Assembly (NCBI GenBank): GCA_964603065.1
Contig: CAZRTL010000005.1
Location: 4,700-68,699, forward strand
Direction of reading: 5' to 3'
DNA from: Candidatus Woesearchaeota archaeon
GTDB lineage: Archaea; Nanobdellota; Nanobdellia; SCGC-AAA011-G17; PNOQ01
Length of the DNA: 64,000 bases
The position numbers and the translations under genes are program-made. The notes under the pieces are model-generated. The model was not told where the DNA came from. It saw only the letters and a list, made by a program, of their open reading frames with translations, and searched no databases. Each line of letters opens with the position of its first letter. Positions within the stretch are counted from its first letter, which is position 1. Below, one piece after another: positions 1 to 64,000 of this stretch.

Positions 1-795
1 AACATAGGTAATAAAAGCAAGGAAGCTATAACTGTAAATCCTTTCATAATATCATTTAATTTATTAGAAACAGAACTCATGTACATTTCCATAGCACTTG
101 TTAACCTTTCTCTAAGTAATTCAGTAACTGCTACAACTTGATCAGTCTCTATTTTCAATTCAGATAACCAATTTTGATTTTTTGCACTAATGTGCCTAGA
201 ATATCCTCCAGAAATTAAATCGACCAAATTTCTATTGGAGGTCAAAGCCCTTCTTATAGACATAACAGTACCTTTTAAATTATAAATTTGTGAAGGATCA
301 CTTACTTTCCCATCTAAAATATTATCTTCCAAGATATCAAATTCGTCCTCTAGTTTATCTAACTCAGAATGAAATTTCTTATTTACATAAGAGGCAATCC
401 GAAAAAAAATATAAGTCAAACCATTCGAAAAAAATTCTTTTCCTTCCTTCCCACTTAGCAAAGAAAATAAATCATCTATAGAATAAACTTTTTTCTTATG
501 TACTGTAACAATAAATTTATTATTGACAAACAAACCAAACGGAGCATAATTTCGCTTTTGAGTCAATGATCTTAAGACAACTATAGAATAACTCTTCCTA
601 TTTGTTACTCTTGGTAATGCATCCTTATCTAATGTTCTATTCAAATCATCAACATAAATTCCAGTAAGTTTACTTATTCTCTTCAACTCAAGAGGAGTTG
701 GGTTAGTAACATCGATCCATATTCTATCTCCAACACTAAGAGAAAAAACAGATTTTTTCACAACCCCTTTTGAATACTTCAAAGATCTAATCATT
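1..795 (-). CDS. corA: CorA-family Mg2+/Co2+ transporter; the TM/GMN C-terminal end lies off the window
   Basis: Minus-strand frame starts at ATG 795-793 and runs open to the window edge. My own translation gives an N-terminal cytoplasmic domain ending ...NKLNDIMKGFTVIASLLLLPM, which matches the pre-GMN TM1 consensus N..MK.LT.I..I..P. The ORF is absent from the track because it has no in-window stop. Confidence 0.55.
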
Positions 796-877
796 TACTA
801 TTAAATCTTTAAAAAATTAATTTTTAAAGGTTTCTATCTTCCATAAGATTTTTAAATTAATTAACACTAACAAAAAT

Positions 878-997
878 ATGGATGAAAACAAAGAGGAAAA
901 CGTTTACAGCGATGAAGTTGTAGAATCAAAAGTGGATGATGACGAGTTAGATCCTGAAGAAGCAGGCTTTATGCAAGGATATAACGAAGAAGAGTAA
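878..997 (+). CDS. small acidic protein, 39 aa (MDENKEENVYSDEVVESKVDDDELDPEEAGFMQGYNEEE)
   Basis: Open ATG..TAA frame in an intergenic gap with an A/T-rich TATA-like stretch upstream; no homology recognised. Confidence 0.2.
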   Translation: MDENKEENVYSDEVVESKVDDDELDPEEAGFMQGYNEEE

Positions 998-1179
998 AAA
1001 TAAGATTTTTTTCTAGTTCTGATAGAGACAAGAATATCAAAAAAAGTTTATATTGGCGTCAAAGCAAGAGACGAACAAGATTAACGTCATTCCTAAGTCA
1101 ACCGAAATTAACAGATCTCAAGTTGCTCCGCCAATACAACTAATATTAATCTAAAAAATATTTAAAACTACCTATACCA

Positions 1180-1779
1180 CTATTCTGCGGTAAAATCATC
1201 AATACTATACTTAAAATCCTTGCTAGTTTTGATTAAACCTTTATTCTTCATATACTCCTTGGCCAAAACCCAGAATAAAATTGCTAAGCTCTTTTTACCT
1301 TTATTATTGCATGGAACAACCAAATCAATATTTGCACACTCATTATTTGTATCACAAAAAGCAATAACTGGGATTCCTAGTTTTGCTGCGTCTTCAACAG
1401 CGTTCTTATCTGGCCACGGATCACTAACTAAAATTAATTTTGCTTCAATAAAATCTTCCAAGTCTGCATTAGTTAATAACCCTGGAGGATATCTTCCGGT
1501 AATAACTCTTATTCCAGTTAACTTAGAAAATAATTTAGTTGGCTTCCAACCATTCTCTCTTCTACATACAACCAAGATATCTTTAGGTTCATATTGTGAT
1601 AATACACTAATAGCATTTTTTATTCTTTCATTTATTTGTTCAACATTTAAAACAGATAAACTATCAGATCTAACTTTGTAAATAAACTTAGACATAAACT
1701 TGGTCCTAAATTTAGTACCTATGTGGATGCCTGCTTTCAAATAATCATCCAATTCCACCAATAATTGATCTTCTGCCAT
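1180..1779 (-). CDS. rps2: 30S ribosomal protein S2 (uS2)
   Basis: ELDDYLKAGIHIGTKF and the overall S2 fold signature; 199 aa. Confidence 0.85.
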   Translation of the reverse strand: MAEDQLLVELDDYLKAGIHIGTKFRTKFMSKFIYKVRSDSLSVLNVEQINERIKNAISVLSQYEPKDILVVCRRENGWKPTKLFSKLTGIRVITGRYPPGLLTNADLEDFIEAKLILVSDPWPDKNAVEDAAKLGIPVIAFCDTNNECANIDLVVPCNNKGKKSLAILFWVLAKEYMKNKGLIKTSKDFKYSIDDFTAE

Positions 1780-1804
1780 TATCTATTTAGGCAAAATTAT
1801 CTAT

Positions 1805-2962
1805 TTATAAAACTTTTTGTTTAGCTCTAGAAATCTTCTTCAATCTATTATATTTAACAACTCTTTCCTTACCATAAATGCCACTCTTCAAAAAATCTGC
1901 CCCAAACATATAACTCAAATCTGCCAAAAAATCTTCTCTAGTCTCTCCAGATCTATGTGAAAATATAGTTTTAATCCTATTTAATTTACAATATTCAACA
2001 ACTTTCTTGACTTCAATCAAAGAACCAATCTGATTGGGTTTAATAATCACCCCATCAACTTTTGCTTTCTTTACTCTTTCTAAACTAGTAACTGTCAAAT
2101 CATCTCCCACTATCAAACAATCACTAACTTTTTTTCTTAATTCTGAAAATCCGGAAAAGTCTTCTTCATCTAATGGATCTTCTAAATAACCAATCTTATA
2201 CTTCTTAACTAAATGTACCAAAAATTCAATTTGTTCACTTTTACTTAATTTAACTTCTCTCTTGCTCTTAGAATAATTTTTATAATGATATTTTCCATTC
2301 TTAAAAAAACTAGAAGCAGCTACATCAATTCCTATTCTAATCCTATATCCTAACTTATAAGATAACTGATCAACGGCCTTGTTCAAAACTTCTAAAACTT
2401 CTAAATTACTCAAGTTAGTAACCCATGCACCCTCATCATTTTTTCTTTTAGATTTCAAAAGTTTTCCCAAATACAAATGTAGGGCCCTATTTACTTTAAC
2501 TCTATTAATAAAATCTCTACAATTTTCTACATAAACTAAAAATTCTTGAAAATCAGGTATTTTTTTACCTTTAGTATGTAAACCTCCGCCAATAACATTT
2601 CCCAAAGGAATTGGCAAAGCTCTATATCCAAAATTAAATTTTTTATAGGGCTTCTTAAAGTTCTTCAAAATTGCATACTCCAAAGCAATATTTGGATTTG
2701 AACCGAAATCAAAAACATCTTCAACTCTTTTCAAATCATCATATTTCTCTATTTTCATTTCTTCTAGTTTATCAAAAGAATTTATTTTATTCACAACAGA
2801 GTTAACACTCCCTACAAAATATTTTTTTTCATGCTTACCTTTACTCTTTCCAGCAGGAGCCGAAGCTCTAGACTTCCCAATATTAGATTTAACAGAAATT
2901 TCTATAGTATCTTCATTTCTAGAATTTTTTATTTTTCTAGCTTTAACCCCTTTTATAATCAT
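1805..2962 (-). CDS. eno: enolase
   Basis: SHRSGETED active-site signature and C-terminal KYNRLxxI; 385 aa. Confidence 0.88.
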   Translation of the reverse strand: MIIKGVKARKIKNSRNEDTIEISVKSNIGKSRASAPAGKSKGKHEKKYFVGSVNSVVNKINSFDKLEEMKIEKYDDLKRVEDVFDFGSNPNIALEYAILKNFKKPYKKFNFGYRALPIPLGNVIGGGLHTKGKKIPDFQEFLVYVENCRDFINRVKVNRALHLYLGKLLKSKRKNDEGAWVTNLSNLEVLEVLNKAVDQLSYKLGYRIRIGIDVAASSFFKNGKYHYKNYSKSKREVKLSKSEQIEFLVHLVKKYKIGYLEDPLDEEDFSGFSELRKKVSDCLIVGDDLTVTSLERVKKAKVDGVIIKPNQIGSLIEVKKVVEYCKLNRIKTIFSHRSGETREDFLADLSYMFGADFLKSGIYGKERVVKYNRLKKISRAKQKVL

Positions 2963-3014
2963 AATTTAAAAATTAAAATTCAAATATATAAAATTAACGA
3001 AAAAAAATAAAAAA

Positions 3015-3311
3015 TCACCAGCCTACTAATTCTTTTATTTCAGTTTCCTCTATGTCCCTTTCATGATATTTATTTGGAATTTCAGAAAGATGCATATCTA
3101 AACTAACATATTCTCCACTACCTACAGGACTTTCAACAAATATCTGATCGGGCCGAAAAGGTTCTACAGTTCTCAAAACCTGCCTATCTTCATATTGAAA
3201 TGTCTGAACAGTATTTTTCATTTGATCATCGCCAAGTGTAGCGGAAACCCCTCCTACTACAGCCCCTAAACTAAGTATTGCCACTGCTACTGGAAATTTA
3301 TCATCTGCCAT
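3015..3311 (-). CDS. hypothetical small protein with a hydrophobic N-terminal segment
   Basis: ORF with an AVAILSLGAVVGG TM-like stretch; no recognised family. Confidence 0.3.
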   Translation of the reverse strand: MADDKFPVAVAILSLGAVVGGVSATLGDDQMKNTVQTFQYEDRQVLRTVEPFRPDQIFVESPVGSGEYVSLDMHLSEIPNKYHERDIEETEIKELVGW

Positions 3312-3405
3312 TTTATTATTTCTCCTTATAATTTGATAAAAATAGTCAATAACTACCTTTTATAAATCTTTTTATTTATAACTACTAAAAAGTAAAAAGA
3401 AAAAA

Positions 3406-3597
3406 TTAAGGCATAGGCCTTTTAATGGTTATTGGTAAAACACCTTTTTCAAACTCCAACATTGCTATTTTTATAGGATTATAGTTAACTCCAGTCAACT
3501 CATCCTTATTCATCTTAAGCAATAAAGGTGCCCCCATAGATAATTGGAGGGCTCTTGCCCCAATTATTCTAGCTTTCTCGTACTTAGTTAGTTTCAT
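3406..3597 (-). CDS. rpoK: DNA-directed RNA polymerase subunit Rpo6 (RpoK/Rpb6)
   Basis: TKYEKARIIGARALQLSMGAP matches the Rpb6/RpoK core motif; its stop overlaps the start of the upstream gene. Confidence 0.75.
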   Translation of the reverse strand: MKLTKYEKARIIGARALQLSMGAPLLLKMNKDELTGVNYNPIKIAMLEFEKGVLPITIKRPMP

Positions 3598-4364
3598 TTC
3601 AAAACCTTCCTAATCTCAGCAGATTTTTTAACAGCTAACCCAATCATTTCATCTATCTGGTCTATTTCTAAACCTACCATTCCAGCCTTCTGCATAGCGT
3701 GAACATCTCCTTTCTCAGAAACAGCCACATTTATTCTTGCATCAAAGTTTTTTTCTTCTTCTAAAACTGGATCAACCATTGCTTTTCCACCAACATTAAC
3801 AACCGTACATGTTATTGGAATCAAGTTCAAGGGAATTTTATTCTTTGTAAACTCCCCAAATAAGATTCTATCTCCATCTAATTTAGGAAATACAGCACTC
3901 TTCAAAGCAGCAACTGCAGCCAAAGAAGCAGCATCTATTAGATTTCCCGCATTATTTATTGGGTAGATATCCAAGAAGATTGTCCATACTAATTCCCCTT
4001 CTCTAATACAAAGTTTCTTAGTATCCATCATCTTACTTTCCCTGATTCCCCTATCAACAACTCTAGCCAATTCAATAGCTTCTGGTCCAGGAGGTCCAGG
4101 TAAAAATTCGGGATCAGACATTGGACTTAGTTCAGCACCAGTAATTAATACTCCTTGATCAGGGCTATCTGGATAAGGTGTACCAACTGCCATCTTGACT
4201 CCAACTACAACTTCGGTTTCTCCCCAAGTCACTTTAGCAGAACCTTCAGCTTTATTAGAAATTCCCAATTCAATATTAATGGGTTTCCTTATTTCATCGA
4301 ATTTTCTTCCATCAATTCTAGCATCTTTATCCGCTAATTCCTTTATAAAATTGTTATTACTCAT
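3594..4364 (-). CDS. rrp42: exosome complex component Rrp42 (RNase PH-like)
   Basis: RIDGRKFDEIR...GSAKV RNase-PH motifs; lies in the canonical superoperon 3' of rrp41 with a 4-nt overlap. Confidence 0.8.
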   Translation of the reverse strand: MSNNNFIKELADKDARIDGRKFDEIRKPINIELGISNKAEGSAKVTWGETEVVVGVKMAVGTPYPDSPDQGVLITGAELSPMSDPEFLPGPPGPEAIELARVVDRGIRESKMMDTKKLCIREGELVWTIFLDIYPINNAGNLIDAASLAAVAALKSAVFPKLDGDRILFGEFTKNKIPLNLIPITCTVVNVGGKAMVDPVLEEEKNFDARINVAVSEKGDVHAMQKAGMVGLEIDQIDEMIGLAVKKSAEIRKVLK

Positions 4365-5065
4365 TTTCCTGTCTCCTTATACTTATCATTCAAGGCTTTT
4401 ACTTGAAGCTTCTTAATGGCTTGGATAGATTTTTTACCCATTTCCAAAGCTTCTTTTATTTCCTTTTGTGTCATTTTTCCATCCATCTGTAATAAAGTCA
4501 CTTTCCCAGATCTTGGTAAAACAGCAATAGGTAAATCAGTAGCTCCTTCCTCGAAATCTTCTTCTTCTTTAGTTAGATCGACACAAATTTTGTCTCCAAC
4601 TTTTCCAACAGCAACACTGCATACCAAATCTTTCATTGGTATTCCTGCATCAGCCAAAGCCAAAGCGGCAGCATTTATTCCAGCAGTTCTTGTTCCTGCA
4701 TCTGCCTGTAGCATATTTATGTAAACATCAACCCCTGTATTTGGAAATTTACTTAAATCCAAAATAGGCATCAATGCAGCTTCAGTAACTTTAGAAATTT
4801 CAGTACTTCTCCTAGTTGGACCAGGCCTTTTTCTTTCAGTTACAGAAAAACTCATCATGTCATAATGACATCTCAATATTCCCCTACTGTTATTTTGTAA
4901 AAACGAAGGGAATACATCTCGTGGACCAAAAACGGCAGCTATTGCTATTGTATTTCCCATTTTAAACATAGCACTTCCAGTAGCTCTCTTAATTACACCC
5001 ACTTTGGCTTCCATTGGTCTTATTTCATCAAATTTTCTTCCATCTGATCTTTTTGTATATGCCAT
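4361..5065 (-). CDS. rrp41: exosome complex exonuclease Rrp41 (RNase PH)
   Basis: RSDGRKFDEIRP...TGSAMF; 234 aa. Confidence 0.85.
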   Translation of the reverse strand: MAYTKRSDGRKFDEIRPMEAKVGVIKRATGSAMFKMGNTIAIAAVFGPRDVFPSFLQNNSRGILRCHYDMMSFSVTERKRPGPTRRSTEISKVTEAALMPILDLSKFPNTGVDVYINMLQADAGTRTAGINAAALALADAGIPMKDLVCSVAVGKVGDKICVDLTKEEEDFEEGATDLPIAVLPRSGKVTLLQMDGKMTQKEIKEALEMGKKSIQAIKKLQVKALNDKYKETGK

Positions 5066-5066
5066 T

Positions 5067-5756
5067 TTATTTACTCTCCTTCTTCAAAAAAGCACTAATC
5101 TTATCAGTAAGTCCTTCCCCATGAGCATCTTTTTCAACTTGTCTGATTGCTTTAACAGCTAAAAGTTGTTTGTCTGGCTCACTTCCAGAGATCCATACAT
5201 ATCCATTCTGCCCTACAACAATAAAACAATCTGTATGTTCCTTAATCAAAGAAATCATACTTCCCTGTTTTCCAATAATTCTTGGGACTCTTGTAGGTTG
5301 GACTTCTATTAGTCTTCCATTTGTCAATTTTTTAGTTCCAGGTAGTTTCATACTTGCATCAATAATTTTACTACCCACAACTTTAGTTATCTTAGCTGCA
5401 ACATAGTCTCCAATAGCATAATACTGACTTAAATCGGCACCATTTGGAATAAAATCTCTACTTCCATCTTTTAAAGGAATTGTTGCAAAAAATGCCCAGC
5501 CAAAATTAACTCTCCAGCCAAACATACCAATATCAACTATCTTTCCAATAATTGTATCTCCATCCTTAGGGGTGTATTTTCCACCTAAAGGGATAACTTT
5601 CAAAAGTCTATTATCTATATGAGCTAATCCTACTTTCAAAGATAAAATTTTATCATCCTCTCTAAACGCTCCTTCTCCAGGCAAATAATCCATGCCTTCA
5701 GCCAATTCCTCTCCGGGAACGACCAATTTTCTTTCTTCTATTAATATTTTTCCCAT
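5067..5756 (-). CDS. rrp4: exosome RNA-binding subunit Rrp4 (S1 + KH)
   Basis: S1-like and KH-like segments; position between SBDS and rrp41. Confidence 0.7.
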   Translation of the reverse strand: MGKILIEERKLVVPGEELAEGMDYLPGEGAFREDDKILSLKVGLAHIDNRLLKVIPLGGKYTPKDGDTIIGKIVDIGMFGWRVNFGWAFFATIPLKDGSRDFIPNGADLSQYYAIGDYVAAKITKVVGSKIIDASMKLPGTKKLTNGRLIEVQPTRVPRIIGKQGSMISLIKEHTDCFIVVGQNGYVWISGSEPDKQLLAVKAIRQVEKDAHGEGLTDKISAFLKKESK

Positions 5757-5766
5757 TTTATTTCTC

Positions 5767-6468
5767 CTATTTCATTTCTTTCGATTCTATCTGACCATGA
5801 GCAATATTATTCAAATCATTAAATAATCCTTCCTGCAAACCTGCAGGAACTTCAATATTAACAGATAATCTTCCATCACTCAGCCATTCTTCTTTTAACA
5901 ATTTAGCATATTTTTTTAGTATACCAAAACTTTTTCCAGATGCTTCAGCAGGAATTATTAAAGTCAGTTTTTTTATTTCGTAAGACATGGGCAAAATTTC
6001 CCTTAATTCCGAAACAACATTTTCAACTTGTTCCTCTGCCGATTTAAATTCCTCAATTTTAATTCTTTTTTCATCCATTGCACTTTCAATTCTTTCCAAA
6101 GGATGAGGCGTATTACTTTGAGGATTTACAGCATACTGAGAAATTAAAAAAGCAATTTTCTTTTTCTTTTCCTCTCTTAACTTATTTTTATATTCTGTTG
6201 TTAACTGTATTTCTCCAGTCTTAATTATTTTCTCTGCAATTTGTCTTTTATCTTCGGTTCCAAAAATTTTCACCAAATCATGCTCAGAAGCATGCTCTCC
6301 TTTTTTAGAGTCCTTAAAAATATCTTCGGTGATTAACGCATCGTCAAGTTCAGCATTTCCTTTTCTAAAATCCATAGCCTTTTCACAATCAACTAATACT
6401 TCAAAATTATGTTCCTGTTTTTTCAGTCTTGCCAATACGCTATTCTCTACACCATTCATTTTAGACAT
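5767..6468 (-). CDS. sdo1: SBDS/Sdo1 ribosome maturation protein
   Basis: N-terminal FYSH-domain-like sequence; conserved placement next to psmA. Confidence 0.75.
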   Translation of the reverse strand: MSKMNGVENSVLARLKKQEHNFEVLVDCEKAMDFRKGNAELDDALITEDIFKDSKKGEHASEHDLVKIFGTEDKRQIAEKIIKTGEIQLTTEYKNKLREEKKKKIAFLISQYAVNPQSNTPHPLERIESAMDEKRIKIEEFKSAEEQVENVVSELREILPMSYEIKKLTLIIPAEASGKSFGILKKYAKLLKEEWLSDGRLSVNIEVPAGLQEGLFNDLNNIAHGQIESKEMK

Positions 6469-7175
6469 TTCCTAATATGTTCCTTTGTCAATTTCTTAAA
6501 TCTTTTATCGCTAGTTCCAATTGAACATCCATCCAATCTATCTAAACTAAAATCCTTACCTAAAACTGACTTCAAGGAATTTGCAGCCAATTTTATTCCT
6601 TCTTCCATAGACATGCCTTCTTTATAATTTTTAGATAGAATATCTTTTAATTCATCTTCAAACTCGCCAATAGCAGTTGCCCTATATTCCCAATGTATTC
6701 CAGTTGGATCTGTCAAGAACAACTGAGGATGATCATTTACTCCAGCAAACAATAATGAAACTCCAAAAGGTCTCGCTCCACCATATTGAGTATAAGCTTG
6801 CTTCAAATTTGAAACTTCTTTAACTAAAGAATGTGGTTCCATTGGAGCATCATAAGTAACTCTATGTTGTTGTGCCAAAACTTGAGCCTTCTCAATCAAA
6901 ATTCTAGCATCGCTCATTATTCCAGAAGCTGCAGCCGCAATGTGCTCATCAACCTGAAATACTTTTTCAACACTACTAACGACCATTAATTTATCAATAA
7001 CTCTTTTATCGGCTATTAAAATTACACCGTCTCTACAAACTACTCCAACAACAGGAGTACCTTGTTTAACTGTTTTTTTAGCATATTCTACTTGTAATAA
7101 TCTTCCATCAGGACTAAACATTGTGCTTGCCCTATCATAACCCATCATTTGATGTTGAACTGATTCTTGTTGCAT
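6456..7175 (-). CDS. psmA: proteasome alpha subunit
   Basis: YDRASTMFSPDGRLLQVEYA alpha-subunit signature. Confidence 0.9.
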   Translation of the reverse strand: MQQESVQHQMMGYDRASTMFSPDGRLLQVEYAKKTVKQGTPVVGVVCRDGVILIADKRVIDKLMVVSSVEKVFQVDEHIAAAASGIMSDARILIEKAQVLAQQHRVTYDAPMEPHSLVKEVSNLKQAYTQYGGARPFGVSLLFAGVNDHPQLFLTDPTGIHWEYRATAIGEFEDELKDILSKNYKEGMSMEEGIKLAANSLKSVLGKDFSLDRLDGCSIGTSDKRFKKLTKEHIRKCLK

Positions 7176-7180
7176 TTATA

Positions 7181-7519
7181 TCATGCCTCCACAAATTTTT
7201 TTCTTGCTTTATTTAATATACCCGAAACTCCACTAACATTAACAACTACCTTTTCTTTTCCTATATTTTTCATTAAATTTAATGCCATTTTCATTTCATC
7301 TTGATATTTTACGTTTGTCTTTATTATTCCTTTGTTTCCTTTTATTGCGTCTTTTACAAGCATAAAACCTGACTTTGCCACACCCAATTCTCCAAGAAAT
7401 CTAGTCACATTCTCCTGAATTCCCTTTTCAAGGGCATTTTCAGATATTTTCTTGTCAGAAACGACTTCAAAAACAATGTAACGCTTCTTTTCCTTTAAAG
7501 TAGGTAATATCGGTTTCAT
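7181..7519 (-). CDS. RNase P protein subunit Pop5 (probable)
   Basis: N-terminal EKKRYIVFEV motif and its position immediately upstream of psmA in the exosome superoperon. Confidence 0.5.
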   Translation of the reverse strand: MKPILPTLKEKKRYIVFEVVSDKKISENALEKGIQENVTRFLGELGVAKSGFMLVKDAIKGNKGIIKTNVKYQDEMKMALNLMKNIGKEKVVVNVSGVSGILNKARKKFVEA

Positions 7520-7646
7520 CCTGTTAACCGAGAAGATCTTTCAAATCAAACAATATATTCTTCTCACGACAAAATCCAGTAGAAATTTGGGGTTTATAAA
7601 CTTTTCTTTTACTTCAGTGATTTGGAATATAAATAAGCGAACTGAA

Positions 7647-8165
7647 CTATTTCTTTTTCTTAACGGTTTTCTTCTTAACCACCTTAGGTTTTTTCTTAGA
7701 AACAGGTTTTTTAGCTGGTTTCTTCACTACTTTCTTTTTAGCAGGTTTTTTTTTCACTTTCTTTTCTGCTTTTTTCTTAACGGTTTTCTTCTTAACAGCC
7801 TTCTTAATTTTAGTAGGTTTTCTAGTAAAATACTGCCAACAGGGATAAATTTTCTTTGTATATGGGCTAGCTTTCCAAATTTTAGTTACTTTCCCATTCA
7901 AAACATCTATTCTACAAAAAGTGGAATAAACTGCCGGTTGCATATAAGTACTTTCTTTCAAAACAAACTGTATATCATACATCCCAGAACTCCAATTTTC
8001 AGTAAATTGTTGAATATGTCTTTTCAAGTCCAACATACTATAAGCATTATGTCTCCTAATGTTAATATATTTATTTTTATGGTAAGGTGATTTATAGGTA
8101 TCTCTTATTTTCAAAACAATCATAGATCGAGTAAAATTAACCTTCAATTCTTCATCAATTTTCAT
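7647..8165 (-). CDS. hypothetical protein with a ~50-aa poly-Lys C-terminal tail (KKxxKK repeats)
   Basis: Globular N-terminal ~120 aa followed by KKAVKKKTVKKKAEKKVKKKPAKKKVVKKPAKKPVSKKKPKVVKKKTVKKKK. Confidence 0.4.
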   Translation of the reverse strand: MKIDEELKVNFTRSMIVLKIRDTYKSPYHKNKYINIRRHNAYSMLDLKRHIQQFTENWSSGMYDIQFVLKESTYMQPAVYSTFCRIDVLNGKVTKIWKASPYTKKIYPCWQYFTRKPTKIKKAVKKKTVKKKAEKKVKKKPAKKKVVKKPAKKPVSKKKPKVVKKKTVKKKK

Positions 8166-8191
8166 TTAAGAGAAAAAATAATAAAAGAAGT

Positions 8192-8623
8192 TTATAAATT
8201 TTTCGCGTATTTCGCCAAAATTCTCTCAAAAACTCGCATACAATCCTTATTTCTCTGCTCAAATTTACTTTTTGAAAAATTAGAAAAAATCATTTTAACT
8301 TTATATTTTTTGCATAATTTATAATTAAAAAACATTCTTCCAAGAATTTTAGCTCTCTCCTCAGTTCTCAATAACAAAGAAAAATCAAAACCGATGGCAA
8401 TATCATTTTTTTTAGCTAATTTACATAAAACCTGATTCAACCCGGATTTTCTATAATGAAAGCTATCTTTTTTATCATTCAACTCCGGGGAAAGTAAAAT
8501 ATCGACTTTTTTATTCTCTAGAGCGGACCTATTTATTTTATCATCTCCTCCCAAAACGATAACAGGACTTTTAGCTTTATTTATATCATTCCTCAGATCT
8601 TTGGAGTTTTTTATAATATTCAT
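8192..8623 (-). CDS. RNase P subunit Rpp30-like, N-terminally short (143 aa)
   Basis: VDILLSPE...IAIGFDFSLLL...KLCKKYKVKMIFSN aligns by eye to the C-terminal half of archaeal Rpp30. Confidence 0.45.
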   Translation of the reverse strand: MNIIKNSKDLRNDINKAKSPVIVLGGDDKINRSALENKKVDILLSPELNDKKDSFHYRKSGLNQVLCKLAKKNDIAIGFDFSLLLRTEERAKILGRMFFNYKLCKKYKVKMIFSNFSKSKFEQRNKDCMRVFERILAKYAKNL

Positions 8624-8646
8624 AAAAGCAAGCTGAAATTAAAAAT

Positions 8647-9132
8647 TTATAAAACTTCTTTTTTAACAAAATCCACTATATCTTTAATTTTATATCCTTC
8701 ACTAGTGTTAACAATCAATAAATTATGCTTTTTTTCTTTGGCCTCAATAACAAAGCTATCAAAAATCTCAACTTCCAGATTATCTTTTATTTTCTTAGAA
8801 GAATATTTTCTCTTTTTTAATCTCTTCTTCAATTCAGAAATGTCACAAGTTGTAATTATGCACAAATCAACATATTTTTTTGGAACTAAATGAGCGAAAA
8901 TAGAATCAATAACCAAATTTTTACCTTTTTTTATTTTTTCAACCAAAAACCTAATTAGTTTCTTTTCATCCATTATCAAACAATCTTTTTCTTTATCAAA
9001 ACCCTCCGATAATTTATTTTTTTTGATTTCCTTGGTAACATCAATATATTCGAAATTCAAACTTTTAGCCAATTTTTTGCTTAAATTAGTTTTACCAGAA
9101 CCGACTGAACCCGAAACACAAATTATTTTCAT
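8647..9132 (-). CDS. P-loop NTP kinase, adenylate kinase 6 / Fap7-like
   Basis: MKIICVSGSVGSGKT Walker A; ~160 aa, the size of AK6/Fap7. Confidence 0.5.
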   Translation of the reverse strand: MKIICVSGSVGSGKTNLSKKLAKSLNFEYIDVTKEIKKNKLSEGFDKEKDCLIMDEKKLIRFLVEKIKKGKNLVIDSIFAHLVPKKYVDLCIITTCDISELKKRLKKRKYSSKKIKDNLEVEIFDSFVIEAKEKKHNLLIVNTSEGYKIKDIVDFVKKEVL

Positions 9133-9244
9133 AAATAAATGATTTATATGGCGGTTAATAAAGTTTATTACTAGAAAATAGAACTACTTAAGAATAGTTA
9201 TTTATGGAAAAGTTTATAAATCATAAATAAACATCCGATTTAAA

Positions 9245-10141
9245 ATGTTTAAGGAAAATTTAGTTCAGGCAAACTTGAAGATATTAATGAATTTAGATCA
9301 ACAATCATTATCTCTTGAACAATTGGCCGATAATATGAAAATAAAGCAAGGTAAATTAGCAACCCCTTTAAGAATTCTTCAAGAACAAGGATTGATTCAA
9401 GAAGTTAATGGGTCTTATCAATTACATTCAACCTCAGAACCAATAAAAGAACTTCTAGCCTTAATAAAACCCTGGACGGATTATTTCGATGGCCAATATT
9501 ATGAAGTTGCAAAAGATGTAGCTGAAATAATCCTTACAAAATCATGGGGCGAAGTAGGAGTTAAAGATGTCCTTCTTTTTGGATCTGCATCTAGAGGGGA
9601 AACAAATCCTAATGATCTTGATATATTAATATTACATGAGGGGCATAAGCTTCAAGAATTTGACATAGATCCTTATGGGAAAAGATCGGATTGGGAAACA
9701 AAACACGATATGCCAGCTATTAAAGGAAATAAAAGGTATGATGCCTATAGCATTTTTAGTCAGTTAGGATATAAGGGAGATCCAATAGATAACTTTCAAA
9801 CCGATAACTTAAAAAAAGAGAGGGAATTACAAAAAGATTCGGCTTTCAATAATATTGTTAGAAGAGTCGAACCATTTGGAATTAGACTTCCAACAGAATG
9901 GAAATTTGAAGATAGAAATCAATTTGCCGCACTTTTTGATGTTCATGTTCTTTCAACAGAATTATTTGAAAGAGAAGGATATCGTGTAAAATATAGGGAA
10001 GAAGCAATAGAATCCTGCAGAGATCCAACTTTTTGGTATACAGTCTTAAGTGCTGGAAAACTATATGATCCAAAAAAACATGATTTCACTGGAAAGGTAG
10101 AAGATAAATATCCCGGCGTAATAGAATTGTTTGAGAGATAA
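9245..10141 (+). CDS. winged-helix + Pol-beta-superfamily nucleotidyltransferase domain protein
   Basis: N-terminal wHTH-like segment, then LFGSASRGETNPNDLDILIL (GS..DxD NTase motif). Confidence 0.6.
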   Translation: MFKENLVQANLKILMNLDQQSLSLEQLADNMKIKQGKLATPLRILQEQGLIQEVNGSYQLHSTSEPIKELLALIKPWTDYFDGQYYEVAKDVAEIILTKSWGEVGVKDVLLFGSASRGETNPNDLDILILHEGHKLQEFDIDPYGKRSDWETKHDMPAIKGNKRYDAYSIFSQLGYKGDPIDNFQTDNLKKERELQKDSAFNNIVRRVEPFGIRLPTEWKFEDRNQFAALFDVHVLSTELFEREGYRVKYREEAIESCRDPTFWYTVLSAGKLYDPKKHDFTGKVEDKYPGVIELFER

Positions 10142-10198
10142 CGTCAAATTCTTAAAAAACAAAATATTTATATACTATAGTTCAACTATAGTTATTCT

Positions 10199-10417
10199 AT
10201 GGCAACAACAATACAGGTCAGTCAAGAACTAAAAGATAAGTTATCCTTTCGAAAAGCATCTGAAAAAGATAGTTATGAAGAGGTCATTTGGGATTTATTA
10301 GAAGATACAATGGAATTAAACGACCAAACAAAAAAAGAAATTGAGATTGCAAGGAAAGAATTTAAACAAGGTAAATTTGTAACACACTCTCAATTAAAAA
10401 AAGAATTGGGATTATAA
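10199..10417 (+). CDS. putative antitoxin (small RHH/Phd-like partner of RelE)
   Basis: 72-aa ORF directly abutting the RelE/ParE gene (stop/start adjacent). Confidence 0.45.
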   Translation: MATTIQVSQELKDKLSFRKASEKDSYEEVIWDLLEDTMELNDQTKKEIEIARKEFKQGKFVTHSQLKKELGL

Positions 10418-10666
10418 ATGTATGAAATAAATTACTCTAATTCTGCAAGAAAATTTCTTAAAAAATTACCAAAAGAGAAACAAAAACATATTTTATCAGT
10501 TTTAGAAAGGTCAAGGATACGACCAGAATCTCACTTTGAACGATTAGTGGGTGAAAAAATTTATAAAATAAGAGCAGGAGATTACAGAATAATTGCAGAT
10601 ATTTACAATCAAAAAATGCTAATTTTAGTAATAAAAATAGGTCACAGGAAAAATATATACAAATAA
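10418..10666 (+). CDS. relE: RelE/ParE-family type II toxin
   Basis: IYKIRAGDYRIIADIYNQKMLILVIKIGHRKNIY is the typical RelE/ParE C-terminal consensus. Confidence 0.75.
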   Translation: MYEINYSNSARKFLKKLPKEKQKHILSVLERSRIRPESHFERLVGEKIYKIRAGDYRIIADIYNQKMLILVIKIGHRKNIYK

Positions 10667-10704
10667 TAATATAAATTGATAAAATGACTAATATAAAAGA
10701 AATA

Positions 10705-11379
10705 TCAAGAAATAACCGTTCCAATAAACTTTTTACCGCTCAAAACTTTCTTTAAATTACTCAAATTAGAACTAACAATAAAAGTCTTAATTTTATCCTT
10801 CTTAATCAATTTGGCAGAAACCTGATCCAAAACAAAATGTTGTCCGGCTTTATATTTAATTTTATTCGCCCTTCTCAAAAATTCATCAAAAGAAATCTCA
10901 GGAATGAACTTAGCATTCTTATTAGTAACAGGATTTTTATCATATAAACCTTTAACATTAGTAATATTAACAAAAAAATCGGCTTTCATAGCTTTAGCAA
11001 CCTCGGCCGCATTAGCATCCGAAGTCATTCCCATTCTCATCCCCAAAGCTCCACAAATAACTAAATTATTCTTCCTTAAGGCCTTTTTAACTTCATCTAA
11101 AGTTTCAGGTAATTTTTCATCAACATTAAATACTCTCCTAACAAGTCGAGCATTCATTCTAGTAGCTGCAATACCAATCAAACCATAGGCCCGATCTCCA
11201 GCTTTCAACTTAACTAAGGGAGCTATATATTTTCTAGCAGTATTCCCTCCACCTGTCAAAACTACAACTTTATTCTTCTTAGAAAATTTTTTAATCAATT
11301 TACTAAAATTCTTCAAATACTTATAATCGACATTATCAGGAATAATAACAGAACCACCTAAACTAATCACGACTTTCAT
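10705..11379 (-). CDS. pyrH: UMP kinase (archaeal amino-acid-kinase family)
   Basis: VVISLGGSV...VLTGGGNTARKYI...VNITNVKGLYDKNP. Confidence 0.7.
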   Translation of the reverse strand: MKVVISLGGSVIIPDNVDYKYLKNFSKLIKKFSKKNKVVVLTGGGNTARKYIAPLVKLKAGDRAYGLIGIAATRMNARLVRRVFNVDEKLPETLDEVKKALRKNNLVICGALGMRMGMTSDANAAEVAKAMKADFFVNITNVKGLYDKNPVTNKNAKFIPEISFDEFLRRANKIKYKAGQHFVLDQVSAKLIKKDKIKTFIVSSNLSNLKKVLSGKKFIGTVIS

Positions 11380-11415
11380 TAATTAAATCATGAAAATTCC
11401 AATATTTAAAGCTTT

Positions 11416-11607
11416 TCAACCAATGTAATGACTTTGTGCAGCAATATACATTTTACCTTTTGACTCAGCAGTTCTTTTCAAAGCTTTTATTGTACTTTCA
11501 CTCAAAAAAGGAAGCTCATCTATATTGGTTTCAATTTTTTTCAAAAGAGTGCCGCTCTTAGGTTCATAACCAATCTTAACAACACTTCCCTCTAAACTTT
11601 TATCCAT
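11416..11607 (-). CDS. hypothetical small protein
   Basis: ORF only. Confidence 0.2.
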   Translation of the reverse strand: MDKSLEGSVVKIGYEPKSGTLLKKIETNIDELPFLSESTIKALKRTAESKGKMYIAAQSHYIG

Positions 11608-11669
11608 AGTCAGAAAAAAAATATTGAAGTATATAAATGTTTTTAAATTAAATAGAATTCCTCATTCTA

Positions 11670-12665
11670 ATGATTATAGGAATAACTGGCTATTACAGCT
11701 CTGGAAAGGATTCTGTAGCAGAATATTTAGTTAAAAGGAGTTTCATCCATTACTCTTTGTCCAACGAAATACGTGAAGAATCCAAAAAAAGAAAAATAAA
11801 AATTACAAGAGAAAATTTAATCAAACTGGGAAATGAATTAAGAAAAAAAGAAGGTCCAAATGTCCTAGCAAAAAGAGCCATAAAAAAAATAGACACGGCA
11901 AGACACCATGTAGTGACCTCAATTAGAAATAAAAATGAAGTTCTAGCTCTAAAAGAATTAGATGACTTCCTCTTGGTTTACGTTAGGGCACCTATAGAAA
12001 AAAGATTTGAAAGATTAAAATCAAGAAATAGGGAAGAAGATCCAAAAAGCATAGAAGAATTAAAGCAAAAAGAATTACAGGAACAATCTAAAGATATAGA
12101 ACAACAACAATTACATCTAGCAGTGAAAATGGCAGATGTTACAATAAATAATGATGGATCAATAGAAGATTTACAAAAAAAGCTAGAAAAATTTTTACAA
12201 GATTGGTGGCCAAAATTATGTAAGGGAAGACCAAATTGGGATGGATATTTTATGAACATTGCTCATGAAGTAGCAAAACGTTCCAATTGCATGAAGCGTC
12301 ACACCGCTGCCATAATAGTAAAGGACAAAAGAATTATATCCACTGGGTATAATGGAACTCCGAAAGGATTAAAAAATTGTAATGAAGGTGGATGTGAAAG
12401 ATGCAATTCTTTTGAACTAACCGGAGAAAGATTAAGAGAATGTATTTGTTCACACGCTGAAGAAAATTCAATAGTTCAAGCAGCATATCATGGAATAAGT
12501 ATAAAAAATTCAACATTGTACACAACTCAATCTCCATGTACCTCTTGCGCAAAAATGATAATAAATTCTGGGATAACTGAAGTAATCTGTAACGACCAAT
12601 ATCCAATGGATAAGGGTGCTGGAAAATTATTGAAAAAATCTCACGTGAAATTTAGATTTCTCTAA
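11670..12665 (+). CDS. fusion: P-loop (d)NMP/dephospho-CoA-kinase-like domain + dCMP/cytidine deaminase domain
   Basis: N-terminal IGITGYYSSGKDS Walker A; C-terminal CICSHAEENSI...SPCTSCAKMIINSGI zinc-deaminase signature (H-A-E...PC..C). Confidence 0.75.
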   Translation: MIIGITGYYSSGKDSVAEYLVKRSFIHYSLSNEIREESKKRKIKITRENLIKLGNELRKKEGPNVLAKRAIKKIDTARHHVVTSIRNKNEVLALKELDDFLLVYVRAPIEKRFERLKSRNREEDPKSIEELKQKELQEQSKDIEQQQLHLAVKMADVTINNDGSIEDLQKKLEKFLQDWWPKLCKGRPNWDGYFMNIAHEVAKRSNCMKRHTAAIIVKDKRIISTGYNGTPKGLKNCNEGGCERCNSFELTGERLRECICSHAEENSIVQAAYHGISIKNSTLYTTQSPCTSCAKMIINSGITEVICNDQYPMDKGAGKLLKKSHVKFRFL

Positions 12666-13567
12666 ATCTTAAACTTCCTTCTTTTCTTATTATTTTTATT
12701 ACTCTTTCTCTTTCTATAAATAAAAAATCCTGCAACCAAAACTATTAAACCCCCAATAATATAAATATTAGTTCTATCGGGACCCATATTCTCTATAGAA
12801 TCAATAAAATAACTAGGATCATAAACTACTGTTTTCCCTATTGTCCTTCTTTCATTAGTAGAATCAGTATAATACAAAATTAAATTTATCTTTCCTTCTG
12901 AAGGAATAGCCTCAAAGTCTGCAGTAGTGTATTCATTTGAATCTAAATCTCCAACAATATTTCTATTTGAACCCTTAACAACAATACTATCTTGAGGAGG
13001 AATCTCCAAAGTCAAAGCTTCAATATCTTGATTTCCTGTATTCAAAACTTGAAAAACTAAATTTCTATCTTCAATTTTATGTTCATCAATATGAACTTCA
13101 AAATCAGTTCTTCCATCTTCTATAGTTATATTAAATCTTTTAACATAATAACCATCCATATTAAATCCTATCCCTCGCCCCACATATCTTAATTCTATTT
13201 CATATTCTCCCTCTATAGCATCCGGATCTATTCTAAGTTTATAAGGAATATTCCAGTTAGAATTATAACCATAGCCAGCATAAGTATTTGATTTCATAAG
13301 CCTAAAAGAATCTTCTTCATCCAAAGAAAAAGGATAATCTAAAACTAAATTAGCAATAGCCCCATTATCGCAACTTCCAAGTCCTCTTACTTGAAAAACA
13401 ATTTCAACATAATCTCCAACAATAGCAGGCTCCGGATCCTGATTTACAATATCTGCATCTAAACCACAAGTAGCCCTTTCCTCAGCAGACACATAGCTAA
13501 CTGCAAATACACTAAAAAATAGAGCGAAAACAATTCCTAATATCACAAACTTTTTCCCCATAATCAT
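12662..13567 (-). CDS. secreted protein with a C-terminal TM anchor and basic tail
   Basis: N-terminal signal peptide, C-terminal TM plus RKRKSNKNNKKRRKFKI. Confidence 0.45.
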   Translation of the reverse strand: MIMGKKFVILGIVFALFFSVFAVSYVSAEERATCGLDADIVNQDPEPAIVGDYVEIVFQVRGLGSCDNGAIANLVLDYPFSLDEEDSFRLMKSNTYAGYGYNSNWNIPYKLRIDPDAIEGEYEIELRYVGRGIGFNMDGYYVKRFNITIEDGRTDFEVHIDEHKIEDRNLVFQVLNTGNQDIEALTLEIPPQDSIVVKGSNRNIVGDLDSNEYTTADFEAIPSEGKINLILYYTDSTNERRTIGKTVVYDPSYFIDSIENMGPDRTNIYIIGGLIVLVAGFFIYRKRKSNKNNKKRRKFKI

Positions 13568-13592
13568 TTTTTAATTTATCCATATATAAATC

Positions 13593-14801
13593 TTACTCCT
13601 TTCTCAATGCATCCACAGGATTTATTCTTGCGGCCCTCAAAGCAGGTAAAGTCCCCGAAATAGCTCCAGTAACAACCGCAAACAATATTAATCCAATAAA
13701 TAAATAAACTGAAAAATAAGGTTGTAAAAAACTCCAACCAAGATTTTTCAAAATTGCTCCCCCAATACTTGATATGCCCCAACCTAAGGCACAACCAAGA
13801 ACTCCAGCAATAAAACCCAAAAATGAACTCTCAAATAAAAATATGTCAAATATTTCTCTATTCCTAGCTCCGACTGCTTTCAAAATACCTATTTCTTTAT
13901 ATCTTTCCAAAACTGAAGTTATCATAGTATTAGCAGTATTTATAGTAGAAACTAAAACAGAAATAAGTGCTATTAAAATAACAAAGCCTATAACAATGTT
14001 CAGGGCGCTAGAAAAGGATTCGATTAAATCATTAAACGATTGTACAGTAAAATCTTCCTTACCTTTTTCAACATCTCTAGATCTTCTCAAATTTTTTTCT
14101 ATATCTTCAACTACTCTATCAATATTTTCTATTTCAACTCTAGCAAATAATTGCATATAAGAATTTTCATCTGGATTCATTTCCAAAAATTGATCATTAG
14201 TTACATATATTTGGGAATCATCTTGGGGATTTCCTATTTCCTCCAGAAAACCAATAATCCTTAAATTTTCACCATTAACTTCTATATTATCATTTAATCT
14301 AAATGACTTACTAAATATTTTATCGGGAATAAGGTAATTATAACCTAAAAGAGCTTTACCTGTATCTCCAGATTTTAAAGTTCTGCCTTCTATGGCTTTA
14401 ACATTAAACGAGTCTAAAATCATATCTCTCTTGGGATCATATGAAATCATAAAAATATATTTCAATTCTTTATTCTGTTTAATCTCGACTGCATCATAAT
14501 ACAACCCCGTTACTTCGTATACTCCCGGGATTCTGTCTATCACATCTATGTCCAATTCATTTAAAACTATTGTATTGGCCAAATCAATTATTCCTCCTGC
14601 AGATTTAGGCATGATTAGAACTTTATCAGCAGATGAAGATGAAGATAAGTCATCAATATAATTATACAATCCAGATCCAAAACTTACAAAAATAAATATC
14701 GTCGCAATTCCAACTAAAATCGAAAAAATTGTTAAAAAACTTCGACCTTTATTTTTTTTCAAATTCTTCAAAGAATATTTTACGCCTTCTTTACTTATCA
14801 T
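13593..14801 (-). CDS. ABC transporter permease, FtsX/MacB-like
   Basis: N-terminal TM, large extracytoplasmic domain, C-terminal 3-TM FtsX-type block (ILKAVGARN). Confidence 0.75.
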   Translation of the reverse strand: MISKEGVKYSLKNLKKNKGRSFLTIFSILVGIATIFIFVSFGSGLYNYIDDLSSSSSADKVLIMPKSAGGIIDLANTIVLNELDIDVIDRIPGVYEVTGLYYDAVEIKQNKELKYIFMISYDPKRDMILDSFNVKAIEGRTLKSGDTGKALLGYNYLIPDKIFSKSFRLNDNIEVNGENLRIIGFLEEIGNPQDDSQIYVTNDQFLEMNPDENSYMQLFARVEIENIDRVVEDIEKNLRRSRDVEKGKEDFTVQSFNDLIESFSSALNIVIGFVILIALISVLVSTINTANTMITSVLERYKEIGILKAVGARNREIFDIFLFESSFLGFIAGVLGCALGWGISSIGGAILKNLGWSFLQPYFSVYLFIGLILFAVVTGAISGTLPALRAARINPVDALRKE

Positions 14802-16021
14802 CCTCTTAGGGCCTCCACTGGATTCTCTTTTGCAGCCTTCATAGCAGGGATTATTCCAGCTATTCCTCCTATCAAAAAACTACCAATTAAAGAAAATAAA
14901 ATTAAAAGAAAATCTATATTCAAAGATAAATCTGTTCCAATAAGATTGTTTATACTTATTATCCCAATTGCTCCAATAATTGTTCCAAACAGTGCTCCTA
15001 TAGCACCCCCTACTAGGCCAAGCAAACTTGATTCAATAAAAAATTGTACAAAAATATGTTTGTTTCTAGCTCCAACAGACTTTATAACCCCTATTTCTCT
15101 TCTTCTTTCGGTAACTGAAGTTATCATTGTATTTATTATTCCAATTCCTCCAATAAAAATAGAAATCGAGGCCACAATTACAATAAATATTCGAACTCCA
15201 TCAAGTACATCATTAACTGTAGACAATAGTGCTTCAGGAGTACTCACTTCAAAATTCTCTTCACCTTTATCAACATCTCTCCTTTGTCTCAAAAGATTTT
15301 CAATATCAAGTTTAGTCTCATCAATTTCCTCCTTATCCTTTGGCCTAACAATAATTACATCCGCGATTTGCCCAAAATTAAATATATCATCCATATCACT
15401 TTCTAACATGAGAACAACATTATCCATAATCAAGCTTCCTTTCTTTTCCATAATCCCCTTGACTTCAAATTTTTCACCTTCAATTAAAACTGACTTGCCA
15501 ACTGTTATTGATTTTCCTCCCCACTCCTCACTTTTAGCATAAAAATTATATCCCAAAACCACTTTTCCAGAATCAGATTCTTTTAGCATTTTTCCATACA
15601 ATGCTTTTTGATTTAATTGAGTATAAACTAAATCTAGATCTTCTTTATTCTGGGCCATACTTCCAACATATCTAAATTGAACATTATCATTAAATTCTAC
15701 TTGTCCCGATTTTATGTTTCTCACAACAGTATTCTCAACACTGCTTAGCTTTTCAATTGCATCCGCATCACTCCTAGTAACGGGGTCCACAACCGCACTC
15801 CCGGGAGGGCCAAATCCAGATATTCCTCCTGCCTGTACAGTTATCAACTCGTTAGCACTTACTCCAAACTGGTTAGCTACAGCCAATTGTAAACCATTAC
15901 CTAAAGAAATCAAAGAAACAACGGCAGTAACCCCTATAAATATTCCTAATAGAGTTAACCAAGATCTAATACCTCTTTTTTTTAGATTTTTAAAAGCTAA
16001 ATTAAAAAAATCTTTAATCAT
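14798..16021 (-). CDS. ABC transporter permease, FtsX/MacB-like (paralog)
   Basis: Same architecture (IKSVGARN); 4-nt overlap with the downstream permease. Confidence 0.75.
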   Translation of the reverse strand: MIKDFFNLAFKNLKKRGIRSWLTLLGIFIGVTAVVSLISLGNGLQLAVANQFGVSANELITVQAGGISGFGPPGSAVVDPVTRSDADAIEKLSSVENTVVRNIKSGQVEFNDNVQFRYVGSMAQNKEDLDLVYTQLNQKALYGKMLKESDSGKVVLGYNFYAKSEEWGGKSITVGKSVLIEGEKFEVKGIMEKKGSLIMDNVVLMLESDMDDIFNFGQIADVIIVRPKDKEEIDETKLDIENLLRQRRDVDKGEENFEVSTPEALLSTVNDVLDGVRIFIVIVASISIFIGGIGIINTMITSVTERRREIGVIKSVGARNKHIFVQFFIESSLLGLVGGAIGALFGTIIGAIGIISINNLIGTDLSLNIDFLLILFSLIGSFLIGGIAGIIPAMKAAKENPVEALRG

Positions 16022-16022
16022 C

Positions 16023-16739
16023 CTAACGTTTTCTCCGCTTCATCGCTTTTTTGGTTATTTTCTCAATCCTTCCATCTTTTAACCAATAAACAATATCTGC
16101 ATATCCTCTTGCTAAATCAGAATCATGTGTAACCATAACAATTGTCTTACCATTTTTATTTAATCTTTGTAAAAAATCCATAACCGTTTCTCCAGTTTTA
16201 GTATCTAAATTTCCAGTAGGTTCATCTGCCAAAACCACTTCTGGAGAATTCGCTAAGGATCTAGCAATTGCAACTCTCTGTTGTTGACCCCCTGATAACT
16301 CCCCTGGAGAATGATGCATTCTGTCTCTCAAATCAACTAATTGCATTAATTTATTCGCTCTAAAACTTCTCTCACCAGAATCATATCCTTGAAAAATCAT
16401 AGGGATCATAACATTTTCCTTGGCAGTCAGATTATTAACTAAATTAAAAGATTGAAAAATAAATCCTATTTTTTGCCCTCTAAGCTGAGCCAAATCAGAT
16501 TCACTAAAAGTAGATATATCCTCACCATCTAAAAATATTCTTCCCTTAGTAGGAACATCTAAACTACCTATCAAATTCATCATAGTACTTTTGCCAGAAC
16601 CTGAAGGGCCCATTATAGCAATAAATTCTCCTTCTCTAATTTTTAAAGAAACTCCATCCACTGCCCTAACAATACTATTCCCCATATGAAAATACTTATG
16701 GACATTGTGTAACTCAATAATCACCTTTTTTTCATCCAT
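16023..16739 (-). CDS. ABC transporter ATP-binding protein (MacB/LolD type)
   Basis: GPSGSGKST Walker A, LSGGQQQRVAIAR signature, ILLADEPT Walker B. Confidence 0.9.
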   Translation of the reverse strand: MDEKKVIIELHNVHKYFHMGNSIVRAVDGVSLKIREGEFIAIMGPSGSGKSTMMNLIGSLDVPTKGRIFLDGEDISTFSESDLAQLRGQKIGFIFQSFNLVNNLTAKENVMIPMIFQGYDSGERSFRANKLMQLVDLRDRMHHSPGELSGGQQQRVAIARSLANSPEVVLADEPTGNLDTKTGETVMDFLQRLNKNGKTIVMVTHDSDLARGYADIVYWLKDGRIEKITKKAMKRRKR

Positions 16740-16780
16740 AAAATATATTTAAAAAAAGAGATATATAAATCTAACTCAAA

Positions 16781-17059
16781 TCATTTATCATCAACTGTAA
16801 ACAGTCTAGAATCATGAACATCGAATATCTTTGCTCTTGCTCCAGCATCTAACCAACCATGGGCGTAATTTAAGGCTGCAAAGGCATTAACTAAATCTCC
16901 CTTCTCAAAAAAATGTCTTGCATCAGAAATATATCTAGAAATCATATCTAAAAAATCCTCCCCCAATTTCTTATCAGCAATGTTCTCCTTAGCCATTTCA
17001 TAAGCTTCTTCTGAGACTGAAAAATATTTTTCAACTTTTTCTTTAGTGATTTCCTTCAT
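16781..17059 (-). CDS. hypothetical protein; the track ORF extends to 17230, but internal Met 17059 avoids overlap with the opposite gene
   Basis: ORF; the longer start overlaps the ThyX-like gene by 106 nt. Confidence 0.3.
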   Translation of the reverse strand: MKEITKEKVEKYFSVSEEAYEMAKENIADKKLGEDFLDMISRYISDARHFFEKGDLVNAFAALNYAHGWLDAGARAKIFDVHDSRLFTVDDK

Positions 17060-17124
17060 ATATATCAAAAAATATACATCGCTTATAAATATATCTATAT
17101 AAATAAATTTAGATTCCCACGTTA

Positions 17125-18708
17125 ATGGAAACTCCATTTCTATCACCCGAACCAACAGTAAAATTACTCCATGCGCTTTCTTATAATCCCCAAAGTAATA
17201 CTCGTGCGGCTGCAAAAACTTGTTATTCACCCAAATTACTCACGGAAGAAGGATTTCAAAAAAGATTAGAAAATGCAAATGAGCAGGAAAGAATAATTCT
17301 ACTTGAAGATATGGACAGATTAATCAACGATTTATATGATTCTGGCCACCATACAACTCTCGAACATAATGTTTTCCAATTTGCATTAACTCAGACTTCA
17401 AGGGCAGCAATTCATTCATTTTTACATTCTCACCCATTTTACAACTCGGAACAACAAAGCCAAAGGTTTGCTCCAATAGACACAGAATCTTTTACAATCC
17501 CAAATATGTCTGAAAAAAACTTAGGAATATACCAAGGGACTTTAGATCTACAAATAGAAACATTTGAAAGATTACAAGATATTTTATTTTCTGGGGCAAA
17601 AGATGCATATCAAAAAATCTTCAAAAAGAGAGATCCAGAAAAACATAAAAAAGATATTGCAAAAAAGGCCCAAGAGATAGCAAGATATGTTCTTCCCATA
17701 GCAATGCATTCAAAATTGCATCACACAATAAACGAAATGACTCTCTTAAGAATGCATAGATTATCTCAACAACCAGATTTCCCACTAGAACAAAAACTAA
17801 TAGTCGAAGGAATGATGTCTGCATTAGAAGAAAACCAAATAGAACTAGGATCTATAGTGGAAGATTCGATAAATGAAACGGATATGCTAGAATATTCTCT
17901 AAGGGAATTACATAGGGGCCAAGTTTCAACAGAAGAATTTTTCAGAGAATTTGATAATTCCTTAAATGGAAGAAGATCTATTCTAGATGGCCATTATACA
18001 AATTCAGAATCCCTTTTAGCAAATACTGTAAGAGGAATAGTAGGAATTCCAACAAATGAACTGTCTGATGAAAAAGCAATAGCTTTGGTCTTAGATTCAA
18101 ATAATAATTCTTACCTATCAGAAAAAATGAATTTAAACTACCATTCTAAGATAATGAAAGCCTTACTCACAATTAATTATACTTTCAAAAAGAAATTAAG
18201 TCACACAGCAGACTCACAAAGCCAAAGACATAGAACGATGCCCGGAGCATACCCCATTTTAGGCCTAAACATAGGGGAAGAACCTGATGTAGTCATTCCT
18301 TCCCTAATAGAATCGAACCAAGAAGCTCTTGACTTATTTATGGAAACAAATCAAGAAACATGGAAAAATATTCAAAAACTAACAGAAAACGGAGTTCCAA
18401 CAGAACAAGTACTTTATTTATTACCAAATGCAAAAGCAATAAGAAAATGGGAATCTGGTTCATTAGTGGGGCTATTACATAAACAAAACAAAAGATTATG
18501 TTATAATTCACAAGAAGAAATTTGGAGAATCGCTCAAGATGAAGCCAACGCAATAAAAAAAGTACATCCAGAAATCGGAAAATATTTCGGAGCACCATGC
18601 GATTTAAGGTCTGTTGGAAATGTAAAACCTTATTGCTCAGAAGGACCAAGATTTTGTGGAGTACCGGTATGGAAAATACCTGAAGAAGAAAGAGAAAGAG
18701 TGATATAA
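17125..18708 (+). CDS. ThyX (Thy1)-homologous protein, 527 aa, divergent motifs
   Basis: GHHTTLEHNVFQF...SRAAIHSFLHSHPFYNSEQQSQRF aligns to the ThyX HETPFEH...RQWFRHRIASYNELSGRY region; a second SQSQRHR stretch follows later. Confidence 0.5.
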   Translation: METPFLSPEPTVKLLHALSYNPQSNTRAAAKTCYSPKLLTEEGFQKRLENANEQERIILLEDMDRLINDLYDSGHHTTLEHNVFQFALTQTSRAAIHSFLHSHPFYNSEQQSQRFAPIDTESFTIPNMSEKNLGIYQGTLDLQIETFERLQDILFSGAKDAYQKIFKKRDPEKHKKDIAKKAQEIARYVLPIAMHSKLHHTINEMTLLRMHRLSQQPDFPLEQKLIVEGMMSALEENQIELGSIVEDSINETDMLEYSLRELHRGQVSTEEFFREFDNSLNGRRSILDGHYTNSESLLANTVRGIVGIPTNELSDEKAIALVLDSNNNSYLSEKMNLNYHSKIMKALLTINYTFKKKLSHTADSQSQRHRTMPGAYPILGLNIGEEPDVVIPSLIESNQEALDLFMETNQETWKNIQKLTENGVPTEQVLYLLPNAKAIRKWESGSLVGLLHKQNKRLCYNSQEEIWRIAQDEANAIKKVHPEIGKYFGAPCDLRSVGNVKPYCSEGPRFCGVPVWKIPEEERERVI

Positions 18709-18709
18709 A

Positions 18710-19327
18710 ATGTCAAAATTTATAGTATTTGAAGGAATAGATGGATCAGGAAAAACAACGCAGATGCTCAAAACCATCGATTTGTTAAAAGATCACAAAA
18801 CATTATTCGTTACAAAAGAACCTTCTACACTAAAAACTGGAAAATATATTAAAAAACTACTAAAGGAAGACCAAGATCCAAAAGCAAACGCAGAAAAATA
18901 TGTAAAATTATACACTAAAGATAGAGCAGAACACAACAAAATAATTCTTAAACAGTTAAATCAAAACCATACTGTGATTTGTGATAGATATTATTACACA
19001 ACTATAGCTTATCAACAACTTCAAGGATATAATGTAAAAAAAATAATAAATCAATCTAGAAAATTTTTGGTTCCAGATTTAACATTTATAATTGATATAC
19101 CAATAAAAACCGCATTAGAAAGATTGAAAGCAAGAGGTAAAAAAACAGAAAAATTTGAAAAACAAAAATTCTTAGAAGAAGCTAGAAAATTATATCTAAA
19201 AATGCCGTACTATGGAAAAATATTGGATAGAAACTCGGATAGAAAAGAAAACATAATAATTATAGATGGCAACCACAAACCAGAAAAAGTTTTTGAACAA
19301 ATAAAAGAAGAACTGAAAAAGCTATAA
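18710..19327 (+). CDS. tmk: thymidylate kinase
   Basis: FIVFEGIDGSGKTTQ P-loop and Tmk length. Confidence 0.85.
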   Translation: MSKFIVFEGIDGSGKTTQMLKTIDLLKDHKTLFVTKEPSTLKTGKYIKKLLKEDQDPKANAEKYVKLYTKDRAEHNKIILKQLNQNHTVICDRYYYTTIAYQQLQGYNVKKIINQSRKFLVPDLTFIIDIPIKTALERLKARGKKTEKFEKQKFLEEARKLYLKMPYYGKILDRNSDRKENIIIIDGNHKPEKVFEQIKEELKKL

Positions 19328-19361
19328 AAACATTTAAAAACTAATATTTCTAAAATTAAGT

Positions 19362-20048
19362 ATGTTTATAGGTATCTACTTAGCCCTAATTTTAAGTATA
19401 TTTCACTTCGTTAGTGAAATCTTTGTCAAGTTTACAAGAAAACATATCTCAAAACTAATGAGCCTAGCAGCAGGAATTTTATTATCAATCATTTTCATAA
19501 AAATGCTTCCCGATTTTGCAAAACAAACTTTAGAAATAAATTATTTGCTCTTCATACTTCCTCTAATGGGTTTCGTGGCTTTCCATGCAATAAGAGCATA
19601 TAATTTCAAACATATCCAAACAAAAAAAGAATTAAAAGCAAGGTTCAGAAAAAATCATATTCTAGCTTTCTTTATGGAACACTTCATCATAGGTTTTACT
19701 TTAACTTTAACTTTTAAAGATCCAGTAGTTTCAGTGTTACTATTTCTCCCATTTATCTTATTAACTATATCATCATCTATTTTACTAAAAATTATAGATA
19801 AAACCTCTAAATCTGGAATGATAAAATTAATTTTAGGTTCCTCTACATTACTCGGCGCAATTGTAGGAACATTATTTTCATTTAGTCATATACTTTACAT
19901 AGGAGCATTTGGATATGTTTTAGGGTCTTTAATCTATATAGTATCTAGAGATATAATACCCATGGAAGAGAAAAAAGAAAATTTAACATTTTTTACTATA
20001 GGTTTAGTATTAACTTCAGCAGTACTTTTAATTAATGGGATAGTATAA
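19362..20048 (+). CDS. polytopic membrane protein (possibly a ZIP-like metal permease)
   Basis: About 7 predicted TM segments; weak HxxxE/G-type TM motifs. Confidence 0.35.
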   Translation: MFIGIYLALILSIFHFVSEIFVKFTRKHISKLMSLAAGILLSIIFIKMLPDFAKQTLEINYLLFILPLMGFVAFHAIRAYNFKHIQTKKELKARFRKNHILAFFMEHFIIGFTLTLTFKDPVVSVLLFLPFILLTISSSILLKIIDKTSKSGMIKLILGSSTLLGAIVGTLFSFSHILYIGAFGYVLGSLIYIVSRDIIPMEEKKENLTFFTIGLVLTSAVLLINGIV

Positions 20049-20572
20049 TGAAAAAAGTTTTAGCCTCAATATTTTTAATAATTTTTGTTATTTTAACGGC
20101 CTTAAATTTAATATTTTTTATTGAAATATATCAAAATAAAGATTTAAAAGAATTTTACCTCGGAGCGGAACTTCCAAGCGATTATTCAGAAAAAGAAAAA
20201 ATCCACATGGAAGAAGTTAAAATATTGACAAATATCCCATTATTACTAAATTTAATATTCTTAGTTGCAATTTTATTATTTAGAAACCCAGACTTCAAAA
20301 AAACAGGTAAGTCTTTAATAATAATCTCAATTTTACTTTTTATTGGTGCACTATTTTTTCAGAGTTTCTTTAGACAATTTCATTTATTACTTTTCAATTC
20401 AGACAATTGGTTATTACCTAAAGATTCCATTTTAATTCAAACCTATCCACTAGAATTTTTTAGAAATAAATTTATTTTAATTAACACAATAATTCTACTT
20501 ACTGGTGTTTTTTTGAGAAGCTACGGATTGCCCTTTAAAAGATTTTTTCAAAAACCACAAAGAAAAAGCTAG
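20048..20572 (+). CDS. membrane protein, hypothetical
   Basis: TAATG overlap with the upstream gene; 4-5 TM segments. Confidence 0.4.
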   Translation: MKKVLASIFLIIFVILTALNLIFFIEIYQNKDLKEFYLGAELPSDYSEKEKIHMEEVKILTNIPLLLNLIFLVAILLFRNPDFKKTGKSLIIISILLFIGALFFQSFFRQFHLLLFNSDNWLLPKDSILIQTYPLEFFRNKFILINTIILLTGVFLRSYGLPFKRFFQKPQRKS

Positions 20573-20661
20573 CCAAATAATTGCTCCAATAACAACATAA
20601 GAAATGTAAAGTATTTTTTCGGCCATAAACAAAAATTAAAAAAAGAAGTATTTAAAGGTAT

Positions 20662-21273
20662 TTATTCAAAATGATGTCCTAACAAAAAGGACCAGTCATC
20701 TTGATTATCCGCACGAGGTTCAACTCTATCATTAAATAATCCTAACTGGACATAATTACCTTGCTCTTGAGCAAAATTACCCAATAATGAAACTTGTAAA
20801 CCATTTATTTTAGGAACATCTTCTGGGTACTCTTCTCCATCCTGGAAAGGAACAGAATACCTATCCCCTACATTTAAAAGAATGGCAGATTCTAAACCAT
20901 TTACAGTGCCCCCTCGAGAAATATTACCAAATATACTAGAATTTGCTCCATTTACAGTACCATTATTCATTCCCACAACTTGTAAGTTCGCTCCATTAAC
21001 AGTTCCTTTATTTTCTGTCACTATCGAAAGATTAGCCCCATGTAATTGAGAATTTTCTTTAAACGTATTATAAAAACCAAGATTAATTCCATAAAATTTA
21101 GATCCAGGTGCAAATTCAGTTACAGCCCCTATGCAAATTCCTCCAGTGGTACCAGTTTTCTTAACATAAAACGGAGGAAATCCTCCTTCATTTCCTGAAT
21201 AAGTGCCAATTAAAGTAGGTATCGCCAAAGTCAATAATATTTTCTTCCATGTTTTCATAATTACCATCTCCAA
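20662..21273 (-). CDS. secreted protein with GTVNGAN(L/S) beta-helix-like repeats
   Basis: Signal peptide plus five or more GTVNGAN repeats. Confidence 0.4.
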   Translation of the reverse strand: MEMVIMKTWKKILLTLAIPTLIGTYSGNEGGFPPFYVKKTGTTGGICIGAVTEFAPGSKFYGINLGFYNTFKENSQLHGANLSIVTENKGTVNGANLQVVGMNNGTVNGANSSIFGNISRGGTVNGLESAILLNVGDRYSVPFQDGEEYPEDVPKINGLQVSLLGNFAQEQGNYVQLGLFNDRVEPRADNQDDWSFLLGHHFE

Positions 21274-21314
21274 ATGATTGTAAAAAAGGAATAAAGTAAG
21301 GTTTAAAAACTATT

Positions 21315-22457
21315 CTATTTCAACTTCCTAATCTTCTCTAACTCTTCATTAAAAATCTTAACTTCTTCCAAAGTGTTATACAAATAAAAACTAGCCCGAG
21401 CACTACCCTTAATTTGCCTAGAATTATACCAAGAGTGAGCACAATGCATACCGCTCCTAATCATAATGTTCTTACTATGGTCTAATAAACCAGCAACCTC
21501 ATGAAAATCAATTTTAGGGATATTAAAATTAAATATTCCTCTCTCACCCTTAAAACCAATTTCCTTAATTTTATCTTTATCAACAGCTTTAACTAACTTT
21601 TTCTCATGATCTTCAATATTAGACATACCAACCTTACTCAAAAATTTAACCGCCTCTCCAAAGCCTAAAATCCCAGAATAATTCTGCAATCCTGCTTCAA
21701 ATCTATGAGGCAAACTCTCCAAAACATAACTATCATAACTACTATCCGAAACGGTTTCTCCACCAATCAAAAAAGGCTTCATATCATCCAAAATCTTTTC
21801 TTTAACATACATAGCCCCAGTTCCAGTAGGACCCAACATTTTATGTCCAGAGAAAGTTAAAAAGTCAACATCTAATTTTTTAACATTAATTTCTTTATGG
21901 GGAGCAGCTTGTGCAGCATCAAAATGAACTTTCGCTTTATTCTCATGCGCTATCTTAACTATTTCCCTAACTGGCAAAGTGTATCCATCAATATTACTTG
22001 TATAAACAAAACTAACCATATCATAATTTTTAATCGCCTCAGAAAATTTTTCTAAATCAAAAGTATAATCTTCTTTACTCCTCAAAACTCCATATTTGAA
22101 TTTTTGCCAAGGTAGTAAGTTAGAATTATGTTCTCTGTCTGTAAGTAAAACTTTATCAAACTTAAATGAATTAGACAATAAATTTATACTTTCACTAGTG
22201 TTTTTTGAAAAAACAATTTCACTTGATTTCTTTGCTCCAATAAATTTCTGAATTAATTTTCTAGCGTTATCCATCTCGCCATCTAATTTCAAACCAAACT
22301 TATGAACACTTCTACCTGAACAAACAGGATACTCACTGTAATATTCATTGATCTTATCTATAACTTGTTTAGGCCTCAAAGACATACATGCACTATCTAA
22401 ATATACTATATTCTTTTTCAAAATTGGAAAGTTCTCTCTTATTTTTTCAACATTCAT
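21315..22457 (-). CDS. cysteine desulfurase (class V aminotransferase, SufS/Csd type)
   Basis: FSGHKMLGPTGTGAMYV PLP-lysine region and IRSGMHCA catalytic Cys loop. Confidence 0.85.
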   Translation of the reverse strand: MNVEKIRENFPILKKNIVYLDSACMSLRPKQVIDKINEYYSEYPVCSGRSVHKFGLKLDGEMDNARKLIQKFIGAKKSSEIVFSKNTSESINLLSNSFKFDKVLLTDREHNSNLLPWQKFKYGVLRSKEDYTFDLEKFSEAIKNYDMVSFVYTSNIDGYTLPVREIVKIAHENKAKVHFDAAQAAPHKEINVKKLDVDFLTFSGHKMLGPTGTGAMYVKEKILDDMKPFLIGGETVSDSSYDSYVLESLPHRFEAGLQNYSGILGFGEAVKFLSKVGMSNIEDHEKKLVKAVDKDKIKEIGFKGERGIFNFNIPKIDFHEVAGLLDHSKNIMIRSGMHCAHSWYNSRQIKGSARASFYLYNTLEEVKIFNEELEKIRKLK

Positions 22458-22921
22458 TCTTTACACTCTCCACAACTACAGTCATCTCCACAAATTTCAC
22501 ACTGTCCAGAATCACATAAAGGATCCCCACAATCTACTGGCTCTGCATTAGGTGTAAATATACAAGTTTCAGGATCTGCATTTGGGCCATTACAATTGTC
22601 ATAAATAGCTAAATTATAAACTGCTTGAGCGGAAAAAAACAAACTCACAAAAAATAAAACAACAAACAGCCACGAAACAACCTCAAAATATTTATACACA
22701 GGCTTAGCTAAACCAGAATTTTTTCTCATCAAAGTTCCAACTAATTTAGATTTTAACTTCACATCTAAACCAGATTGGCATTTTCTAAGAGTAATCCTTC
22801 TAAAAACACAATCGAATGCCTCTTTTGCTATTGGCCTATGGCTAGCCGAAAAAATAGCCATAATTCCAAAAACAATCATTGCAATTAAACAAATCATGGA
22901 GTTTACAAAAATGATGGTCAT
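22454..22921 (-). CDS. membrane protein with a Cys-rich C-terminal tail
   Basis: Two to three TM segments plus CGDPLCDSGQCEICGDDCSCGECKE; ATGA overlap with the desulfurase start. Confidence 0.45.
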   Translation of the reverse strand: MTIIFVNSMICLIAMIVFGIMAIFSASHRPIAKEAFDCVFRRITLRKCQSGLDVKLKSKLVGTLMRKNSGLAKPVYKYFEVVSWLFVVLFFVSLFFSAQAVYNLAIYDNCNGPNADPETCIFTPNAEPVDCGDPLCDSGQCEICGDDCSCGECKE

Positions 22922-22970
22922 ATAAAAACATTTCTATAGTTTTAAAAATACTTGACAACCTCAAAAAATC

Positions 22971-23705
22971 ATGATAAACCCAATAGCGTTTTCAATAGGA
23001 AACATAAATATCAATTGGTATGGTATAATCTTCGCACTAGGTTTCATAATCGCAATCCCTATAATGATCAAACTAGGAAAGCAAAAAAATATCACAAAAC
23101 AACAAATATATGATTATTTTATCTACCTAATTCCTCCTAGTATAATAGGAGCTAGATTATTAGCAGTTATCTTAAATTTCAATTTATATCAAGATAATTT
23201 ACTAAAAATATTTTATATCTGGCAAGGGGGAATGGCATTTCATGGAGGTTTAATAGGAGCAATAATAGGAACTTATTTTTTCTGTAAAAAACACAAAGTG
23301 CACTTTTATGACATAGCTGATATTATCTCAATTCCACTAGCTTTAGGACTATCTTTAGGAAGACTTGGAAATTTCATAAACCAGGAATTCTACGGAAGAT
23401 TAACAAATCTGCCATGGGGAATTCATTACGATGTTGTTGAAGGAAAAAGGCATCCCTCTCAAATTTATGAATCAATAAAAAACTTCATAATTTTCATATT
23501 CTTATTAAATTTTTATAAGTTAAAGAAACTAAAAAAAGGAGTAATATTTTGGCTTTTCATATTTCTCTACTCTTTATTCAGATTTCTTGTAGAATTCTAC
23601 AAAGATCAACCATTACTCTACCTAAACTTAACATACGGACAAATAATCAGCATTCCTCTCTTCATACTATCGATAATAATACTAAGGAAAATAGGTAAAA
23701 AATGA
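22971..23705 (+). CDS. lgt: prolipoprotein diacylglyceryl transferase
   Basis: PIAFSIGNININWYGIIFALGF (compare E. coli [22 protein letters not shown]), MAFHGGLIGA, GRLGNFINQEFYGR (Lgt signature). Confidence 0.8.
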   Translation: MINPIAFSIGNININWYGIIFALGFIIAIPIMIKLGKQKNITKQQIYDYFIYLIPPSIIGARLLAVILNFNLYQDNLLKIFYIWQGGMAFHGGLIGAIIGTYFFCKKHKVHFYDIADIISIPLALGLSLGRLGNFINQEFYGRLTNLPWGIHYDVVEGKRHPSQIYESIKNFIIFIFLLNFYKLKKLKKGVIFWLFIFLYSLFRFLVEFYKDQPLLYLNLTYGQIISIPLFILSIIILRKIGKK

Positions 23706-24139
23706 ACTTAATAGAAAGACTAGAATTATTAGCAATAAACCCACTTGAACCAGTAGAAGAAACAATTCAAAGTTCATGGAACATAGTAAAAACTCCCCAT
23801 AAAGTAGTAGAACATTATGTTTGGGGATTATTGCCTTCAGAACAACAAGAGAATTATACCACACACAATGGATTACCTTATGATTATCCAACAAAAGTAT
23901 CATGTGGGGGAAATTTAACAGCATCATTAATAAAATTCAGTGGGGCAATGCTACTTCCAGCAGGTTTTTTATTCAATGCTCCTTCCTTATTATTAAAATT
24001 ATCAGCTCTAGGAGTAGCCGGGGAATCATTTTACAGATTATATAGAATTAAAAGAACAAAGAAGCCTTTTGGCAATTTTCCTTTCGAATTTGGAAATTCA
24101 ATATATCAAAATCTAAAGGAAAGATTTAAAAGAAACTAA
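23702..24139 (+). CDS. hypothetical protein, translationally coupled to lgt
   Basis: ATGA overlap with the lgt stop. Confidence 0.35.
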   Translation: MNLIERLELLAINPLEPVEETIQSSWNIVKTPHKVVEHYVWGLLPSEQQENYTTHNGLPYDYPTKVSCGGNLTASLIKFSGAMLLPAGFLFNAPSLLLKLSALGVAGESFYRLYRIKRTKKPFGNFPFEFGNSIYQNLKERFKRN

Positions 24140-24178
24140 TCAGTTCTAAATTTAAGAAGAAATTAGGGGGATTTTAAA

Positions 24179-25111
24179 TTGACTAAAAAATTAAACAAGT
24201 GGAAAATTAGTACATTCGTACTTATTCTTATATTAATCATTGTAATTGTCTTTTCTGGTTTCAATCCTTTAAGCTTAACAACTGGAAATGCAGTTGCACA
24301 AAATGCTGTTAGTTTTATTAACACAAATATGTTACAAGGTCAAACAGCAACAGTTGAAGATGTAAGTTCTATAAGTGGAGTTTACAAGGCATCTATTAAT
24401 ATACAGGGACAACCTGCAGAAGTCTATGTAACAAAAGATGGAAAATTAATGTTTTTACAGGCAGTACCATTAGTTCCAGTAGATACTCCTACTGGCACAA
24501 ATACAGATACTAACACAAATACAAATATAGATGTACCAAAATCAGATAAACCCTCAGTAGAATTATTCGTGATGAGTCTTTGTCCATTCGGAAATAAAGC
24601 GGAGGACACGATGTTGTCAGTATACAATCTACTAAAAGACAAAGTAGAGTGGAAGATAAATTACATAGTTTCTACAGAAGGCGACACAATCAGATCATTA
24701 CATGGTCAACCAGAAACAGATCAAAACATACAAGAAGTATGTGTAAAAAAGGAATATGGTCTAAATTCATTCTGGGATTTTATTACTTACATAAACAAAA
24801 ACTGTGGAAGCAACGGAAATTGTTGGGAAGATGGAGCGATAGAATTAGGATTGGATGTAACAACAATACAAGAATGCTTTGATAATGAAGGAATAAGCTT
24901 GATGCAAGTGGAAGCACAAATATCCGGAGAAGCTGGAGCAACAGGATCACCAACATTATTGATAAATGGTGTAAAATCCAGTGAAGTCTATAAGTATAGT
25001 AACTCTGAAGCATACAAACAAGCAATTTGTTCTGCATTCAACGAAGCTCCTGAAGAATGTTCAGAAACCTTAGAAAGTTCAACTACAACATCCAACGGGG
25101 GAAGTTGCTAA
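24179..25111 (+). CDS. membrane-anchored secreted protein with a Thr/Asn-rich linker
   Basis: N-terminal TM, TPTGTNTDTNTNTNID low-complexity linker, C-terminal Cys-containing globular domain. Confidence 0.45.
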   Translation: MTKKLNKWKISTFVLILILIIVIVFSGFNPLSLTTGNAVAQNAVSFINTNMLQGQTATVEDVSSISGVYKASINIQGQPAEVYVTKDGKLMFLQAVPLVPVDTPTGTNTDTNTNTNIDVPKSDKPSVELFVMSLCPFGNKAEDTMLSVYNLLKDKVEWKINYIVSTEGDTIRSLHGQPETDQNIQEVCVKKEYGLNSFWDFITYINKNCGSNGNCWEDGAIELGLDVTTIQECFDNEGISLMQVEAQISGEAGATGSPTLLINGVKSSEVYKYSNSEAYKQAICSAFNEAPEECSETLESSTTTSNGGSC

Positions 25112-25175
25112 AACTATTATTTCTTTTTCTTTTTACATTCTTGAAAATACAAATATTTACATACTAAAAAAACAA

Positions 25176-26201
25176 TTGATTTATATGAAAATTAAATACT
25201 CTGACTTTGTTAAAACTTACTCTAAAATACATAGGAATTCCATCTATTACCCAAAAGTTATGAAATTTCATGATAAAGGCCTTAAAGTTAAAAATATTTC
25301 CAAAAAACTAAATTTACCATATCTTCTTGTCTGGAGATGGGTAAATAACAAAACCATTCCTCATTCATATTTAGAATATTCAAAAATTAAGAAAAAATTT
25401 AATTCTAAAGAGATAAAAAATCTCGCTAAAGTAATGGGATATATTTATGGAGATGGAGGAATATTAAAAAATGGAAGGATTCATTACTGTAATACTGAGA
25501 AATTCTTAATAAGTGACTTCATAAAATCAGTAAACAAAGTATTTGCACAAAATCCACATATTAAAAAAGAGTCAAAAATATTCCGTGTTAAGTTCTCTGC
25601 GATAATGGGTAAAACCTTGTGGTGACTATTTGGAAAATTTAGTTATGGCAAAGACACTAAAAAAGTTACTGAACAAATAAAGAAGATGCCTTTAGAGTGG
25701 AAAGCAAATATGTTACAAACCTGGTTCAATGACGATGGTAGCGTACCAAATTATGGTGTGATCGCAATTAAACAAAAACCCAAACACTTGATTGAATTCA
25801 TACAAACTACATTAATGGAATTTAATATAAAATCAATAGTATCCAGAGATGGAGATACGTGGCTTCTAAGAATATGTAGCTACTTGGATTTAAAAAAATT
25901 TCAAGAAAAAATTAATTTTACAAAGGGATACAGAAAAAGAGAATTATTAGAAAAAACCATCTCAGAAAAGAAAAATCCTACAAATGTTACAAAAAATAAA
26001 ATATTGGAATTATTGCAAAACTCTCCAAGAACTCTAAAAGAGCTACAATACAATTTAAGTATAAACAGAAATGTCATATATGGGCACCTTCATGGATGGA
26101 AAAGAAAAAGCAAAAACAAGAAAAGTACACTAGGATTAGTCGATTTAAACTTAATAGGGGTCAAAGGAAAGGGTAAAGATAAAATTTTTTACATAAAATA
26201 A
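25176..26201 (+). pseudogene. LAGLIDADG homing-endonuclease-like gene interrupted by an in-frame TGA (25626-25628)
   Basis: Two LAGLIDADG-type motifs (MGYIYGDGGI; LQTWFNDDGSV) in the same frame, separated by a single TGA; C-terminal HTH-like tail. Confidence 0.55.
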
Positions 26202-26202
26202 C

Positions 26203-26222
26203 GTCGCATCTTGCGGCGCTTA
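26203..26222. terminator. hairpin + T-tract between convergent genes
   Basis: CGTCGCA-TCT-TGCGGCG (7-bp stem with one G:U in RNA) followed by TTAATTTCTTTTCTTTTTT. Confidence 0.35.
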
Positions 26223-26236
26223 ATTTCTTTTCTTTT

Positions 26237-26749
26237 TTAATCTACCTTAACAGTAGATTGTCTTTCTCGTATATCTATCCGTTCAAACTCTCCACCATAA
26301 AAAAATACCTCAGCATCAAAATCCCCAGTCAGCTTCTCATCAAGATTATCGTTAAATTCCGGTAAATAATCCACATTTAGAAACAAAGAAACAGAACCCT
26401 CCGTAATCTCATCACCTTCCATAAAATCAGCATTTACAGTAGCTTTATCCTCTAACCTAACATCTCTTTGTCTGAAAGCAAAAACTTCTCCTTCATAATC
26501 ACATAAACTCCCTAAACTCTTACTCTCCAAAAGATATTCTCTAGCATTTTCAACTAAATCTATTAAATAATCATCTGGAAGCTCCATTAATCTAGCATCT
26601 AAAGAATCGATATGACTATACGTATGTATAAACCCAGTTTTTTCAGAATAAGGAAGATCTACATTAGGTGAATAATTCACTCTTGAAGCTCCACATCCAA
26701 CAACAAGCGACACCAATAAAGTCAGTAAACTTTTCCTAAAATTAATCAT
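26237..26749 (-). CDS. putative lipoprotein (lipobox LVVGC)
   Basis: Signal peptide MINFRKSLLTLLVSLVVGCGAS with a Cys at the lipobox position. Confidence 0.5.
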   Translation of the reverse strand: MINFRKSLLTLLVSLVVGCGASRVNYSPNVDLPYSEKTGFIHTYSHIDSLDARLMELPDDYLIDLVENAREYLLESKSLGSLCDYEGEVFAFRQRDVRLEDKATVNADFMEGDEITEGSVSLFLNVDYLPEFNDNLDEKLTGDFDAEVFFYGGEFERIDIRERQSTVKVD

Positions 26750-27050
26750 TTTTGTAAAAAACCCTCATCAAAATCTTAAAATCACCCATAGACATATCAT
26801 CAGGAGAAATAGTTTTTGTTTCAGTTCTATCATAACCATCTTTTGTAAAAGACATTCTTAAAATAAACATTCCACCTTTTACTCCTAAAATTTCATAATG
26901 AGCATCTGCTATCAATCTAGTTTCTTGAGAAGGAAAATAATCAGGTTGAAATTCTGTACTTACTCCTCCAGAAGGCCCACAGCCAAACAAAAAGGGGGTT
27001 AATAAAGCGGTAATTCCTAATCCTTTTCTAAACTTACTTGAAATATCCAT
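26742..27050 (-). CDS. putative lipoprotein (lipobox LFGC)
   Basis: ITALLTPFLFGCGPS lipobox-like; overlaps the downstream lipoprotein gene by 8 nt. Confidence 0.5.
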   Translation of the reverse strand: MDISSKFRKGLGITALLTPFLFGCGPSGGVSTEFQPDYFPSQETRLIADAHYEILGVKGGMFILRMSFTKDGYDRTETKTISPDDMSMGDFKILMRVFYKND

Positions 27051-27106
27051 AAAGAAAGAAATTAAAAAGAAAATATAAAGGTTTCTAAAAATTTTAATTA
27101 ATAATT

Positions 27107-29350
27107 CTAAGCCCCCAACCTGTTTATTCTTTCATCAAATTCTTCTTGAGATTCCTCAACTTTCTCTTCAAACAATGGCAATCTAATCTCTTCTCTAACA
27201 TCCAAGGCCTTGTATGGACTTTCATCTTCCATGTTATTCATTTCCAAAACCCTAACAATAAAGTTAGATAATTTTGTAGCATCTTCACTTGGAATTAAAA
27301 AGTCATTTTCAAACCGAACATCTAACTTAGTACCAGTAGCATGTTCATACCATAATTTTGACAGTGTCCAAGGACTTTCATTCTCTCTCGCTTTAACTTC
27401 TACAAAACCATCTCCCCTATCAAATCTATCATCTATTTCCTTAAGAGCATTAACCTCATCAAGTTGTACTTGATATTTCTCCTCTCCAACAATACGGCCA
27501 GCCTCCAGTAAAGCAAGTCTCGCCCTGCTATAATCCTCTCTGTTCATAGCATCTAAATACATGCCTTGAAACTTACTCTCAAGACTATCTGCTAACTCTG
27601 AAAAATCTCCACCCAATAATCGGCCCTTTTCCAAATTTGCTAAAGCAAAGGTATAATCTCCTTCATCAAATGCAGCCCGTGTAGTAGCTCTCACATTAAT
27701 AATAGACTCTCTTCTTTTTCTTCTCTCCACCCCTTTTTCTATATCATTAACAATAACTTCTAAAGAATCCAAAGAAGATTTACTAAAAGTTTCCCTACTT
27801 GAACCAATCAAACCCTTAGCTTCTTGAAACGCTTCATCTTCAAGTAAACTAGAAACTTCCTTTCCTAATTCTACAAAAGCAGAATCCTTATCTTCCTGTC
27901 TAAATTGATTTATCAAAGTTTGAAATTCTTGTGTCAACAAATCAACATTGGCTCCATACTTTCCAGCTGAATTAATTTTATCCAATGCTCCTTCATAATT
28001 TCTTGCAACAACCAAACTTTCAGCTTCAGAAACTAATCCATCAACAACTATACCTTTAACCTCATCTATTAAATATTGGTTCACTTCCAAAGCTTGCTGA
28101 TCTTTTTCAGTCATCATTTTAAGATCTGCTCTTCTTCCATACAAATTGATACATTCATTCAAACAAGCCAAAGCTTCATCATGCTCCTCTTGTCCAATGA
28201 ACATTAAAAATTCTTTAAAACTAGCTTTTTCTTTTCTTTCCAATTGTAATTCTGCAGCGCCTTTGACATCTTCTATTAAATTTTCATCTGCACCAATTTC
28301 TTGAATTCTTTGGTAAAGAGTCTCAAAACTTTTACTCTCTACTAACTCACTTAATGATTCGTGTCTATCTTCTCTTGTTTTCAAATCAGTCAAAAATGCT
28401 CTAGCTGAGCTAAAAGATTCATTAACCTTAACATCATAGTCCTCAGGTAAAATATTTTCTGTCAGTAAAAGTGAAACTGCATCATCAATATTTCCACTTT
28501 CGTAAGACAAAGTAACATCAGTAAGTTGATCTTCCAAAGCATTCTGATTCATTGCCTCTCTAGCATTGCCTAATACTTCATGACCTTGATTATACAAAGA
28601 TCTAATTTCTTCTTCGTCTTGATGTAATAAATCAGACATTTTTTCTATCAAAGATTCCTCCACATTAAGTTGTGCCTGAACTCTTTGATCTTCAGTAGCT
28701 CTAAAGTAAATAACATCTCCAACCTCCAAATGATTTGGATTTTTTCCTTCAGCAACCAATCTATCATAAACATCTGCCCAAACTTCAGAAACCTCTCTAC
28801 TATCTGAACCCTCTCCTAAATTTTGGACAGTTAGATAATCATCAACAGAGCTCCATAAATTCTCTCCAAACTTAATTGTATAGGGAGTTAGTCCTGTTCT
28901 TGGATCTACATCTCTATACTGGGCCTTTAAGCTTGCAATTCTTGCTTCTTCAGCTTTTTCAATAGCAGCCGCACTATCTAAAATAGCCTTCCTTGCCTGT
29001 ATTTCCATAATTTGAGCTCTAAAAGAAGGGTCTAATTCATTTTCTGGAAAAATATCTTCTGCTCTATCATATAATTTTAAAGCATCACTATAATTTTCCA
29101 CATAAAACGCACTTTGAGCCTGATTAAATAAATTCACTTCATCTCGAACTCTTCTTTCATGTGCAGCTTCTTCTGCATTTTTGTCTTGAACATAATTAAC
29201 GAGAGAAGTAACTCCCACAGTAGCAACTGCAGCAACCCCCAAACTTCCAAAAATCCATGCCTTAGCTTTTCCAGAAAGTCCGCCATTTCCTCCTCTACTG
29301 TAATGAGAACCTGGATGTCTTTCTTTAATTTTCAAACGATCATCAGCCAT
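27107..29350 (-). CDS. large membrane-anchored protein with a helical-repeat ectodomain (TPR-like, LysM-like segment)
   Basis: Start re-assigned to ATG 29350 (MADDRLK), which has GGAGG 12 nt upstream; the track ORF extends to 29404. Single TM near the N-terminus. Confidence 0.5.
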   Translation of the reverse strand: MADDRLKIKERHPGSHYSRGGNGGLSGKAKAWIFGSLGVAAVATVGVTSLVNYVQDKNAEEAAHERRVRDEVNLFNQAQSAFYVENYSDALKLYDRAEDIFPENELDPSFRAQIMEIQARKAILDSAAAIEKAEEARIASLKAQYRDVDPRTGLTPYTIKFGENLWSSVDDYLTVQNLGEGSDSREVSEVWADVYDRLVAEGKNPNHLEVGDVIYFRATEDQRVQAQLNVEESLIEKMSDLLHQDEEEIRSLYNQGHEVLGNAREAMNQNALEDQLTDVTLSYESGNIDDAVSLLLTENILPEDYDVKVNESFSSARAFLTDLKTREDRHESLSELVESKSFETLYQRIQEIGADENLIEDVKGAAELQLERKEKASFKEFLMFIGQEEHDEALACLNECINLYGRRADLKMMTEKDQQALEVNQYLIDEVKGIVVDGLVSEAESLVVARNYEGALDKINSAGKYGANVDLLTQEFQTLINQFRQEDKDSAFVELGKEVSSLLEDEAFQEAKGLIGSSRETFSKSSLDSLEVIVNDIEKGVERRKRRESIINVRATTRAAFDEGDYTFALANLEKGRLLGGDFSELADSLESKFQGMYLDAMNREDYSRARLALLEAGRIVGEEKYQVQLDEVNALKEIDDRFDRGDGFVEVKARENESPWTLSKLWYEHATGTKLDVRFENDFLIPSEDATKLSNFIVRVLEMNNMEDESPYKALDVREEIRLPLFEEKVEESQEEFDERINRLGA

Positions 29351-29442
29351 TTTTATTATGCCTCCTAAAATTAACATAATTTTATAATTCGGAGAACTAT
29401 ACAAAATTTATAAAGGTTTTTATTTAAAAATAGAAATAAAGA

Positions 29443-29937
29443 TTAAAAAACTTCTTCTAAATTAACGAGATAAACTTTCTTTTTACTAATTTCCTCTCCA
29501 ACCCTATCAAAATCTTCTTCTACATCAAACTTAATATCATATTCAACAGTTCTATCATTAGGATAACTAACTCTGATTCTTGCTTTCAATCCCCACTCAA
29601 TAGGATTTTCTCTAGAATCAACATCATCTATACAAGTATAATGAACTTTAACTAATTTAATTTTTAAATCATTATATCTAAAATATTCTCCTTCATATTC
29701 ACATAAATCACCAGCAAATTCTAAAATTCCTTCTTTCTCAAAATATTTTCTTAATCTCTTACCATGTTTTTTCATAACTCTTTCGTATAAAGAAGAGTCA
29801 GCTATCTCACTTAACTCAAAACCTGTTTTATAATCTTGTTTCTCTTTAGCTTGAACAGGCAAAGCATCTAAAGCCCCCATAATTAACAAACCTGCTAATC
29901 CTGTTGTAATTCCCTTCTTTACACCTTTAAGTACCAT
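29443..29937 (-). CDS. secreted hypothetical protein
   Basis: N-terminal signal peptide. Confidence 0.4.
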   Translation of the reverse strand: MVLKGVKKGITTGLAGLLIMGALDALPVQAKEKQDYKTGFELSEIADSSLYERVMKKHGKRLRKYFEKEGILEFAGDLCEYEGEYFRYNDLKIKLVKVHYTCIDDVDSRENPIEWGLKARIRVSYPNDRTVEYDIKFDVEEDFDRVGEEISKKKVYLVNLEEVF

Positions 29938-30014
29938 AAAAAAGAAAATTACATATCCTTTTTAAAAGTTTTCAAAAAAATAGTTTTATAAACCTTCTAT
30001 TTTTCAATCTTAAT

Positions 30015-30923
30015 ATGTGTAATAGATGTAAAACAAAACCTGTAATAAAGCTTCCAAATAGTAATATCTCTCTCTGCAAATCATGCTTCATAAAATACTT
30101 TGAAAGAAAAGTTAGAAAAACAATAAGACAATACAAACTATTCAAAAAAGGTCAACACATCGGAGTAGCCTTATCTGGAGGAAAAGATTCTCTTACAACT
30201 TTGTACATATTAAACAAAATAACAAAACCTCAGAAAATAACAAAAATAACTGCAATCGCAATAGATGAAGGGATAAAAGGATATCGAGACGAAACTCTGA
30301 AGTTTGCAAAAAAAGTTTGTAAAGAGTTAGACATCCCACTAAAAACAACATCATATAAAAAAGAATTCGGAAAAACTCTAGATCAAATACTTAAGAAAAA
30401 CAAAATAAAGCCTTGTACAGTATGTGGAGTTTTCAGAAGATTTTTACTAAATAAACACGCTCAGAAATTAAAATTTGATATTATTGCTACTGGGCATAAT
30501 TTAGATGATGAGGCCCAATCTGTTCTAATGAACCAATTTAGAAATAATATAACTGCCTCAGCTCGTTTAGGCCCAATAACTGGAATAAAATCTGATAAAA
30601 AATTCATAAGAAGAATAAAACCTCTTTATTTTCTAACTGAAAAAGAGATTATGACTTACGCATATCTAAAAAACCTAGCAACTCCTTTCAATGAATGTCC
30701 ATACTCAAAAAATTCATATAGGGGAGAAATAAGAAACCTAATTAACAATTTTGATAAAAAATATCCCTCATCAAAACATTCAGTAATAAATTCATTTATG
30801 GAAATACTACCCTTATTAAAAGAAAATTATAAAAGTGGAGAATTAAAATATTGTAAATCTTGCGGAGAACCTTCTTCAAAAGAAATTTGCCAAACTTGTA
30901 ACTTAATAAGGGAAATTGTATAA
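30015..30923 (+). CDS. tRNA 2-thiolation PP-loop ATPase (TtuA/NcsA/Ncs6 family)
   Basis: N-terminal CxxC...CxxC zinc finger, SGGKDS PP-loop, C-terminal CKSCGEP...CQTC zinc finger. Confidence 0.8.
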   Translation: MCNRCKTKPVIKLPNSNISLCKSCFIKYFERKVRKTIRQYKLFKKGQHIGVALSGGKDSLTTLYILNKITKPQKITKITAIAIDEGIKGYRDETLKFAKKVCKELDIPLKTTSYKKEFGKTLDQILKKNKIKPCTVCGVFRRFLLNKHAQKLKFDIIATGHNLDDEAQSVLMNQFRNNITASARLGPITGIKSDKKFIRRIKPLYFLTEKEIMTYAYLKNLATPFNECPYSKNSYRGEIRNLINNFDKKYPSSKHSVINSFMEILPLLKENYKSGELKYCKSCGEPSSKEICQTCNLIREIV

Positions 30924-31214
30924 ATGGAAGTAGCACAAATATTAGGATGGATTGCAACTTTTTTATTTTCTATAATGATTATTCCACAAATGATTAAGAC
31001 AGTTAAATCAAAAGACACAAATGGTGTTAGTTTACTCCTATTCATAATATTTTTAGTCGCCAACATAATAGCCCTAACTTATGCCATTTTGATCTCACAA
31101 TCACCTTTAATAATAAAATATGGTATTGCTATTATAACAACTGTTATATACATCATATTATTTTTATTCTACTTTACAAAAAACAAGAAAAAAATCAGAT
31201 TTTACTCTCCATAA
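30924..31214 (+). CDS. 3-TM PQ-loop (SemiSWEET/MtN3-like) membrane protein
   Basis: IPQMIKTVKSKDTNGVS PQ motif; 96 aa with 3 TM; TAAATG junction with the upstream gene. Confidence 0.5.
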   Translation: MEVAQILGWIATFLFSIMIIPQMIKTVKSKDTNGVSLLLFIIFLVANIIALTYAILISQSPLIIKYGIAIITTVIYIILFLFYFTKNKKKIRFYSP

Positions 31215-31259
31215 TATTACGGAAAATTATTTATACTGAAAACAAACATAACTAAGAAA

Positions 31260-31457
31260 ATGAAAATAACAATAATAGATGAAAAAAACGATGTAAAAAA
31301 ACAATTAGAAATTTCTTCAATTAAAGAAGCAGCAGAAAAACTAAACATTAATTTAGAAGAGGTAATCATAACAAGAAACAATGAATTAGTAACTGAAGAT
31401 TCAAAACTAAAAGACAAAGATGAGTTAAAATTTCTATCCGTTATTTCTGGCGGATAA
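31260..31457 (+). CDS. ubiquitin-like sulfur carrier (MoaD/ThiS/SAMP/TtuB family) ending in Gly-Gly
   Basis: 65 aa with beta-grasp-like pattern; C-terminus ...VISGG. Confidence 0.65.
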   Translation: MKITIIDEKNDVKKQLEISSIKEAAEKLNINLEEVIITRNNELVTEDSKLKDKDELKFLSVISGG

Positions 31458-31494
31458 AAAGATTTATATAATATATCCTAGTCCTCTTTCTCAC

Positions 31495-32109
31495 ATGAGT
31501 TTAAAACAAATTTTAGTAGGAACTGGAATTATGCTTTGTTCAATTTTACCTACTTTAAGTTTTGCTCAAGAAACAATACCAAGAATATATCATGGTTTAG
31601 GGGCATATGCTAGCACAAATTCAGAGGTTACACAAGGAAACATGTCCCTAGGTTTTTGTTATTCTCCTACAGAATTGTATGGCATTAAACCTTGGGTAAA
31701 TATAGGAGTCAAAACAGAGTCAAGATTTCCTGGAAAGGCAAATACAATGATAGAAATAGGTGGAGCCCTAGAGAGAGACTTAGGAATATATGATTTAAAA
31801 TTGGGGCTGGGCGGATCATGGTCAAGTTCAGGTTCATCCAAATATGTAGCAGGACAAGAAGCAGGAGAAAGCGCAGGAATCTTAACAGAAACAGAATTAA
31901 AAGAATTAAACACATACATAGTTAAATCTTTTACAAAAGAAGAAAAAAAGAAAAAGGGTATAAAAGAATCCCACATAGATTTATATGCAGGTTTTGCCCA
32001 AAAATGGGGAGAATTCAAAACTGAATCTACGGAGGGCATAGAAAACCCAAATAAACCTTTCAAATTCAAAGACCCAGTTTTCAAGGCAGGAGTAAGAGTT
32101 TCCTTCTAA
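31495..32109 (+). CDS. secreted hypothetical protein
   Basis: Signal peptide. Confidence 0.4.
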   Translation: MSLKQILVGTGIMLCSILPTLSFAQETIPRIYHGLGAYASTNSEVTQGNMSLGFCYSPTELYGIKPWVNIGVKTESRFPGKANTMIEIGGALERDLGIYDLKLGLGGSWSSSGSSKYVAGQEAGESAGILTETELKELNTYIVKSFTKEEKKKKGIKESHIDLYAGFAQKWGEFKTESTEGIENPNKPFKFKDPVFKAGVRVSF

Positions 32110-32116
32110 ACTCAAC

Positions 32117-32233
32117 TTAACTAATTTCTAACAAACCTACGTTTCTGTTATCAATAAACTCTCCTTCTTCAAAATAATCCAAATCAAAGAACTTTGAAAC
32201 GTAAATTCGATTATATCCTCTTTTAAATTTCAT
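32117..32233 (-). CDS. unannotated mini-protein (38 aa), overlapping the upstream one by 11 nt (ATGAAATTTAA)
   Basis: Open frame with a coupled start inside the stop region of the upstream mini-ORF. Confidence 0.25.
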   Translation of the reverse strand: MKFKRGYNRIYVSKFFDLDYFEEGEFIDNRNVGLLEIS

Positions 32234-32330
32234 AATCTATCACCTCATCAATTAGCTCATGATATTTTTCCCAGTGTTGAATCCTCAACTCCTTAAATCT
32301 AAGGTCTAAAACAGTGTCAAGTTTATCCAT
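32223..32330 (-). CDS. unannotated mini-protein (35 aa, MDKLDTVLDLRFKELRIQHWEKYHELIDEVIDYEI)
   Basis: ATG preceded by GGAGGTGAT (9-nt spacer) and TTTATAAAT about 45 nt upstream. Confidence 0.35.
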   Translation of the reverse strand: MDKLDTVLDLRFKELRIQHWEKYHELIDEVIDYEI

Positions 32331-32370
32331 ACTATATCACCTCCTCAATTATACTAATTTTTTAGATTTT

Positions 32371-32380
32371 ATTTATAAAT
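32371..32380 (-). promoter_or_regulatory. TATA box (TTTATAAAT) for the mini-ORF pair
   Basis: Archaeal TATA consensus about 45 nt upstream of ATG 32330. Confidence 0.35.
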
Positions 32381-32461
32381 GCCTTATTAAACAGAAATCA
32401 GAGTTAACATACAGAAAAAAAATCCATAAACCTTAAAAATAGACCCGCATTTACCAAATCA

Positions 32462-33124
32462 ATGGTATCATTGGGATTCGCACCAGTTTGGTTTTCTTAT
32501 CAAAGTATAATCTTCGAATTAGTTTTTGCTATAATAACTTTGCTAGTGGCGTTTGCATCATTCAGAATATACCACCTATCAAAAGAAAAATCTGCGGCGT
32601 GGTTTGGATCAGGATTCTTATTATTCTCAATTTCATATTTTATACAATTAATGTTAAACATTGGAATTAAGTACAGGTTAAGTGAAAATATACAAATAAT
32701 AAGCGAAGCAAGAGAAATTATAAATCTTGGTTTAACAGCATTAAATCTTCATATGATTTTAATGATTACTGGATTAGTTATACTAACTCACATCAATTTA
32801 AAAGAAAAAAGTTTTAGAAACTTCCTATTATTATTAGCAGTTACGCTAACCCCGATCTATTTTAGTCATCACCCAATATTTCTATTTTTCACAATATCTT
32901 CAATATTATTAGGATTCATAACGTTAAGCTACTTATTTAATTATTTAGAAAAAAAGAGATTTAATACATATTTAGTATTTTCAGCATTTTTACTTTTATT
33001 CTTAAGTAATATCCATTTTATATTTTCAATACAAAACACTATATTTTATGTAATCGCTCATTTCTTTGAGTTATTTTCATACTTACTAATATTAATAAAT
33101 TTAACGATGTGTTTAAAAAGATGA
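32462..33124 (+). CDS. polytopic membrane protein, hypothetical
   Basis: 6-7 TM segments. Confidence 0.4.
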   Translation: MVSLGFAPVWFSYQSIIFELVFAIITLLVAFASFRIYHLSKEKSAAWFGSGFLLFSISYFIQLMLNIGIKYRLSENIQIISEAREIINLGLTALNLHMILMITGLVILTHINLKEKSFRNFLLLLAVTLTPIYFSHHPIFLFFTISSILLGFITLSYLFNYLEKKRFNTYLVFSAFLLLFLSNIHFIFSIQNTIFYVIAHFFELFSYLLILINLTMCLKR

Positions 33125-33396
33125 GCAAAAAAAGAGACAGACTTCGAGTCATCTTTGATATACTTGATGTCATAAGGGAAAAAGGAGAGACGATTAAACC
33201 TACCCATATATTGTATAAATCTAATCTATCTCATCAAATGATGCAGCAATATCTAAACGAATTAATTGGTAAAGGTTTCTTAATAGAAAAAGTAGCTGAA
33301 AAAGGAAAAACTTATTCTCTAACTGAAAAAGGTTTTAACTATTTAAAAGAGTATAATAAAATAACAACATTCGTAGAATCTTTTGGGTTGGGTTAG
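33109..33396 (+). CDS. small winged-helix DNA-binding protein
   Basis: About 95 aa; basic N-terminus and a wHTH-like pattern. Confidence 0.35.
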   Translation: MFKKMSKKRDRLRVIFDILDVIREKGETIKPTHILYKSNLSHQMMQQYLNELIGKGFLIEKVAEKGKTYSLTEKGFNYLKEYNKITTFVESFGLG

Positions 33397-33542
33397 ATTA
33401 TGTTTCACCTTAACTTTTATTTAGTAATATTTTTATACAAACATTTAGCTAAACAGGCGTTATATCTAATAATTTTTAGAGTCTAAATACGAAGGAGGCT
33501 GAATTACAAACTTTTATATAAACTCAATTTTTTACTAATATT

Positions 33543-34133
33543 ATGAAGTTGATAATAGTTAGACATGGAGAAACTTTTGAAAATCTAAATAAAATTTCAC
33601 AAGGACATTTAAATTCTCAATTAACCCCAAAGGGAATTGAACAAGCAAAAAAAGTTTCTCAAATATTAAAAGACGAGAAAATTGTTATTGCCTTTTCAAG
33701 TGATTTAGATAGGGCATTAAATACTTGTAATGAAATTTTAAAATTCCACACAGACACAAAATTGGTCAAAACTTCTATTTTACGAGAACAAGCAAAAGGA
33801 ATATTTGAAGGCAAAACAAGAGAGGAAAGAAACAAAATATTAGCAAACGATAATACTCCTTTTCATGAATGGCATCCTGAAGGAGGAGAAAGACTAATTG
33901 ATGTTTGGGATAAAGTTATTCCTTTTCTTGAGAAAATAAAAAAAGACCATTCTAATGAAACTGCTTTGCTTGTAAGCCATGGCGGACCAATTTCATGTAT
34001 TTTGGCTTATCTGCATGATAAAAATATTGAAAATTTCAGAGATTATCTTCCTGAAAATACGGCAATATCAATTGTAAATATCAAGGACAAAAAAATTGAG
34101 TTTCATACTTTAAATTGTGCACAACATTTGTAG
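33543..34133 (+). CDS. histidine phosphatase (phosphoglycerate mutase-like) family protein
   Basis: LIIVRHGETFEN catalytic RHG motif. Confidence 0.75.
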   Translation: MKLIIVRHGETFENLNKISQGHLNSQLTPKGIEQAKKVSQILKDEKIVIAFSSDLDRALNTCNEILKFHTDTKLVKTSILREQAKGIFEGKTREERNKILANDNTPFHEWHPEGGERLIDVWDKVIPFLEKIKKDHSNETALLVSHGGPISCILAYLHDKNIENFRDYLPENTAISIVNIKDKKIEFHTLNCAQHL

Positions 34134-34432
34134 TAATTCAACCCCTTGATTCTTATTCTTGATAGTCGCTATTCGCTCCATTGATAGAACGCTCCTAAAA
34201 ATTACTCTTCGGGTTTCGGCTTCGCCGACCGTTGCACTATACTCCTTTGTGAAACTAGTTTCAAAATAACCCTTTTAAGGTGTTTCAACTTACAAATAAA
34301 TATGGAAATAAGTTTCAAAAACTTTTTAAAGAGTAAAACGAAGATAAGTAAAACTAATTCTCGTAACCACTTATCCAAATTTAACACTAGGCAGGATAAT
34401 GTCACGAGAAATCATATTGAAACGGAGGTAAT

Positions 34433-35086
34433 ATGAATATGAAAAACAAAGGTTTAAAGATTACAATTGGAGTTTTAGCAGTAGTACTAGTCATTAGCAT
34501 TTTCGCTAATTTTGGAAACACTAGCAATGGGACAGCAAATGCAGTAAAACCGACAGGAACATCTAGAGTAGAGGTGTCAGTAGATGATGATACAATAAAA
34601 GGAAATCCAAATGCACCTGTTACAATAGTAGAATTTTCTGACTTCCAATGTTCATTCTGTGCTAGATTTTACGAGCAAACTCTACTACAATTACGACAAC
34701 AATACATTGATACTGGAAAAGTAAAATTCGTATACAGAGATTTCCCATTAGGTAATCATGAATATGCACAAAAAGCAGCAGAAGCAACAGAGTGTGCAGA
34801 TGATCAAGGAAAATTCTGGGAAATGCATGACTTGTTATTCGAAACAGGTTTATTAGCACCAAGTGACTTAAAACAACATGCAGTTACTTTAGGACTAGAT
34901 ACAACAGAGTTTAACGAATGTTTAGATTCTGGAAAATATACTGGTGAAGTGCAAAAAGATCTAAAAGATGGACAAGCTGCTGGAGTACAAGGAACACCGA
35001 GTTTCTTCATTAATGGAGTATTATTAAGAGGAGCACAACCGTTCAGCGCATTTCAACAAGTAATAGAAGCAGAATTAGCTTCTTAA
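34433..35086 (+). CDS. DsbA-like thiol:disulfide oxidoreductase, membrane-anchored
   Basis: EFSDFQCSFCARF thioredoxin-fold CxxC; N-terminal TM. Confidence 0.75.
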   Translation: MNMKNKGLKITIGVLAVVLVISIFANFGNTSNGTANAVKPTGTSRVEVSVDDDTIKGNPNAPVTIVEFSDFQCSFCARFYEQTLLQLRQQYIDTGKVKFVYRDFPLGNHEYAQKAAEATECADDQGKFWEMHDLLFETGLLAPSDLKQHAVTLGLDTTEFNECLDSGKYTGEVQKDLKDGQAAGVQGTPSFFINGVLLRGAQPFSAFQQVIEAELAS

Positions 35087-35091
35087 TTTTT

Positions 35092-35841
35092 TTATTTTTT
35101 TCCACACCTATCTTCAAACTTCTTTCCAGCTAAATAATCATATTCACCATTGCACGTTTTACAATTTTTCTTCTTATCAACTTTAATTTTATCGAAATTA
35201 TTCTTATCCAATCTAACATAAACTAAATCTTCTTCTGATTTCTTACCAATTAATAACTTCAAGGCCTCATTGACCTGTAAACTTGAAACTAGCGAGCTAA
35301 TACCATTCAATACTCCAAGAGTTTCACAAGAATCAATACTTTTCAAACCTGAAAAAATACAACCATAACAAGCTTTCTTGGGAGAATAAACATAAACATA
35401 ACCTTTATTTTGAATAGCAGAAGCAAATACACAATTTATTTTGTTTTTAACACAAAAATCATTAAGTAAAAATCTCGTTTGCATATTATCTGTGCAATCT
35501 AAAACTAAATCAACTTTATTTATTTTCTTAATATTCTCCGAACTCAAACTTTCATTATATTCTTTAATAGAAACTTTTGGATTAACTTCCTTTAAATATT
35601 TCTTAGCAACTTTAACTTTTGATTCATGAATATCACTAAATTTAAACAAATGCTGCCTCTGTAAATTAGAAGATTCAATAAAATCATGATCAAATAATAT
35701 TAGTTTTTTAACTCCACTTCTAACTAACAATTCACTTGTCAAACTACCCAAGGCCCCAACTCCAATTACAGCTACTTTTGACTTTTCTAACTTTTTTTGG
35801 GCTTTCTTTCCAATAACTAACTCTTGTCTTGAATAATCCAT
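35092..35841 (-). CDS. E1-like ThiF/MoeB/UbaA activating enzyme
   Basis: VAVIGVGALGS nucleotide-binding loop; CYGC and CKTC zinc-site cysteines. Confidence 0.8.
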   Translation of the reverse strand: MDYSRQELVIGKKAQKKLEKSKVAVIGVGALGSLTSELLVRSGVKKLILFDHDFIESSNLQRQHLFKFSDIHESKVKVAKKYLKEVNPKVSIKEYNESLSSENIKKINKVDLVLDCTDNMQTRFLLNDFCVKNKINCVFASAIQNKGYVYVYSPKKACYGCIFSGLKSIDSCETLGVLNGISSLVSSLQVNEALKLLIGKKSEEDLVYVRLDKNNFDKIKVDKKKNCKTCNGEYDYLAGKKFEDRCGKK

Positions 35842-35892
35842 AAAAATAAAACAAAAAAAACCTTTTTAAAGCCTCCTAAAAGCTAAAATTTC

Positions 35893-37206
35893 ATGGTAGA
35901 GCTATTATCTCCAGTAGGAGATTTCGAAACATTGCAAGCAGCAATAAAATCCGGAGCCAATGCAGTTTACTTTGGAATAAAAGGGATCAATATGCGATCT
36001 GGCTCAGCTAGAAACTTCAGTAAAGAAGAATTAAAAGAAGTAATGGAAACTCTCCACAAAAATAAGGTAAAGGGATATTTAACACTTAATACAATAATTT
36101 ATGATCATGAGCTAGAAAGAGTAAAAGATATTTTAAAAGAAGTAAAAAACTCAAAAGTTGACGCAGTAATTGCAACAGATATGGCAGTAATACAATTATG
36201 CAATGAAAAAAATATAGAAGTACACATGTCAACTCAATTATCAACTTCAAATTACGAAGCAGTAAAATTCTTTTCAAAATTCTCGCCCAGAATGGTTCTA
36301 GCAAGAGAATGTAGCTTAGAACAAATAAAATCAATAAAAGAAAAAATAGAAAAAAACAATCTAAATTTTAATGGAAGAAAAATAGAACTAGAAACATTTA
36401 TTCATGGAGCCTTATGTGTATCTTATTCTGGAAGATGTTTTATGTCTCAATTTCAAAATAGATTATCCGCAAATCGTGGTCAGTGTCTACAAGAATGTAG
36501 AAGACAATATAAATTAACGGATTTGGAAAACCCCAAAAAAGAACTAATTTTAGATGGAAACTATGTATTATCTCCGAAAGATTTGTGTACCCTGCCCATA
36601 TTAGACAAATTAGTAGAAGCTAAAATAGATGTTTTCAAAATAGAGGGGCGTGCAAAGGGGGCAGATTATATTTATACTGTAACAAAAGCATATAGAGAAG
36701 CACTAGATTTAATCGAAAAAAATAAATTTACAGACAAAGAAAAACTAAAACTACTAAAAGAACTAGAAAAAGTTTTCAACAGAGGGTTCACAACCAATTT
36801 CTTTTTAGGAGCCCCAACAAACAATTCTTGGACAAAATTTTATGGTTCAATTTCAAAAGAAAAAAAGAAACAAATAGGAAAAGTAACTGAATACTATCCA
36901 AAATTAAAAGTTGTAGCAATAAAAATAGAACAAGATGAACTGAACGAAAACGATGAAATTTGTTTTATAGGAAAATCAGTCGGATTTTATAAAACTAAAG
37001 TTAAAAAAATGAGATTAGAAGATAAGGAAATAAAAAAAGCTAAAAAGGGAGATGAAATTTCTTTTAAAGTTGAAGAAAAACTGAAACCTGATGATCAAGT
37101 ATATTTAATAAAGAAAATAAAACTTACTAAAGAAGAAAAAAATTTATACAAAAAATTTGGAGAGATAACAATTTACAAACCATTCAAGCAAACAAAACGC
37201 ATATAA
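35893..37206 (+). CDS. peptidase U32 family protein
   Basis: VELLSPVGDFETLQAAIKSGANAVYFG N-terminal U32 signature; 437 aa. Confidence 0.8.
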   Translation: MVELLSPVGDFETLQAAIKSGANAVYFGIKGINMRSGSARNFSKEELKEVMETLHKNKVKGYLTLNTIIYDHELERVKDILKEVKNSKVDAVIATDMAVIQLCNEKNIEVHMSTQLSTSNYEAVKFFSKFSPRMVLARECSLEQIKSIKEKIEKNNLNFNGRKIELETFIHGALCVSYSGRCFMSQFQNRLSANRGQCLQECRRQYKLTDLENPKKELILDGNYVLSPKDLCTLPILDKLVEAKIDVFKIEGRAKGADYIYTVTKAYREALDLIEKNKFTDKEKLKLLKELEKVFNRGFTTNFFLGAPTNNSWTKFYGSISKEKKKQIGKVTEYYPKLKVVAIKIEQDELNENDEICFIGKSVGFYKTKVKKMRLEDKEIKKAKKGDEISFKVEEKLKPDDQVYLIKKIKLTKEEKNLYKKFGEITIYKPFKQTKRI

Positions 37207-37229
37207 GTTTTCCCCCTTTCTCCAAAATC

Positions 37230-38084
37230 ATGGAAAAACCCGATATATACTTTGTGATAACACCAAATTGCAATTATTCTTGTAAACATTGTTATATAAC
37301 TGCAGGTCCAAAAAGAAAGTCCGAAACAATTTCCGAAAAAGATTTTAGACAATCGGTAAGACACTTACCTAAAATCGCTCTAAATTTTGGTATGTCTGGA
37401 GGAGAAATTTTTACTATCAAAGATACATTATATAGTTTTTTAGATTATTTAAATTTTGAAAATCGGAGAAGAGAACGAAAGGGGCAAGGCCAGATAGATA
37501 TATGGCTTCAAACAAATGGTTTCTGGGGAACTAACGAAGATCGAACAAATAAGATCTTGGAAGAATTAGCTTCTTTTAATGTTATGGATTTAAACTTTGC
37601 TGCCGACGATAAATATCACCGAGATCAAGGTGCAAATAAAAAAAAGATAGAGAAATTAATAAATATAGCAAAAGAAAGTAGACTTTTCGATGAGATATCT
37701 TTCATAGGAACAGAAAGGAGAGAACATATAGTTCCAATGGGTAGAGCAAAAGAAATGAATCTTAGATTATCTGAAATAAGAGCAAATCCCGAATTTGTTT
37801 GCAACGAGGCTCTAGATAAATATGATTTATCAATAATGTACAATGGAGATGTGAGAATATGTTGTATGCTACAACTACCTTCCATGGGAAATATCATTAA
37901 AGAACCTTTAGTGGATATAGTTAGAAGAGCAAAAAAAGATCCCTTATTTTCATTAATGAACAGAGAAGGAATAGAAGGGCTTCTAAAAAGGGACGGAATG
38001 AAAAAGAAAGATATTAGAGAATTGGTGGATAAACAAGGTACTTGTGGAGCTTGCTTTAAAGTTTATAGAAAAGAGATTGAATGA
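37230..38084 (+). CDS. radical SAM protein with a Cys-rich C-terminal (SPASM/twitch-like) region
   Basis: CNYSCKHC (Cx3Cx2C) plus C-terminal VCNEA...CCML...CGAC. Confidence 0.75.
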   Translation: MEKPDIYFVITPNCNYSCKHCYITAGPKRKSETISEKDFRQSVRHLPKIALNFGMSGGEIFTIKDTLYSFLDYLNFENRRRERKGQGQIDIWLQTNGFWGTNEDRTNKILEELASFNVMDLNFAADDKYHRDQGANKKKIEKLINIAKESRLFDEISFIGTERREHIVPMGRAKEMNLRLSEIRANPEFVCNEALDKYDLSIMYNGDVRICCMLQLPSMGNIIKEPLVDIVRRAKKDPLFSLMNREGIEGLLKRDGMKKKDIRELVDKQGTCGACFKVYRKEIE

Positions 38085-38155
38085 GCCTGGCCGGATTCGA
38101 ACCGGCGACCTCTGCCTTGTAAGGGCAACGCTCCACCAGGCTAAGCTACAGGCTC
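38082..38155 (-). tRNA. tRNA-Val (anticodon TAC)
   Basis: Cloverleaf folded by hand: acceptor GAGCCUG/CAGGCUC; D arm GCUU/GAGC; anticodon stem UUGCC/GGCAG with loop CUUACAA; T arm GCCGG-UUCGAAU-CCGGC; discriminator A; no encoded CCA. Confidence 0.85.
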
Positions 38156-38225
38156 ATAGAAAAAAGACTTAATTTTAATTTTAAAAACCTTTCTATTTCA
38201 AAATTAAAAAGAAAAAATATGGAGA

Positions 38226-40226
38226 TTACTCTTCTCCGCCTTCAGACTCAGCTTCTCCTTCTCCTTCAGATTCGGCTTCACCTTCACCCTCAGATTCAGC
38301 TTCGCCTTCCCCTTCAGACTCGCCCTCACCACTACTATCATCTTCATAGTAGCATACACAGTGGTCGTCTATACAATCGGTTCCTGAAGATCCTGGACAC
38401 TCGTCCATACACCCATCTTGACATTCACTCCAAGTATCATCATCTCCCTCACTCCAATCATCCCAGTCATCCTGCCATTCATCTGGTCCATCCTGCTGTT
38501 CCTCATACTGGCCAAAGTCTATACATCTCAAATCGATTGGGCACTGATGTCCTTCTCCTGAGTCCCCCATTATTGGTTCATCTCCAGCATGTTGACCATA
38601 GAGATCCCTGCATCCCTGTTTTTTAACTTCCCAATCCTGTTCAGTCATACATGGCCCCACATAATCACCATCAGATACACCGTGGTACCCCCCAACTTGA
38701 GATCCAGCATTGTCATAACAATCCAACCTTTCCATAGGGTCTTCTATTTCTCTACAATTAAAATCAAATCTTGGTCCGCCCATTTTTGGGTCCTTATCTC
38801 TGCCTCTTCTCAAAAATTCTTCACAATCTCTAAAATCATGAATTTGATTTGCTTGACATTCTGAAGGTCTATTTCCTATACCCCACATGAAATCCTTACA
38901 TTCTTCGTCATCAGTTATTCCCCTCTCAATACATTCTGGAGGGGCATGTAGCTCATACATTATTTTATCACATATCTCTCTACCTTCCATCTCAGTCCTT
39001 GGATTCGCTGCTAAAAGAGCTTCCTTACACTCCTCTGGAGCATGTGTAGTAATCATAATTTTACTACAATCTTCAGGAGTAGTAGCTCCTGCTTCCACAC
39101 ATTCAGGAGGCATATGTAAATCAAATTTCTTATGTTGTATATCTCCTTCTAAAAATCTCATAACTTCTTCTAAATGGGGTGGCAACTCTGGCATATCCAA
39201 ACTATCAAGTTTTTCACATGCCTTCTCATCACCCTCAATATCACAAGCGGTTGCTAGTGGGGCAGCTCTAGAACATGCATTTGCAAAACTGGAATAAGGT
39301 ATTTCATCACACCTACACTCTTGTCCAGAAGTTTCAAAACACTGTCCCATTATTTCAGCAAATTTCTTTGCTTCTTTCTTCTGCTCTTCAGTCAAATCAT
39401 CAAACATTTCCTTGTGCCACCTTGGTCCCTCATCATCAACCCTACAATTTTGATAAAACAGTTCAGGATCTAAATCAGATAGCTCCCTACATAACTCATT
39501 AATTTTAGAAGCAATTTCAGCAGCAGTAGCAATAGAATGCTCCCTATCAATAATATCATGAACAAACTCATCCCTTTCACCAGGAGGAACTTTATCTTGT
39601 ATGTCCCTCATAGCATTTCTTATAGCAGCTGAACTCCTTAATGCCTCTTCTCTTCTCTCAGGACCCACCTCTTTCTCGAATTCTTCGGCAGTTTCAATAT
39701 AAATCATTAAAGCTTTTTTTGCAGACTCAATATCTCCTGCTTCAACCATTGCTTTAATTTCGGCAATTTTTTCTTCTCTAACTTCTATATCATCTCCGAA
39801 CCGATCAAAAAACTTATCAAAAACATATAAAGCACTATCTGGAGTCGTTCCAGCATCAACTTCTAATTCAGAATCTTCATAACCTTCAAATATATAATCC
39901 TCTTTTTCTTTAACAACACATTCACCATCTTCATATCCACAATCAAATTCTCTAGTTGGCGGCAAACACTCGGCCACAACTACAAAATCATACGGAGCAC
40001 ACGCATCGCCACACGGCAAACAACTCAATTCATCTATTTGATCTCCATATTGTTCTTTACATTCCTGAATACAAGGCCTTCTATCTGCTTCATCAGTAAA
40101 ATCTGCCTTACAGCCACCTATACATTTATCCAATTCATTAATACTTTCACGAGCACTTGCGGATTCAAAAGAAAAAATACTAATTAACAAAATACTCACC
40201 AATAGAATAATATACCTCTTTTCCAT
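38226..40226 (-). CDS. large secreted Cys-rich protein with a C-terminal acidic (SEGEGEAE)n tail
   Basis: Signal peptide, more than 50 Cys, and a terminal GEGESEGEGEAESEGEGEAESEGEGEAESEGGEE tail. Confidence 0.55.
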   Translation of the reverse strand: MEKRYIILLVSILLISIFSFESASARESINELDKCIGGCKADFTDEADRRPCIQECKEQYGDQIDELSCLPCGDACAPYDFVVVAECLPPTREFDCGYEDGECVVKEKEDYIFEGYEDSELEVDAGTTPDSALYVFDKFFDRFGDDIEVREEKIAEIKAMVEAGDIESAKKALMIYIETAEEFEKEVGPERREEALRSSAAIRNAMRDIQDKVPPGERDEFVHDIIDREHSIATAAEIASKINELCRELSDLDPELFYQNCRVDDEGPRWHKEMFDDLTEEQKKEAKKFAEIMGQCFETSGQECRCDEIPYSSFANACSRAAPLATACDIEGDEKACEKLDSLDMPELPPHLEEVMRFLEGDIQHKKFDLHMPPECVEAGATTPEDCSKIMITTHAPEECKEALLAANPRTEMEGREICDKIMYELHAPPECIERGITDDEECKDFMWGIGNRPSECQANQIHDFRDCEEFLRRGRDKDPKMGGPRFDFNCREIEDPMERLDCYDNAGSQVGGYHGVSDGDYVGPCMTEQDWEVKKQGCRDLYGQHAGDEPIMGDSGEGHQCPIDLRCIDFGQYEEQQDGPDEWQDDWDDWSEGDDDTWSECQDGCMDECPGSSGTDCIDDHCVCYYEDDSSGEGESEGEGEAESEGEGEAESEGEGEAESEGGEE
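38241..38330. repeat. about 3.75 tandem copies of a 24-nt unit encoding the acidic tail
   Basis: ttcagactcagcttctccttctcc / ttcagattcggcttcaccttcacc / ctcagattcagcttcgccttcccc... Confidence 0.7.
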
Positions 40227-40260
40227 AACAATTCCTAGAAAAAAGAATATTTAAGTCTTT

Positions 40261-40908
40261 TTATTTATTAAAAATAATAATATTGCCTCTTCCTTTCTTA
40301 ATTCTTTTAACAATTTTTTTATGCTCCAATTCTGTAACTATTAAACTTGCTTTAGCTTCAGATAATCCCAAATTTTTCCTAATATCTTTTTGTGTAGTTC
40401 TTCCACCTTCTTTCCTAATAAAATTCAAAACCTCATCCGCCTCATCTTTCTCCAACCCTAAAACTTTTTTCTTTGGAAGTTTTTTCTTAAATACAAAAAA
40501 TATCAAACTTAAAATAATCACGATAGCCAAAATAATATATCCCATATTTAAACTGTTATCCTCTAAATCAAAATCAAAATCTTCAACCAGTTCATCTTCA
40601 AATTCAGGAAATAGAATCAAATCTAAAACATAATCCCCATCATCCACAATATTAACTTCTTCTTCAACACTAGAAATCAAAGAACTACCAATATAATATT
40701 TAGCAACCAAGGTATAACCTCCAGGATTCAACTCAAAAGAATAACCTCCATCTATAGCTATCATATTCTGCTTAGGCTGGGAATCAACTTCAACAACTGC
40801 ATTTTCAACAACCTCAAAATCTAAATCATAAACAGTTCCATGAAGGGTAGCTGCACTAGCCAAACTAGGTACTAATAATAAAACTAATAATAAAACTAAT
40901 TTTTTCAT
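40261..40908 (-). CDS. membrane-anchored protein with a C-terminal winged-helix domain
   Basis: Signal/TM (start moved to MKKLVLLL), Ig-like ectodomain, TM, then a cytoplasmic GGRTTQKDIRKNLGLSEAKASLIVTELEHKKIVKRIKKGRG wHTH. Confidence 0.45.
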   Translation of the reverse strand: MKKLVLLLVLLLVPSLASAATLHGTVYDLDFEVVENAVVEVDSQPKQNMIAIDGGYSFELNPGGYTLVAKYYIGSSLISSVEEEVNIVDDGDYVLDLILFPEFEDELVEDFDFDLEDNSLNMGYIILAIVIILSLIFFVFKKKLPKKKVLGLEKDEADEVLNFIRKEGGRTTQKDIRKNLGLSEAKASLIVTELEHKKIVKRIKKGRGNIIIFNK

Positions 40909-41110
40909 AATTAAATTTATAAAAAACTCTTTTAAATAACTTTTTATTTCCAAATTTTGTCCCTCTAGAATTTTCTCAGGTTGATAAAGAAATAAAAGCT
41001 TCATGAAAAATTAAAGCTTCCTAAAGCTTCTAAAGTATCCTAAAAAAAGTTTTTTTATAAACAACACGGCCATACTTACTATATCAAAACATTCCACGGA
41101 GGGAAAAATA

Positions 41111-42103
41111 ATGAAAAAAATACTATCAATTGCAATACTTGCATTGTTTTTATTCAGCACAATGCCACTGGCAGAAGCAAATCCAGTTCCTACATTGGGA
41201 GGAATAAGAATGGCAAATTTAAATCATACTAAAGAATATAATGCAAAAATAACAAAAATAACAAAATTAGAACCAAAACAAGATTATAATATAAGAGTAA
41301 CAAAAATAAGAAACTTAGATCAAATACAAGAGTATAACCAAGCAAAAGAAAAATATCAAGAAACTAAAGAAGAGTGGAAAATAGCAAGACAAAATTACCT
41401 AAAAACAAAAAATTCGTTAAATAAAATTCCAATAAAAAACATAGGGACATTAGAAGGAAGGGAAAACACAGAATCGGATATAACAAATATCAAAGCTTTC
41501 CTAACAAAAACAGTAGAAAGGATGCAAAACCATGTAGAAATCTTAAAAAAATGGACTGAAATGGTAGTCCAAGATGAAGAACTAGAAAAACAAATCTTAA
41601 GCCAATTAGAAGAAGATTCAAAAGAACTTGAAAATTATAAATTGAAAATTGAAAATTCTTCAACAGTAGAAGAATTAAGAAATTTAGGAAAAGAACTTAA
41701 GGATTTCTGGAAAGAAACAAGACTTCATTTAAAGAAATATCATGGGATAATTTTACCAGCTAAAGCATTAAGTACAATAGAAAGATCGGAAGATATATAT
41801 GATAAATTATATAAAAAAATATCTACCTCAAGTCTTGGTACAGTTGCAAATCTTTTACCTTTATTAGAAGAGTATAAGGATTTAATTGCAAGTGCAAGAG
41901 AATCACACGAAAAAGCGGTAGCGGTTTATACAAGTGAAGGGGTTTCAAGTAATAATTTAGAAGATGTAAAAAGTAATTTAAGAGATGCACACAGCTATCT
42001 AAAAGAAGCCCACAAAAAACTTAGAGTGATAGTAAAGCTATATAGAGATTACACTGGAGATTTTCCAAATCCAAGTTTGACAGAGCAAACTACGTCCGTA
42101 TAA
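41111..42103 (+). CDS. secreted coiled-coil protein
   Basis: Signal peptide, then a long heptad-rich sequence. Confidence 0.45.
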   Translation: MKKILSIAILALFLFSTMPLAEANPVPTLGGIRMANLNHTKEYNAKITKITKLEPKQDYNIRVTKIRNLDQIQEYNQAKEKYQETKEEWKIARQNYLKTKNSLNKIPIKNIGTLEGRENTESDITNIKAFLTKTVERMQNHVEILKKWTEMVVQDEELEKQILSQLEEDSKELENYKLKIENSSTVEELRNLGKELKDFWKETRLHLKKYHGIILPAKALSTIERSEDIYDKLYKKISTSSLGTVANLLPLLEEYKDLIASARESHEKAVAVYTSEGVSSNNLEDVKSNLRDAHSYLKEAHKKLRVIVKLYRDYTGDFPNPSLTEQTTSV

Positions 42104-42104
42104 A

Positions 42105-42299
42105 ATGAAGAGGATATTAATTATACTGACACTAGTAGTTTTGTTAGTCTCTAGTTGTACTCAAATACAAACCGAAGACACAGAAAAAACTGGAGATGAA
42201 TCCACGGATAATTTAGAAGATTATATCTCCAATTTTGATAACTTAGATTCTGATCTAAATGAACTAGATGATTTTAACCTAAATGATTTAGATTTTTAA
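42105..42299 (+). CDS. small acidic lipoprotein-like protein (LVSSC lipobox)
   Basis: MKRILIILTLVVLLVSSCTQ followed by a D/E/N-rich tail. Confidence 0.4.
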   Translation: MKRILIILTLVVLLVSSCTQIQTEDTEKTGDESTDNLEDYISNFDNLDSDLNELDDFNLNDLDF

Positions 42300-42384
42300 A
42301 TTATTTTTATGGGGGCTATAAAATCCCCCCTTCTTCCTTTATAATCAAAACCTTTAAAAACCATTTAATTTCCTTTTAAAGTAT

Positions 42385-44148
42385 ATGAATCAATTACCCC
42401 CAACCCAACCCAATATGCCTTCTCCTGAAGAACAGGAAAAAATAAAAGCTAAAATTGAGAAGATAAAGGCAAAGGTTGAAAAATTTAAAGATAAAATTCT
42501 AAAAACTCATAAAAAAGAAGTTATGGGTGTGGCTTTACTACCTCCGAAAAAAGAGGAGCCTGACAAAATTAATGTTCTAATCGTAGTTGACGATTCAAAA
42601 GCAGAATTTAGACCAGATTTCAAACTAAGAGATAAAACATTCACAGAATTATCAAAAGTAGCAAAAGAGCAGGATAAGGATTTAATTCCAGAAGTTTATA
42701 CAGTATCCGAAATAAAAGAATCATTATACGATTCAAAATATGAAGTTTTGCAATTAGTAGCAATGTCTGCTATCCTATATGATCCAGCAGATTTCTTAGG
42801 AGCATTAAAAATTTCAGAAGTGCATAAAAGCATGGTTCTACAAAAATTCGAAAAATATATTGTTAGTTATGTAGCAGCCGGTTCATTATTTAGAGGAGAA
42901 AAATCCAATGATATTGACGTATATGTTGTTATTGATGATACTGATGTTAGAAGGATGACTCGTGCTGAACTTAGAGATAAATTAAGATCATTAATAATTT
43001 CACAAGGTTTTGAAGCCGCGGCAATGACTGGCGTCAAAAAAGAATTTCACGTTCAAATTTACATCTTAACTGATTTCTGGGAATCTATCAAAGATGCGCA
43101 CCCAGTTATATTCACATTATTAAGAGATGGAGTTCCAATTTATGATAGGGGAGTTTTCACACCATGGAGACTATTACTAAATATGGGACGTATCAGGCCC
43201 TCTCCAGAAGCAATCGATATGCAAATGGACACAGGTGAAAAATTACTAGAAAGAGCAAGAAAAAAATTACTTATGATTGCCGGTGAAGATTTATATTATG
43301 GAATTTTAAATCCTTCTCAAGCAGCACTTATGCTTTACGGAATTTCTCCACCAACACCAAAAGAAACTGTTAAGTTACTAGAAGAAGTATTCGTGAAGAA
43401 AGAAAAAATCTTAGAACAAAGATATGTTAATATTCTAGAAAAAATCAGAGTATTCTTTAAAGGAATTGAACATGGGAAAGTAAAAGATATTTCTGGAAAA
43501 GAAATTGATGAGTTATTAAAAGATTGTGACGATTATTTAAAAAGAATAAAGAAATTATTTACACAAATAGAAAAGAAGGCAGAAAAAGAAACCTTCACAG
43601 AATTATATAACACTTTAATAAAAACTGTAGGGGATGCACTAGCTGCAGAGAGTATTAAATATACAAAACTAGATTTAGGGTTTAAAAAATTCTGCCAAAA
43701 AGAAAACCTACCGGAATCTCTGGTTAACAACTTAAAATCATTCATGAAAGCACACCAAGAGTTTAAAGCTAAAAAATTAATAAAAGCAGAATCTGATAAA
43801 ATCAAGAGAGAAATCAGAACTTTCTTAAGGATTGTAGTTGAACACGGACAAAGAAAGAAATTCTTGGGTGTAGAAAGAGCAAAAATAAGATTTAAAGTAA
43901 AAGATAAAATGGGAGAAGTTCTCTTACTAAAAGATCAGGCATTTATTGTTAAAGATTTAAAACAAAAGGACAAAATAGAGAAAGTAGATTTAGTTAAAGG
44001 TAGATTGAAAAAAGCAGAAAAATCAACTAGGGATGAATATGATAAAACACTAGTCGATGTAGAAGTTCCGCAGTCCATTACTCTAACTCCAGAATTATTT
44101 AGCGATTTAGAAAAACTAGTTGGTAAAGATATCGAAATATTACTTTAA
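42385..44148 (+). CDS. tandem nucleotidyltransferase-domain protein (degenerate NTase + NTase + helical C-domain)
   Basis: GSLFRGEKSNDIDVYVVIDD (GS..DxD); an upstream degenerate copy; the C-terminal half is paralogous to 49624..50502. Confidence 0.6.
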   Translation: MNQLPPTQPNMPSPEEQEKIKAKIEKIKAKVEKFKDKILKTHKKEVMGVALLPPKKEEPDKINVLIVVDDSKAEFRPDFKLRDKTFTELSKVAKEQDKDLIPEVYTVSEIKESLYDSKYEVLQLVAMSAILYDPADFLGALKISEVHKSMVLQKFEKYIVSYVAAGSLFRGEKSNDIDVYVVIDDTDVRRMTRAELRDKLRSLIISQGFEAAAMTGVKKEFHVQIYILTDFWESIKDAHPVIFTLLRDGVPIYDRGVFTPWRLLLNMGRIRPSPEAIDMQMDTGEKLLERARKKLLMIAGEDLYYGILNPSQAALMLYGISPPTPKETVKLLEEVFVKKEKILEQRYVNILEKIRVFFKGIEHGKVKDISGKEIDELLKDCDDYLKRIKKLFTQIEKKAEKETFTELYNTLIKTVGDALAAESIKYTKLDLGFKKFCQKENLPESLVNNLKSFMKAHQEFKAKKLIKAESDKIKREIRTFLRIVVEHGQRKKFLGVERAKIRFKVKDKMGEVLLLKDQAFIVKDLKQKDKIEKVDLVKGRLKKAEKSTRDEYDKTLVDVEVPQSITLTPELFSDLEKLVGKDIEILL

Positions 44149-44233
44149 TTTTATTTTTTAATTTATTAGAATAGATAGAAAAATTTATAAAGATTCCATT
44201 TAGTCCCAAAAAAAGATTTGAAGGAAATCAAAA

Positions 44234-44644
44234 ATGAATAGATCATTAATCGCTGCAACAACAACTCTACTACTATCTTTAGGTATAGCTGGAAGTTGCG
44301 TAGCATACAAACAAAATAGATGGATTTCAAGAGATAATAGCATAACTATTGAGGGAAGAGTAATTGATGAAAATATGTATTGGAATGACGGAGAAAATTT
44401 GCATAACCCCTCATTACTCAATTTGAATGTTCAAAGAAGGGGATACACAATAAAAAGTGATTCTGGAGAGTTTTATTTAGCACTTACACCTTCCCCAAAA
44501 GCTGACCCATTGAACGTAGGATATAAAGGACAATTTAGTCTAGGAACTCATCTAAGAAATAAGGTAGAAGAAGTATATCATAATGGTAAATTAACTCCTA
44601 CAAAAATATCTGTAAGACCTCTCTTTGAATATGATTTAGAATAA
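44234..44644 (+). CDS. secreted hypothetical protein
   Basis: Signal peptide. Confidence 0.4.
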   Translation: MNRSLIAATTTLLLSLGIAGSCVAYKQNRWISRDNSITIEGRVIDENMYWNDGENLHNPSLLNLNVQRRGYTIKSDSGEFYLALTPSPKADPLNVGYKGQFSLGTHLRNKVEEVYHNGKLTPTKISVRPLFEYDLE

Positions 44645-44714
44645 AATAAATAATCTCTTTTTTCTTATAAAAAACATAAACCTTATAAATCAAACTTTTC
44701 CCCAAATTCTTAAT

Positions 44715-44972
44715 ATGGAAGGCACAATAGTAAATTACAGAGGAAGTCACAAAACTCAACATCCTAACCAGATGGTTGTAAAAGTAGACTCCATTGAAAC
44801 TAAAGAAAAAGCTAAAGATTTACTTAAAAAAACAGTTACCTGGACTACTCCAACAAAAAAAGAAATTAAAGGGGTAATTATGAAAGAACACGGGAATAAG
44901 GGTGCCGTAAGAGTAAAATTCGAAAAAGGTCTTCCAGGGCAAGCTTTAGGAACTAAAGTAAAAATTGAATAA
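44715..44972 (+). CDS. rpl35ae: 50S ribosomal protein L35Ae
   Basis: GTIVNYRGS...NQMVVKV...KKTVTW...IKGVIMKEHGNKGAVRVKFEKGLPGQALGTKV. Confidence 0.8.
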   Translation: MEGTIVNYRGSHKTQHPNQMVVKVDSIETKEKAKDLLKKTVTWTTPTKKEIKGVIMKEHGNKGAVRVKFEKGLPGQALGTKVKIE

Positions 44973-45492
44973 AATGACATGTAAGAGAACTACTTTTGAA
45001 GAGAGAACATTAGATTCGTACAAATCGTGGTGGCCCAATACACTATTATGGAAACCTCATATTGTAATAAGTCATACTTTATGGTTCAACAATCTAAATG
45101 ATTTTGAAAAAAACAAAGATTCATTAGAAAGATTAGTAGGTACTACAGAAAAACCATTTTCAGACAAATCATGGAGGGAGAAACTTAGAGAATATTCGTA
45201 CGGAATTTCTGAAGCAAGAGTGGGGGAGTTAATTATGAATGATTCCACTCCTTCTGGAATAATACTTTTAGATGAAAATGAAAATGAACATAGGTATAGT
45301 TTTAAGCACATCAAAAATGCATTTAGGTCTCATCCCACAGTAACCAAGATAGCAATGGGCGCCGATTATGGACGTCTAGCCGTAAATACAATGAGGAATA
45401 TCGGAATGTTGAAATCAGGAGATCCAATATATTTTCAAGCATTTAAAATGATTCCAGAAATTTGGCAATTAGGGATAAGAGGTAATCAATAA
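44965..45492 (+). CDS. hypothetical protein between L35Ae and L10e
   Basis: ORF coupled at both ends (8-nt overlap upstream; 2-nt gap downstream). Confidence 0.4.
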   Translation: MNKMTCKRTTFEERTLDSYKSWWPNTLLWKPHIVISHTLWFNNLNDFEKNKDSLERLVGTTEKPFSDKSWREKLREYSYGISEARVGELIMNDSTPSGIILLDENENEHRYSFKHIKNAFRSHPTVTKIAMGADYGRLAVNTMRNIGMLKSGDPIYFQAFKMIPEIWQLGIRGNQ

Positions 45493-45494
45493 AA

Positions 45495-46010
45495 ATGGCA
45501 CAATTAAGAAAAGCAAACGCATACAAGAAAACGACAAGAGCCTACACCAGAAAATCAAAATATAAGAAAAAAGGTTTCATAAAGGTAGTTCCAGCTTCAA
45601 AAATAATCAAATTCAATATGGGGGATCTAAAAAAAGAATTTCCAAAAAAAGTAAAATTAATTTCTAAAGATACATTCCAAGTAAGACATAATGCTTTGGA
45701 ATCTTGTAGAACTTTAGTTAATAGACAATTATCGAAAAGATTTGGGAATAAAGGTTATAGATTCACAATAAACCAATTTCCCCACCATGTTCTAAGAGAA
45801 AATAAGATGCTTACAGGTGCTGGTGCAGATAGAATGCAATCCGGAATGAAACACTCCTTTGGAAAGGCAATGGGTACAGCAGCTCAGTTAAAACCTGGAA
45901 AAACAATATTTACAGTAGATGTAAATGAATCTGACGTAGAATTTGCAAAAAAAGCTCTGGAAAAAACAAAGTCAAGAATTCCTGGCAAAGTTAGAGTAGA
46001 GATAATTTAA
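45495..46010 (+). CDS. rpl10e: 50S ribosomal protein L10e (uL16)
   Basis: MAQLRKANAYKK...RxxxGADRMQSGM; 171 aa. Confidence 0.85.
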   Translation: MAQLRKANAYKKTTRAYTRKSKYKKKGFIKVVPASKIIKFNMGDLKKEFPKKVKLISKDTFQVRHNALESCRTLVNRQLSKRFGNKGYRFTINQFPHHVLRENKMLTGAGADRMQSGMKHSFGKAMGTAAQLKPGKTIFTVDVNESDVEFAKKALEKTKSRIPGKVRVEII

Positions 46011-46077
46011 TTCTAATAAATATCAATATGGTCCAATCGAAACATTTATATACTACTTAGTAGTAAGTAAAAATACA

Positions 46078-46467
46078 ATGACAATTTATAGAATAGTTTC
46101 GAAAACCTCATGGAATAGGAGTTCTGCTAATCAAGAAGATGATCAATTTATCGATGCTAGTGATGAAACTGAAGCCAGAACCAAATATAACCCAATGGGC
46201 AGCAAAGATACTATTGAATCAGTAGTTGAAACACCATTTAAAGAAGTAAATGATTTAAAATTTTATTTAGTGGGATTGTCTCCAAATTGGTTTACTAGGG
46301 ATCAAAGAGCATCACATTACTTCTTAGTTCAAGCTACAGACGGTAGAAATGCAACCAAAATCATTGAAAAAAATAAAGTTGGAAAACATGGAACATCAAC
46401 AAAAGTAAATGATATTAGATATTTAGGAAAACCGGATTTAAATCAAGATATAACCCAACTTCTATAA
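46078..46467 (+). CDS. hypothetical protein
   Basis: ORF only. Confidence 0.3.
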   Translation: MTIYRIVSKTSWNRSSANQEDDQFIDASDETEARTKYNPMGSKDTIESVVETPFKEVNDLKFYLVGLSPNWFTRDQRASHYFLVQATDGRNATKIIEKNKVGKHGTSTKVNDIRYLGKPDLNQDITQLL

Positions 46468-46547
46468 ATACAAAATATTTATCTAAAATTTGTTTAGCAA
46501 AACATTTATATAATTCCATTCAATTCTAAAGAGTAAAAGGTGATATA

Positions 46548-48857
46548 ATGTCAAATATATTATGGTTAAATGAAATTTCTAAAGACTCTATTCCAACAGT
46601 TGGAGGAAAAGGAGCCAACCTAGGGGAAATGTATAATAATAACTTTCCAGTTCCAAAAGCATTTGTAATTACCGCCGATGCCTACAAAGAATTCTTAAAT
46701 TCAACAGGAATCCAAGAAAAAATAAATGAAATCTTAAACAATTTAAACGTAGAAAACACGGAGCAACTAAGAGAGGCTTCCGAAAAAATTCAAGACATTA
46801 TTCTAGCCATGCAAATCCCTGAAGAACTCAAAAAAGAAATAATAAAATCTTATTCAGATTTAAATGTAAATCACGATCTATTAAACAAAGCTCCACAAGC
46901 CTTACACTTAATAAAAGCGGGCAGAGATAATCCTTTTGTAGCGGTAAGATCTAGCGCAACAGCAGAAGATCTACCCACTGCTTCTTTCGCAGGACAGCAA
47001 GAAACCTTTCTAAACGTAAAAGGGATAGAGCAAGTACTCCAAGCAGTACATCAATGCTGGGCATCATTATACACTTCAAGAGCAATTTATTACAGAGTAA
47101 AAAACAATTTCGAACATTCCAAAGTTTTTATAGCAGTAGTCGTCCAAAAAATGATTAATTCAGATAAAGCTGGAGTCATATTTTCAATAAATCCAAACAC
47201 GAATGAAGAAGAAGTAATAATAGAAGCATCTTATGGCCTAGGTGATGCAGTTGTCTCCGGATCAATTTCTCCAGATCAATATATAATAGATAAAAAAGAT
47301 ATGCGAATAAAAGATATAAAAGTAAATAAAAAAGAATGGATGTTATACCGAGATTCAAATACTGGAAGAACAACAAAAAGGGTTCTAAACGATGAAAAAG
47401 CAACTTCCCAAGTTCTAACTGAAAATGAAATAAACAAATTAGCAACTCTAGCAGTAAATGTTGAAGATTATTATCAAAAACCCCAAGATATAGAATTTGC
47501 AACAGAAAATCAAAATATATTCTTAATACAAACAAGACCAATAACAACAATAGAAAAAGTAGAAAAAAAGACGGAAGAAACTCAAGAAGCAGAAGGAAAT
47601 TCAATCCTAAAAGGCATTCCAGCCTCTCCGGGATTAGGATCTGGAAAAGTAAAGATAATTACTTCTTTAGACAATCTATCAAAAATAGAAAAAGGAGATA
47701 TTTTAGTAGCAAAAATGACAAATCCTGATTATGTGACTGCAATGGAAAAAGCCTCCGCAATAGTAACGGATGAAGGAGGAACATCTTCACATGCAGCTAT
47801 TGTTTCTAGAGAAATGGGAATACCTGCAATAGTCGGAACAAAAGAGGCCACAACAAAACTTCAAGAAAACCAAGAAATAACTGTTGATGGAACGAAGGGA
47901 ATAGTAACAGAAGGATTAACAGAAATAGCTCCAAAAGAAACTTTCAAAGTTCCAGAACATATTCCAGAAACAAAAACTAAAATCAAAGTTAATCTAGATA
48001 TGCCACAATTAGCAGAAAAAGCTTCTATGTTAAAACCGGATGGAATTGGCCTTATGAGAATTGAATTTATGATTGCAGATTCAAAAATACATCCAATAAA
48101 ATATATCAAAGAAAATAGAGAGGAAGAATATACTCAAATGTTAATGAAAGATATTGAAAACATAGTTAAATATTTCAAAGAAAAACCAGTTTGGATTAGA
48201 ACTTCAGATATTAGAACGGATGAATATAGAAACCTTGAAGGTGGAGAAAGCGAACCTCACGAATCTAATCCGATGATGGGCATCCATGGAATTAGAAAAG
48301 GATTAAGAGAACCTAGATTACTAAAAGCAGAACTAAAAGCAATAAAAAATCTAAGAGAAAAAGGTTACAATAATTTAGCCGTAATGCTCCCAATGGTTTC
48401 CCATATGGAACAAATAGAAAAAACTAAGGAGATTTTAAAAGAACTTGATATGTATGATATTAAATTGGGAGTAATGATAGAAACTCCTGCAGCTTGTTTT
48501 ATAATTCACGAAATATGTAAAGATGAAAAAATAGAATTTGTAAGTATAGGTTCAAATGATCTAACTCAGTTCACATTAGGCGTAGATAGAAATAACTCTG
48601 AAGTTCAAGATTTATACAATGAAATGCACCCCTCAGTACTAAGATTAATTAAAAAAGTAGTAAAAATAGCCGAAAATCATAATGTAGAATCTAGTATTTG
48701 TGGCCAAGCGGGTTCAAATGAAAATATGGCCAAATATTTGACTGAAATCGGTATAAAATCTATTTCTGTAAACCTCGATTCTGTCAATAAAATAAGAAAT
48801 TTAGTCTCTGAAATAGAGAAATCTAGCAATTCTGAGCCTCCTAAAGACCAATCGTAA
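46548..48857 (+). CDS. ppsA: phosphoenolpyruvate synthase (PEP-utilising enzyme)
   Basis: GGKGANLGEM ATP-grasp N-terminus and GGTSSHAAIVSREMGIPAIVG phospho-His domain; 769 aa. Confidence 0.85.
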   Translation: MSNILWLNEISKDSIPTVGGKGANLGEMYNNNFPVPKAFVITADAYKEFLNSTGIQEKINEILNNLNVENTEQLREASEKIQDIILAMQIPEELKKEIIKSYSDLNVNHDLLNKAPQALHLIKAGRDNPFVAVRSSATAEDLPTASFAGQQETFLNVKGIEQVLQAVHQCWASLYTSRAIYYRVKNNFEHSKVFIAVVVQKMINSDKAGVIFSINPNTNEEEVIIEASYGLGDAVVSGSISPDQYIIDKKDMRIKDIKVNKKEWMLYRDSNTGRTTKRVLNDEKATSQVLTENEINKLATLAVNVEDYYQKPQDIEFATENQNIFLIQTRPITTIEKVEKKTEETQEAEGNSILKGIPASPGLGSGKVKIITSLDNLSKIEKGDILVAKMTNPDYVTAMEKASAIVTDEGGTSSHAAIVSREMGIPAIVGTKEATTKLQENQEITVDGTKGIVTEGLTEIAPKETFKVPEHIPETKTKIKVNLDMPQLAEKASMLKPDGIGLMRIEFMIADSKIHPIKYIKENREEEYTQMLMKDIENIVKYFKEKPVWIRTSDIRTDEYRNLEGGESEPHESNPMMGIHGIRKGLREPRLLKAELKAIKNLREKGYNNLAVMLPMVSHMEQIEKTKEILKELDMYDIKLGVMIETPAACFIIHEICKDEKIEFVSIGSNDLTQFTLGVDRNNSEVQDLYNEMHPSVLRLIKKVVKIAENHNVESSICGQAGSNENMAKYLTEIGIKSISVNLDSVNKIRNLVSEIEKSSNSEPPKDQS

Positions 48858-48916
48858 GGTTTATATATCATTAGTTACAGTAGAGTAGTAACAAAAAGGA
48901 GGAAAACATACTAAAA

Positions 48917-49621
48917 ATGACAGAAGAAAGAACAGAACCCGGATTTAAGGATTATCTAGGTAGCTATAATGGACTAAATCAATTAGGTGAAGAAACTCTG
49001 GCAAAACCATATGATGCAAGTTTAAGAAGCACCACAGCAAAGGTTTTAGGTCTTGATGAAAAAACATTTTGGAATGTAACTCCAGACAGTATTCATAGAG
49101 AAATCTCAATAGCAAAAGAACAAACAGGATCTAAATTAGTCGAACAAATTGATGCTAACTTAGAAGAGATATTAAATACTGAAACTGCAGGATTAGATAT
49201 GGGAAAAACGAGTAATCTTTTATTATATACTGCTCAAAATTCAAAACCGGTAGTGGCAGATCCTGAAAATCCAACATCTACTGAAATTTTCCATTCTCAG
49301 CTTTATAATGCAGCTAAAATTGCGGAAGCTAGAAAAGAAAATCCAGAAGAAGCTAAAGAAATGATGAAAGAATCTCTAAGATATATAAATGGAGAAATGA
49401 TTGATAGATTAACTATAAATCAATCACAAGTCTTAGATACATTATACGGTAGTTTTGTTGAAACAGCAACAGAACAATATCTACAAACATTTATGAAAAA
49501 AGGAGCAAAAACTCCTGAATTTAAAATGGGAGTAGTTAAAGGTTACCTAGCTAAAACAATGCAAGGATCTGATGCTGAAACCAAAATAAAACTAGCTAAT
49601 GGATTAGTTTCAATTAATTAA
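48917..49621 (+). CDS. hypothetical protein
   Basis: ORF only. Confidence 0.35.
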   Translation: MTEERTEPGFKDYLGSYNGLNQLGEETLAKPYDASLRSTTAKVLGLDEKTFWNVTPDSIHREISIAKEQTGSKLVEQIDANLEEILNTETAGLDMGKTSNLLLYTAQNSKPVVADPENPTSTEIFHSQLYNAAKIAEARKENPEEAKEMMKESLRYINGEMIDRLTINQSQVLDTLYGSFVETATEQYLQTFMKKGAKTPEFKMGVVKGYLAKTMQGSDAETKIKLANGLVSIN

Positions 49622-49623
49622 AA

Positions 49624-50502
49624 TTAATTTTCTTTTTTTTCTACCATTATTATTTTTCTATTCTCAATTAATTTAGAAGTTATTGATCTCATAACTTTCT
49701 CAAATTCTTCAGCTCTCTTAAGATATTTATCCACTTCTTTACCTTCTATATACTTAACATTGCCATGCATAACATCATGAGCCAACTCGTACATTTCCTT
49801 GAACCAATCCACATATTTCCCATTCAAAAATTTTCTTTTTACAAACATGCTTTCTAACAACTCGGCAACATGTTCGGGGCTAGGAGGAACATGACCAGCA
49901 GCCATCAAGGCAGCATGTGAGCTATCTACCATAGCCCAATAAACATTCTCTATAGAAGCAACAATATCAATTTTAGCCTTAGCCAAGTGCATAGGACTTC
50001 TTCTTAAAGTAAGGAAAATAGACTCTGCAGTAGGTCTTATTTTACCTTTAGCTAATAAAACTTTCAAAGGGTTGAAAAACCCACCATGATCAATCAGAGT
50101 TTCCCCATATCTCAACATATTAATAACAGCTGGCTCTCCAGCTCTAACTTCTTCCATAAAAGTGCTCAGAGTAATAGTAGTAAGATGTAACTCTTTCTTG
50201 TATCTCTGTTCACCTAACAATTCACTTAATTCTTGTCGATACCAGGCAATTAATTCCTGATCCCAATCAATAACACAATCATCTATAATAATAACAATAT
50301 CAATATCACTCCCTTTCTTGGCCTCATTTTTAACAACGCTTCCAAACAAAACTATGGATTTTATAACTTCCTTAAATTTTTTATAGGATTTAATAGCAAA
50401 ATCATAAGCAATATCTCTATCATTCTCAAATTTCTTCTCAGAAGTTTTTTTCTTCACAGGAGCTTTTTTCTTTTTAGTTGCTTTTTTCTTTTTTGCGGGC
50501 AA
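49624..50502 (-). CDS. nucleotidyltransferase-domain protein with a poly-Lys N-terminus
   Basis: LFGSVVKNEAKKGSDIDIVIIIDD motif and MPAKKKKATKKKKAPVKKK tail; paralog of the C-terminal half of 42385..44148. Confidence 0.6.
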   Translation of the reverse strand: MPAKKKKATKKKKAPVKKKTSEKKFENDRDIAYDFAIKSYKKFKEVIKSIVLFGSVVKNEAKKGSDIDIVIIIDDCVIDWDQELIAWYRQELSELLGEQRYKKELHLTTITLSTFMEEVRAGEPAVINMLRYGETLIDHGGFFNPLKVLLAKGKIRPTAESIFLTLRRSPMHLAKAKIDIVASIENVYWAMVDSSHAALMAAGHVPPSPEHVAELLESMFVKRKFLNGKYVDWFKEMYELAHDVMHGNVKYIEGKEVDKYLKRAEEFEKVMRSITSKLIENRKIIMVEKKEN

Positions 50503-50545
50503 ACTACCACCTCTTAATTTATTTTAATTTTCCCTATTTAAAAAT

Positions 50546-52465
50546 TTATTGATTGGCAAACCTTCCTTTATCTCCGCCTGCCTGCCCGCCCAACTCTTTA
50601 GGTAACATTGAAAATCCTCCACCTTGCATCTTAAAGTTCTGTTCGGGCAACATATCTCCAAATCCAAATAAGTATGATGAATAAACATCTCTAACATCTG
50701 TCCAACTTGGTCCTTTATCATATGAATAAAAGGGACTATTCAATCCTTCAACAGCATAAGAAACGGGGCTCATTTTGAATTGATTTATCATACCCCCTGC
50801 TTCAACAACTGCCGGACCTTCCCATTTCTTTCCTTGAGCTTTCTCAATGGCTTCAACTTGTTCCTTTATTGGAACATTTCCCATTCCTGGAGCCAAATGT
50901 GTATCCCCATATCCAAAATTATCTGTAAGGTGTAGATGTTTAACATGTTTACCTATTTTCTTAGCTTCCTCAACAATCTCTTTTTCACTATAACCATATT
51001 TTCTCAACTGATTGATATGGCCAACATCCCAAGTAACACCCACATTTTTTTCGGCTACTTTTTCGGCTGATCCCTTACTCATTCCCTCCTTAACTAATTT
51101 TTCACTAAATTGTTTTTTAGAACTTTCAATCATTTTCTTCAAAGATTCCGCTCTAGATAAAGTCCACTCGGGAAAAACGTTCTCAACAGCAATCAAAGGC
51201 ATCTTATCCCCAAATTTTTTATAAGCATGTAAGGCAACATTAGCAAATGTTTCGGCGGCTTTTTCTTGAGCAACATCATCTACCGGCCTATATATTTCTG
51301 GAGTTTGTAAATCAATCAAAGAGTTAGAAATTATTTCAGGAGTAATTCTTTGACCAACTTGATTTTGAATTCTATTCTCCATCTCTTGTTGCATTTCCAT
51401 TATACGAGGATTCATTTCCTCTCTACTCATTTTTCCTTTATTATCTTTTATCCATTTATTTATTTTTCCTTCTTTGCCTAAATAAGCGATTTCTATTTTA
51501 TTTTGGTTTTCAAAATCTGTAGTTAATTTTTTCAACTCAACCTCTTTTTCCTCATAATCATAAATTTCTTTTTCAGTTTTTCCTTCTTTATTAAATCCTT
51601 TTTTATAAGTATGATAAACATCGTTCAAATGTGAAAATAAATAAGAATTATACTGCCTCTTTTGCTCCTCATATCTATCCTCAACACTTTTCAAAGCTTT
51701 AATCTCATCCATTTCTCCCTGACTTATTCTCCCGCCAGTTTGTCTATATTTTTGTTCCAAAAGCATCAATTTCTTTCCCTCATCACTATTAAATTGCCAA
51801 TTTCTTTGTAAGGCCTCAGTTTCCTCTTTTTGTTTCATCAAACTCAAGAACTCCATTTTCTTTTGTTCCCAAGAACTATCATTCATAGTTTTTAATCTCC
51901 TATCAACATCTAATATTTCTTTCCCAGTTAACCACTCAACTTCTTCATGTATTACGGGGGTTATTTGGCCTGTTTGAGTATTAACAACACTCATCATCTC
52001 TCTTGTTTCTCCACCACCTTCCTCTTTCTTACCCCAGATATTAGCAGCCACTCCTCCGCCCGAAGCGTGAAAATTAACGGGGATATTTCCATCTGGGTCT
52101 AATTGATGTGCCCTCTCAATAACATCTTTAAATTCTTGTTCTGCCAATTTCCTTTGATGCTCATTCCAACCCTGCTGTGAAAATCCTGCTGGATCAGTCT
52201 GAACAGGAGCGTGAACGGAAAGCTTACTATCAGTTAACTTAGACAATCTTCTCATCTCATCCATATGTTGAGCAGGAATAGCACTAAAAACATCCTGACT
52301 TAAAGAGCCAATCTCTACATTCTTAACCCCTTCATTTAGTCTCATTCCTAGTTCTCCTAATTGATTAGCCGTCTGAGGATTAGTACTCCAACTCAAATTA
52401 CCAAAATGCATAGAAAAATCATTTTCCATTCCACCCATCCTTTTATCTCGAAATCTATCTACCAT
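50546..52465 (-). CDS. xylose-isomerase/Endonuclease-IV-like TIM-barrel protein with a ~250-aa charged insertion
   Basis: NFHASGG, IAVENV, WDVGH and HLHLTDN..G.GDTHLAPGMGN resemble the Nfo motifs NFHPGS, VIENTAG, IDTCH and MHLNDAK...DRHH.LGEGNIG. Confidence 0.45.
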   Translation of the reverse strand: MVDRFRDKRMGGMENDFSMHFGNLSWSTNPQTANQLGELGMRLNEGVKNVEIGSLSQDVFSAIPAQHMDEMRRLSKLTDSKLSVHAPVQTDPAGFSQQGWNEHQRKLAEQEFKDVIERAHQLDPDGNIPVNFHASGGGVAANIWGKKEEGGGETREMMSVVNTQTGQITPVIHEEVEWLTGKEILDVDRRLKTMNDSSWEQKKMEFLSLMKQKEETEALQRNWQFNSDEGKKLMLLEQKYRQTGGRISQGEMDEIKALKSVEDRYEEQKRQYNSYLFSHLNDVYHTYKKGFNKEGKTEKEIYDYEEKEVELKKLTTDFENQNKIEIAYLGKEGKINKWIKDNKGKMSREEMNPRIMEMQQEMENRIQNQVGQRITPEIISNSLIDLQTPEIYRPVDDVAQEKAAETFANVALHAYKKFGDKMPLIAVENVFPEWTLSRAESLKKMIESSKKQFSEKLVKEGMSKGSAEKVAEKNVGVTWDVGHINQLRKYGYSEKEIVEEAKKIGKHVKHLHLTDNFGYGDTHLAPGMGNVPIKEQVEAIEKAQGKKWEGPAVVEAGGMINQFKMSPVSYAVEGLNSPFYSYDKGPSWTDVRDVYSSYLFGFGDMLPEQNFKMQGGGFSMLPKELGGQAGGDKGRFANQ

Positions 52466-53907
52466 GTCATCATCCTATGTGCTTTCTTAAAAACATCATA
52501 TAAAGTAAAACATCTGGACTTAGCAACACTTTGAGCCTCACTAAGAACTTTCTTCTCTTCAAAACTTCCAGCCTTTTTTTCAGAGCCTGGAACAAAACTA
52601 CCTAAAATATTCCCAAATTCACCAAGCCCCTTAAATCCTTTTTTCAAAGATACAAAAAAATCTTCTTCTTTCTCTCCTTCTTTCTTCTTTTCTGGATAAA
52701 TATACTCATCTAAATCGGCTTGTAACTTTTCCAAACTGAATTCTGTCAATTCTTCTACCATTGCCATATTCTCATAAACTTCTTGTGCATAAATATCATC
52801 TAAATCGGCTTGATCAAAAACATATGCTCTAAAAAAAACATCTATTGTTCCCATATGAGCAAAGTGTTGGCTCTGGCCTTGCCTTACAACCTGCGGAGCA
52901 GTTCTGTACTGGAACTCTGCCTCTAAACACATATAATAATCCTTACTAAATTTAAATTTTTTAAAAGATGGGTGAACACTATCCGGACTAATTTTCTTCT
53001 TTGCCATTAACTTAAGTTCCATTTGCATACTATCAAAAGTAGTAACCATGTCTGGACTAGGCAACCCCGCCTTTGTCTTAAATTCCTTCATACCTAATTT
53101 CTGGGCAGCTCTTAAATAAGGCCTCGCCCAAGTAGTATATAATTTCAAACTATCAACTTGTGCTCTCAAATAGTTTTTCTCTATATCATGTCTCTTCCTT
53201 AATTCTCTCTCACTAGCTTCTTTCCAAGCATTATACTCTCCAAATTTTTTCTTTATGATCGTTTTAACTCTTTTATTTAAATCCATTCTATCTACATCTT
53301 TTGAAGAAGTCGCTTGCATAAAAGCATCTCTTAACGTAACAAAATTTAAGTCCCCTCTAGTTAACTGGTTTATACTTCCTAATCCAGTTTTGACATCAAC
53401 TTGATCCATCCATATTCCTCTTAAAGAATACTCTCCCTCAAGCTTAGTATTTTTATCTTTAGATTTAATAGAATCATAAGCTTGTAATCGCATATCAAAT
53501 TCCTTCAAATCATAAATTAAATTAATAATTGTTCTCAAAACGGCATTAACAGTTTCTAATATTTTCATAGCTCTGTCTTGCATAACACTAGCTTTACTTC
53601 CCAATTCCCCAAAAAATCCTCCCCCAGAACTGGCCTCAAACTCCTCCGTAACTTTATCAACTTCAAACCCTAATCCAGAAGGATCATCAGCTCTTAAAAA
53701 ATCTAAAGTCCAGAAATAAACAGGCTCCAAAGTATTAGAAAATGTGTCATAAATAATATGGTATTCAACAGGGTTTCCACTATCAAATTTAACTATTCCC
53801 TTTTTTTTAATCAACTCAATTAATTTTTCCCTTTTCTCTTTTTTTTCCTTAAAAGAAATATCTTCATTTTTAAGCTCCGCTCTAAGAGAATTTATGTTAA
53901 CCACCAT
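52459..53907 (-). CDS. hypothetical 482-aa protein, translationally coupled to the TIM-barrel gene
   Basis: 7-nt overlap with the downstream gene; no recognised motifs. Confidence 0.45.
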   Translation of the reverse strand: MVVNINSLRAELKNEDISFKEKKEKREKLIELIKKKGIVKFDSGNPVEYHIIYDTFSNTLEPVYFWTLDFLRADDPSGLGFEVDKVTEEFEASSGGGFFGELGSKASVMQDRAMKILETVNAVLRTIINLIYDLKEFDMRLQAYDSIKSKDKNTKLEGEYSLRGIWMDQVDVKTGLGSINQLTRGDLNFVTLRDAFMQATSSKDVDRMDLNKRVKTIIKKKFGEYNAWKEASERELRKRHDIEKNYLRAQVDSLKLYTTWARPYLRAAQKLGMKEFKTKAGLPSPDMVTTFDSMQMELKLMAKKKISPDSVHPSFKKFKFSKDYYMCLEAEFQYRTAPQVVRQGQSQHFAHMGTIDVFFRAYVFDQADLDDIYAQEVYENMAMVEELTEFSLEKLQADLDEYIYPEKKKEGEKEEDFFVSLKKGFKGLGEFGNILGSFVPGSEKKAGSFEEKKVLSEAQSVAKSRCFTLYDVFKKAHRMMTW

Positions 53908-53984
53908 ACTAAAATTTTAGTTTGGAACTTTTTAAATATTTCTATCAACAAAAGCTTTTTAATATCCTTCAGAATATTTAAACT

Positions 53985-54377
53985 ATGAAAAAATTCTTCA
54001 TTATAGCGGCCATAATAGTAGTTTTAGACCAAATTACAAAAATTCTATTTACTAACAAACATTTTGGTATCATAAATTACACCACAAACACTGGAGCAGC
54101 TTTCTCTTTATTTCAAGGATATACCTTTTTTCTGGCAATAATTTCAATTTTAATAGCAATTTTTATATATTTTCTAGCTAAAAAAAATAAAAATTTGCAA
54201 ATCCCCCTTGCTTTCATATTTGGAGGGGCAGTAGGAAATTTAATAGACAGGTTATTTCTAGGTCATGTAAGAGACTTTATTGATTTGCAAGTTTGGCCAA
54301 TATTTAACATAGCAGATTCTTTCAATGTAATTGGAGTTGTAATAATAGCATATTTAATTTTAAAAGGAAAAACTTAA
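53985..54377 (+). CDS. lspA: lipoprotein signal peptidase (signal peptidase II)
   Basis: Four TM segments, NTGAAFSLF and FNIADSF signature blocks; 130 aa. Confidence 0.8.
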   Translation: MKKFFIIAAIIVVLDQITKILFTNKHFGIINYTTNTGAAFSLFQGYTFFLAIISILIAIFIYFLAKKNKNLQIPLAFIFGGAVGNLIDRLFLGHVRDFIDLQVWPIFNIADSFNVIGVVIIAYLILKGKT

Positions 54378-54396
54378 ACTTAACACCCACTTTTCA

Positions 54397-55035
54397 ATGA
54401 TAAGCAAAGGTTTATTAATTTTATTATCCTTAATTTCTTTAATGAAGTATGATATCAAAATAAATAATATTCCAATACCAAAAAAGATTTCTAATAAGTG
54501 GCAAGATATGATGAACTTGCTGGCAGAATATGCAAAGATACCGGCAGCACTAATTATGAAAGTAGAACCTCCAAAAATTGAAGTTTTTATTTCAAGCAAA
54601 ACAAAAAACAATCCCTATAATAAAGGGGAATCAGAAAAGCTCACGGGATTATATTGTGAAACGGTAATTGGGAAAAATAAGAGGTTGTTAATACCTAATG
54701 CTTTAAAGAGTAAAAAATGGAGAAATAATCCAGATATTAAATCGGGAATGATTTCCTACCTCGGATTTCCACTAAGATGGCCAGATGGAAAACCCTTCGG
54801 TACAATATGTATCCTTGATTCAAAAGAAAACAAATATAATAAAAAAATTGAAAGACTTATCATAAGTTTCAAAGAGTTGATAGAATTTAATCTAGATTTG
54901 ATACAAATGTACCATCTTCAAGGTCGCAAAGTAAAAGAATTAGAAAAATATCGTAAACATATAATTAGTAGAGAATTGAAAATGGTCGAATTAAAGAACC
55001 GTATTAAGGAATTAGAAAAAGGGCTTAAAAATTAA
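54397..55035 (+). CDS. GAF-like domain protein with a C-terminal coiled coil
   Basis: Weak GAF-like pattern (GFPLRWPDGKPFGTICILD). Confidence 0.35.
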   Translation: MISKGLLILLSLISLMKYDIKINNIPIPKKISNKWQDMMNLLAEYAKIPAALIMKVEPPKIEVFISSKTKNNPYNKGESEKLTGLYCETVIGKNKRLLIPNALKSKKWRNNPDIKSGMISYLGFPLRWPDGKPFGTICILDSKENKYNKKIERLIISFKELIEFNLDLIQMYHLQGRKVKELEKYRKHIISRELKMVELKNRIKELEKGLKN

Positions 55036-55063
55036 TTATAAATCAACAATATTATCTTTAAAA

Positions 55064-55429
55064 TTAAAAAGTAGAAAGTAAGTTCTCGATTCCAGAAACA
55101 AGTTCTTCATTATTTGAATATTCGACAAAATGGTTGGTCACCATTCGCAAAGAACCTGCAATTTTAGCGCCTTTTTGATAAACACAAATAATAGGAATTC
55201 CATAAATATCAGCCCAACCTAATTCTATTCCTAATCCCGTTGCAGGAAACGAAACCTCAGCAATCATCACATCACATGTTTGTATAAACTCCTTAGAATT
55301 AAAGGGTTCTTGATTTTCCTCATGAGGAAGAACAATATTATGTTTATCATTTAATGAACTTGTTCTTAGTGGGTCATACAATAAGGTTTGATAATCCATC
55401 CTTCGTTTGTGAGCAACATAGATTTTCAT
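55064..55429 (-). CDS. nucleoside 2-deoxyribosyltransferase / Rcl (DNPH1)-like protein
   Basis: MKIYVAH...CDVMIAEVSFPATGLGIELGWA is the Rcl/NDT catalytic Glu region pattern. Confidence 0.5.
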   Translation of the reverse strand: MKIYVAHKRRMDYQTLLYDPLRTSSLNDKHNIVLPHEENQEPFNSKEFIQTCDVMIAEVSFPATGLGIELGWADIYGIPIICVYQKGAKIAGSLRMVTNHFVEYSNNEELVSGIENLLSTF

Positions 55430-55515
55430 AAAACTGTGATGCTACCATTAAATATAAGTGTATCGGACAAATCCAAACAAAAAAGCTTAAATATAAACTA
55501 ATCAAAAACTAAACT

Positions 55516-56520
55516 ATGAAAACATATGATCTAATAACTAGAAATCTACAAGAAATTATTGAAGAAAAAGAACTAAAAGAATTATTAAAAAAGAAAAAAA
55601 CTCCGGTAGTATACTGGGGAACAATGCCAACAGGAAGCATTTCAATAGCATACTTCTTTCCAATGTTAAAAATAGCAGATTTCCTCAAAGCAGGATTAAA
55701 AGTGAAAATTCTCCTAGCGGACTTACATGCCGCCCTAGATGGTGTACCTTGGGAAATCCTAGAAAAAAGATACAAATTTTATAAAGAAGCAATAATCACA
55801 ATATTAAAAACAATAGGGGTAAGTGTAGAAAAACTAGAATTTGTAAAGGGAAGTGATATTCAATTAAGTAAAGAATATTTTCATGATTTATTAAAAATAA
55901 GTAGTTTCTCAACAATTCATGATTCAAAAAAAGCTGCATCAGAAGTTGTTAAATTAGGAGACTCTCCAAAAATGTCCGGAGTAATATACCCCTTAATGCA
56001 AGCACTAGATGAAGAGTATCTCCAAGTGGATATACAGTTTGGAGGAATGGATCAAAGAAAAATTATGGTATTTGCTCGTGAACATCTACCAAAAATGGGT
56101 TATAAAAAAAGAGTAGAACTAATTAACCCTTTAATTCGTGGTTTAGTTGGAGAAAAAATGTCTTCTAGCATTGAAGCAACAAAAATAGATTTAATGGATT
56201 CAGAAGATACTGTAAAGAAAAAATTGAATAAAGCAGACTGTGTAACTGGAGATGCAAATAATGGGGTAATGGCACTTCTAGAATATTTCATTATGGTGCT
56301 AAAAGAAGATAAAAAAGAAAAATTCATAATTGAACGTCCAGAAAAATATGGCGGAAATTTAGAATTTTCAAGTTACTCAGAGATAGAAAAAGAATTCACA
56401 AGAAAAAGATTGCACCCCTTAGACTTAAAAAATGGGGTGGCAACAGAAATAAATATTCTACTAAAAAAATTCAGAGAGAATAAAAAACTAAAAAAATATC
56501 ACAAAGAAGCTTACAAATGA
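55516..56520 (+). CDS. tyrS: tyrosyl-tRNA synthetase (archaeal type)
   Basis: Class I fold, [16 protein letters not shown] (HIGH-variant region), KMSSS; 334 aa. Confidence 0.75.
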
Positions 56521-56930
56521 AATTCCATACAGAATATTTATATTTCGAAACTAAAAAAAGACAAGAATTTCTAAATATAACTAACAAAATAGAAGAAGTA
56601 ATAAAAAAATCAAAAATAAAAGAAGGTTTAGTTTTAATTAATCCTATGCATATAACTGCAGCAGTTTATGTAAACGACGCAGAATCTGGATTAATCCAAG
56701 ATTTTCAAGAATGGTTGGAGAAAATAGCTCCGTATGGCCTTGATTACAAACACCATCAAACTGGAGAAGACAACGCTGATGCCCATCTAAAAAGAACTCT
56801 AATGGGGCACCAAGTTACAATGGCAATAACGGACAATTCTTTAGACCTGGGACCATGGGAACAAATTTATTATGCAGAGTTCGATGGCAAAAGAAAAAAG
56901 CGGGTCATTGTAAAAATAATAGGAGAATAA
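56517..56930 (+). CDS. YjbQ/UPF0047 family protein
   Basis: [15 protein letters not shown]...[13 protein letters not shown]...[23 protein letters not shown]. Confidence 0.75.
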
Positions 56931-56970
56931 GATAGCACAAAAAAATTTCCAGAATTAATTAAAGAAATAA

Positions 56971-57576
56971 CTAACTCTTCCTAGCATAAATTTCTAACCA
57001 TTTGTTATCTTCAGTAGAATTAACCTCAGAAATAGAAACCTCAAAACCTGCTTCTTCCAAATATTCACTCATTTCTTTCTCTTCGTATAAATAAATTCTC
57101 CTAGCTTCTTCACCATACTCGGCTTTCTCAACGTCAACTTCTCCTTCCCCTTCATAAACTGACAAATATAAAACACCTTTCTCCCCCAAAACTCTATTAA
57201 ATTCTTTCAAAACACTAGGAAGTTCTTTAGGGGAAATGTGGTATAAACTAGCCATACACCAAATTCCGTCAAAAGAATTATCTTTGAAGGACATTTTTCT
57301 AAAATCCATAACTTTGAATTTTCCTTCTGGAACATTCTTTTTAGATTCTGCTATCATATTTCTAGAAGCATCTATACCAATTGGCTCAAAACCATCTTCT
57401 AGAAAGTACTCGACATCTCTTCCAACTCCACATCCGGCATCTAAAACTCTTTTGCCTTTCAACATAGAACTAAATTTTGTTAATTGAAATTGCATAAGCT
57501 TATGATAATTATATTCAGAATAAATCTTAGCTATTTTATTATAAACCTTAACAGCTTCTTTTAACTTATCTTCCAT
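56971..57576 (-). CDS. class I SAM-dependent methyltransferase
   Basis: VLDAGCGVGRD motif I. Confidence 0.75.
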   Translation of the reverse strand: MEDKLKEAVKVYNKIAKIYSEYNYHKLMQFQLTKFSSMLKGKRVLDAGCGVGRDVEYFLEDGFEPIGIDASRNMIAESKKNVPEGKFKVMDFRKMSFKDNSFDGIWCMASLYHISPKELPSVLKEFNRVLGEKGVLYLSVYEGEGEVDVEKAEYGEEARRIYLYEEKEMSEYLEEAGFEVSISEVNSTEDNKWLEIYARKS

Positions 57577-57628
57577 AAAATTAAAGATAAAATTAAATTT
57601 AAAAAGTTTTCTTTAGTACAAAATAACC

Positions 57629-58072
57629 TTAAAACTTAACTCTTCTTCCTTTTGGGACAAAATTCAACACTCTTTCTCCTAAAGATTTCCCACAACCCAA
57701 AAATTCATTTTTATGTTTAACAATAACATAACCCTTATCAAATTCTAAATTCAAATCATTACCAACCATCCACTCTTCAAACTGTTTTTCATCCAACTCT
57801 AAAATATTTTTTTTCGCTTCAAATAATTGAGAACCATCAATACTGAATCTCAAACCATCATTCATAATAGTTAAAAAATATAAACCAATATTATTAATTT
57901 TTATTTTAGAAAAATCATGCTCTCCAAATTCTTTAGTAATAATATAAATTCTATCTTTTGGAGTTCTAAAAACTAAATAATTTTTAAAATCAAAAACATT
58001 TCCAAATTGTTCTTTCAACTGATTATTTAATTTTTTAATTCTCTTACTGTTTAACAACTCAAAGTTTTTCAT
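57629..58072 (-). CDS. hypothetical protein
   Basis: ORF only. Confidence 0.3.
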   Translation of the reverse strand: MKNFELLNSKRIKKLNNQLKEQFGNVFDFKNYLVFRTPKDRIYIITKEFGEHDFSKIKINNIGLYFLTIMNDGLRFSIDGSQLFEAKKNILELDEKQFEEWMVGNDLNLEFDKGYVIVKHKNEFLGCGKSLGERVLNFVPKGRRVKF

Positions 58073-58149
58073 AAATATAAATACAATAACCCACTTTTAA
58101 AACTATTCAAAATAGCAAAATTTAAATATAAATCCTACTCCATAAGGGC

Positions 58150-59577
58150 ATGAAAGTAAAAAAGGGGGTAATGACATTTCTCATACTATTAATCTTAACT
58201 AACTCTACATACGCGATAACCGAAATACTATTCTCGATTCCTTGCATTCCAAGTAATCCAGACTGGCCAGACTGTTTAAATGATGAAAATTCTTTACCAG
58301 AACCGGGGGAAGAAAAATCTAGTTTCAAACAATGTGATTATCCTGGAGAATGTCTCACACCCGATTCAATTCTTTATCAACCTGGCATGTACTGCAACGA
58401 AAATGGAGTATTAGAAGCGAACTGCCAAACATGTGGCTGTGACGGAAATGGAGTTTGCAACGCACCAACTGGAACCTGTACTTGTACAGATGGTACTCCT
58501 TTAGGAGCGTGTTCAACAAATAAACCAAAATTCTGTAATGGTGGATATCTAGTAAATAATTGTGAATATTGTGGTTGTTCTGAAAATGCTTGTTGCTATG
58601 AAGATTCCGGAATGTGCTCTCCTTACAATCAAGAATGTTATGATGGATGCATAGCAAATTATGTTGAAAATAGCAGAACAATAGGAGAAGAATGTGAATC
58701 GACAGAAGACTGTCCTGAAGGAACAAGGTGTTACGGCTGTCAATGTATAGAAATACACGCAGATACACAGTCTTCTTGTCCAAATTATTGGGGGGAAGTG
58801 GGATTTGAGTATCAAGATGGCATTTACTCTTGCCAATTAATCAATGTAAATAGTGGCTATACAGATCCATTATATGCAGATTATATGGATTATTTAATTG
58901 ACGATGCTTTAGACTGTTGTGAAAACCAAGAAGCAGTATCTGAAGGAAACAAAGATATTTGTGAAGCAATACACGAAGCGTACGATCCTCAAACAATAAG
59001 GGATTGCACAGCTAGATTCATAAATAAACATATCAATGATTGCTTTTACAATCCTGAAAGTGAAGGGTGTTTTTATTTTGGAAATTATTACTATCCTGAA
59101 TTATGTTGTGCAGATCACGAACTATGTGAGTTTGGAGGGGGCACTCCTAACACATGCAGCCCTAATGAATCAACCATAGGTGTGTATAATAACTATGTCC
59201 AATCATTAACTTGCGCCTATAATGATTGTCGATTTACCCCTCAACCAGCGTGGAAAAGTATGATGTTATTACAAACGGGGACATGTCAAGATTACTCTTT
59301 TGTTTTGACCACCCTCAATAGAAGAACTGGATATCATAATTTAGATCAAGGAGATCTAGTACTGTCTACAGATAACAATGTGCACACTTATAATTTTATT
59401 TGGCTTGATGTGTATGGTAAATGGGTAGTTTCGAATTATGGTAAATTTTACCCGAGCGATACTGAAGATTTACATCAGTGTACCACTGATGCCCAGAGAT
59501 GCTATAATGAATATGAAGAATTTTATTGTAGCTCATCATGGAAACAAGATCATCTATCTGGTTGTGAAAATGGATAA
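58150..59577 (+). CDS. secreted Cys-rich protein (about 50 Cys)
   Basis: Signal peptide plus dense CxC/CxxC content. Confidence 0.5.
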   Translation: MKVKKGVMTFLILLILTNSTYAITEILFSIPCIPSNPDWPDCLNDENSLPEPGEEKSSFKQCDYPGECLTPDSILYQPGMYCNENGVLEANCQTCGCDGNGVCNAPTGTCTCTDGTPLGACSTNKPKFCNGGYLVNNCEYCGCSENACCYEDSGMCSPYNQECYDGCIANYVENSRTIGEECESTEDCPEGTRCYGCQCIEIHADTQSSCPNYWGEVGFEYQDGIYSCQLINVNSGYTDPLYADYMDYLIDDALDCCENQEAVSEGNKDICEAIHEAYDPQTIRDCTARFINKHINDCFYNPESEGCFYFGNYYYPELCCADHELCEFGGGTPNTCSPNESTIGVYNNYVQSLTCAYNDCRFTPQPAWKSMMLLQTGTCQDYSFVLTTLNRRTGYHNLDQGDLVLSTDNNVHTYNFIWLDVYGKWVVSNYGKFYPSDTEDLHQCTTDAQRCYNEYEEFYCSSSWKQDHLSGCENG

Positions 59578-60382
59578 AGCAAAATTAACTGGAATACTAA
59601 TACTGTTCATCCTTTCAATAAATTTAAGCTTAGCAAATGTAAATGAAATAATATTAGAAAACAATATGGATGGAAGTTATAATATAGAAGAGAACACAAT
59701 TCACAAATTTACAGTAACCAACACAAAAAATACACTCCAATCAATAAAAATAATAAGACAAATCAATCCAGAAGAAACTCTAGTCTCATACCCTAATGCA
59801 ATTATTAAGTATATGCAACTAGAACACATGGAAATTCCTTACTTAGAATATGATATAGATCTCCAAAAAAACCAAGAGAAACAATTTGAAGTAAAAGTAA
59901 AATATGATTATCTACCTTATAATGGAAAGGTTATTCTTCCAAGTATATTCGTAAAAGATTCTAAAACCGAAAGATTAGTTGGAAAATCTATGTACGAAGT
60001 AATTCAAATAGAGTGTAAAATTGATAATATATGTGACAAAAAAGTCAAAGAAAATAGCCTAAACTGTCCAGAAGACTGCCAATCTGGAGAAGAAGATGGT
60101 ATTTGTGATATGAAAGAAGACGGAAAATGTGATCCAAATTGCTTAACATATCTAGACTCAGATTGTGAAGAGGGGGAAGGAATAATAAAAATACCAGAAA
60201 TTCCAAAAAAAGAAATAATTGAAAAGAAAACAAAATCTAAAATTAAAATTACCCAAGAAGAAATTAATAAAGTAATAGAAAATTTTGAAAAAAATAACTT
60301 TGGAATACAAAAAGAAATAAAAAAATCTCAAGAAACTTTATTAAATAAGATAATAAAATTCTTCAAAGAAACAATGTTATAA
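59570..60382 (+). CDS. secreted protein with a C-terminal Cys/acidic module
   Basis: Start moved to MDKAKLTGILILF (ATGGATAA overlaps the upstream stop); DCQSGEEDGICDMKEDGKCDPNC. Confidence 0.45.
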   Translation: MDKAKLTGILILFILSINLSLANVNEIILENNMDGSYNIEENTIHKFTVTNTKNTLQSIKIIRQINPEETLVSYPNAIIKYMQLEHMEIPYLEYDIDLQKNQEKQFEVKVKYDYLPYNGKVILPSIFVKDSKTERLVGKSMYEVIQIECKIDNICDKKVKENSLNCPEDCQSGEEDGICDMKEDGKCDPNCLTYLDSDCEEGEGIIKIPEIPKKEIIEKKTKSKIKITQEEINKVIENFEKNNFGIQKEIKKSQETLLNKIIKFFKETML

Positions 60383-60383
60383 T

Positions 60384-62018
60384 TTATCTGTGTGTAAAAA
60401 TAAACTCCAAAGTTTTTCCTTTTCTATCTAACCTAACAAAACCAAATCTCTCAAATTGAGCAACATCACCCTCATTCAATTTTTTCACAGAAGGTTCAAC
60501 AACCCCACTAATATATTTACCATTATCCATCAAAACTTTAACTTTAACTAAATCTTTCGAAACAGGCAACCAATGAATTAATTTAGCCTTTAATTTTTTA
60601 TCCAATTCCTCAGAAATAAATTTATTATTTTTAAAATTAAATAAGTGCATAAACCTATAATTTTTGCCTTTCTTCAAAACATCAGAAACATAAAATTCAT
60701 TTTCAACCTTAAATTTTCTATTCCCTCTTTCCAAATGGTCTGGATGTAAAGGCACTTCAACTCTTTTTCCTATAAAATCAGCTATCCTAACTTTTTTAGG
60801 TTTCTCAATAAAAAAATATCTATTTGCTTTATCATCGATAATTCTCCTATTTTTAACAACCAAATCGTCCCAAGTCATAGTACTTTCAGATTTAGAAATT
60901 CCAGTGGACAAAGTAAAATTAATTAAAGATTCGGGTAAAAACCCCCTTCTTCTTAAAGCAACCAAGGTTGTTAATCTAGGATCATCCCAACCTTTCAACT
61001 GTTTTTTCTTAATTTTTTCTCTAATTATTCTCCCGGATGATAAAATTCCTTTCATATTAAATCTAGCAAATTCATAAGTTTTAGTAACAGTCAATTTTAA
61101 CATTTCTTGAATATGTCTTTGCAACTCGGCCATAGCCTCAAACTCCTTTCCCCTCAATCTATGAGTAACTCCAAAATAACCATCCATAATGGAATTCTGA
61201 AATTCATAAGTTGGCCAAATCCTATAACTTTTTTTTGTTCTTGGATGTTCTTTAGTAATTATTCTAAAAATAGCTGGATCTCTCATAATTGCATTTTTAT
61301 GATTCATATCGACTTTTAATCTAACAATACTACTTCCTTTCCTAGCTTCAAAAAAATCCAACCAATTTCTTAAATTTTGATTTTCATCAACGCTTCTACA
61401 CTTACATGAAGTTTTTTTTCTTCTATTTTCTTTTATCGTATCAGGTTTACAAAAACAAATATAAGCTTGATTCTTCTCAATTACCTTCCTTCCAAAATCA
61501 TAAAACATATCCATATAATCAGAAGCATATTGTAGCTTATCCCATTTCACATCCATCCATTTAAAATTATCCAACATAATATCATAAAATTTATTTTCAA
61601 CTAATTCAGGATTAGTATCTTCAAACCTCAAAATAAATTTACCCCCATATTCCTTAGCTAACAAATAATTTAACAATAAGGCCTTGGCATGTCCAATATG
61701 GGGGTATTTTTCTGGCCCTGGAGGAAATGCAGTAACAATTTTCTCATTATCGCCAATTTTCAAAAAATCGAAAATTCCAGTTTCTTTTTTTATTTTTTCA
61801 ACTTCCCCTAATTTTTCAAGTTCTTTCTTTTGATCCTCTAATTTCATAGAATTAACATCATTAACAACTTTATTCAAGTCCTGCATAGTTTTCTTCATAT
61901 CCCCTTTCAACTTAGGGTATTTTCCAATTAAATGTCCAACCACTGCCTTAATATTTGCTTTTCCATTATAAGAAACGGCATTATCTAGAACATATCGCTT
62001 AATATCTGCTTTATTCAT
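60384..62018 (-). CDS. gltX: glutamyl-tRNA synthetase (archaeal Glu/GlnRS type)
   Basis: PPGPEKYPHIGHAKALLLNY...LRFEDTNP; 544 aa. Confidence 0.85.
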   Translation of the reverse strand: MNKADIKRYVLDNAVSYNGKANIKAVVGHLIGKYPKLKGDMKKTMQDLNKVVNDVNSMKLEDQKKELEKLGEVEKIKKETGIFDFLKIGDNEKIVTAFPPGPEKYPHIGHAKALLLNYLLAKEYGGKFILRFEDTNPELVENKFYDIMLDNFKWMDVKWDKLQYASDYMDMFYDFGRKVIEKNQAYICFCKPDTIKENRRKKTSCKCRSVDENQNLRNWLDFFEARKGSSIVRLKVDMNHKNAIMRDPAIFRIITKEHPRTKKSYRIWPTYEFQNSIMDGYFGVTHRLRGKEFEAMAELQRHIQEMLKLTVTKTYEFARFNMKGILSSGRIIREKIKKKQLKGWDDPRLTTLVALRRRGFLPESLINFTLSTGISKSESTMTWDDLVVKNRRIIDDKANRYFFIEKPKKVRIADFIGKRVEVPLHPDHLERGNRKFKVENEFYVSDVLKKGKNYRFMHLFNFKNNKFISEELDKKLKAKLIHWLPVSKDLVKVKVLMDNGKYISGVVEPSVKKLNEGDVAQFERFGFVRLDRKGKTLEFIFTHR

Positions 62019-62134
62019 AAAATAAAATTAGTAACCTCCATTTATAAAATTTATTCTAGGGGTTTAATATTACTAATAAGTAATTACAGTAGAAAAGCTT
62101 AAATAAGAAAAAATTATCAAAATGTTCTATTAAA

Positions 62135-62576
62135 ATGAGAGAGAGAGAGATTATTCAAAACAATAAAAAAAGAACTTGATAATGGAAAATCGCCCAGCGA
62201 GGCAATTTCAGCAATAAAAGAAGATCCAAACTTACACAAAGAAGCAAATTTATTTTGTGAACAATGTGGGAATTGTTGCAAAAAAAGGTGCAGTAATATA
62301 GAAGTAGGAGAAGATGGATTAACTTATTGTCTATTACATGATGAAGATCCTGGAGAAAAAAAAGTTCCGAGCTCTTCAGATATCTATCAAAAACTAGATC
62401 CTTCAGAATTCACAAAGCCAGAAGTATGTCGGAGCTATGGTCCTCATACTGTATTTTCTGCAATTTTAAGTTATGAAATAAAAGGTGACTGGGCTATGGC
62501 TCAAGAAACAAAGAGATTTTGTAAAGGGGCACATAGTATGTTCATAGAATTTGAAAAATGGAAGAATCTAAGCTAA
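62135..62576 (+). pseudogene. YkgJ/UPF0153-like CxxCxxCC protein gene, out of frame with its ATG as sequenced
   Basis: Frame +1 is open for 145 codons (62139-62573; FCEQCGNCCKKRC) but has no ATG/GTG/TTG near its 5' end. ATG 62135 joins it only if the AG tract has 7 units. Confidence 0.4.
62138..62149. repeat. (AG)6 dinucleotide tract immediately 3' of an ATG
   Basis: atg AGAGAGAGAGAG a tt at 62135-62152. Confidence 0.9.
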
Positions 62577-62743
62577 AGGAAATACCTGATTATGAATTAA
62601 ACAGGAGGAGAGTAATAACTGGAATAACTCTTGCTACACTAATACTTGAATCACTTATATTCTTTTCAGTGAAAAATCAAGATTTAGAAGTTGAAAAAAA
62701 ACCAGAATATAATATTTCCTCAATCCATAAAACCCCTTATTAG
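62558..62743 (+). CDS. hypothetical 61-aa protein with one TM
   Basis: ORF; overlaps the 3' end of the CxxCxxCC frame. Confidence 0.2.
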   Translation: MEESKLKEIPDYELNRRRVITGITLATLILESLIFFSVKNQDLEVEKKPEYNISSIHKTPY

Positions 62744-62793
62744 AATTCATAACTACATCTCCAGAACTTTAGTTTTCAAAAAATAACAAAAAC

Positions 62794-62801
62794 TTTATAA
62801 A
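62794..62801 (+). promoter_or_regulatory. TATA box (TTTATAAA) for the L7Ae-S28e-L24e-ndk operon
   Basis: About 50 nt upstream of ATG 62850, which is preceded by TAGGAGGGTT. Confidence 0.4.
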
Positions 62802-62849
62802 CCCAACAAATTCTCAAAAACTAATTAACCTAATGATAGGAGGGTTAGA

Positions 62850-63143
62850 ATGGCGGAAATAACACAAGAAAAAGCTTATGAAAGTATTGAACTGGCAAAA
62901 AAATCCGGTAAGATAAAAAAAGGTACAAATGAAGTTACCAAGTCTGTTGAAAGAGGTACTGCAAAATTAGTAGTAGTTGCCAAGGATATTTCTCCTCAAG
63001 AGATTATTTTGCACTTAAAACCATTATGTGAAGAAAAAAGTATTCCTTTTGTAGAGGTTGATTCAAGAGAAGAATTAGGTGCAGCAGCAGGATTACAAGT
63101 TTCAACATCTGCGGTAGCAGTTCTTCAAGAAGGCAAGAAATAA
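62850..63143 (+). CDS. rpl7ae: 50S ribosomal protein L7Ae
   Basis: [48 protein letters not shown]. Confidence 0.85.
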
Positions 63144-63145
63144 AG

Positions 63146-63403
63146 ATGGCTGAGAAAAAAACCATAAAGAAAAAGGAAGATTCCAAACTCTTCAAAGAAG
63201 CAGTAGAAGCTAGAGTAGAAGAGATAGTTGGTAGAACCGGTATGAAAGGGGAAATTACCCAAGTTAGATGTAAAGTTCTTCAAGGAAGAGATGAAAATAA
63301 AATCCTAAGAAGAAATGTAAAGGGACCAATAAAACCTGGTGATTTATTAATGCTTAGAGAAACTGAAATAGAGGCTAGAAGAATTAATTCGAAAGGTAAA
63401 TAA
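63146..63403 (+). CDS. rps28e: 30S ribosomal protein S28e
   Basis: [51 protein letters not shown]. Confidence 0.85.
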
Positions 63404-63405
63404 GA

Positions 63406-63573
63406 ATGGCTAAATGTTCATTTTGCACAAAGGAAATAGAAAAGGGAACAGGAAAGATATATATTTTTAAAACTGGAAAAATCTTGAACTTTTGTTCCAA
63501 TAAGTGTGAAAAGAATTTATTAAAATTAAAAAGAAAGCCTGTAAAGTTTAAATGGACCAAAAAAGAGGAATAA
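63406..63573 (+). CDS. rpl24e: 50S ribosomal protein L24e (55 aa; absent from the ORF track because it is under 60 aa)
   Basis: [45 protein letters not shown] zinc-ribbon pattern. Confidence 0.8.
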
Positions 63574-64000
63574 TGGCAATTGAACAAACTTTAGTTTTAG
63601 TAAAACCTGATGGTGTTAAGAGAGGACTAATCGGGGAGATTATGAAAAGATTCGAACAAAGAGGTATGAAGATTGTCGGCCTAAAAATGGTCGAAGTTGA
63701 TCCAGATTTCTCAAAAAAACATTATGCTGCTCATGTTGATAAAGATTTTTACAAAGGATTAGAAACATTCATAACATCCGGTCCAGTTGTTGCTATGGTA
63801 ATCGAAGGAGTTTCATCCGTAGAAGTTGTAAGAAAAATAGTTGGCTCAACAGAACCAAAAACTGCACCAGTAGGAACAATTCGTGGGGATTATGCCCATG
63901 CTTCACTAGAACATGCAAATGGTAAAAAAGAATCTGCTCAAAATCTAATTCATGCTTCAGGAAATTTAGAAGAAGCTAAAGATGAAGTTGCTTTATGGTT
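63573..64000 (+). CDS. ndk: nucleoside diphosphate kinase (3' end beyond the window)
   Basis: EQTLVLVKPDGVKRGLIGEIMKRFEQRGMKIVGLKM...TSGPVVAMVIEG...PVGTIRGDYA; TAATG coupling with rpl24e. Confidence 0.85.
   Translation, partial: MAIEQTLVLVKPDGVKRGLIGEIMKRFEQRGMKIVGLKMVEVDPDFSKKHYAAHVDKDFYKGLETFITSGPVVAMVIEGVSSVEVVRKIVGSTEPKTAPVGTIRGDYAHASLEHANGKKESAQNLIHASGNLEEAKDEVALW

Follow-up and report, generated by a model that had tools for sequence, protein, structure and literature searches.

A long-form, two-domain ThyX encoded directly upstream of tmk in a Candidatus Woesearchaeota archaeon

The window analyzed here, a 64-kb stretch of DNA from a Candidatus Woesearchaeota archaeon, encodes a 527-residue protein in which two Thy1 domains are fused in tandem. 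It belongs to the long, two-domain form of ThyX, and its sequence features make it very probably a functional flavin-dependent thymidylate synthase; in this subfamily, duplication and fusion would have been accompanied by complementary degeneration of the two domains. Judged by sequence, the gene is an ordinary member of a large, annotated family of double-length ThyX proteins; since the seemingly missing RHR motif lies in the second fused domain in this family, its product almost certainly works as a dTMP synthase. The gene, its parts and the adjoining gene are as follows.

17125-18708, + strand: long-form (two-domain) thyX, 527 aa; an ATG-to-TAA open reading frame with PF02511 and TIGR02170 matches
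17125-17883, + strand: ThyX domain 1, aa 1-253; 96.5 bits on Thy1 alone
17884-18570, + strand: ThyX domain 2, aa 254 to about 482; 58.5 bits on Thy1 alone, profile positions 52-191
18571-18705, + strand: C-terminal extension not present in single-domain ThyX, with C492, C504, C511, R495, PEG/CG motifs and W516
18710-19327, + strand: tmk (dTMP kinase); TIGR00041 141 bits, PF02223 E=6e-38

A preliminary description of this DNA had proposed a ThyX-like protein here, and the open reading frame proved to be real: the segments GHHTTLEHNVFQF and SRAAIHSFLHSHPFYNSEQQSQRF are present in it and align to the ThyX core of Pfam, TIGR02170 and PDB ThyX chains. The profile alignment that the description had suggested gave a match to Pfam PF02511 (Thy1) with E=8e-44 and 150.1 bits (cutoff 24.8) in two stretches, and the N- and C-terminal halves each passed this cutoff separately (96.5 and 58.5 bits, respectively). 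The score against the TIGR02170 thyX equivalog was 103 bits, above the cutoff of 87.9. Additionally, an AlphaFold model of the protein (pLDDT 84.8, pTM 0.87) was compared with the PDB using Foldseek, and every significant match was a ThyX, with target-normalized TM values of 0.6-0.74 over ~220 columns, at an identity to the solved ThyX structures of ~15-18%. The protein thus belongs to the ThyX family by both family HMM and fold. Of the structural check suggested earlier, the fold was borne out by the model, and the geometry of the pockets is predicted by homology. Three metagenomic contigs carry a protein identical to this one.

The double length had been regarded as an anomaly; instead, it is the hallmark of a very large subfamily that was already known. 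Its members are about 510-545 aa long and annotated as 'FAD-dependent thymidylate synthase'. One homolog search returned more than 6000 matches of 515-545 aa; another count gave at least 589 species, and there are 239 cluster representatives at E<=1e-30. Long-form ThyX was found in many bacterial phyla, several archaeal groups and phages, and cultured Leptospira species carry it with all motifs. The bacterial proteins (Leptospira, Kryptonia, Acidobacteriota, Chloroflexota, Omnitrophota and Patescibacteria) and the archaeal ones (Woesearchaeota, Thermoplasmatota and Nitrososphaerota MAGs) are collinear with the window protein over their full length, at 29-74% identity, and they have in common with it the motifs LHxHPFYNSEQxSQRY, SQxQR[HQ]R, RxCxxxQEE and Cx(11-16)Cx6CG. 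The window protein shows every feature of the subfamily, namely its length, two Thy1 domains, complementary catalytic residues, cysteines and extension. For a more distant protein, the Microcystis phage LMM01 'thymidylate synthase' (491 aa), the structural alignment spanned both domains (529 columns, E=3e-10), but with only 15% identity and a poor global superposition (TM 0.46-0.49); this two-domain ThyX may represent an independent or very divergent duplication. A domain duplication of ThyX in Chloroflexi was noted in 2009, and the non-Dehalococcoides Chloroflexi possess the duplicated ThyX only (PMC3224940), an argument that it is essential there.

Conservation was assessed in an alignment of 105 diverse sequences with identities as low as 29%. 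No more than 30 positions are conserved in at least 95% of this set, and they comprise the split catalytic set and five cysteines. Domain 1, whose profile matched T. maritima (Tm) ThyX with E=1e-11, has no RHR motif and contains L100-H101-S102-H103 (nt 17422-17433) in its place. HMMER sets L100-H101-S102 on Tm R78-H79-R80, one residue off the HSH register of the preliminary description, and both arginines are missing in either register. The replacement of RHR by HSH proposed there therefore holds for domain 1, which lacks both arginines, but not for the whole protein, as RHR is kept in domain 2. Nor is HSH an oddity of this protein, since LHSHPFYNSEQxSQR[YF] is found family-wide. Domain 1 keeps H75 (Tm H53), T77, H81, R93, N107, E184 and R187 (Tm R147), together with the active-site loop S112-Q113-R114-F115 (nt 17458-17469), which corresponds to Tm S88-G89-R90-Y91, and C33 occupies the position of Tm S30. 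The retained residues are at least 95% conserved among the 105 sequences; H75 and R187 are present in all of them (105/105 each), and S112 and R114 are invariant. Position 115 is Phe in the window protein, and Tyr in 94/105 and Phe in 8/105 sequences of the alignment; mutation of the corresponding Y91 in T. maritima slowed flavin oxidation ~1000-fold. Inteins sit exactly in the FYN|SEQ loop of domain 1 in two representatives, and intein insertion is typical of functionally critical sites.

In domain 2, R368-H369-R370 (nt 18226-18234) lies in exact register with Tm R78-H79-R80. The hhalign comparison of the C-terminal half with Tm ThyX (prob 79%, E=1.7e-5) set RHR on RHR, as did phmmer with C. 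glutamicum ThyX, and the phmmer alignments to 3ge9 and 6j61 agree; the Tm reference sequence was checked and is 100% identical to 1kq4. This register also fits the strand-helix pattern of the AlphaFold model and the spacing from the F-T-F strand before it, which is free of gaps. BLASTP found no match between the two halves, and hhalign in local mode aligned them with E=0.0098 and a prob of 4%; the register of that local alignment, with 'QRH' of the C-terminal half on 'QRY' of the N-terminal half, was rejected, as RHR falls on RHR in three independent alignments with canonical ThyX. Domain 2 also keeps Q365 (Tm Q75), R457 (Tm R174, nt 18493-18495) and C459. R368 and R370 occur in all 105 sequences, Q365 in 104/105 and R457 in 103/105, and position 369 is His in 98 and Gln in 6 of the 105. 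The S88/R90/Y91 loop and R147 are absent from domain 2, with Y431 in place of the latter, and S375 and R376 are not conserved in the 105 sequences. As RHR lies in domain 2 and the serine (S112) in domain 1, the RHRx7S motif is not contiguous in cis and is present only across the domains.

We compared the window protein with the canonical homotetrameric ThyX enzymes (T. maritima TM0449, 1O26/1KQ4; M. tuberculosis; PBCV-1). The same fold is present in both halves, the inventory of H53, Q75, R78-H79-R80, S88, R90, Y91 (Phe here), R147 and R174 is shared, and the same chemistry is predicted, in which dUMP, CH2-H4folate and NAD(P)H would yield dTMP and H4folate. In contrast, canonical ThyX has one domain per chain and carries a whole RHRx7S motif, whereas the window protein has two diverged domains in one chain, neither of which carries the whole motif, its residues being split between them. 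In M. tuberculosis ThyX, the residues that bind dUMP are Arg95A and Arg199A together with Arg87C, Ser105C, Arg107C and the Tyr108C lid (PMC6514825). In Tm numbering, R78 stabilizes FADH-, and H53 comes from 'monomer-3' (PMC11940539); R174 activates uracil (PMC8316439). Since the two sets of residues come from different subunits in canonical ThyX, we infer that a pair of N- and C-terminal domains rebuilds one intact site. Duplication and fusion of an ancestral thyX would have been followed by complementary degeneration of its two domains. Domain 2 would have kept the share of one subunit, namely Q75, R78-H79-R80 (contacting flavin N1/O2 and the dUMP phosphate) and R174 (uracil activation), and domain 1 would have kept the share of the partner subunits, namely the mobile loop S88/R90/Y91, the phosphate-binding arginines (R147 and an Arg of the Mtb R87 type) and the folate/flavin-stacking H53. 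The meeting of domain 1 and domain 2 residues in one pocket is expected from homology to the canonical tetramer. Each pair of domains would form one complete active site, its other site being dead, and a dimer of 527-residue chains would resemble the canonical tetramer but have two sites, not four, as the split of catalytic residues leaves half as many sites per pseudo-tetramer. The quaternary arrangement, the number of active sites and the activity are thus predictions from sequence.

A functional synthase could also have another architecture, in which both sites bind ligands and the RHR-less one is regulatory or binds NADPH, or in which four 527-residue chains form a tetramer with four sites. 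H101, R209 and further domain 1 residues around the degenerate site do not vary in the 105 sequences, which hints at a kept function. However, that site lacks the RHR arginines, the S88/R90 loop of domain 2 and a conserved R174 equivalent (the corresponding place in domain 1, position 212/214, is variable), and we consider such an architecture very unlikely. The ThyX of Chlamydia trachomatis (CT632) has been experimentally characterized and reported to be functional, and it serves as a positive control for complementation. We take this protein to be ~529 aa and likewise double-length; it is reportedly a tetramer, which would be a point for four sites. Literature look-ups for the sequence or length of the Chlamydia ThyX found none, and Chlamydiae were absent from the results of cluster-name look-ups and of a homolog search started from a distant member, which yielded Patescibacteria, Acidobacteriota, archaea and Leptospira.

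Canonical ThyX has no counterpart of the cysteine-bearing C-terminal extension. C492, C504 and C511 (nt 18598-18600, 18634-18636 and 18655-18657) are invariant features of this extension. Including C33 and C459, the five cysteines are each present in 103-104 of the 105 sequences, and all five are found in the window protein; C459, C492, C504 and C511 are each kept in 103/105, down to 29% identity. The five cysteines and the extension are also found in Leptospira and a Thermoplasmatota member. A Pfam search with the extension alone gave no match, and the pLDDT of the model is lower in this region (63-77). C459, two residues past R457, the equivalent of catalytic R174, may form a Cys4 metal site with C492, C504 and C511. 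We tentatively suggest, as a possibility that we hold to be less probable than its opposite, that long-form ThyX is an obligate 'half-of-sites' pseudo-tetramer in which the four domain 2 cysteines may bind Zn or Fe-S, and the metal would staple the extension to the catalytic helix or give electrons a second way to the flavin. The fifth invariant cysteine, C33, replaces the flavin-O4-binding Ser30. The 2009 remark on Chloroflexi was all that literature searches for Fe-S or zinc in ThyX, or for a tandem or duplicated ThyX, brought up, and no paper was found that describes a half-of-sites arrangement, the domain 2 cysteines or C33.

The five invariant cysteines and the extension, together with the absence of RHR from domain 1 and the Phe in place of Tyr91, could also point to a ThyX fold repurposed for another reaction, for instance one that methylates or hydroxymethylates a different pyrimidine nucleotide, or that of a flavin reductase or NAD(P)H oxidase with a Cys cluster. 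ThyX homologs with altered substrates are known in nucleoside-antibiotic pathways, and the literature mentions thymidylate synthase homologs in antibiotic and phage-nucleotide biosynthesis. Such repurposing is nevertheless very unlikely, as the canonical dUMP-, flavin- and folate-contact residues are all kept in the chain as its most conserved positions, the TIGR02170 equivalog threshold is passed, the long form is the sole ThyX of whole phyla without ThyA, and thyX shares a probable operon with a dTMP kinase gene. The preliminary description had left the choice between a diverged but functional synthase and a repurposed fold; the retained catalytic residues, the annotation of the family as ThyX, its role as the ThyX of cultured bacteria and the tmk operon favor the functional synthase.

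In addition to tmk, two genes of nucleotide metabolism lie upstream of thyX in the window.

11670-12665, + strand: fusion of a P-loop kinase-like domain and a dCMP/cytidine deaminase; PF00383 E=2e-23, AAA_17/18
10705-11379, - strand: amino-acid-kinase family protein (UMP-kinase/PyrH-like); PF00696 E=4e-28

Both the position of thyX directly upstream of tmk and the nearby dCMP-deaminase fusion had been described correctly. The tmk start is 1 nt past the thyX stop (junction ...ATATAAAATG...), and the two genes are probably co-transcribed. The window protein sits in a small marine archaeal clade (P0001-P0005), and the adjacency of thyX and tmk is kept in P0002 (same strand) and P0004 (convergent). 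Across the family, it was found in the archaeal clade only, with thyX and tmk within 4 kb of each other at two Ignavibacteriales loci; as the adjacency is clade-specific, it was rejected as family-wide functional evidence. The deaminase fusion is syntenic in the P0004 contig, and the PyrH-like gene is found at the equivalent place on the contigs of P0002 and P0004, where it adjoins a cytidylate-kinase-like gene, so that the order cmk-like/pyrH-like/deaminase/thyX/tmk is kept in archaeal relatives. The fusion matched the PADLOC dCTPase profile with E=1.5e-58, covering profile positions 155-399 of 630, and scored 148.6 bits against NF041025, below the cutoff of 400, so it was not classified as an anti-phage dCTP deaminase. 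It is homologous to anti-phage dCTP deaminases. The deaminase fusion is the probable source of dUMP, and the dTMP produced would pass to the co-transcribed dTMP kinase. The suggested search for another thyA or thyX found none within the 64-kb window, and the active-site residues of the present protein are conserved.

In the P0001-P0005 clade, the lid Tyr is replaced by Phe, and RHR is followed by A/I-Y where most of the close bacterial members have S-R. A compensation of Y115F by R376Y was considered and found to be unsupported: the pairing occurs in one clade, S375/R376 is unconserved and F115 is present in 8/105 sequences. The lineage-specific changes W97H, Y115F, R345K, S375A and R376Y, at positions that are near-invariant in the closer relatives, could be taken as signs of an inactive relic or pseudoenzyme with dTMP supplied by salvage, and DPANN-type archaea are often host-dependent for nucleotides. 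We regard this as extremely unlikely: the open reading frame is intact, relatives at 59-74% identity keep all catalytic residues, the changed positions vary in the wider family, and the tight coupling to tmk and the kept synteny argue for use.

The functional two-domain synthase thus favored is not in itself unusual, as it is of a known kind and belongs to an already annotated family; only the five invariant cysteines, four of them possibly a metal site, and the missing solved two-domain structure are under-described. For this low-GC, DPANN-like archaeon, the genes suggest a de novo dTMP route from the deaminase through ThyX to Tmk, the dUMP step being probable. For the family, they offer a residue-level picture of how a homotetramer with inter-subunit sites may become a two-domain enzyme via duplication, fusion and complementary degeneration. 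The invariant cysteines are flagged here in a very widespread ThyX subfamily that includes pathogenic Leptospira, and since ThyX is an antibacterial target, these features are worth structural and metal-analysis study.

The open reading frame at 17125-18708 (+) encoded 527 residues, as the preliminary description had stated, and the peptide segments quoted there were found in it; the frame ran from an ATG start to a TAA stop, and the G+C content of the window was approximately 30%. The profile alignment to Pfam Thy1 (PF02511) that it had proposed gave a match in two stretches (E=8e-44), and the protein passed the NCBIfam thyX equivalog TIGR02170 with 103 bits against a cutoff of 87.9. When the protein was split, the N-half scored 96.5 bits and the C-half 58.5 bits on Thy1, each above the gathering score of 24.8. 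An AlphaFold model based on an input alignment of 30 sequences was confident (pLDDT 84.8, pTM 0.87), and its significant structural neighbours in the PDB were ThyX structures only, each spanning about one half of the model. Therefore, the protein is a tandem fusion of two ThyX domains. The strand-helix pattern was identical in both halves of the model. At the sequence level the halves were strongly diverged: BLASTP found no similarity between them, and hhalign aligned them with E=0.0098.

The half-profiles were aligned to the T. maritima ThyX (Tm) reference, whose sequence was 100% identical to PDB 1KQ4. Domain 1 matched the reference with E=1e-11, and L100-H101-S102 aligned with Tm R78-H79-R80, both arginines being gone. 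The further equivalences in this domain were H75=H53, T77=T55, H81=H59, N107=N85, S112=S88, R114=R90, F115=Y91 and R187=R147, and R93 corresponded to the M. tuberculosis R87-type arginine. In domain 2 (hhalign probability 79%, E=1.7e-5), R368-H369-R370 fell exactly on Tm R78-H79-R80, Q365 on Q75 and R457 on R174; Y431 stood in place of R147, and the loop after RHR was short and lacked S88/R90/Y91. In independent phmmer alignments of the C-half, its 'SQSQRHRTM' fell opposite 'HELVRHRHF' in C. glutamicum ThyX and its 'KRLCYNSQEEI' opposite 'LRLAPEAQWEI' in T. thermophilus ThyX. Additionally, the distance from the conserved F-T-F strand to RHR was 14 residues in both domain 2 and Tm ThyX. The reported loss of RHR thus held for domain 1 but not for the whole protein; the motif had seemed missing because the first domain was the one aligned, and the second holds the canonical RHR.

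In M. tuberculosis ThyX, the residues contacting dUMP are Arg95 and Arg199 from chain A and, from chain C, Arg87, Ser105, Arg107 and the lid residue Tyr108 (PMC6514825). In Tm numbering, the chain A residues are R174 and R78, the latter being the first R of RHR, and chain C gives S88, R90 and Y91; Arg87 lies eight residues before RHR, where Tm has a non-Arg residue. H53 is contributed by a third monomer and R78 stabilises the reduced flavin (PMC11940539), and R174 activates the uracil (PMC8316439). All 'chain A' residues were retained in domain 2, and all 'chain C' and 'monomer-3' residues in domain 1. The simplest reading would be that ThyX was duplicated and fused and that the two domains then degenerated in a complementary manner. 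Each domain pair would hold one intact and one dead site, and a dimer of the long chain may imitate the canonical tetramer, with two sites.

The split catalytic set was invariant in 30 homologs and also across 83 genomic loci, which gave 81 distinct sequences. Searched exhaustively with phmmer, a database of 1.84 billion cluster representatives returned 1285 matches at E<=1e-3; of these, 528 reached E<=1e-10 and 239 reached E<=1e-30. In an alignment of 105 sequences, namely the window protein and 104 full-length representatives with identity down to 29%, only 30 positions were at least 95% conserved:

Domain 1: A30, C33, H75, T77, H81, S92, R93, H101, N107, Q110, S112, Q113, R114, E184, R187, Y188, R209, E222
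Domain 2: S359, Q365, R368, R370, P392, R457, C459, Q463, E465, C492, C504, C511

This set is in essence the catalytic inventory of canonical ThyX with five cysteines added. The preliminary description had left open a diverged synthase or a fold repurposed for another role; the conservation pattern would be that expected if a working thymidylate synthase were under purifying selection, and it is difficult to square with a fold that is repurposed or dead. In 6 of the 105 sequences, Gln replaced the middle His of RHR. Two long-form representatives, P0143 (821 aa) and P0155 (840 aa), carried inteins (PF14890, 57.8 and 49.2 bits, cutoff 35.8), one with an HNH match below its cutoff (18.1 against 21.4 bits). 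The inteins sat exactly at the N/S junction of the invariant domain 1 active-site loop 'FYN|SEQ', equivalent to the boundary between codons N107 and S108 of the window gene (nt 17443-17448). Inteins prefer catalytically critical sites.

Compared with its closer bacterial relatives (their residues in parentheses), the window protein had H97 (W), F115 (Y), K345 (R), A375 (S) and Y376 (R). F115 occupies the Tyr91 'lid' position, the mutation of which slows flavin oxidation approximately 1000-fold in T. maritima. Because Phe was found there in 8 of the 105 diverse representatives, and positions 375 and 376 varied widely across the set, we regard the five deviations as probably tolerated variation.

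The five cysteines were conserved like catalytic residues, in 103-104 of the 105 representatives and down to 29% identity:

17221-17223 (+), C33, at the position of T. maritima Ser30
18499-18501 (+), C459, two residues past the R174 equivalent
18598-18600, 18634-18636 and 18655-18657 (+), C492, C504 and C511, in the C-terminal extension

In the reduced dUMP complex, Ser30 of the folate loop forms a hydrogen bond with flavin O4 (PMC11940539). In contrast to single-domain ThyX, the long form has a C-terminal extension, which gave no match in a Pfam search and was modelled less confidently (pLDDT 63-77). Four of the five cysteines were grouped in domain 2 and the extension, beside the catalytic R174 equivalent, and this pattern makes plausible a putative Cys4 metal site for structural Zn or for an Fe-S cluster. 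A literature search found no description of conserved cysteines or a metal site in ThyX, and no two-domain ThyX structure was found in the PDB.

The surroundings of the gene contained the following features:

11670-12665 (+), 331-aa fusion of P-loop kinase-like and dCMP_cyt_deam_1 domains
16781-17230 (-), longest DUF357 ORF, 149 aa with a GTG start, overlapping the thyX start by 106 nt
approximately 17083-17094, TATA-like TTATAAATATAT in the AT-rich thyX upstream region, ~30-40 nt 5' of the ATG
18710-19327 (+), tmk, directly downstream of thyX (TIGR00041, 141 bits), its ATG 1 nt after the thyX stop

Both the adjacent tmk and the upstream dCMP-deaminase fusion of the preliminary description were thereby recovered. 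The TATA-like element is a possible archaeal promoter. In gene calls and in relatives DUF357 is shorter (90, 92 or 118 aa), so the overlap is probably small or absent: the true divergent intergenic region would span ~20-70 nt or, if the 118-aa version is taken, give way to a 13-nt overlap. The closest homologs of the window protein (74% and 59% identity) lay on syntenic archaeal contigs, and the same protein occurred on a 262-kb marine metagenomic contig with neighbours including proteasome alpha, RNase P Rpp14 and p30, and DUF357, so the host is an archaeon, most likely a DPANN-like one. The neighbourhood conserved in the archaeal clade comprised cmk-like, pyrH-like, the kinase-deaminase fusion, DUF357, thyX and tmk, and is consistent with a dCMP/dCTP -> dUMP -> dTMP -> dTDP route; thyX-tmk linkage was not general in bacteria. 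One archaeal relative had the fusion in synteny with thyX; for another, only the kinase part was called. The fusion matched the PADLOC anti-phage dCTP-deaminase model with E=1.5e-58 over profile positions 155-399 of 630, and scored 148.6 bits on NCBIfam antiphage_deaminase, far under the cutoff of 400; it may serve either in housekeeping, as a supplier of dUMP, or in defence. The proposed search for another thyA or thyX detected none within the 64-kb window by tblastn, for which the E. coli ThyA query may be approximate.

Three other loci were observed in the window:

10199-10666 (+), a 72-aa ORF and, immediately after it, an 82-aa ORF of the ParE-toxin family (PF05016)
21315-22921 (-), an Aminotran_5 (cysteine-desulfurase-like) gene with a 4-nt overlap with a gene for a 155-aa membrane protein ending in a dense Cys-rich tail, CGDPLCDSGQCEICGDDCSCGECKE
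25176-26201 (+), adjacent 149-aa and 171-aa ORFs, a single 338-aa call on the source contig, with a weak LAGLIDADG_3 match

The first is a probable toxin-antitoxin pair within the nucleotide-metabolism neighbourhood, and its ParE-like gene was also found on a relative's contig. The second pairing was kept in a relative's contig, and the third may represent a free-standing homing endonuclease, or else a frameshift or an alternative start.

The double length, which had been taken as anomalous, proved ordinary: the first homolog search returned more than 6000 long-form proteins of 515-545 aa at E<=1e-5, and the two-domain form is already annotated, as 'FAD-dependent thymidylate synthase' or 'ThyX' in the sources. 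Long-form ThyX was encoded by at least 589 matched reference-genome stretches. The matches listed included Kryptoniota, Omnitrophota, Elusimicrobiota, Planctomycetota, Myxococcota, Acidobacteriota, Chloroflexota, Nitrospirota, Bacteroidota and others, as well as one Woesearchaeota MAG (L063); additional members came from Patescibacteria, Thermoplasmatota and Nitrososphaerota. Cultured Leptospira species encoded 524-aa proteins with every motif present, and the biochemically characterised Chlamydia trachomatis ThyX, a candidate member, has ~529 aa. The 'thymidylate synthase' of Microcystis phage LMM01 (BFVD A0A7D4, 491 aa) aligned over both model domains at 15% identity, so two-domain ThyX exists in viruses too, possibly by independent duplication. 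In 2009, Chloroflexi except Dehalococcoides were reported to hold only a domain-duplicated ThyX, 'not characterized' (PMC3224940), and COG counts recorded ThyX but no ThyA for Acidobacteria and Chlamydiae, while among 9 Chloroflexi genomes only 2 had ThyA (PMC5954106). Given such ThyX-only lineages, the long form must be the working enzyme in at least some of them. The window protein is very probably a functional long-form ThyX, a new archaeal representative of a kind already known and annotated, and the novelty left lies in the family-wide cysteine set and the half-of-sites architecture that we infer.

What the first reader, a model, noticed from the sequence alone, without database searches (positions are those of the whole stretch)
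22971..23705. Bacterial-type Lgt in an archaeal housekeeping context
The 244-aa ORF carries the N-terminal block (PIAFSIGNININWYGIIFALGF) and the GRLGNFINQEFYGR signature of prolipoprotein diacylglyceryl transferase. It sits within a few kb of archaeal exosome, proteasome and r-protein genes, so it is unlikely to be bacterial contamination. A downstream ORF (23702-24139) is translationally coupled to it through ATGA. Archaea are generally thought to lack the Lgt/Lsp pathway.
Basis: partly seen in the sequence, partly recalled or inferred. Interest (0 to 1): 0.7.

Follow-up and report, generated by a model that had tools for sequence, protein, structure and literature searches.

The report
Bacterial lipoprotein pathway in an archaeon
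A tiny uncultured archaeon (Woesearchaeota-type DPANN) carries an intact, long-inherited copy of the bacterial enzyme Lgt that fixes proteins to the membrane by a lipid, plus its partner Lsp and a Lit-like protein, although papers up to 2026 state that archaea lack these enzymes.

Summary
ORF 22971-23705 is a full-length Lgt. It scores 249.6 bits on PF01790 and passes the TIGR00544 equivalog cut-off. All known functional residues are kept, and the AlphaFold model matches E. coli Lgt at TM 0.89. The contig is archaeal throughout: exosome, proteasome and RNase P genes, S2 and L10e, and further markers just beyond both window ends. Four independent assemblies are identical across the gene, so chimerism is excluded.

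ORF 53985-54377 is Lsp (signal peptidase II) with an intact Asp dyad. ORF 20048-20572 is a Lit-like PF07314 protein with an intact His dyad. The window also holds four lipobox-type signal peptides.

Lgt and Lsp each belong to large clades whose named members are all Woesearchaeota, Nanoarchaeota or "archaeon". Synteny with archaeal core genes holds down to 58-64% Lgt identity, which indicates old, vertical inheritance. The overlapping downstream ORF145 is a lineage-specific orphan, not a conserved partner.

Databases already auto-annotate such genes. However, papers from 2025-2026 explicitly state that Lgt and Lsp are absent from archaea, and I found no paper reporting them in DPANN. The lipid donor (ester-linked or ether-linked) remains open.

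The parts
22971..23705 (+). lgt: prolipoprotein diacylglyceryl transferase homolog, 244 aa
   Evidence: PF01790 249.6 bits. TIGR00544 201.2 bits against cut-off 118.9. E. coli Lgt 5AZB E=5e-36. Y17/H91/R131/N134/E139/G142/Y200/R204/E208 correspond to E. coli Y26/H103/R143/N146/E151/G154/Y235/R239/E243. Seven of these are invariant and E208 is >=90% conserved across 23 clade members; H91 varies. AF2 pLDDT 87.7, Foldseek TM 0.89 to 5AZB.
53985..54377 (+). lsp: lipoprotein signal peptidase (SPase II) homolog, 130 aa
   Evidence: PF01252 103.8 bits. TIGR00077 lspA 77.4 bits against cut-off 73.95. S. aureus LspA 6RYO E=9e-16, with the GNxxDR and FNxAD catalytic Asp motifs and NTGAAF conserved. The 120 closest homologs are all about 130 aa, and every named one is Woesearchaeota, Nanoarchaeota or 'archaeon'.
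20048..20572 (+). Lit-like membrane protein (PF07314 family), 174 aa
   Evidence: PF07314 52.6 bits against cut-off 24. B. cereus Lit 7B0O E=1.4e-5. Counterparts of the catalytic His85/His153 and of V89, K90, F149 and F157 are invariant in 7 archaeal homologs. The window protein also keeps the W162 counterpart; in the alignment it is W in 6 of 7 and Y in one. AF2 pLDDT 73.8; the top 5 PDB hits are all Lit, TM up to 0.67. It fails the NCBIfam cut-offs: TIGR01906 52 bits against 74.8, and Lit equivalog NF051877 18.9 against 400.
19362..20048 (+). 8-TM membrane protein (weak ZIP-like hit) whose stop overlaps the Lit-like start by 1 nt (TAATG)
   Evidence: The overlap is seen in the sequence. A 228-aa ORF with the same 1-nt overlap precedes the Lit gene in the contigs of P0004 and P0011. 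The Zip hit is below cut-off. Function unknown.
23702..24139 (+). ORF145, overlapping the lgt stop (ATGA); lineage-specific orphan, not a conserved part of the system
   Evidence: No Pfam or NCBIfam hit. It is absent downstream of lgt in L005/L006 and in the P0004, P0011 and P0026 contigs. Only 4 homolog representatives in 1.84e9 proteins.
22940..22949 (+). TATA-box-like TTTTAAAAAT about 30 nt upstream of the lgt ATG (possible archaeal promoter; low weight)
   Evidence: Seen in the sequence. In a 30% GC genome such matches are frequent by chance. This is inference only.
26237..26749 (-). candidate lipoprotein substrate: MINFRKSLLTLLVSLVVG|C
   Evidence: Matches the strict lipobox pattern with Cys19 after the hydrophobic region.
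26742..27050 (-). candidate lipoprotein substrate: ...LLTPFLFG|C
   Evidence: N-terminal signal with [GAS]C at Cys24. Phe at -2 is non-canonical.
42105..42299 (+). candidate lipoprotein substrate: MKRILIILTLVVLLVSS|C
   Evidence: Matches the strict lipobox pattern.
44234..44644 (+). candidate lipoprotein substrate: ...LLLSLGIAGS|C
   Evidence: Matches the lipobox pattern. Weaker -3/-2 positions.

Best explanation
The window comes from a Woesearchaeota-type DPANN archaeon. Its lineage acquired the bacterial lipoprotein-maturation genes long ago and has inherited them vertically.

Proposed mechanism:
1. Sec exports pre-proteins whose signal peptide ends in a lipobox Cys.
2. Lgt (22971-23705) transfers the glyceryl-lipid moiety of a phosphatidylglycerol-type lipid onto the Cys thiol.
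3. Lsp (53985-54377) then cuts off the signal peptide just before the lipidated Cys.
4. The Lit-like protein (20048-20572) may then move the sn-2 acyl chain to the new alpha-amino group, giving a lyso-form anchor.

Shown here: family membership, intact catalytic residues and fold for Lgt; family membership and intact catalytic residues for Lsp; an intact His dyad and a Lit-like fold for the third protein; lipobox-type signal peptides; native archaeal context; conservation across a large clade.

Inferred: enzymatic activity and the order of steps, taken from the bacterial pathway.

Open: the lipid donor. I favour ester-linked diacyl-PG, at roughly even odds, for two reasons. A Lit-type transacylation is chemically impossible on ether-linked isoprenoid chains. 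And bacterial fatty-acid and G3P genes have been reported in Woesearchaeota.

The confidence given here is for a native, functional Lgt/Lsp lipoprotein pathway, not for the donor sub-claim.
For: - Lgt membership: PF01790 and TIGR00544 above cut-offs. Functional residues kept in the window protein. Seven of them are invariant and E208 is >=90% conserved across 23 clade members at 47-82% identity. Model TM 0.89 to 5AZB.
- Lsp: PF01252 and TIGR00077 above cut-offs, with both catalytic Asp motifs.
- Lit-like: PF07314 above cut-off. His85/His153, V89, K90, F149 and F157 counterparts invariant in 7 homologs; W162 counterpart kept in the window protein and in 6 of 7. Best fold matches are all Lit.
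- Substrates: 4 of 14 signal-peptide-like proteins carry [GAS]C after the hydrophobic region, against 3 of 57 other genes; binomial P=3.5e-3.
- Native archaeal context: archaeal markers across the window and beyond both ends. Uniform GC. Gene GC and GC3 within 1-2 SD of the genome. Four independent assemblies are identical apart from one SNP outside lgt.
- Vertical inheritance: shared synteny (Rpp30, AA kinase, DUF357, ThyX, Lit, Aminotran_5, lgt) in genomes whose Lgt is 58-82% identical. One of them has the archaeal RNAP operon immediately downstream.
- Large clades: the named members of the Lgt and Lsp clades are all archaeal, and Lgt and Lsp hits share longest-contig lengths. The best bacterial Lgt is 43% identical or less.
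- Lipid context: bacterial FA-synthesis, G3PDH and CFA-synthase genes reported in Woesearchaeota.
Against: - No biochemical evidence exists. Nothing here shows expression or activity.
- The Lit-like protein fails both NCBIfam cut-offs and lacks a match to the first ~70 positions of the Pfam profile, so its Lit function is uncertain. The ester-lipid argument rests on it.
- The lipobox census is small (14 proteins).
- No lipid-synthesis gene of either type was seen in about 84 kb of this contig.
- A single origin for the archaeal clade is only weakly supported. NJ bootstrap is 65% for the 21-member core and 44% or less deeper.
- Coleman et al. considered it unlikely that archaeal PlsC/PlsY homologs function in membrane synthesis.
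Confidence: 0.8

Rival explanations
1. Same Lgt/Lsp pathway, but adapted to archaeal lipids. Lgt would take the diphytanylglyceryl (archaeol) moiety from archaetidylglycerol and form the thioether-linked archaeol-Cys already known from haloarchaeal lipoproteins. The PF07314 protein would then have a different, non-transacylase role. This rival concerns only the lipid-donor sub-claim of the best explanation.
For: Archaeal lipoproteins studied so far carry thioether-linked archaeol. The Lgt residues that bind the phosphoglycerol head group (R143/R239 equivalents) are the conserved ones, and that head group is shared by both lipid types. The Lit-like protein fails the curated Lit equivalog model. 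UbiA prenyltransferases and isoprenoid pathways are reported in Woesearchaeota.
Against: The backbone stereochemistry is opposite (G1P against G3P) and the chains are ether-linked isoprenoids, and no Lgt has been shown to accept such a lipid. The Lit-like protein keeps the full catalytic dyad and aromatic cage of an enzyme whose only known chemistry needs an ester-linked acyl chain. It is also syntenic with lgt across species.
Confidence: 0.3
2. An Lgt-fold enzyme repurposed for an acceptor other than lipobox proteins, for example another membrane or cell-surface molecule. The homology would then not predict lipoprotein formation.
For: No direct evidence for activity. The E. coli head-domain segment (residues 157-178) is missing. 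DPANN genomes often retain divergent bacterial genes.
Against: Co-inheritance with Lsp, whose only known substrate is the Lgt product. Lipobox-type signal peptides are enriched. All substrate-facing essential residues are conserved. Shortening of the head and arm regions is described as the normal variable part of bacterial Lgts.
Confidence: 0.07
3. A recently transferred, decaying or non-functional passenger gene.
For: Its ultimate origin is bacterial. The downstream ORF145 is a young orphan.
Against: Intact ORF. Catalytic residues are invariant or nearly so over a clade spanning 47-100% identity. Conserved synteny in several species. Composition matches the genome. The closest bacterial homologs are only 43% identical or less.
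Confidence: 0.04
4. An assembly chimera or bacterial contamination joined to archaeal sequence.
For: None beyond the prior expectation that Lgt is bacterial.
Against: Four assemblies from different samples are collinear and 99.99-100% identical through lgt with up to 10 kb of flank on each side. One of them is a 262-kb contig. No GC break. The same gene order occurs in other species.
Confidence: 0.01

Closest known systems
Bacterial Lgt (E. coli Lgt, PDB 5AZB/5AZC; PF01790, TIGR00544)
   Same: Full-length HMM match. 38% identity to E. coli over 236 aligned residues. All nine functional residues are kept. Same helical transmembrane fold, TM 0.89 and rmsd 2.4 A.
   Different: Encoded in an archaeal genome. 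It is shorter (244 against 291 aa) and lacks E. coli residues 157-178 (head region) and the N-terminal 9 residues. It belongs to a clade with no sampled bacterial member. The lipid donor is unknown.
Bacterial LspA (S. aureus 6RYO, P. aeruginosa 5DIR; PF01252, TIGR00077)
   Same: Catalytic Asp dyad motifs and the NxGAAF motif. Passes both curated cut-offs.
   Different: Unusually short (130 aa against about 160-170), with deletions in the extracytoplasmic loops relative to S. aureus LspA. It passes TIGR00077 only narrowly (77.4 against 73.95). The clade's named members are archaeal.
Firmicute Lit, lipoprotein intramolecular transacylase (B. cereus, PDB 7B0O; PF07314)
   Same: Pfam family member. 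The His85/His153 dyad and V89, K90, F149, F157 and W162 counterparts are conserved in the window protein. Best structural matches are all Lit.
   Different: 174 aa against the 237-residue 7B0O chain, and the N-terminal third does not match the profile. It fails the TIGR01906 and NF051877 (Lit equivalog) cut-offs. The model has only moderate confidence. It should be called Lit-like, not Lit.
Archaeal AliA/AliB (arCOG02177) of Haloferax volcanii, the only experimentally supported archaeal lipoprotein lipidation factors (PMC12462473, PMC13631571)
   Same: Same predicted biological outcome: lipidation of a lipobox Cys in an archaeon. AliA is reported to occur in DPANN 'with some gaps'.
   Different: AliA/AliB are not detectable homologs of Lgt; HHpred probability is 29% according to the paper. 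The protein here is an unambiguous Lgt. Whether this genome also has AliA could not be tested, because no AliA sequence was available. The one unannotated 6-TM protein tested shows no similarity to the Lgt profile.

Membership tests
Lgt (PF01790 / TIGR00544) | Profile-HMM score above curated cut-offs, over the full length | tested here: met
   PF01790 249.6 bits against 24.9, profile positions 1-238 of 240. TIGR00544 201.2 bits against 118.9.
Lgt (PF01790 / TIGR00544) | Essential and important residues: E. coli Y26, R143, N146, E151, G154, R239, E243, plus H103 and Y235. The list is from my knowledge of Pailler 2012 and Mao 2016; R143 and R239 are confirmed in PMC12462473. | tested here: met
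   All nine are conserved in the window protein. Seven are invariant across 23 clade members, E208 (=E243) is >=90% conserved, and H91 (=H103) varies.
Lgt (PF01790 / TIGR00544) | Lgt transmembrane fold | tested here: met
   AF2 pLDDT 87.7, pTM 0.84. Foldseek gives 5AZB as the only significant PDB hit: E=3e-13, TM 0.89, rmsd 2.4 A.
Lgt (PF01790 / TIGR00544) | Transfers diacylglyceryl from phosphatidylglycerol to the lipobox Cys | not testable with these tools
   Needs a biochemical assay or complementation. The donor lipid in an archaeal membrane is unknown.
Lgt (PF01790 / TIGR00544) | Lipobox-bearing substrates encoded in the same genome | tested here: met
   Four candidates in 64 kb. 4 of 14 signal-peptide-like proteins against 3 of 57 controls, P=3.5e-3. 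The sample is small.
Lsp / signal peptidase II (PF01252 / TIGR00077) | HMM above curated cut-offs | tested here: met
   PF01252 103.8 bits against 25. TIGR00077 77.4 bits against 73.95, a narrow pass.
Lsp / signal peptidase II (PF01252 / TIGR00077) | Catalytic aspartate dyad (GNxxDR and FNxAD motifs) | tested here: met
   Alignment with S. aureus LspA 6RYO and with 9EMZ shows both motifs conserved.
Lsp / signal peptidase II (PF01252 / TIGR00077) | Four transmembrane helices | tested here: inconclusive
   A crude hydropathy count gives about 3 segments. No structure was predicted for it.
Lit (PF07314; NCBIfam NF051877 / TIGR01906) | Pfam family membership | tested here: met
   PF07314 52.6 bits against 24, but only profile positions 72-176 of 176 are matched.
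Lit (PF07314; NCBIfam NF051877 / TIGR01906) | NCBIfam equivalog-level score | tested here: not met
   NF051877 18.9 bits against 400. TIGR01906 52 bits against 74.8. It is therefore filed as Lit-like only.
Lit (PF07314; NCBIfam NF051877 / TIGR01906) | Catalytic His85/His153 dyad and the conserved V89, F149, F157 and W162 (PMC8275575) | tested here: met
   alignment together. H53, V57, K58, F107, H112 and F116 are invariant in 7 archaeal homologs, and the W162 counterpart is W in 6 of 7.
Lit (PF07314; NCBIfam NF051877 / TIGR01906) | Lit fold (4 TM helices plus an extracellular cap) | tested here: inconclusive
   The model has pLDDT 73.8 and the cap region is of low confidence. The top 5 PDB hits are all Lit, but E=0.016-0.27 and TM 0.46-0.67.
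LolCDE lipoprotein-release ABC transporter | NCBIfam LolC/LolD/LolE equivalog scores | tested here: not met
   LolD 232.7 bits against 307.75. lolCE 65.8 and 51.5 bits against 362. It is a generic MacB-type ABC transporter.
Archaeal genome (host of the gene) | Archaea-specific informational genes on the same contig, with continuity verified | tested here: met
   Rrp41/Rrp42/Rrp4, SBDS, proteasome alpha, Pop5, Rpp30, S2, L10e. Rpb6, S28e, L24e, S6e, aIF2 gamma and aIF5B in the flanks. Four identical assemblies.
AliA/AliB (arCOG02177) | Sequence homology to H. volcanii HVO_2859 | not tested
   No AliA sequence was obtainable and no supplement text is held. Only 64 kb of the genome was available anyway.

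The most novel reading that the evidence does not exclude
These Woesearchaeota-type archaea hold ester-linked, bacterial-type phosphatidylglycerol in their membranes, either self-made or taken from a bacterial partner. They would use it to build Firmicute-style lyso-form lipoproteins (N-acyl-S-monoacylglyceryl-Cys) through Lgt, then Lsp, then the Lit-like protein. That would be a breach of the archaeal/bacterial 'lipid divide', visible in protein lipidation and readable from three conserved genes. A corollary is that Lgt has displaced the native AliA system in this lineage.
Probability: 0.3. Interest if true: 0.85.

Novelty: new member of a known kind. Interest (0 to 1): 0.66.

Why it matters
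Three recent primary papers state that archaea have no Lgt or Lsp homologs: Nat Commun 2025 (PMC12462473), mBio 2026 (PMC13251419) and JBC 2026 (PMC13631571). They build the case for a separate archaeal machinery (AliA/AliB) partly on that absence. The mBio survey used RefSeq genomes, which largely exclude DPANN MAGs.

This locus, with more than 100 related Lgt and more than 100 related Lsp clusters, shows that the statement is wrong for a major uncultured archaeal lineage. It also turns an open question into experiments that can be run:
- Can an Lgt work in or on an archaeal membrane?
- Which lipid does it use?
- Do these archaea actually carry bacterial-type ester lipids, as hinted by the fatty-acid genes reported in Woesearchaeota?

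It further provides a compact 244-aa Lgt, a 130-aa Lsp and a 174-aa Lit-like protein for structure-function work.

The finding is tempered by two facts. The genes are ordinary members of known families, and automated pipelines (NCBI, IMG) already label them as such.

Tried and rejected
- ORF145 as a functional partner of Lgt: rejected. It has no family hit, is absent from relatives' loci, and has 4 homolog clusters in 1.84e9 proteins.
- The MacB-type ABC trio (13593-16739) as LolCDE: rejected. All scores are far below the Lol cut-offs.
- The unannotated 6-TM protein 32462-33124 as a distant Lgt- or AliA-like enzyme: no similarity, hhalign probability 0.1%.
- Methyltransferase 56971-57576 as a cyclopropane-fatty-acid synthase: only a sub-threshold CMAS hit among many generic methyltransferase hits. 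Not pursued.
- Single origin of archaeal Lgt: the NJ point tree is monophyletic, but bootstrap for the full clade is 10-19%. Left unresolved.
- Independent verification that L007, L008, L012 and L014 are archaeal: the flanking Pfam domains were not domain-diagnostic.
- Supplementary tables of the AliA paper, for DPANN phyletic patterns: not held.
- Void calls: and the fifth item, were void because I trimmed the wrong end of minus-strand ORFs. repeat the two contig look-ups correctly.
- Codon-usage cosine: Lgt and Lsp rank as atypical, but so do other small polytopic membrane proteins, so this is uninformative.
- Lipid-synthesis genes: none found in about 84 kb.
Full report
**Observation.** ORF 22971-23705 (+, 244 aa) is present exactly as described, with both quoted motifs. 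Its TGA stop overlaps the ATG of ORF 23702-24139, forming ATGA. It matches PF01790 (LGT) at 249.6 bits, E=3.4e-74, over profile positions 1-238 of 240. It also passes the NCBIfam equivalog model TIGR00544 at 201.2 bits against a cut-off of 118.9.

**Is it a functional-looking Lgt?**
- Against E. coli Lgt (PDB 5AZB) the match is E=5e-36.
- A global alignment maps E. coli Y26, H103, R143, N146, E151, G154, Y235, R239 and E243 onto identical residues: Y17, H91, R131, N134, E139, G142, Y200, R204 and E208. The residue list comes from my knowledge of the mutagenesis and structure papers. R143 and R239 are confirmed as essential in PMC12462473.
- In an alignment of 23 clade members (47-82% identical to the query), seven of these positions are invariant, E208 is at least 90% conserved, and H91 varies.
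- An AlphaFold2 model built on that alignment has pLDDT 87.7. Its only significant PDB match is 5AZB, with E=3e-13, TM-score 0.89 and rmsd 2.4 A.
- The protein is shorter than E. coli Lgt, mainly because residues 157-178 (head region) have no counterpart. The mBio 2026 paper describes the arm and head as the variable parts of bacterial Lgts.

**Is the context archaeal and real?**
- The window carries the archaeal 'exosome superoperon': Rrp42-like 3594-4364, Rrp41 4361-5065, Rrp4 5067-5756, SBDS 5767-6468, proteasome alpha 6456-7175, Pop5 7181-7519 and Rpp30 8192-8623. It also has S2, L10e and DUF357.
- Ten kb beyond each window end on the same 262-kb contig lie Rpb6, RNase J and Mre11/Rad50 on one side, and L7Ae, S28e, L24e, S6e, aIF2-gamma and aIF5B on the other.
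- GC is a uniform ~0.30. GC and GC3 of lgt, lsp and the Lit-like gene lie within about 1-2 SD of the gene mean.
- The identical Lgt protein is encoded on contigs assembled independently from at least four samples. These are collinear with the window and 99.99-100% identical through lgt with up to 10 kb of flank on each side. The only difference is one SNP at 25625.
- Chimerism and contamination are excluded.

- ORF 53985-54377 (130 aa) is a lipoprotein signal peptidase. It scores 103.8 bits on PF01252 and 77.4 on TIGR00077 against a cut-off of 73.95. It matches S. aureus LspA 6RYO at E=9e-16, and both catalytic-Asp motifs (GNxxDR, FNxAD) are conserved.
- ORF 20048-20572 (174 aa) belongs to PF07314 (Lit, lipoprotein intramolecular transacylase) at 52.6 bits against a cut-off of 24. 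It matches the B. cereus Lit structure 7B0O at E=1.4e-5.
- The Lit structure paper names His85/His153 as the catalytic dyad. V89, F149, F157 and W162 are highly conserved, and K90 is also required for activity.
- In the alignment all of these have identical counterparts. H53, V57, K58, F107, H112 and F116 are invariant among seven archaeal homologs, and the W162 counterpart is W in six of the seven.
- A moderate-confidence model (pLDDT 73.8) has B. cereus Lit as its five best PDB matches, TM up to 0.67.
- However, the protein fails both NCBIfam models: TIGR01906 at 52 bits against 74.8, and the Lit equivalog NF051877 at 18.9 against 400. Its N-terminal third also does not match the Pfam profile. 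I therefore call it Lit-like, not Lit.
- No Lnt was found.

**Substrates.** Among 14 proteins in the window with a single N-terminal signal-like hydrophobic segment, four have [GAS]-Cys directly after it:
- 26237-26749: VVGC
- 26742-27050: LFGC
- 42105-42299: VSSC
- 44234-44644: AGSC

Among the other 57 genes, 3 have the same dipeptide in the same position range. With a Cys frequency of 1.3% the binomial P is 3.5e-3. This supports the pathway, but the sample is small. It agrees with the report that predicted lipoproteins are prevalent in DPANN.

**Distribution and history.**
- The Lgt query finds 2890 homologs at E<1e-10. All of the best 120 are 46-100% identical, and every one that carries a name is 'Woesearchaeota', 'Nanoarchaeota', 'Nanoarchaeia' or 'archaeon'.
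- Lsp behaves the same way: the 120 best are all about 130 aa, with the same names. Several Lgt and Lsp hits share the same longest-contig length (80,626; 172,035; 346,477; 178,900; 90,457; 34,500), which suggests that they lie on the same contigs.
- In GTDB species genomes the top hits are Woesearchaeota or Nanoarchaeota MAGs at 41-59% identity. The best bacterial hits (Geobacteraceae, Pelagibacter) reach 43% or less.
- Synteny is conserved in other species. L005 and L006 (Lgt 58-59% identical) share DUF357, the class-V aminotransferase and the ORF155 homolog immediately upstream of lgt, and L005 also has Rpp30 and the AA kinase.
- The contigs of P0004 (82%), P0011 (77%) and P0026 (64%) show Rpp30 ... 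AA kinase ... DUF357 ... ThyX ... Lit ... Aminotran_5 ... lgt. In P0026 the archaeal RNA polymerase operon follows directly downstream.
- A neighbour-joining tree puts all archaeal-labelled and clade sequences together with no bacterium inside. Bootstrap support is 96-98% for the window's nearest relatives, 77% for 10 taxa, 65% for a 21-member core that includes the named Woesearchaeota and Nanoarchaeota proteins, and 44% or less for deeper nodes.

So an old acquisition with vertical descent is well supported for the core clade. A single origin for all archaeal Lgts is not shown. The archaeal identity of L007, L008, L012 ('Methanosarcinales') and L014 rests only on the depositors' labels.

**The downstream ORF.** ORF145 (23702-24139) has no family hit. 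It is not found downstream of lgt in any relative examined; the next genes there are 104, 343 and 355 aa, start 36-78 nt after the lgt stop, and do not overlap it. It is a singleton at 90% identity, and it has only four homolog representatives among 1.84 billion proteins. The ATGA overlap is real but is a strain- or species-level feature, not part of a conserved system.

By contrast, the Lit-like gene is overlapped by 1 nt (TAATG) with an upstream 228-aa 8-TM protein. That arrangement recurs in two relatives.

**Mechanism.** The best-supported reading is the bacterial pathway operating in an archaeon. Sec exports lipobox pre-proteins. Lgt attaches a glyceryl-lipid from a PG-type donor to the Cys thiol. 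Lsp cleaves the signal peptide. The Lit-like protein may then shift the sn-2 acyl chain to the alpha-amino group. Family membership, catalytic residues, fold (for Lgt and, more weakly, the Lit-like protein), context and conservation are shown here. Activity and the order of steps are inferred from the bacterial enzymes.

The open step is the donor lipid. Two observations favour ester-linked diacyl-PG:
- A Lit-type intramolecular transacylation needs an ester-bonded acyl chain and cannot occur on ether-linked isoprenoids (chemistry described in PMC8275575).
- Bacterial fatty-acid-synthesis genes, a bacterial G3P dehydrogenase, ACP-pathway genes and cyclopropane-fatty-acid phospholipid synthase have been reported in Woesearchaeota. 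Some authors suggest that these archaea hold or modify bacterial-type lipids, or are episymbionts of bacteria.

Against this, the Lit assignment is only family-level. No lipid genes lie in the ~84 kb examined. Coleman et al. doubted that archaeal PlsC/PlsY act in membrane synthesis. The main rival reading is Lgt using archaetidylglycerol to make the archaeol-Cys thioether known from haloarchaea.

**Comparison with the literature.**
[quoted passage not shown] - Full-text searches combining Woesearchaeota or DPANN with Lgt, prolipoprotein or lipoprotein signal peptidase returned only the AliA papers.
- The DPANN 'bacterial pathways' paper never mentions lipoproteins, Lgt or signal peptidase.
- On the other hand, NCBI and IMG pipelines already name these proteins correctly.

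**Verdict.** This is a genuine, ordinary-looking member of the Lgt family in an unexpected domain of life, together with Lsp and a Lit-like protein. It is known to databases but, as far as I could find, not to the literature. Novelty: new member of a known kind. Interest is moderately high because it contradicts explicit recent statements and makes the lipid-donor question directly testable.

Noticed in passing
window 13593-16739 (-): A MacB-type ABC transporter: ATPase 16023-16739 plus two FtsX/MacB_PCD permeases at 14798-16021 and 13593-14801. It has the same three-gene architecture as LolCDE, but all scores are well below the Lol cut-offs (LolD 232.7 against 307.75; lolCE 65.8 or less against 362). 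It is absent from this position in the P0004 contig.
   Followed up: partly
window 25176-26201 (+), SNP at 25625: A LAGLIDADG-domain gene is split by an in-frame TGA (25623-25625) in the window. Three independent assemblies (L001-L003) have TGC (Cys) there and an intact 338-aa gene. This is the only base difference between the window and those contigs.
   Followed up: partly
window 24179-25111 (+) and 34433-35086 (+): Two membrane-anchored or secreted thiol-oxidoreductase-like proteins (GILT-like, borderline; DsbA/Thioredoxin_4, strong). DsbA-like genes also lie near lgt in L006 and in the P0004 and P0011 contigs. This suggests extracytoplasmic disulfide chemistry in this lineage.
   Followed up: partly
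window 22454-22921 (-): ORF155 has two TM segments plus a Cys-rich C-terminal tail (...CGDPLCDSGQCEICGDDCSCGECKE) and no family hit. Its stop codon overlaps the start codon of the class-V aminotransferase gene (21315-22457) by 4 nt. It is conserved divergently upstream of lgt in L005, L006 and the P0004 and P0011 contigs.
   Followed up: partly
window 17125-18708 (+): ThyX is 527 aa with two Thy1 matches, so it looks duplicated or fused. The homolog is 526 aa in the P0011 contig but 280-315 aa in the P0004 and P0026 contigs.
   Followed up: no
window 38000-40300: A local GC rise to 0.40 against ~0.30 elsewhere. It coincides with a 666-aa secreted protein (38226-40226, -, weak DUF5667 hit) right next to the only tRNA (tRNA-Val, 38081-38156, -). 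Possibly an integrated or compositionally distinct gene.
   Followed up: no
L012 9986-10813 (GTDB genome labelled 'uncultured Methanosarcinales archaeon'): An Lgt homolog (35% identical, GC 0.46) in a MAG labelled Methanosarcinales. The flanking genes (Peptidase_M50, He_PIG) are not domain-diagnostic, so this could be mis-binning or a separate transfer.
   Followed up: partly
contig of P0026, locus coordinates 3930-4667: A lytic-transglycosylase (SLT) domain gene lies about 5 kb from lgt in a related Woesearchaeota-type contig. This fits the published suggestion that some of these archaea attack or attach to bacterial cell walls.
   Followed up: no
window ~10150-10700 and the flanks in L086 7441-7967: ParE-toxin and MazE-antitoxin-like small genes are scattered between housekeeping genes on this contig and in the relatives' syntenic regions.
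   Followed up: no
L086 1-2608 (just beyond the window's 3' end): Bacterial-type DNA gyrase (GyrB/GyrA) lies next to archaeal translation-factor and r-protein genes. It is another bacterial-origin system on the same archaeal contig.
   Followed up: no

Follow-up and report, generated by a model that had tools for sequence, protein, structure and literature searches.

A SemiSWEET-family gene apparently inserted between the tRNA thiolase and ubiquitin-like sulfur carrier genes in a lineage of Woesearchaeota-type archaea

Introduction

The closest described systems for the locus analyzed here are the tRNA thiolation pairs TtuA-TtuB of Thermus thermophilus and Pyrococcus horikoshii and NcsA-SAMP2 of Haloferax volcanii and Methanococcus maripaludis. 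TtuA and NcsA belong to the TtcA-TtuA subclass of PP-loop ATP pyrophosphatases. In TtuA/NcsA-type thiolases, three conserved cysteines bind the catalytic [4Fe-4S] cluster (PMC10067955). A second point of comparison is provided by the bacterial SemiSWEETs (LbSemiSWEET 4QNC, EcSemiSWEET 4X5M and TySemiSWEET 4RNG), proteins of ~90 aa that fold into a three-helix bundle with a PQ motif in TM1. The sugar pocket of LbSemiSWEET involves residues T13, W48 and N64 (PMC5972207). SemiSWEETs of DPANN archaea are mentioned in the literature we searched only as presumed sugar transporters (PMC10936187), and our literature search returned no paper naming both PQ-loop and TtuA.

We analyzed a window of 64,000 nucleotides from a marine Woesearchaeota-type archaeon (DPANN), in which a PQ-loop gene is located between a thiolase gene and the gene of a GlyGly-ended sulfur carrier. 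A first-pass annotation had read this arrangement as an operon in which a PQ-loop transporter, resembling cystinosin or SemiSWEET, could link cystine or cysteine import to tRNA thiolation. A conserved coupling of this kind, if true, would have pointed to a new way in which host-dependent archaea supply sulfur for tRNA thiolation.

Results

We compared the locus to the thiolation systems outlined above. It comprises three genes in the order ttuA, PQ and thiS, together with two candidate promoter boxes:

29985-29990, plus strand: TTTATA box upstream of ttuA, starting 30 nt before its ATG, a putative promoter
30015-30923, plus strand: ttuA, predicted TtuA/NcsA-type [4Fe-4S]-dependent tRNA 2-thiouridine synthetase, 302 aa (Pfam, NCBIfam and PDB matches)
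30924-31214, plus strand: PQ gene, SemiSWEET-family PQ-loop membrane protein, 96 aa, three TM segments (Pfam, AlphaFold2 and Foldseek)
31230-31235, plus strand: TTTATA box in the PQ-thiS spacer, starting exactly 30 nt before the thiS ATG
31260-31457, plus strand: thiS, TtuB/SAMP2-like ubiquitin-fold sulfur carrier, 65 aa, ending in VISGG (Pfam ThiS, PDB TtuB)

Pfam, NCBIfam and PDB matches agree with the gene identities originally proposed: the first gene encodes a TtuA/NcsA-type thiolase, the second a PQ-loop protein with 3 TM segments and the third a ThiS/TtuB-like Ubl ending in GlyGly. The 65-aa Ubl ending in ISGG is indeed found 45 nt after the PQ gene, across a spacer at 31215-31259 (+). 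The ttuA stop and the PQ start had been described as sharing TAAATG; this hexamer is present at 30921-30926, but the TAA (30921-30923) directly abuts the ATG and no nucleotide is shared, whereas relatives lacking the PQ gene at this site have a true 4-nt ATGA overlap of ttuA with thiS. Identical copies of the ttuA-PQ-thiS order are located on six contigs of 2.9-262 kb from five metagenome samples (JGI and ENA), and a diverged version (91% amino-acid identity, dS ~0.9) has the same order on four further contigs (L066-L069).

The thiolase contains the PP-loop domain ATP_bind_3 (1.4e-18) and TtuA_LIM_N (2.3e-07, the latter above cut-off). A PP-loop motif, SGGKDS, at residues 54-59 (30174-30191) fits the SGGxDS pattern. 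Cys-134, Cys-137 and Cys-228 line up with the cysteines in CxxC and ECP of PH0300 TtuA and represent candidate [4Fe-4S] ligands, and Zn-finger-type cysteine quartets are found at the N terminus (Cys-2, Cys-5, Cys-21, Cys-24) and at the C terminus (Cys-280, Cys-283, Cys-292, Cys-295). All of these features are shared with both TtuA and NcsA, and the scores for the U54-modifying TtuA and the U34-modifying NcsA families are similar. PDB matches to P. horikoshii TtuA (5.4e-58) and M. maripaludis NcsA (7.2e-57) are near-equal, and the NCBIfam equivalog scores of 228 bits for NcsA (1.5e-67) and 225 bits for Pyrococcus-type TtuA (8.1e-67) lie below the respective curated cut-offs of 500 and 450. The target is most likely wobble U34, with U54 as the alternative; we favor U34 on biological grounds alone rather than from the sequence, because the host is a mesophilic DPANN archaeon with a single thiolase copy.

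The thiS product matches Pfam ThiS (9.4e-08, above cut-off), and among PDB entries it is closest to T. thermophilus TtuB (5ZTB, 9.3e-06), with SAMP2 at 3.7e-03. Two further genes of the window may belong to the same sulfur relay:

21315-22457, minus strand: SufS-family class-V aminotransferase (Aminotran_5, 1.2e-99; SufS model, 3.9e-104, below cut-off)
35092-35841, minus strand: ThiF/MoeB/UbaA-type E1-like adenylyltransferase, 249 aa (ThiF, 5.8e-66)

The E1 also matches the model of UbaA, the SAMP-activating E1, at 2.2e-42, below that model's cut-off. It is syntenic with ttuA-thiS in relatives, is located ~4 kb from the trio in the window and is probably the activator of the Ubl, including its C-terminal thiocarboxylation. 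The SufS-type gene lies ~7.5-8 kb upstream of the trio on the opposite strand, a relative position that is kept in relatives, and its product probably is the cysteine desulfurase and sulfur source. With these two enzymes ~4 kb and ~8 kb away, the complete sulfur relay suggested earlier is plausible. The module thus resembles TtuA-TtuB and NcsA-SAMP2 in its thiolase motifs, in its 65-aa beta-grasp GlyGly carrier with TtuB as best PDB match, in having genes for a ThiF-type E1 and a cysteine desulfurase in the vicinity, and in the adjacent or overlapping ttuA and thiS genes of relatives. It differs from these systems in that the window E1 (35092-35841) carries no rhodanese (TtuD-like) domain and in that an inserted transporter gene separates ttuA from thiS in the window lineage.

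We characterized the PQ protein, which matches the Pfam families PQ-loop (1.3e-12) and MtN3_slv (8.1e-08) and has its PQ motif at residues 21-22 (30984-30989) in TM1. The AlphaFold2 model consists of three helices (residues 3-29, 37-56 and 60-93; pLDDT 80.7), and every one of its top 13 Foldseek matches in the PDB is a SemiSWEET (TM-scores up to 0.74). By sequence, the protein matches SemiSWEET 4QNC in the PDB with E = 2e-8; its scores for the NCBIfam models SemiSWEET_2 (42.1 bits, cut-off 80) and SemiSWEET_1 (16 bits, cut-off 200) are both below cut-off. The likeness to SemiSWEET seen in the first pass thus stands, but that to cystinosin does not. The cystinosin match is marginal both by sequence (E = 0.46 for the PDB homologue) and by fold (rank 34, E = 6.6), and TIGR00951 (cystinosin) scores 19.8 bits and does not reach its cut-off of 192. 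Cystinosin and the PQLC lysosomal transporters have the PQ-loop repeat and the fold unit of the MtN3 clan in common with our protein, but they contain seven TM segments and two PQ-loop repeats, whereas the window protein, at 96 aa, consists of one three-TM unit only. Nothing in our analysis speaks in favor of cystine as the substrate.

The PQ protein has the length, predicted three-helix bundle and TM1 PQ motif of the bacterial SemiSWEETs and retains equivalents of LbSemiSWEET Ser-34, Tyr-51 and Pro-59. The pocket residues T13, W48 and N64 correspond to Phe-15, Ala-50 and either Tyr-66 (ungapped) or Ile-70 (HMMER alignment), so that the pocket Trp in TM2 and Asn in TM3 of LbSemiSWEET are absent, with Ala-50 and Tyr-66 or Ile-70 in their place. 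Phe-15, Ala-50 and Tyr-66 are invariant across the DPANN family of this protein (26 members aligned), as are the polar residues Asn-47 and Lys-65 in TM2 and TM3. Because the sugar-pocket residues are replaced, the substrate may be a non-sugar. We assign the protein to the SemiSWEET family and, from the structure prediction, to the SemiSWEET fold; sugar specificity should not be assumed. A tblastn search for a second PQ-loop copy in the window returned 30924-31214 as the sole copy.

We analyzed the linkage between the PQ gene and the thiolation genes from both sides. A neighborhood survey had been set beforehand as the test of the proposed operon, and the PQ ORF turned out not to be conserved next to ttuA in related genomes. 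The PQ-anchored survey comprised 42 loci from distinct species-representative genomes with PQ homologues 59-84% identical; its reach was homologues of at least 59% identity, all from the Woesearchaeota/Pacearchaeota/Nanoarchaeota group. In none of the 42 species loci was a ttuA or thiS match found within ~6 kb of the PQ homologue, and no neighbor family was common to more than 4 loci. The TtuA-anchored survey comprised 16 informative lineages. The PQ gene is absent from the ttuA locus in 14 of them, including those with 93% and 91% identical TtuA, and is found at ttuA/thiS only in the window lineage and in the sister lineage L066-L069, exactly at the site of the ancestral overlap. Direct adjacency of ttuA and thiS with no PQ gene is seen in P0121 (93% TtuA identity), L055/L063 (91%), L049/L050, L056 and L057 (85%), L064 (83%), L065 (81%), L058 (80%), L051/L052 (70%) and L072 (62%). 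Among these ten adjacent lineages, the 4-nt ATGA overlap is present in every case in which we examined the sequence of the junction or its gene calls. The thiS gene lies immediately upstream of ttuA in L059 and L071, and ThiI is located between thiS and ttuA in L070. In L053/L054 (86% TtuA identity), the ttuA|thiS junction is occupied by other, unrelated genes, and this site thus accepts insertions; a Pfam search of these inserts gave no match and no mobile-element genes. The metagenome scan with TtuA, whose single-protein patterns were too specific, yielded 8 loci only, of which L055-L059 were informative; two truncated loci (L060, L061) and a 26%-identical paralogue (L062) were left out. Together, these comparisons show that the PQ gene was inserted recently, and only in this lineage and its sister, into a ttuA/thiS pair whose genes normally overlap; any direction and mechanism of this relocation would be putative.

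In the closest other genomes, the PQ gene lies between rpl10e and PEP synthase and is flanked by direct repeats of the rpl10e 3' end (48 nt, 90%, in L007; 38 nt, 84%, in L008). These repeats indicate that the gene is an insertion at this position as well. Genome CAYYFK01 has overlapping ttuA and thiS genes (L050) and an 84% identical PQ gene between rpl10e and PEP synthase (L007), in a region collinear with 42.4-52.4 kb of the window at 80-89% amino-acid identity. The window slot is occupied by a different gene:

45495-46547, plus strand: rpl10e/PEP synthase slot, with rpl10e at 45495-46010 and PEP synthase/PPDK from 46548
46078-46467: 129-aa orphan ORF filling this slot

This ORF was considered as a second PQ copy and rejected, as it shows no relationship to the PQ gene and matches neither Pfam nor NCBIfam models. 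The search for flanking direct repeats around the window and L066 insertions returned only low-complexity A-rich matches of 70-75% identity, which we judged meaningless. Identities between the window lineage and CAYYFK01 are 84% for PQ, 85% for TtuA, 89% for L10e and 84% for PpsA, and the PQ gene resembles its neighbors in GC (25.8%) and GC3 (23.7%). A foreign origin was rejected because of this neighbor-like composition and a divergence that tracks the flanking housekeeping genes and the genome at large, which argues for relocation within the lineage. All three genes of the trio are under purifying selection, with an omega of 0.05 for PQ versus the sister lineage, and the ttuA-PQ stop/start abutment is conserved in both lineages (dS ~0.9). 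The arrangement therefore is stable, it is tolerated at the least, and co-expression of ttuA and PQ may confer an advantage specific to this lineage.

For this archaeal host we used a TATA-box analysis calibrated on the window's own genes in preference to a bacterial sigma-70 promoter/terminator scan. TTTAWA starting 27-34 nt 5' of the ATG is present in 21 of the 44 window genes with an upstream gap of at least 40 nt (~2.3% expected by chance). The box at 29985-29990 would be the promoter of a leaderless ttuA-PQ transcript, and the PQ gene has no TATA box within 60 nt upstream. The thiS gene has its own box at the canonical position, and the trio is thus probably not one obligate transcription unit in the window. 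Judged by TATA-box geometry alone, this suggests that ttuA and PQ are co-transcribed and that thiS is read from its own promoter. Allowing up to 3 mismatches, the core of the 45-nt spacer occurs only once in the window. In the sister lineage, the PQ-thiS spacer is only 7 nt long and contains no TATA box, which would imply a three-gene transcript.

Discussion

It is very likely that the locus represents an ordinary ttuA-ttuB module together with a relocated SemiSWEET-family passenger gene. The conserved functional unit would be the two-gene module ttuA(ncsA)-thiS(ttuB). By analogy to TtuA/TtuB and NcsA/SAMP2, the ThiF-type E1 would adenylate the C-terminal Gly-Gly of the Ubl, sulfur would ultimately be transferred from the SufS-type cysteine desulfurase to give the Ubl thiocarboxylate, and the PP-loop [4Fe-4S] thiolase would use this thiocarboxylate to generate a 2-thiolated tRNA uridine. 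The SemiSWEET-family gene would be a vertically inherited, single-copy housekeeping transporter gene with no fixed genomic partner, which may have relocated into the ttuA/thiS ATGA overlap in the common ancestor of the window and sister lineages. It would have lost any promoter of its own and now be read as a passenger from the ttuA promoter, and in the window a TATA box at the canonical -30 position may have been restored to thiS within the new spacer of 45 nt. The main value of the locus is cautionary, as a recent gene insertion can give rise to directly adjoining stop and start codons and to a plausible story.

An unlikely alternative to simple relocation is that the PQ gene forms a mobile cassette of one gene, for which ttuA|thiS and rpl10e|ppsA would be preferred integration sites and which a dedicated recombination mechanism, either site-specific or target-duplicating, would move. 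The direct repeats of 48 and 38 nt in L007 and L008 would fit such a mechanism, but the window and L066 insertions have no comparable flanking repeat, and no integrase or transposase was detected beside any PQ copy. Both slots hold alternative cargo (PQ or unknown ORFs at ttuA|thiS, PQ or the orphan 129-aa ORF at rpl10e|ppsA), yet Pfam is blank for the L053/L054 inserts and for the 129-aa ORF. Similarly, PQ has no conserved neighbor across the 42 species, but weak synteny is general in DPANN genomes and ordinary rearrangement could give the same pattern. More widely, these comparisons provide evidence that closely related DPANN genomes shuffle small genes among a limited number of variable slots, in some cases with 38-48-nt target-site duplications. 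A joint reading goes further and combines a DPANN transporter for a non-sugar metabolite required by these host-dependent archaea, cassette mobility with target duplication and, in the window's clade, a capture of the gene by the ttuA promoter that was selected for co-expressing sulfur-nutrient uptake with the sulfur relay; we regard it as improbable. This reading draws on the high conservation of the family relative to TtuA, on the invariance of Ala-50, Tyr-66 and Lys-65 in the 26 aligned members and on the 38-48-nt repeats of L007/L008.

We consider it highly improbable that the PQ protein imports cystine, cysteine or another sulfur source as a member of a thiolation operon co-regulated with the relay. 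The idea of an embedded, coupled operon member conflicts with our surveys, in which linkage is seen at 0 of 42 PQ loci and is missing in 14 of 16 TtuA lineages, including relatives with 91-93% identical TtuA. The PQ gene abuts ttuA and has no box of its own, and the two are thus very probably co-transcribed, but thiS in the window has its own TATA box, and in sister genomes the orthologous transporter functions from unrelated locations. That the arrangement has been kept in two lineages at dS ~0.9 would also be expected from coupling, although L053/L054 contain a different insertion at the very same junction. The replaced pocket residues would allow for a non-sugar substrate, but similarity to cystinosin is marginal. 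The proposed tie between cystine or cysteine import and tRNA thiolation thus meets with a lineage-confined arrangement, a SemiSWEET-like rather than cystinosin-like protein and a separate thiS promoter box. Because the PQ gene is a lineage-specific insertion into the thiolase/carrier pair, we see no evidence for a link between nutrient import and tRNA thiolation. That chimeric metagenome assembly or binning placed the PQ gene between ttuA and thiS can be dismissed almost entirely, since nothing specific speaks for it beyond all data being metagenome assemblies and the same order recurs on six contigs from five JGI and ENA samples and, as the 91% identical sister version (dS ~0.9), on four more.

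The PQ family itself is unusually conserved in DPANN archaea: its members retain 70-84% identity between species in which TtuA identity is only ~60%. An unusually conserved SemiSWEET-like family that lacks the canonical sugar-binding residues means that sugar-transporter annotations in this group may be wrong.

The ttuA-PQ-thiS locus

We analyzed a gene trio in the window (31% GC; from a marine DPANN archaeon, Woesearchaeota/Nanoarchaeota-like), composed of a tRNA thiolase gene (ttuA), a gene for a three-helix PQ-loop protein (PQ gene) and a sulfur carrier gene (thiS). The relevant features are:

29985-29990, + strand: TTTATA box of ttuA, at -30
30015-30923, + strand: TtuA/NcsA-type thiolase, 302 aa (Pfam ATP_bind_3 (PP-loop) 1.4e-18, TtuA_LIM_N 2.3e-07)
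30924-31214, + strand: PQ gene, 96 aa (Pfam PQ-loop 1.3e-12, MtN3_slv 8.1e-08)
31230-31235, + strand: TTTATA box of thiS, at -30, within the 45-nt PQ-thiS spacer
31260-31457, + strand: thiS, 65-aa ThiS-family protein with an ISGG end, 45 nt past the PQ gene
35092-35841, - strand: ThiF-type E1, by family match
21315-22457, - strand: SufS-family class-V aminotransferase, by family match

The coordinates of the trio in the first-pass annotation are exact, and its gene identifications hold up. The ttuA TAA stop directly abuts the ATG of the PQ gene (TAAATG, 30921-30926). The trio is not an assembly artefact, since six contigs, derived from five metagenome samples, carry identical copies of it.

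The thiolase contains a PP-loop (SGGKDS, residues 54-59) and two cysteine quartets, and Cys-134, Cys-137 and Cys-228 align with the three ligands of the [4Fe-4S] cluster (PMC10067955). It matches the NCBIfam models NcsA (1.5e-67) and Pyrococcus-type TtuA (8.1e-67), both far under the equivalog cut-offs, and is equidistant from Pyrococcus horikoshii TtuA (5.4e-58) and Methanococcus maripaludis NcsA (7.2e-57), so that these matches do not separate U54 from U34 specificity. We favor U34 as its target on biological grounds: a mesophilic host, a single copy and the universality of wobble modification. The nearest solved relative of the carrier is Thermus thermophilus TtuB (9.3e-06), followed by SAMP2.

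The PQ protein belongs to the SemiSWEET family

The nearest solved relatives of the PQ protein are bacterial SemiSWEETs (4QNC, 2.2e-08; 4X5M; 4RNG), whereas the match to a cystinosin homologue is no better than E = 0.46. Its AlphaFold2 model has three helices (pLDDT 80.7), and the top 13 PDB fold matches are all SemiSWEETs, with TM-scores up to 0.74, cystinosin following at rank 34. The first-pass annotation had suggested cystine or cysteine import, and nothing in these comparisons points specifically to cystine. The pocket residues of LbSemiSWEET, T13, W48 and N64 (PMC5972207), align with Phe-15, Ala-50 and Ile-70 (Tyr-66 if ungapped). Phe-15, Ala-50 and Tyr-66 are invariant in an alignment of 26 family members, as are the polar Asn-47 and Lys-65. 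The fold and the replaced pocket residues together argue for a SemiSWEET-fold family member for which sugar should not be assumed as substrate, any substrate assignment being a prediction; the sugar-transporter annotation of this DPANN protein may thus be wrong. The family (window gene and loci L007-L048) is strongly conserved, with 70-84% identity and 34 invariant positions in the 26 aligned sequences, across species whose TtuA is only ~60% identical.

No fixed genomic neighbor for the PQ gene

We next consider the proposal that a transporter is functionally embedded in the sulfur relay, which would lead one to expect the PQ gene beside ttuA in related genomes. With the 26-member alignment we found 42 loci, each in a different species-representative genome, whose PQ product shares 59-84% identity with that of the window; the survey thus covers the DPANN subfamily at ≥59% identity. 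In none of the 42 did tblastn with the window TtuA and ThiS find either gene within ~6 kb of the PQ gene. This absence is meaningful because in other loci the search detected homologues with as little as 49% (TtuA) or 35% (ThiS) identity. Clustering of all adjacent ORFs revealed no neighbor family common to more than four of the 42 loci, so the PQ gene is not tied to any particular partner in the genome.

A TtuA-anchored survey sampled 16 lineages. Here, ttuA directly adjoins thiS with nothing between in P0121 (93% TtuA identity), L055/L063 (91%), L049/L050, L056 and L057 (85%), L064 (83%), L065 (81%), L058 (80%), L051/L052 (70%) and L072 (62%), with a 4-nt ATGA overlap wherever junction sequence or gene calls were inspected. 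In L059 (49%) and L071 (61%), thiS immediately precedes ttuA, and L070 (61%) has the order thiS-thiI-ttuA; thiF mostly lies no more than a few kb away. What is conserved is therefore the pair ttuA and thiS, accompanied by thiF in the vicinity. Among the lineages sampled, the order ttuA-PQ-thiS occurs only in the window lineage and its sister GCA_964474465 (L066-L069; TtuA and PQ protein each 91% identical to the window). The first-pass annotation had named a lack of conservation of the PQ gene next to ttuA in related genomes as grounds for refutation, and on that measure the proposed embedding in the relay fails.

The ttuA|thiS junction is a recurrent insertion site

Comparison of the ancestral junction, ...ATAAAATGAAAATA..., with that of the window, ...TAA|ATG-PQ-...|ATGAAAATA, places the PQ insert exactly at the former ttuA/thiS stop/start overlap. 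A third lineage (86% TtuA identity), sampled in the metagenome that also yielded the window, carries unrelated ORFs of no known function at this position, without a Pfam match:

L053 4910-6185 and L054 4910-6186: 257- or 359-aa ORF on the minus strand, plus small ORFs

Insertions have therefore recurred at this junction.

Of the 44 window genes with an upstream gap of ≥40 nt, 21 have a TTTAWA box that starts 27-34 nt before the ATG (chance ~2.3%), with a sharp peak at -29/-30 in about half of the genes with an intergenic gap. A peak of this kind is the hallmark of archaeal promoters for leaderless mRNAs, which implies that this genome mostly uses them. ttuA and thiS each have a box, and none lies within 60 nt upstream of the PQ gene. 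Judged from box geometry, the most likely arrangement is a ttuA-PQ bicistron and a separate thiS promoter, perhaps with read-through. The sister lineage has a PQ-thiS spacer of 7 nt and lacks a box for thiS, implying a three-gene transcript there. By separating the thiolase gene from the carrier gene, the insertion broke their ancestral ATGA coupling; the window lineage seems to have made up for this by gaining a new thiS promoter.

Between window and sister, dS is 0.86-0.97 for all three genes, and ω is 0.06 (TtuA), 0.05 (PQ) and 0.10 (ThiS). The trio has therefore been stably inherited in a narrow clade, with all three genes functional. Insert-free relatives are equally close in TtuA (L063, dS 1.05), which puts the insertion close to where this small clade begins. 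The likely explanation is an ordinary ttuA-ttuB(-thiF) thiolation module that, in one small clade, received a housekeeping gene of the SemiSWEET family, itself prone to change its place; the ttuA promoter would drive it there as a passenger. A lineage-specific benefit of co-expression seems improbable.

The PQ gene elsewhere

In the related genome CAYYFK01, ttuA and thiS overlap (L050), and the orthologue of the PQ gene (84% identical) is flanked by the genes for ribosomal protein L10e and PEP synthase/PPDK (L007). The same holds for L008; L007 and L008 represent the two closest species-level genomes, and both regions are collinear with window 42.4-52.4 kb (80-89% amino-acid identity). Direct repeats bracket the PQ gene in L007 (2966-3013 and 3312-3359; 48 nt, 90% identical) and L008 (5922-5959 and 6270-6307; 38 nt, 84% identical), and the PQ gene is therefore an insertion in this slot too. 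The repeats arise from duplication of the rpl10e 3' end, and the duplicate, read in another frame, encodes the C-terminal tail of the PQ protein there. They resemble the target-site duplication that a cassette-like insertion would leave; that a dedicated cassette-mobility mechanism moves the gene has a low probability in our view. PQ divergence matches that of adjacent housekeeping genes, and GC and GC3 are typical of the window, which speaks against foreign acquisition and indicates relocation within the lineage.

In the window, the rpl10e|PEP-synthase slot holds an orphan 129-aa ORF (46078-46467, + strand) without a family match in Pfam or NCBIfam. AAACATTTATATA upstream of this ORF recurs downstream, in the PEP-synthase promoter region, hinting at an insertion that duplicated the promoter.

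Other neighboring genes

The gene 3' of thiS (31495-32109, + strand) encodes a 204-aa product with a hydrophobic, signal-peptide-like N terminus and no family match. In the relatives L049, L051 and L064, ORFs of 186-205 aa, likewise without a family match, occupy that position. A Yip1-domain gene follows this ORF in several relatives and is missing from the window. In the Woesearchaeota relative L070 (1632-3912), a gene for ThiI (THUMP domain), the s4U8 synthase, lies between thiS and ttuA with thiF upstream, a compact cluster joining two different tRNA thiolation enzymes. Divergent from thiF in the window is a 'peptidase U32' gene (35893-37206) whose top NCBIfam match, under cut-off, is TrhP (1.4e-62), the prephenate-dependent tRNA U34 hydroxylase. 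A radical-SAM gene (37230-38084) and tRNA-Val(UAC) (38081-38156, minus strand) come next, and this group (35893-38156) may form a small cluster devoted to tRNA wobble modification.
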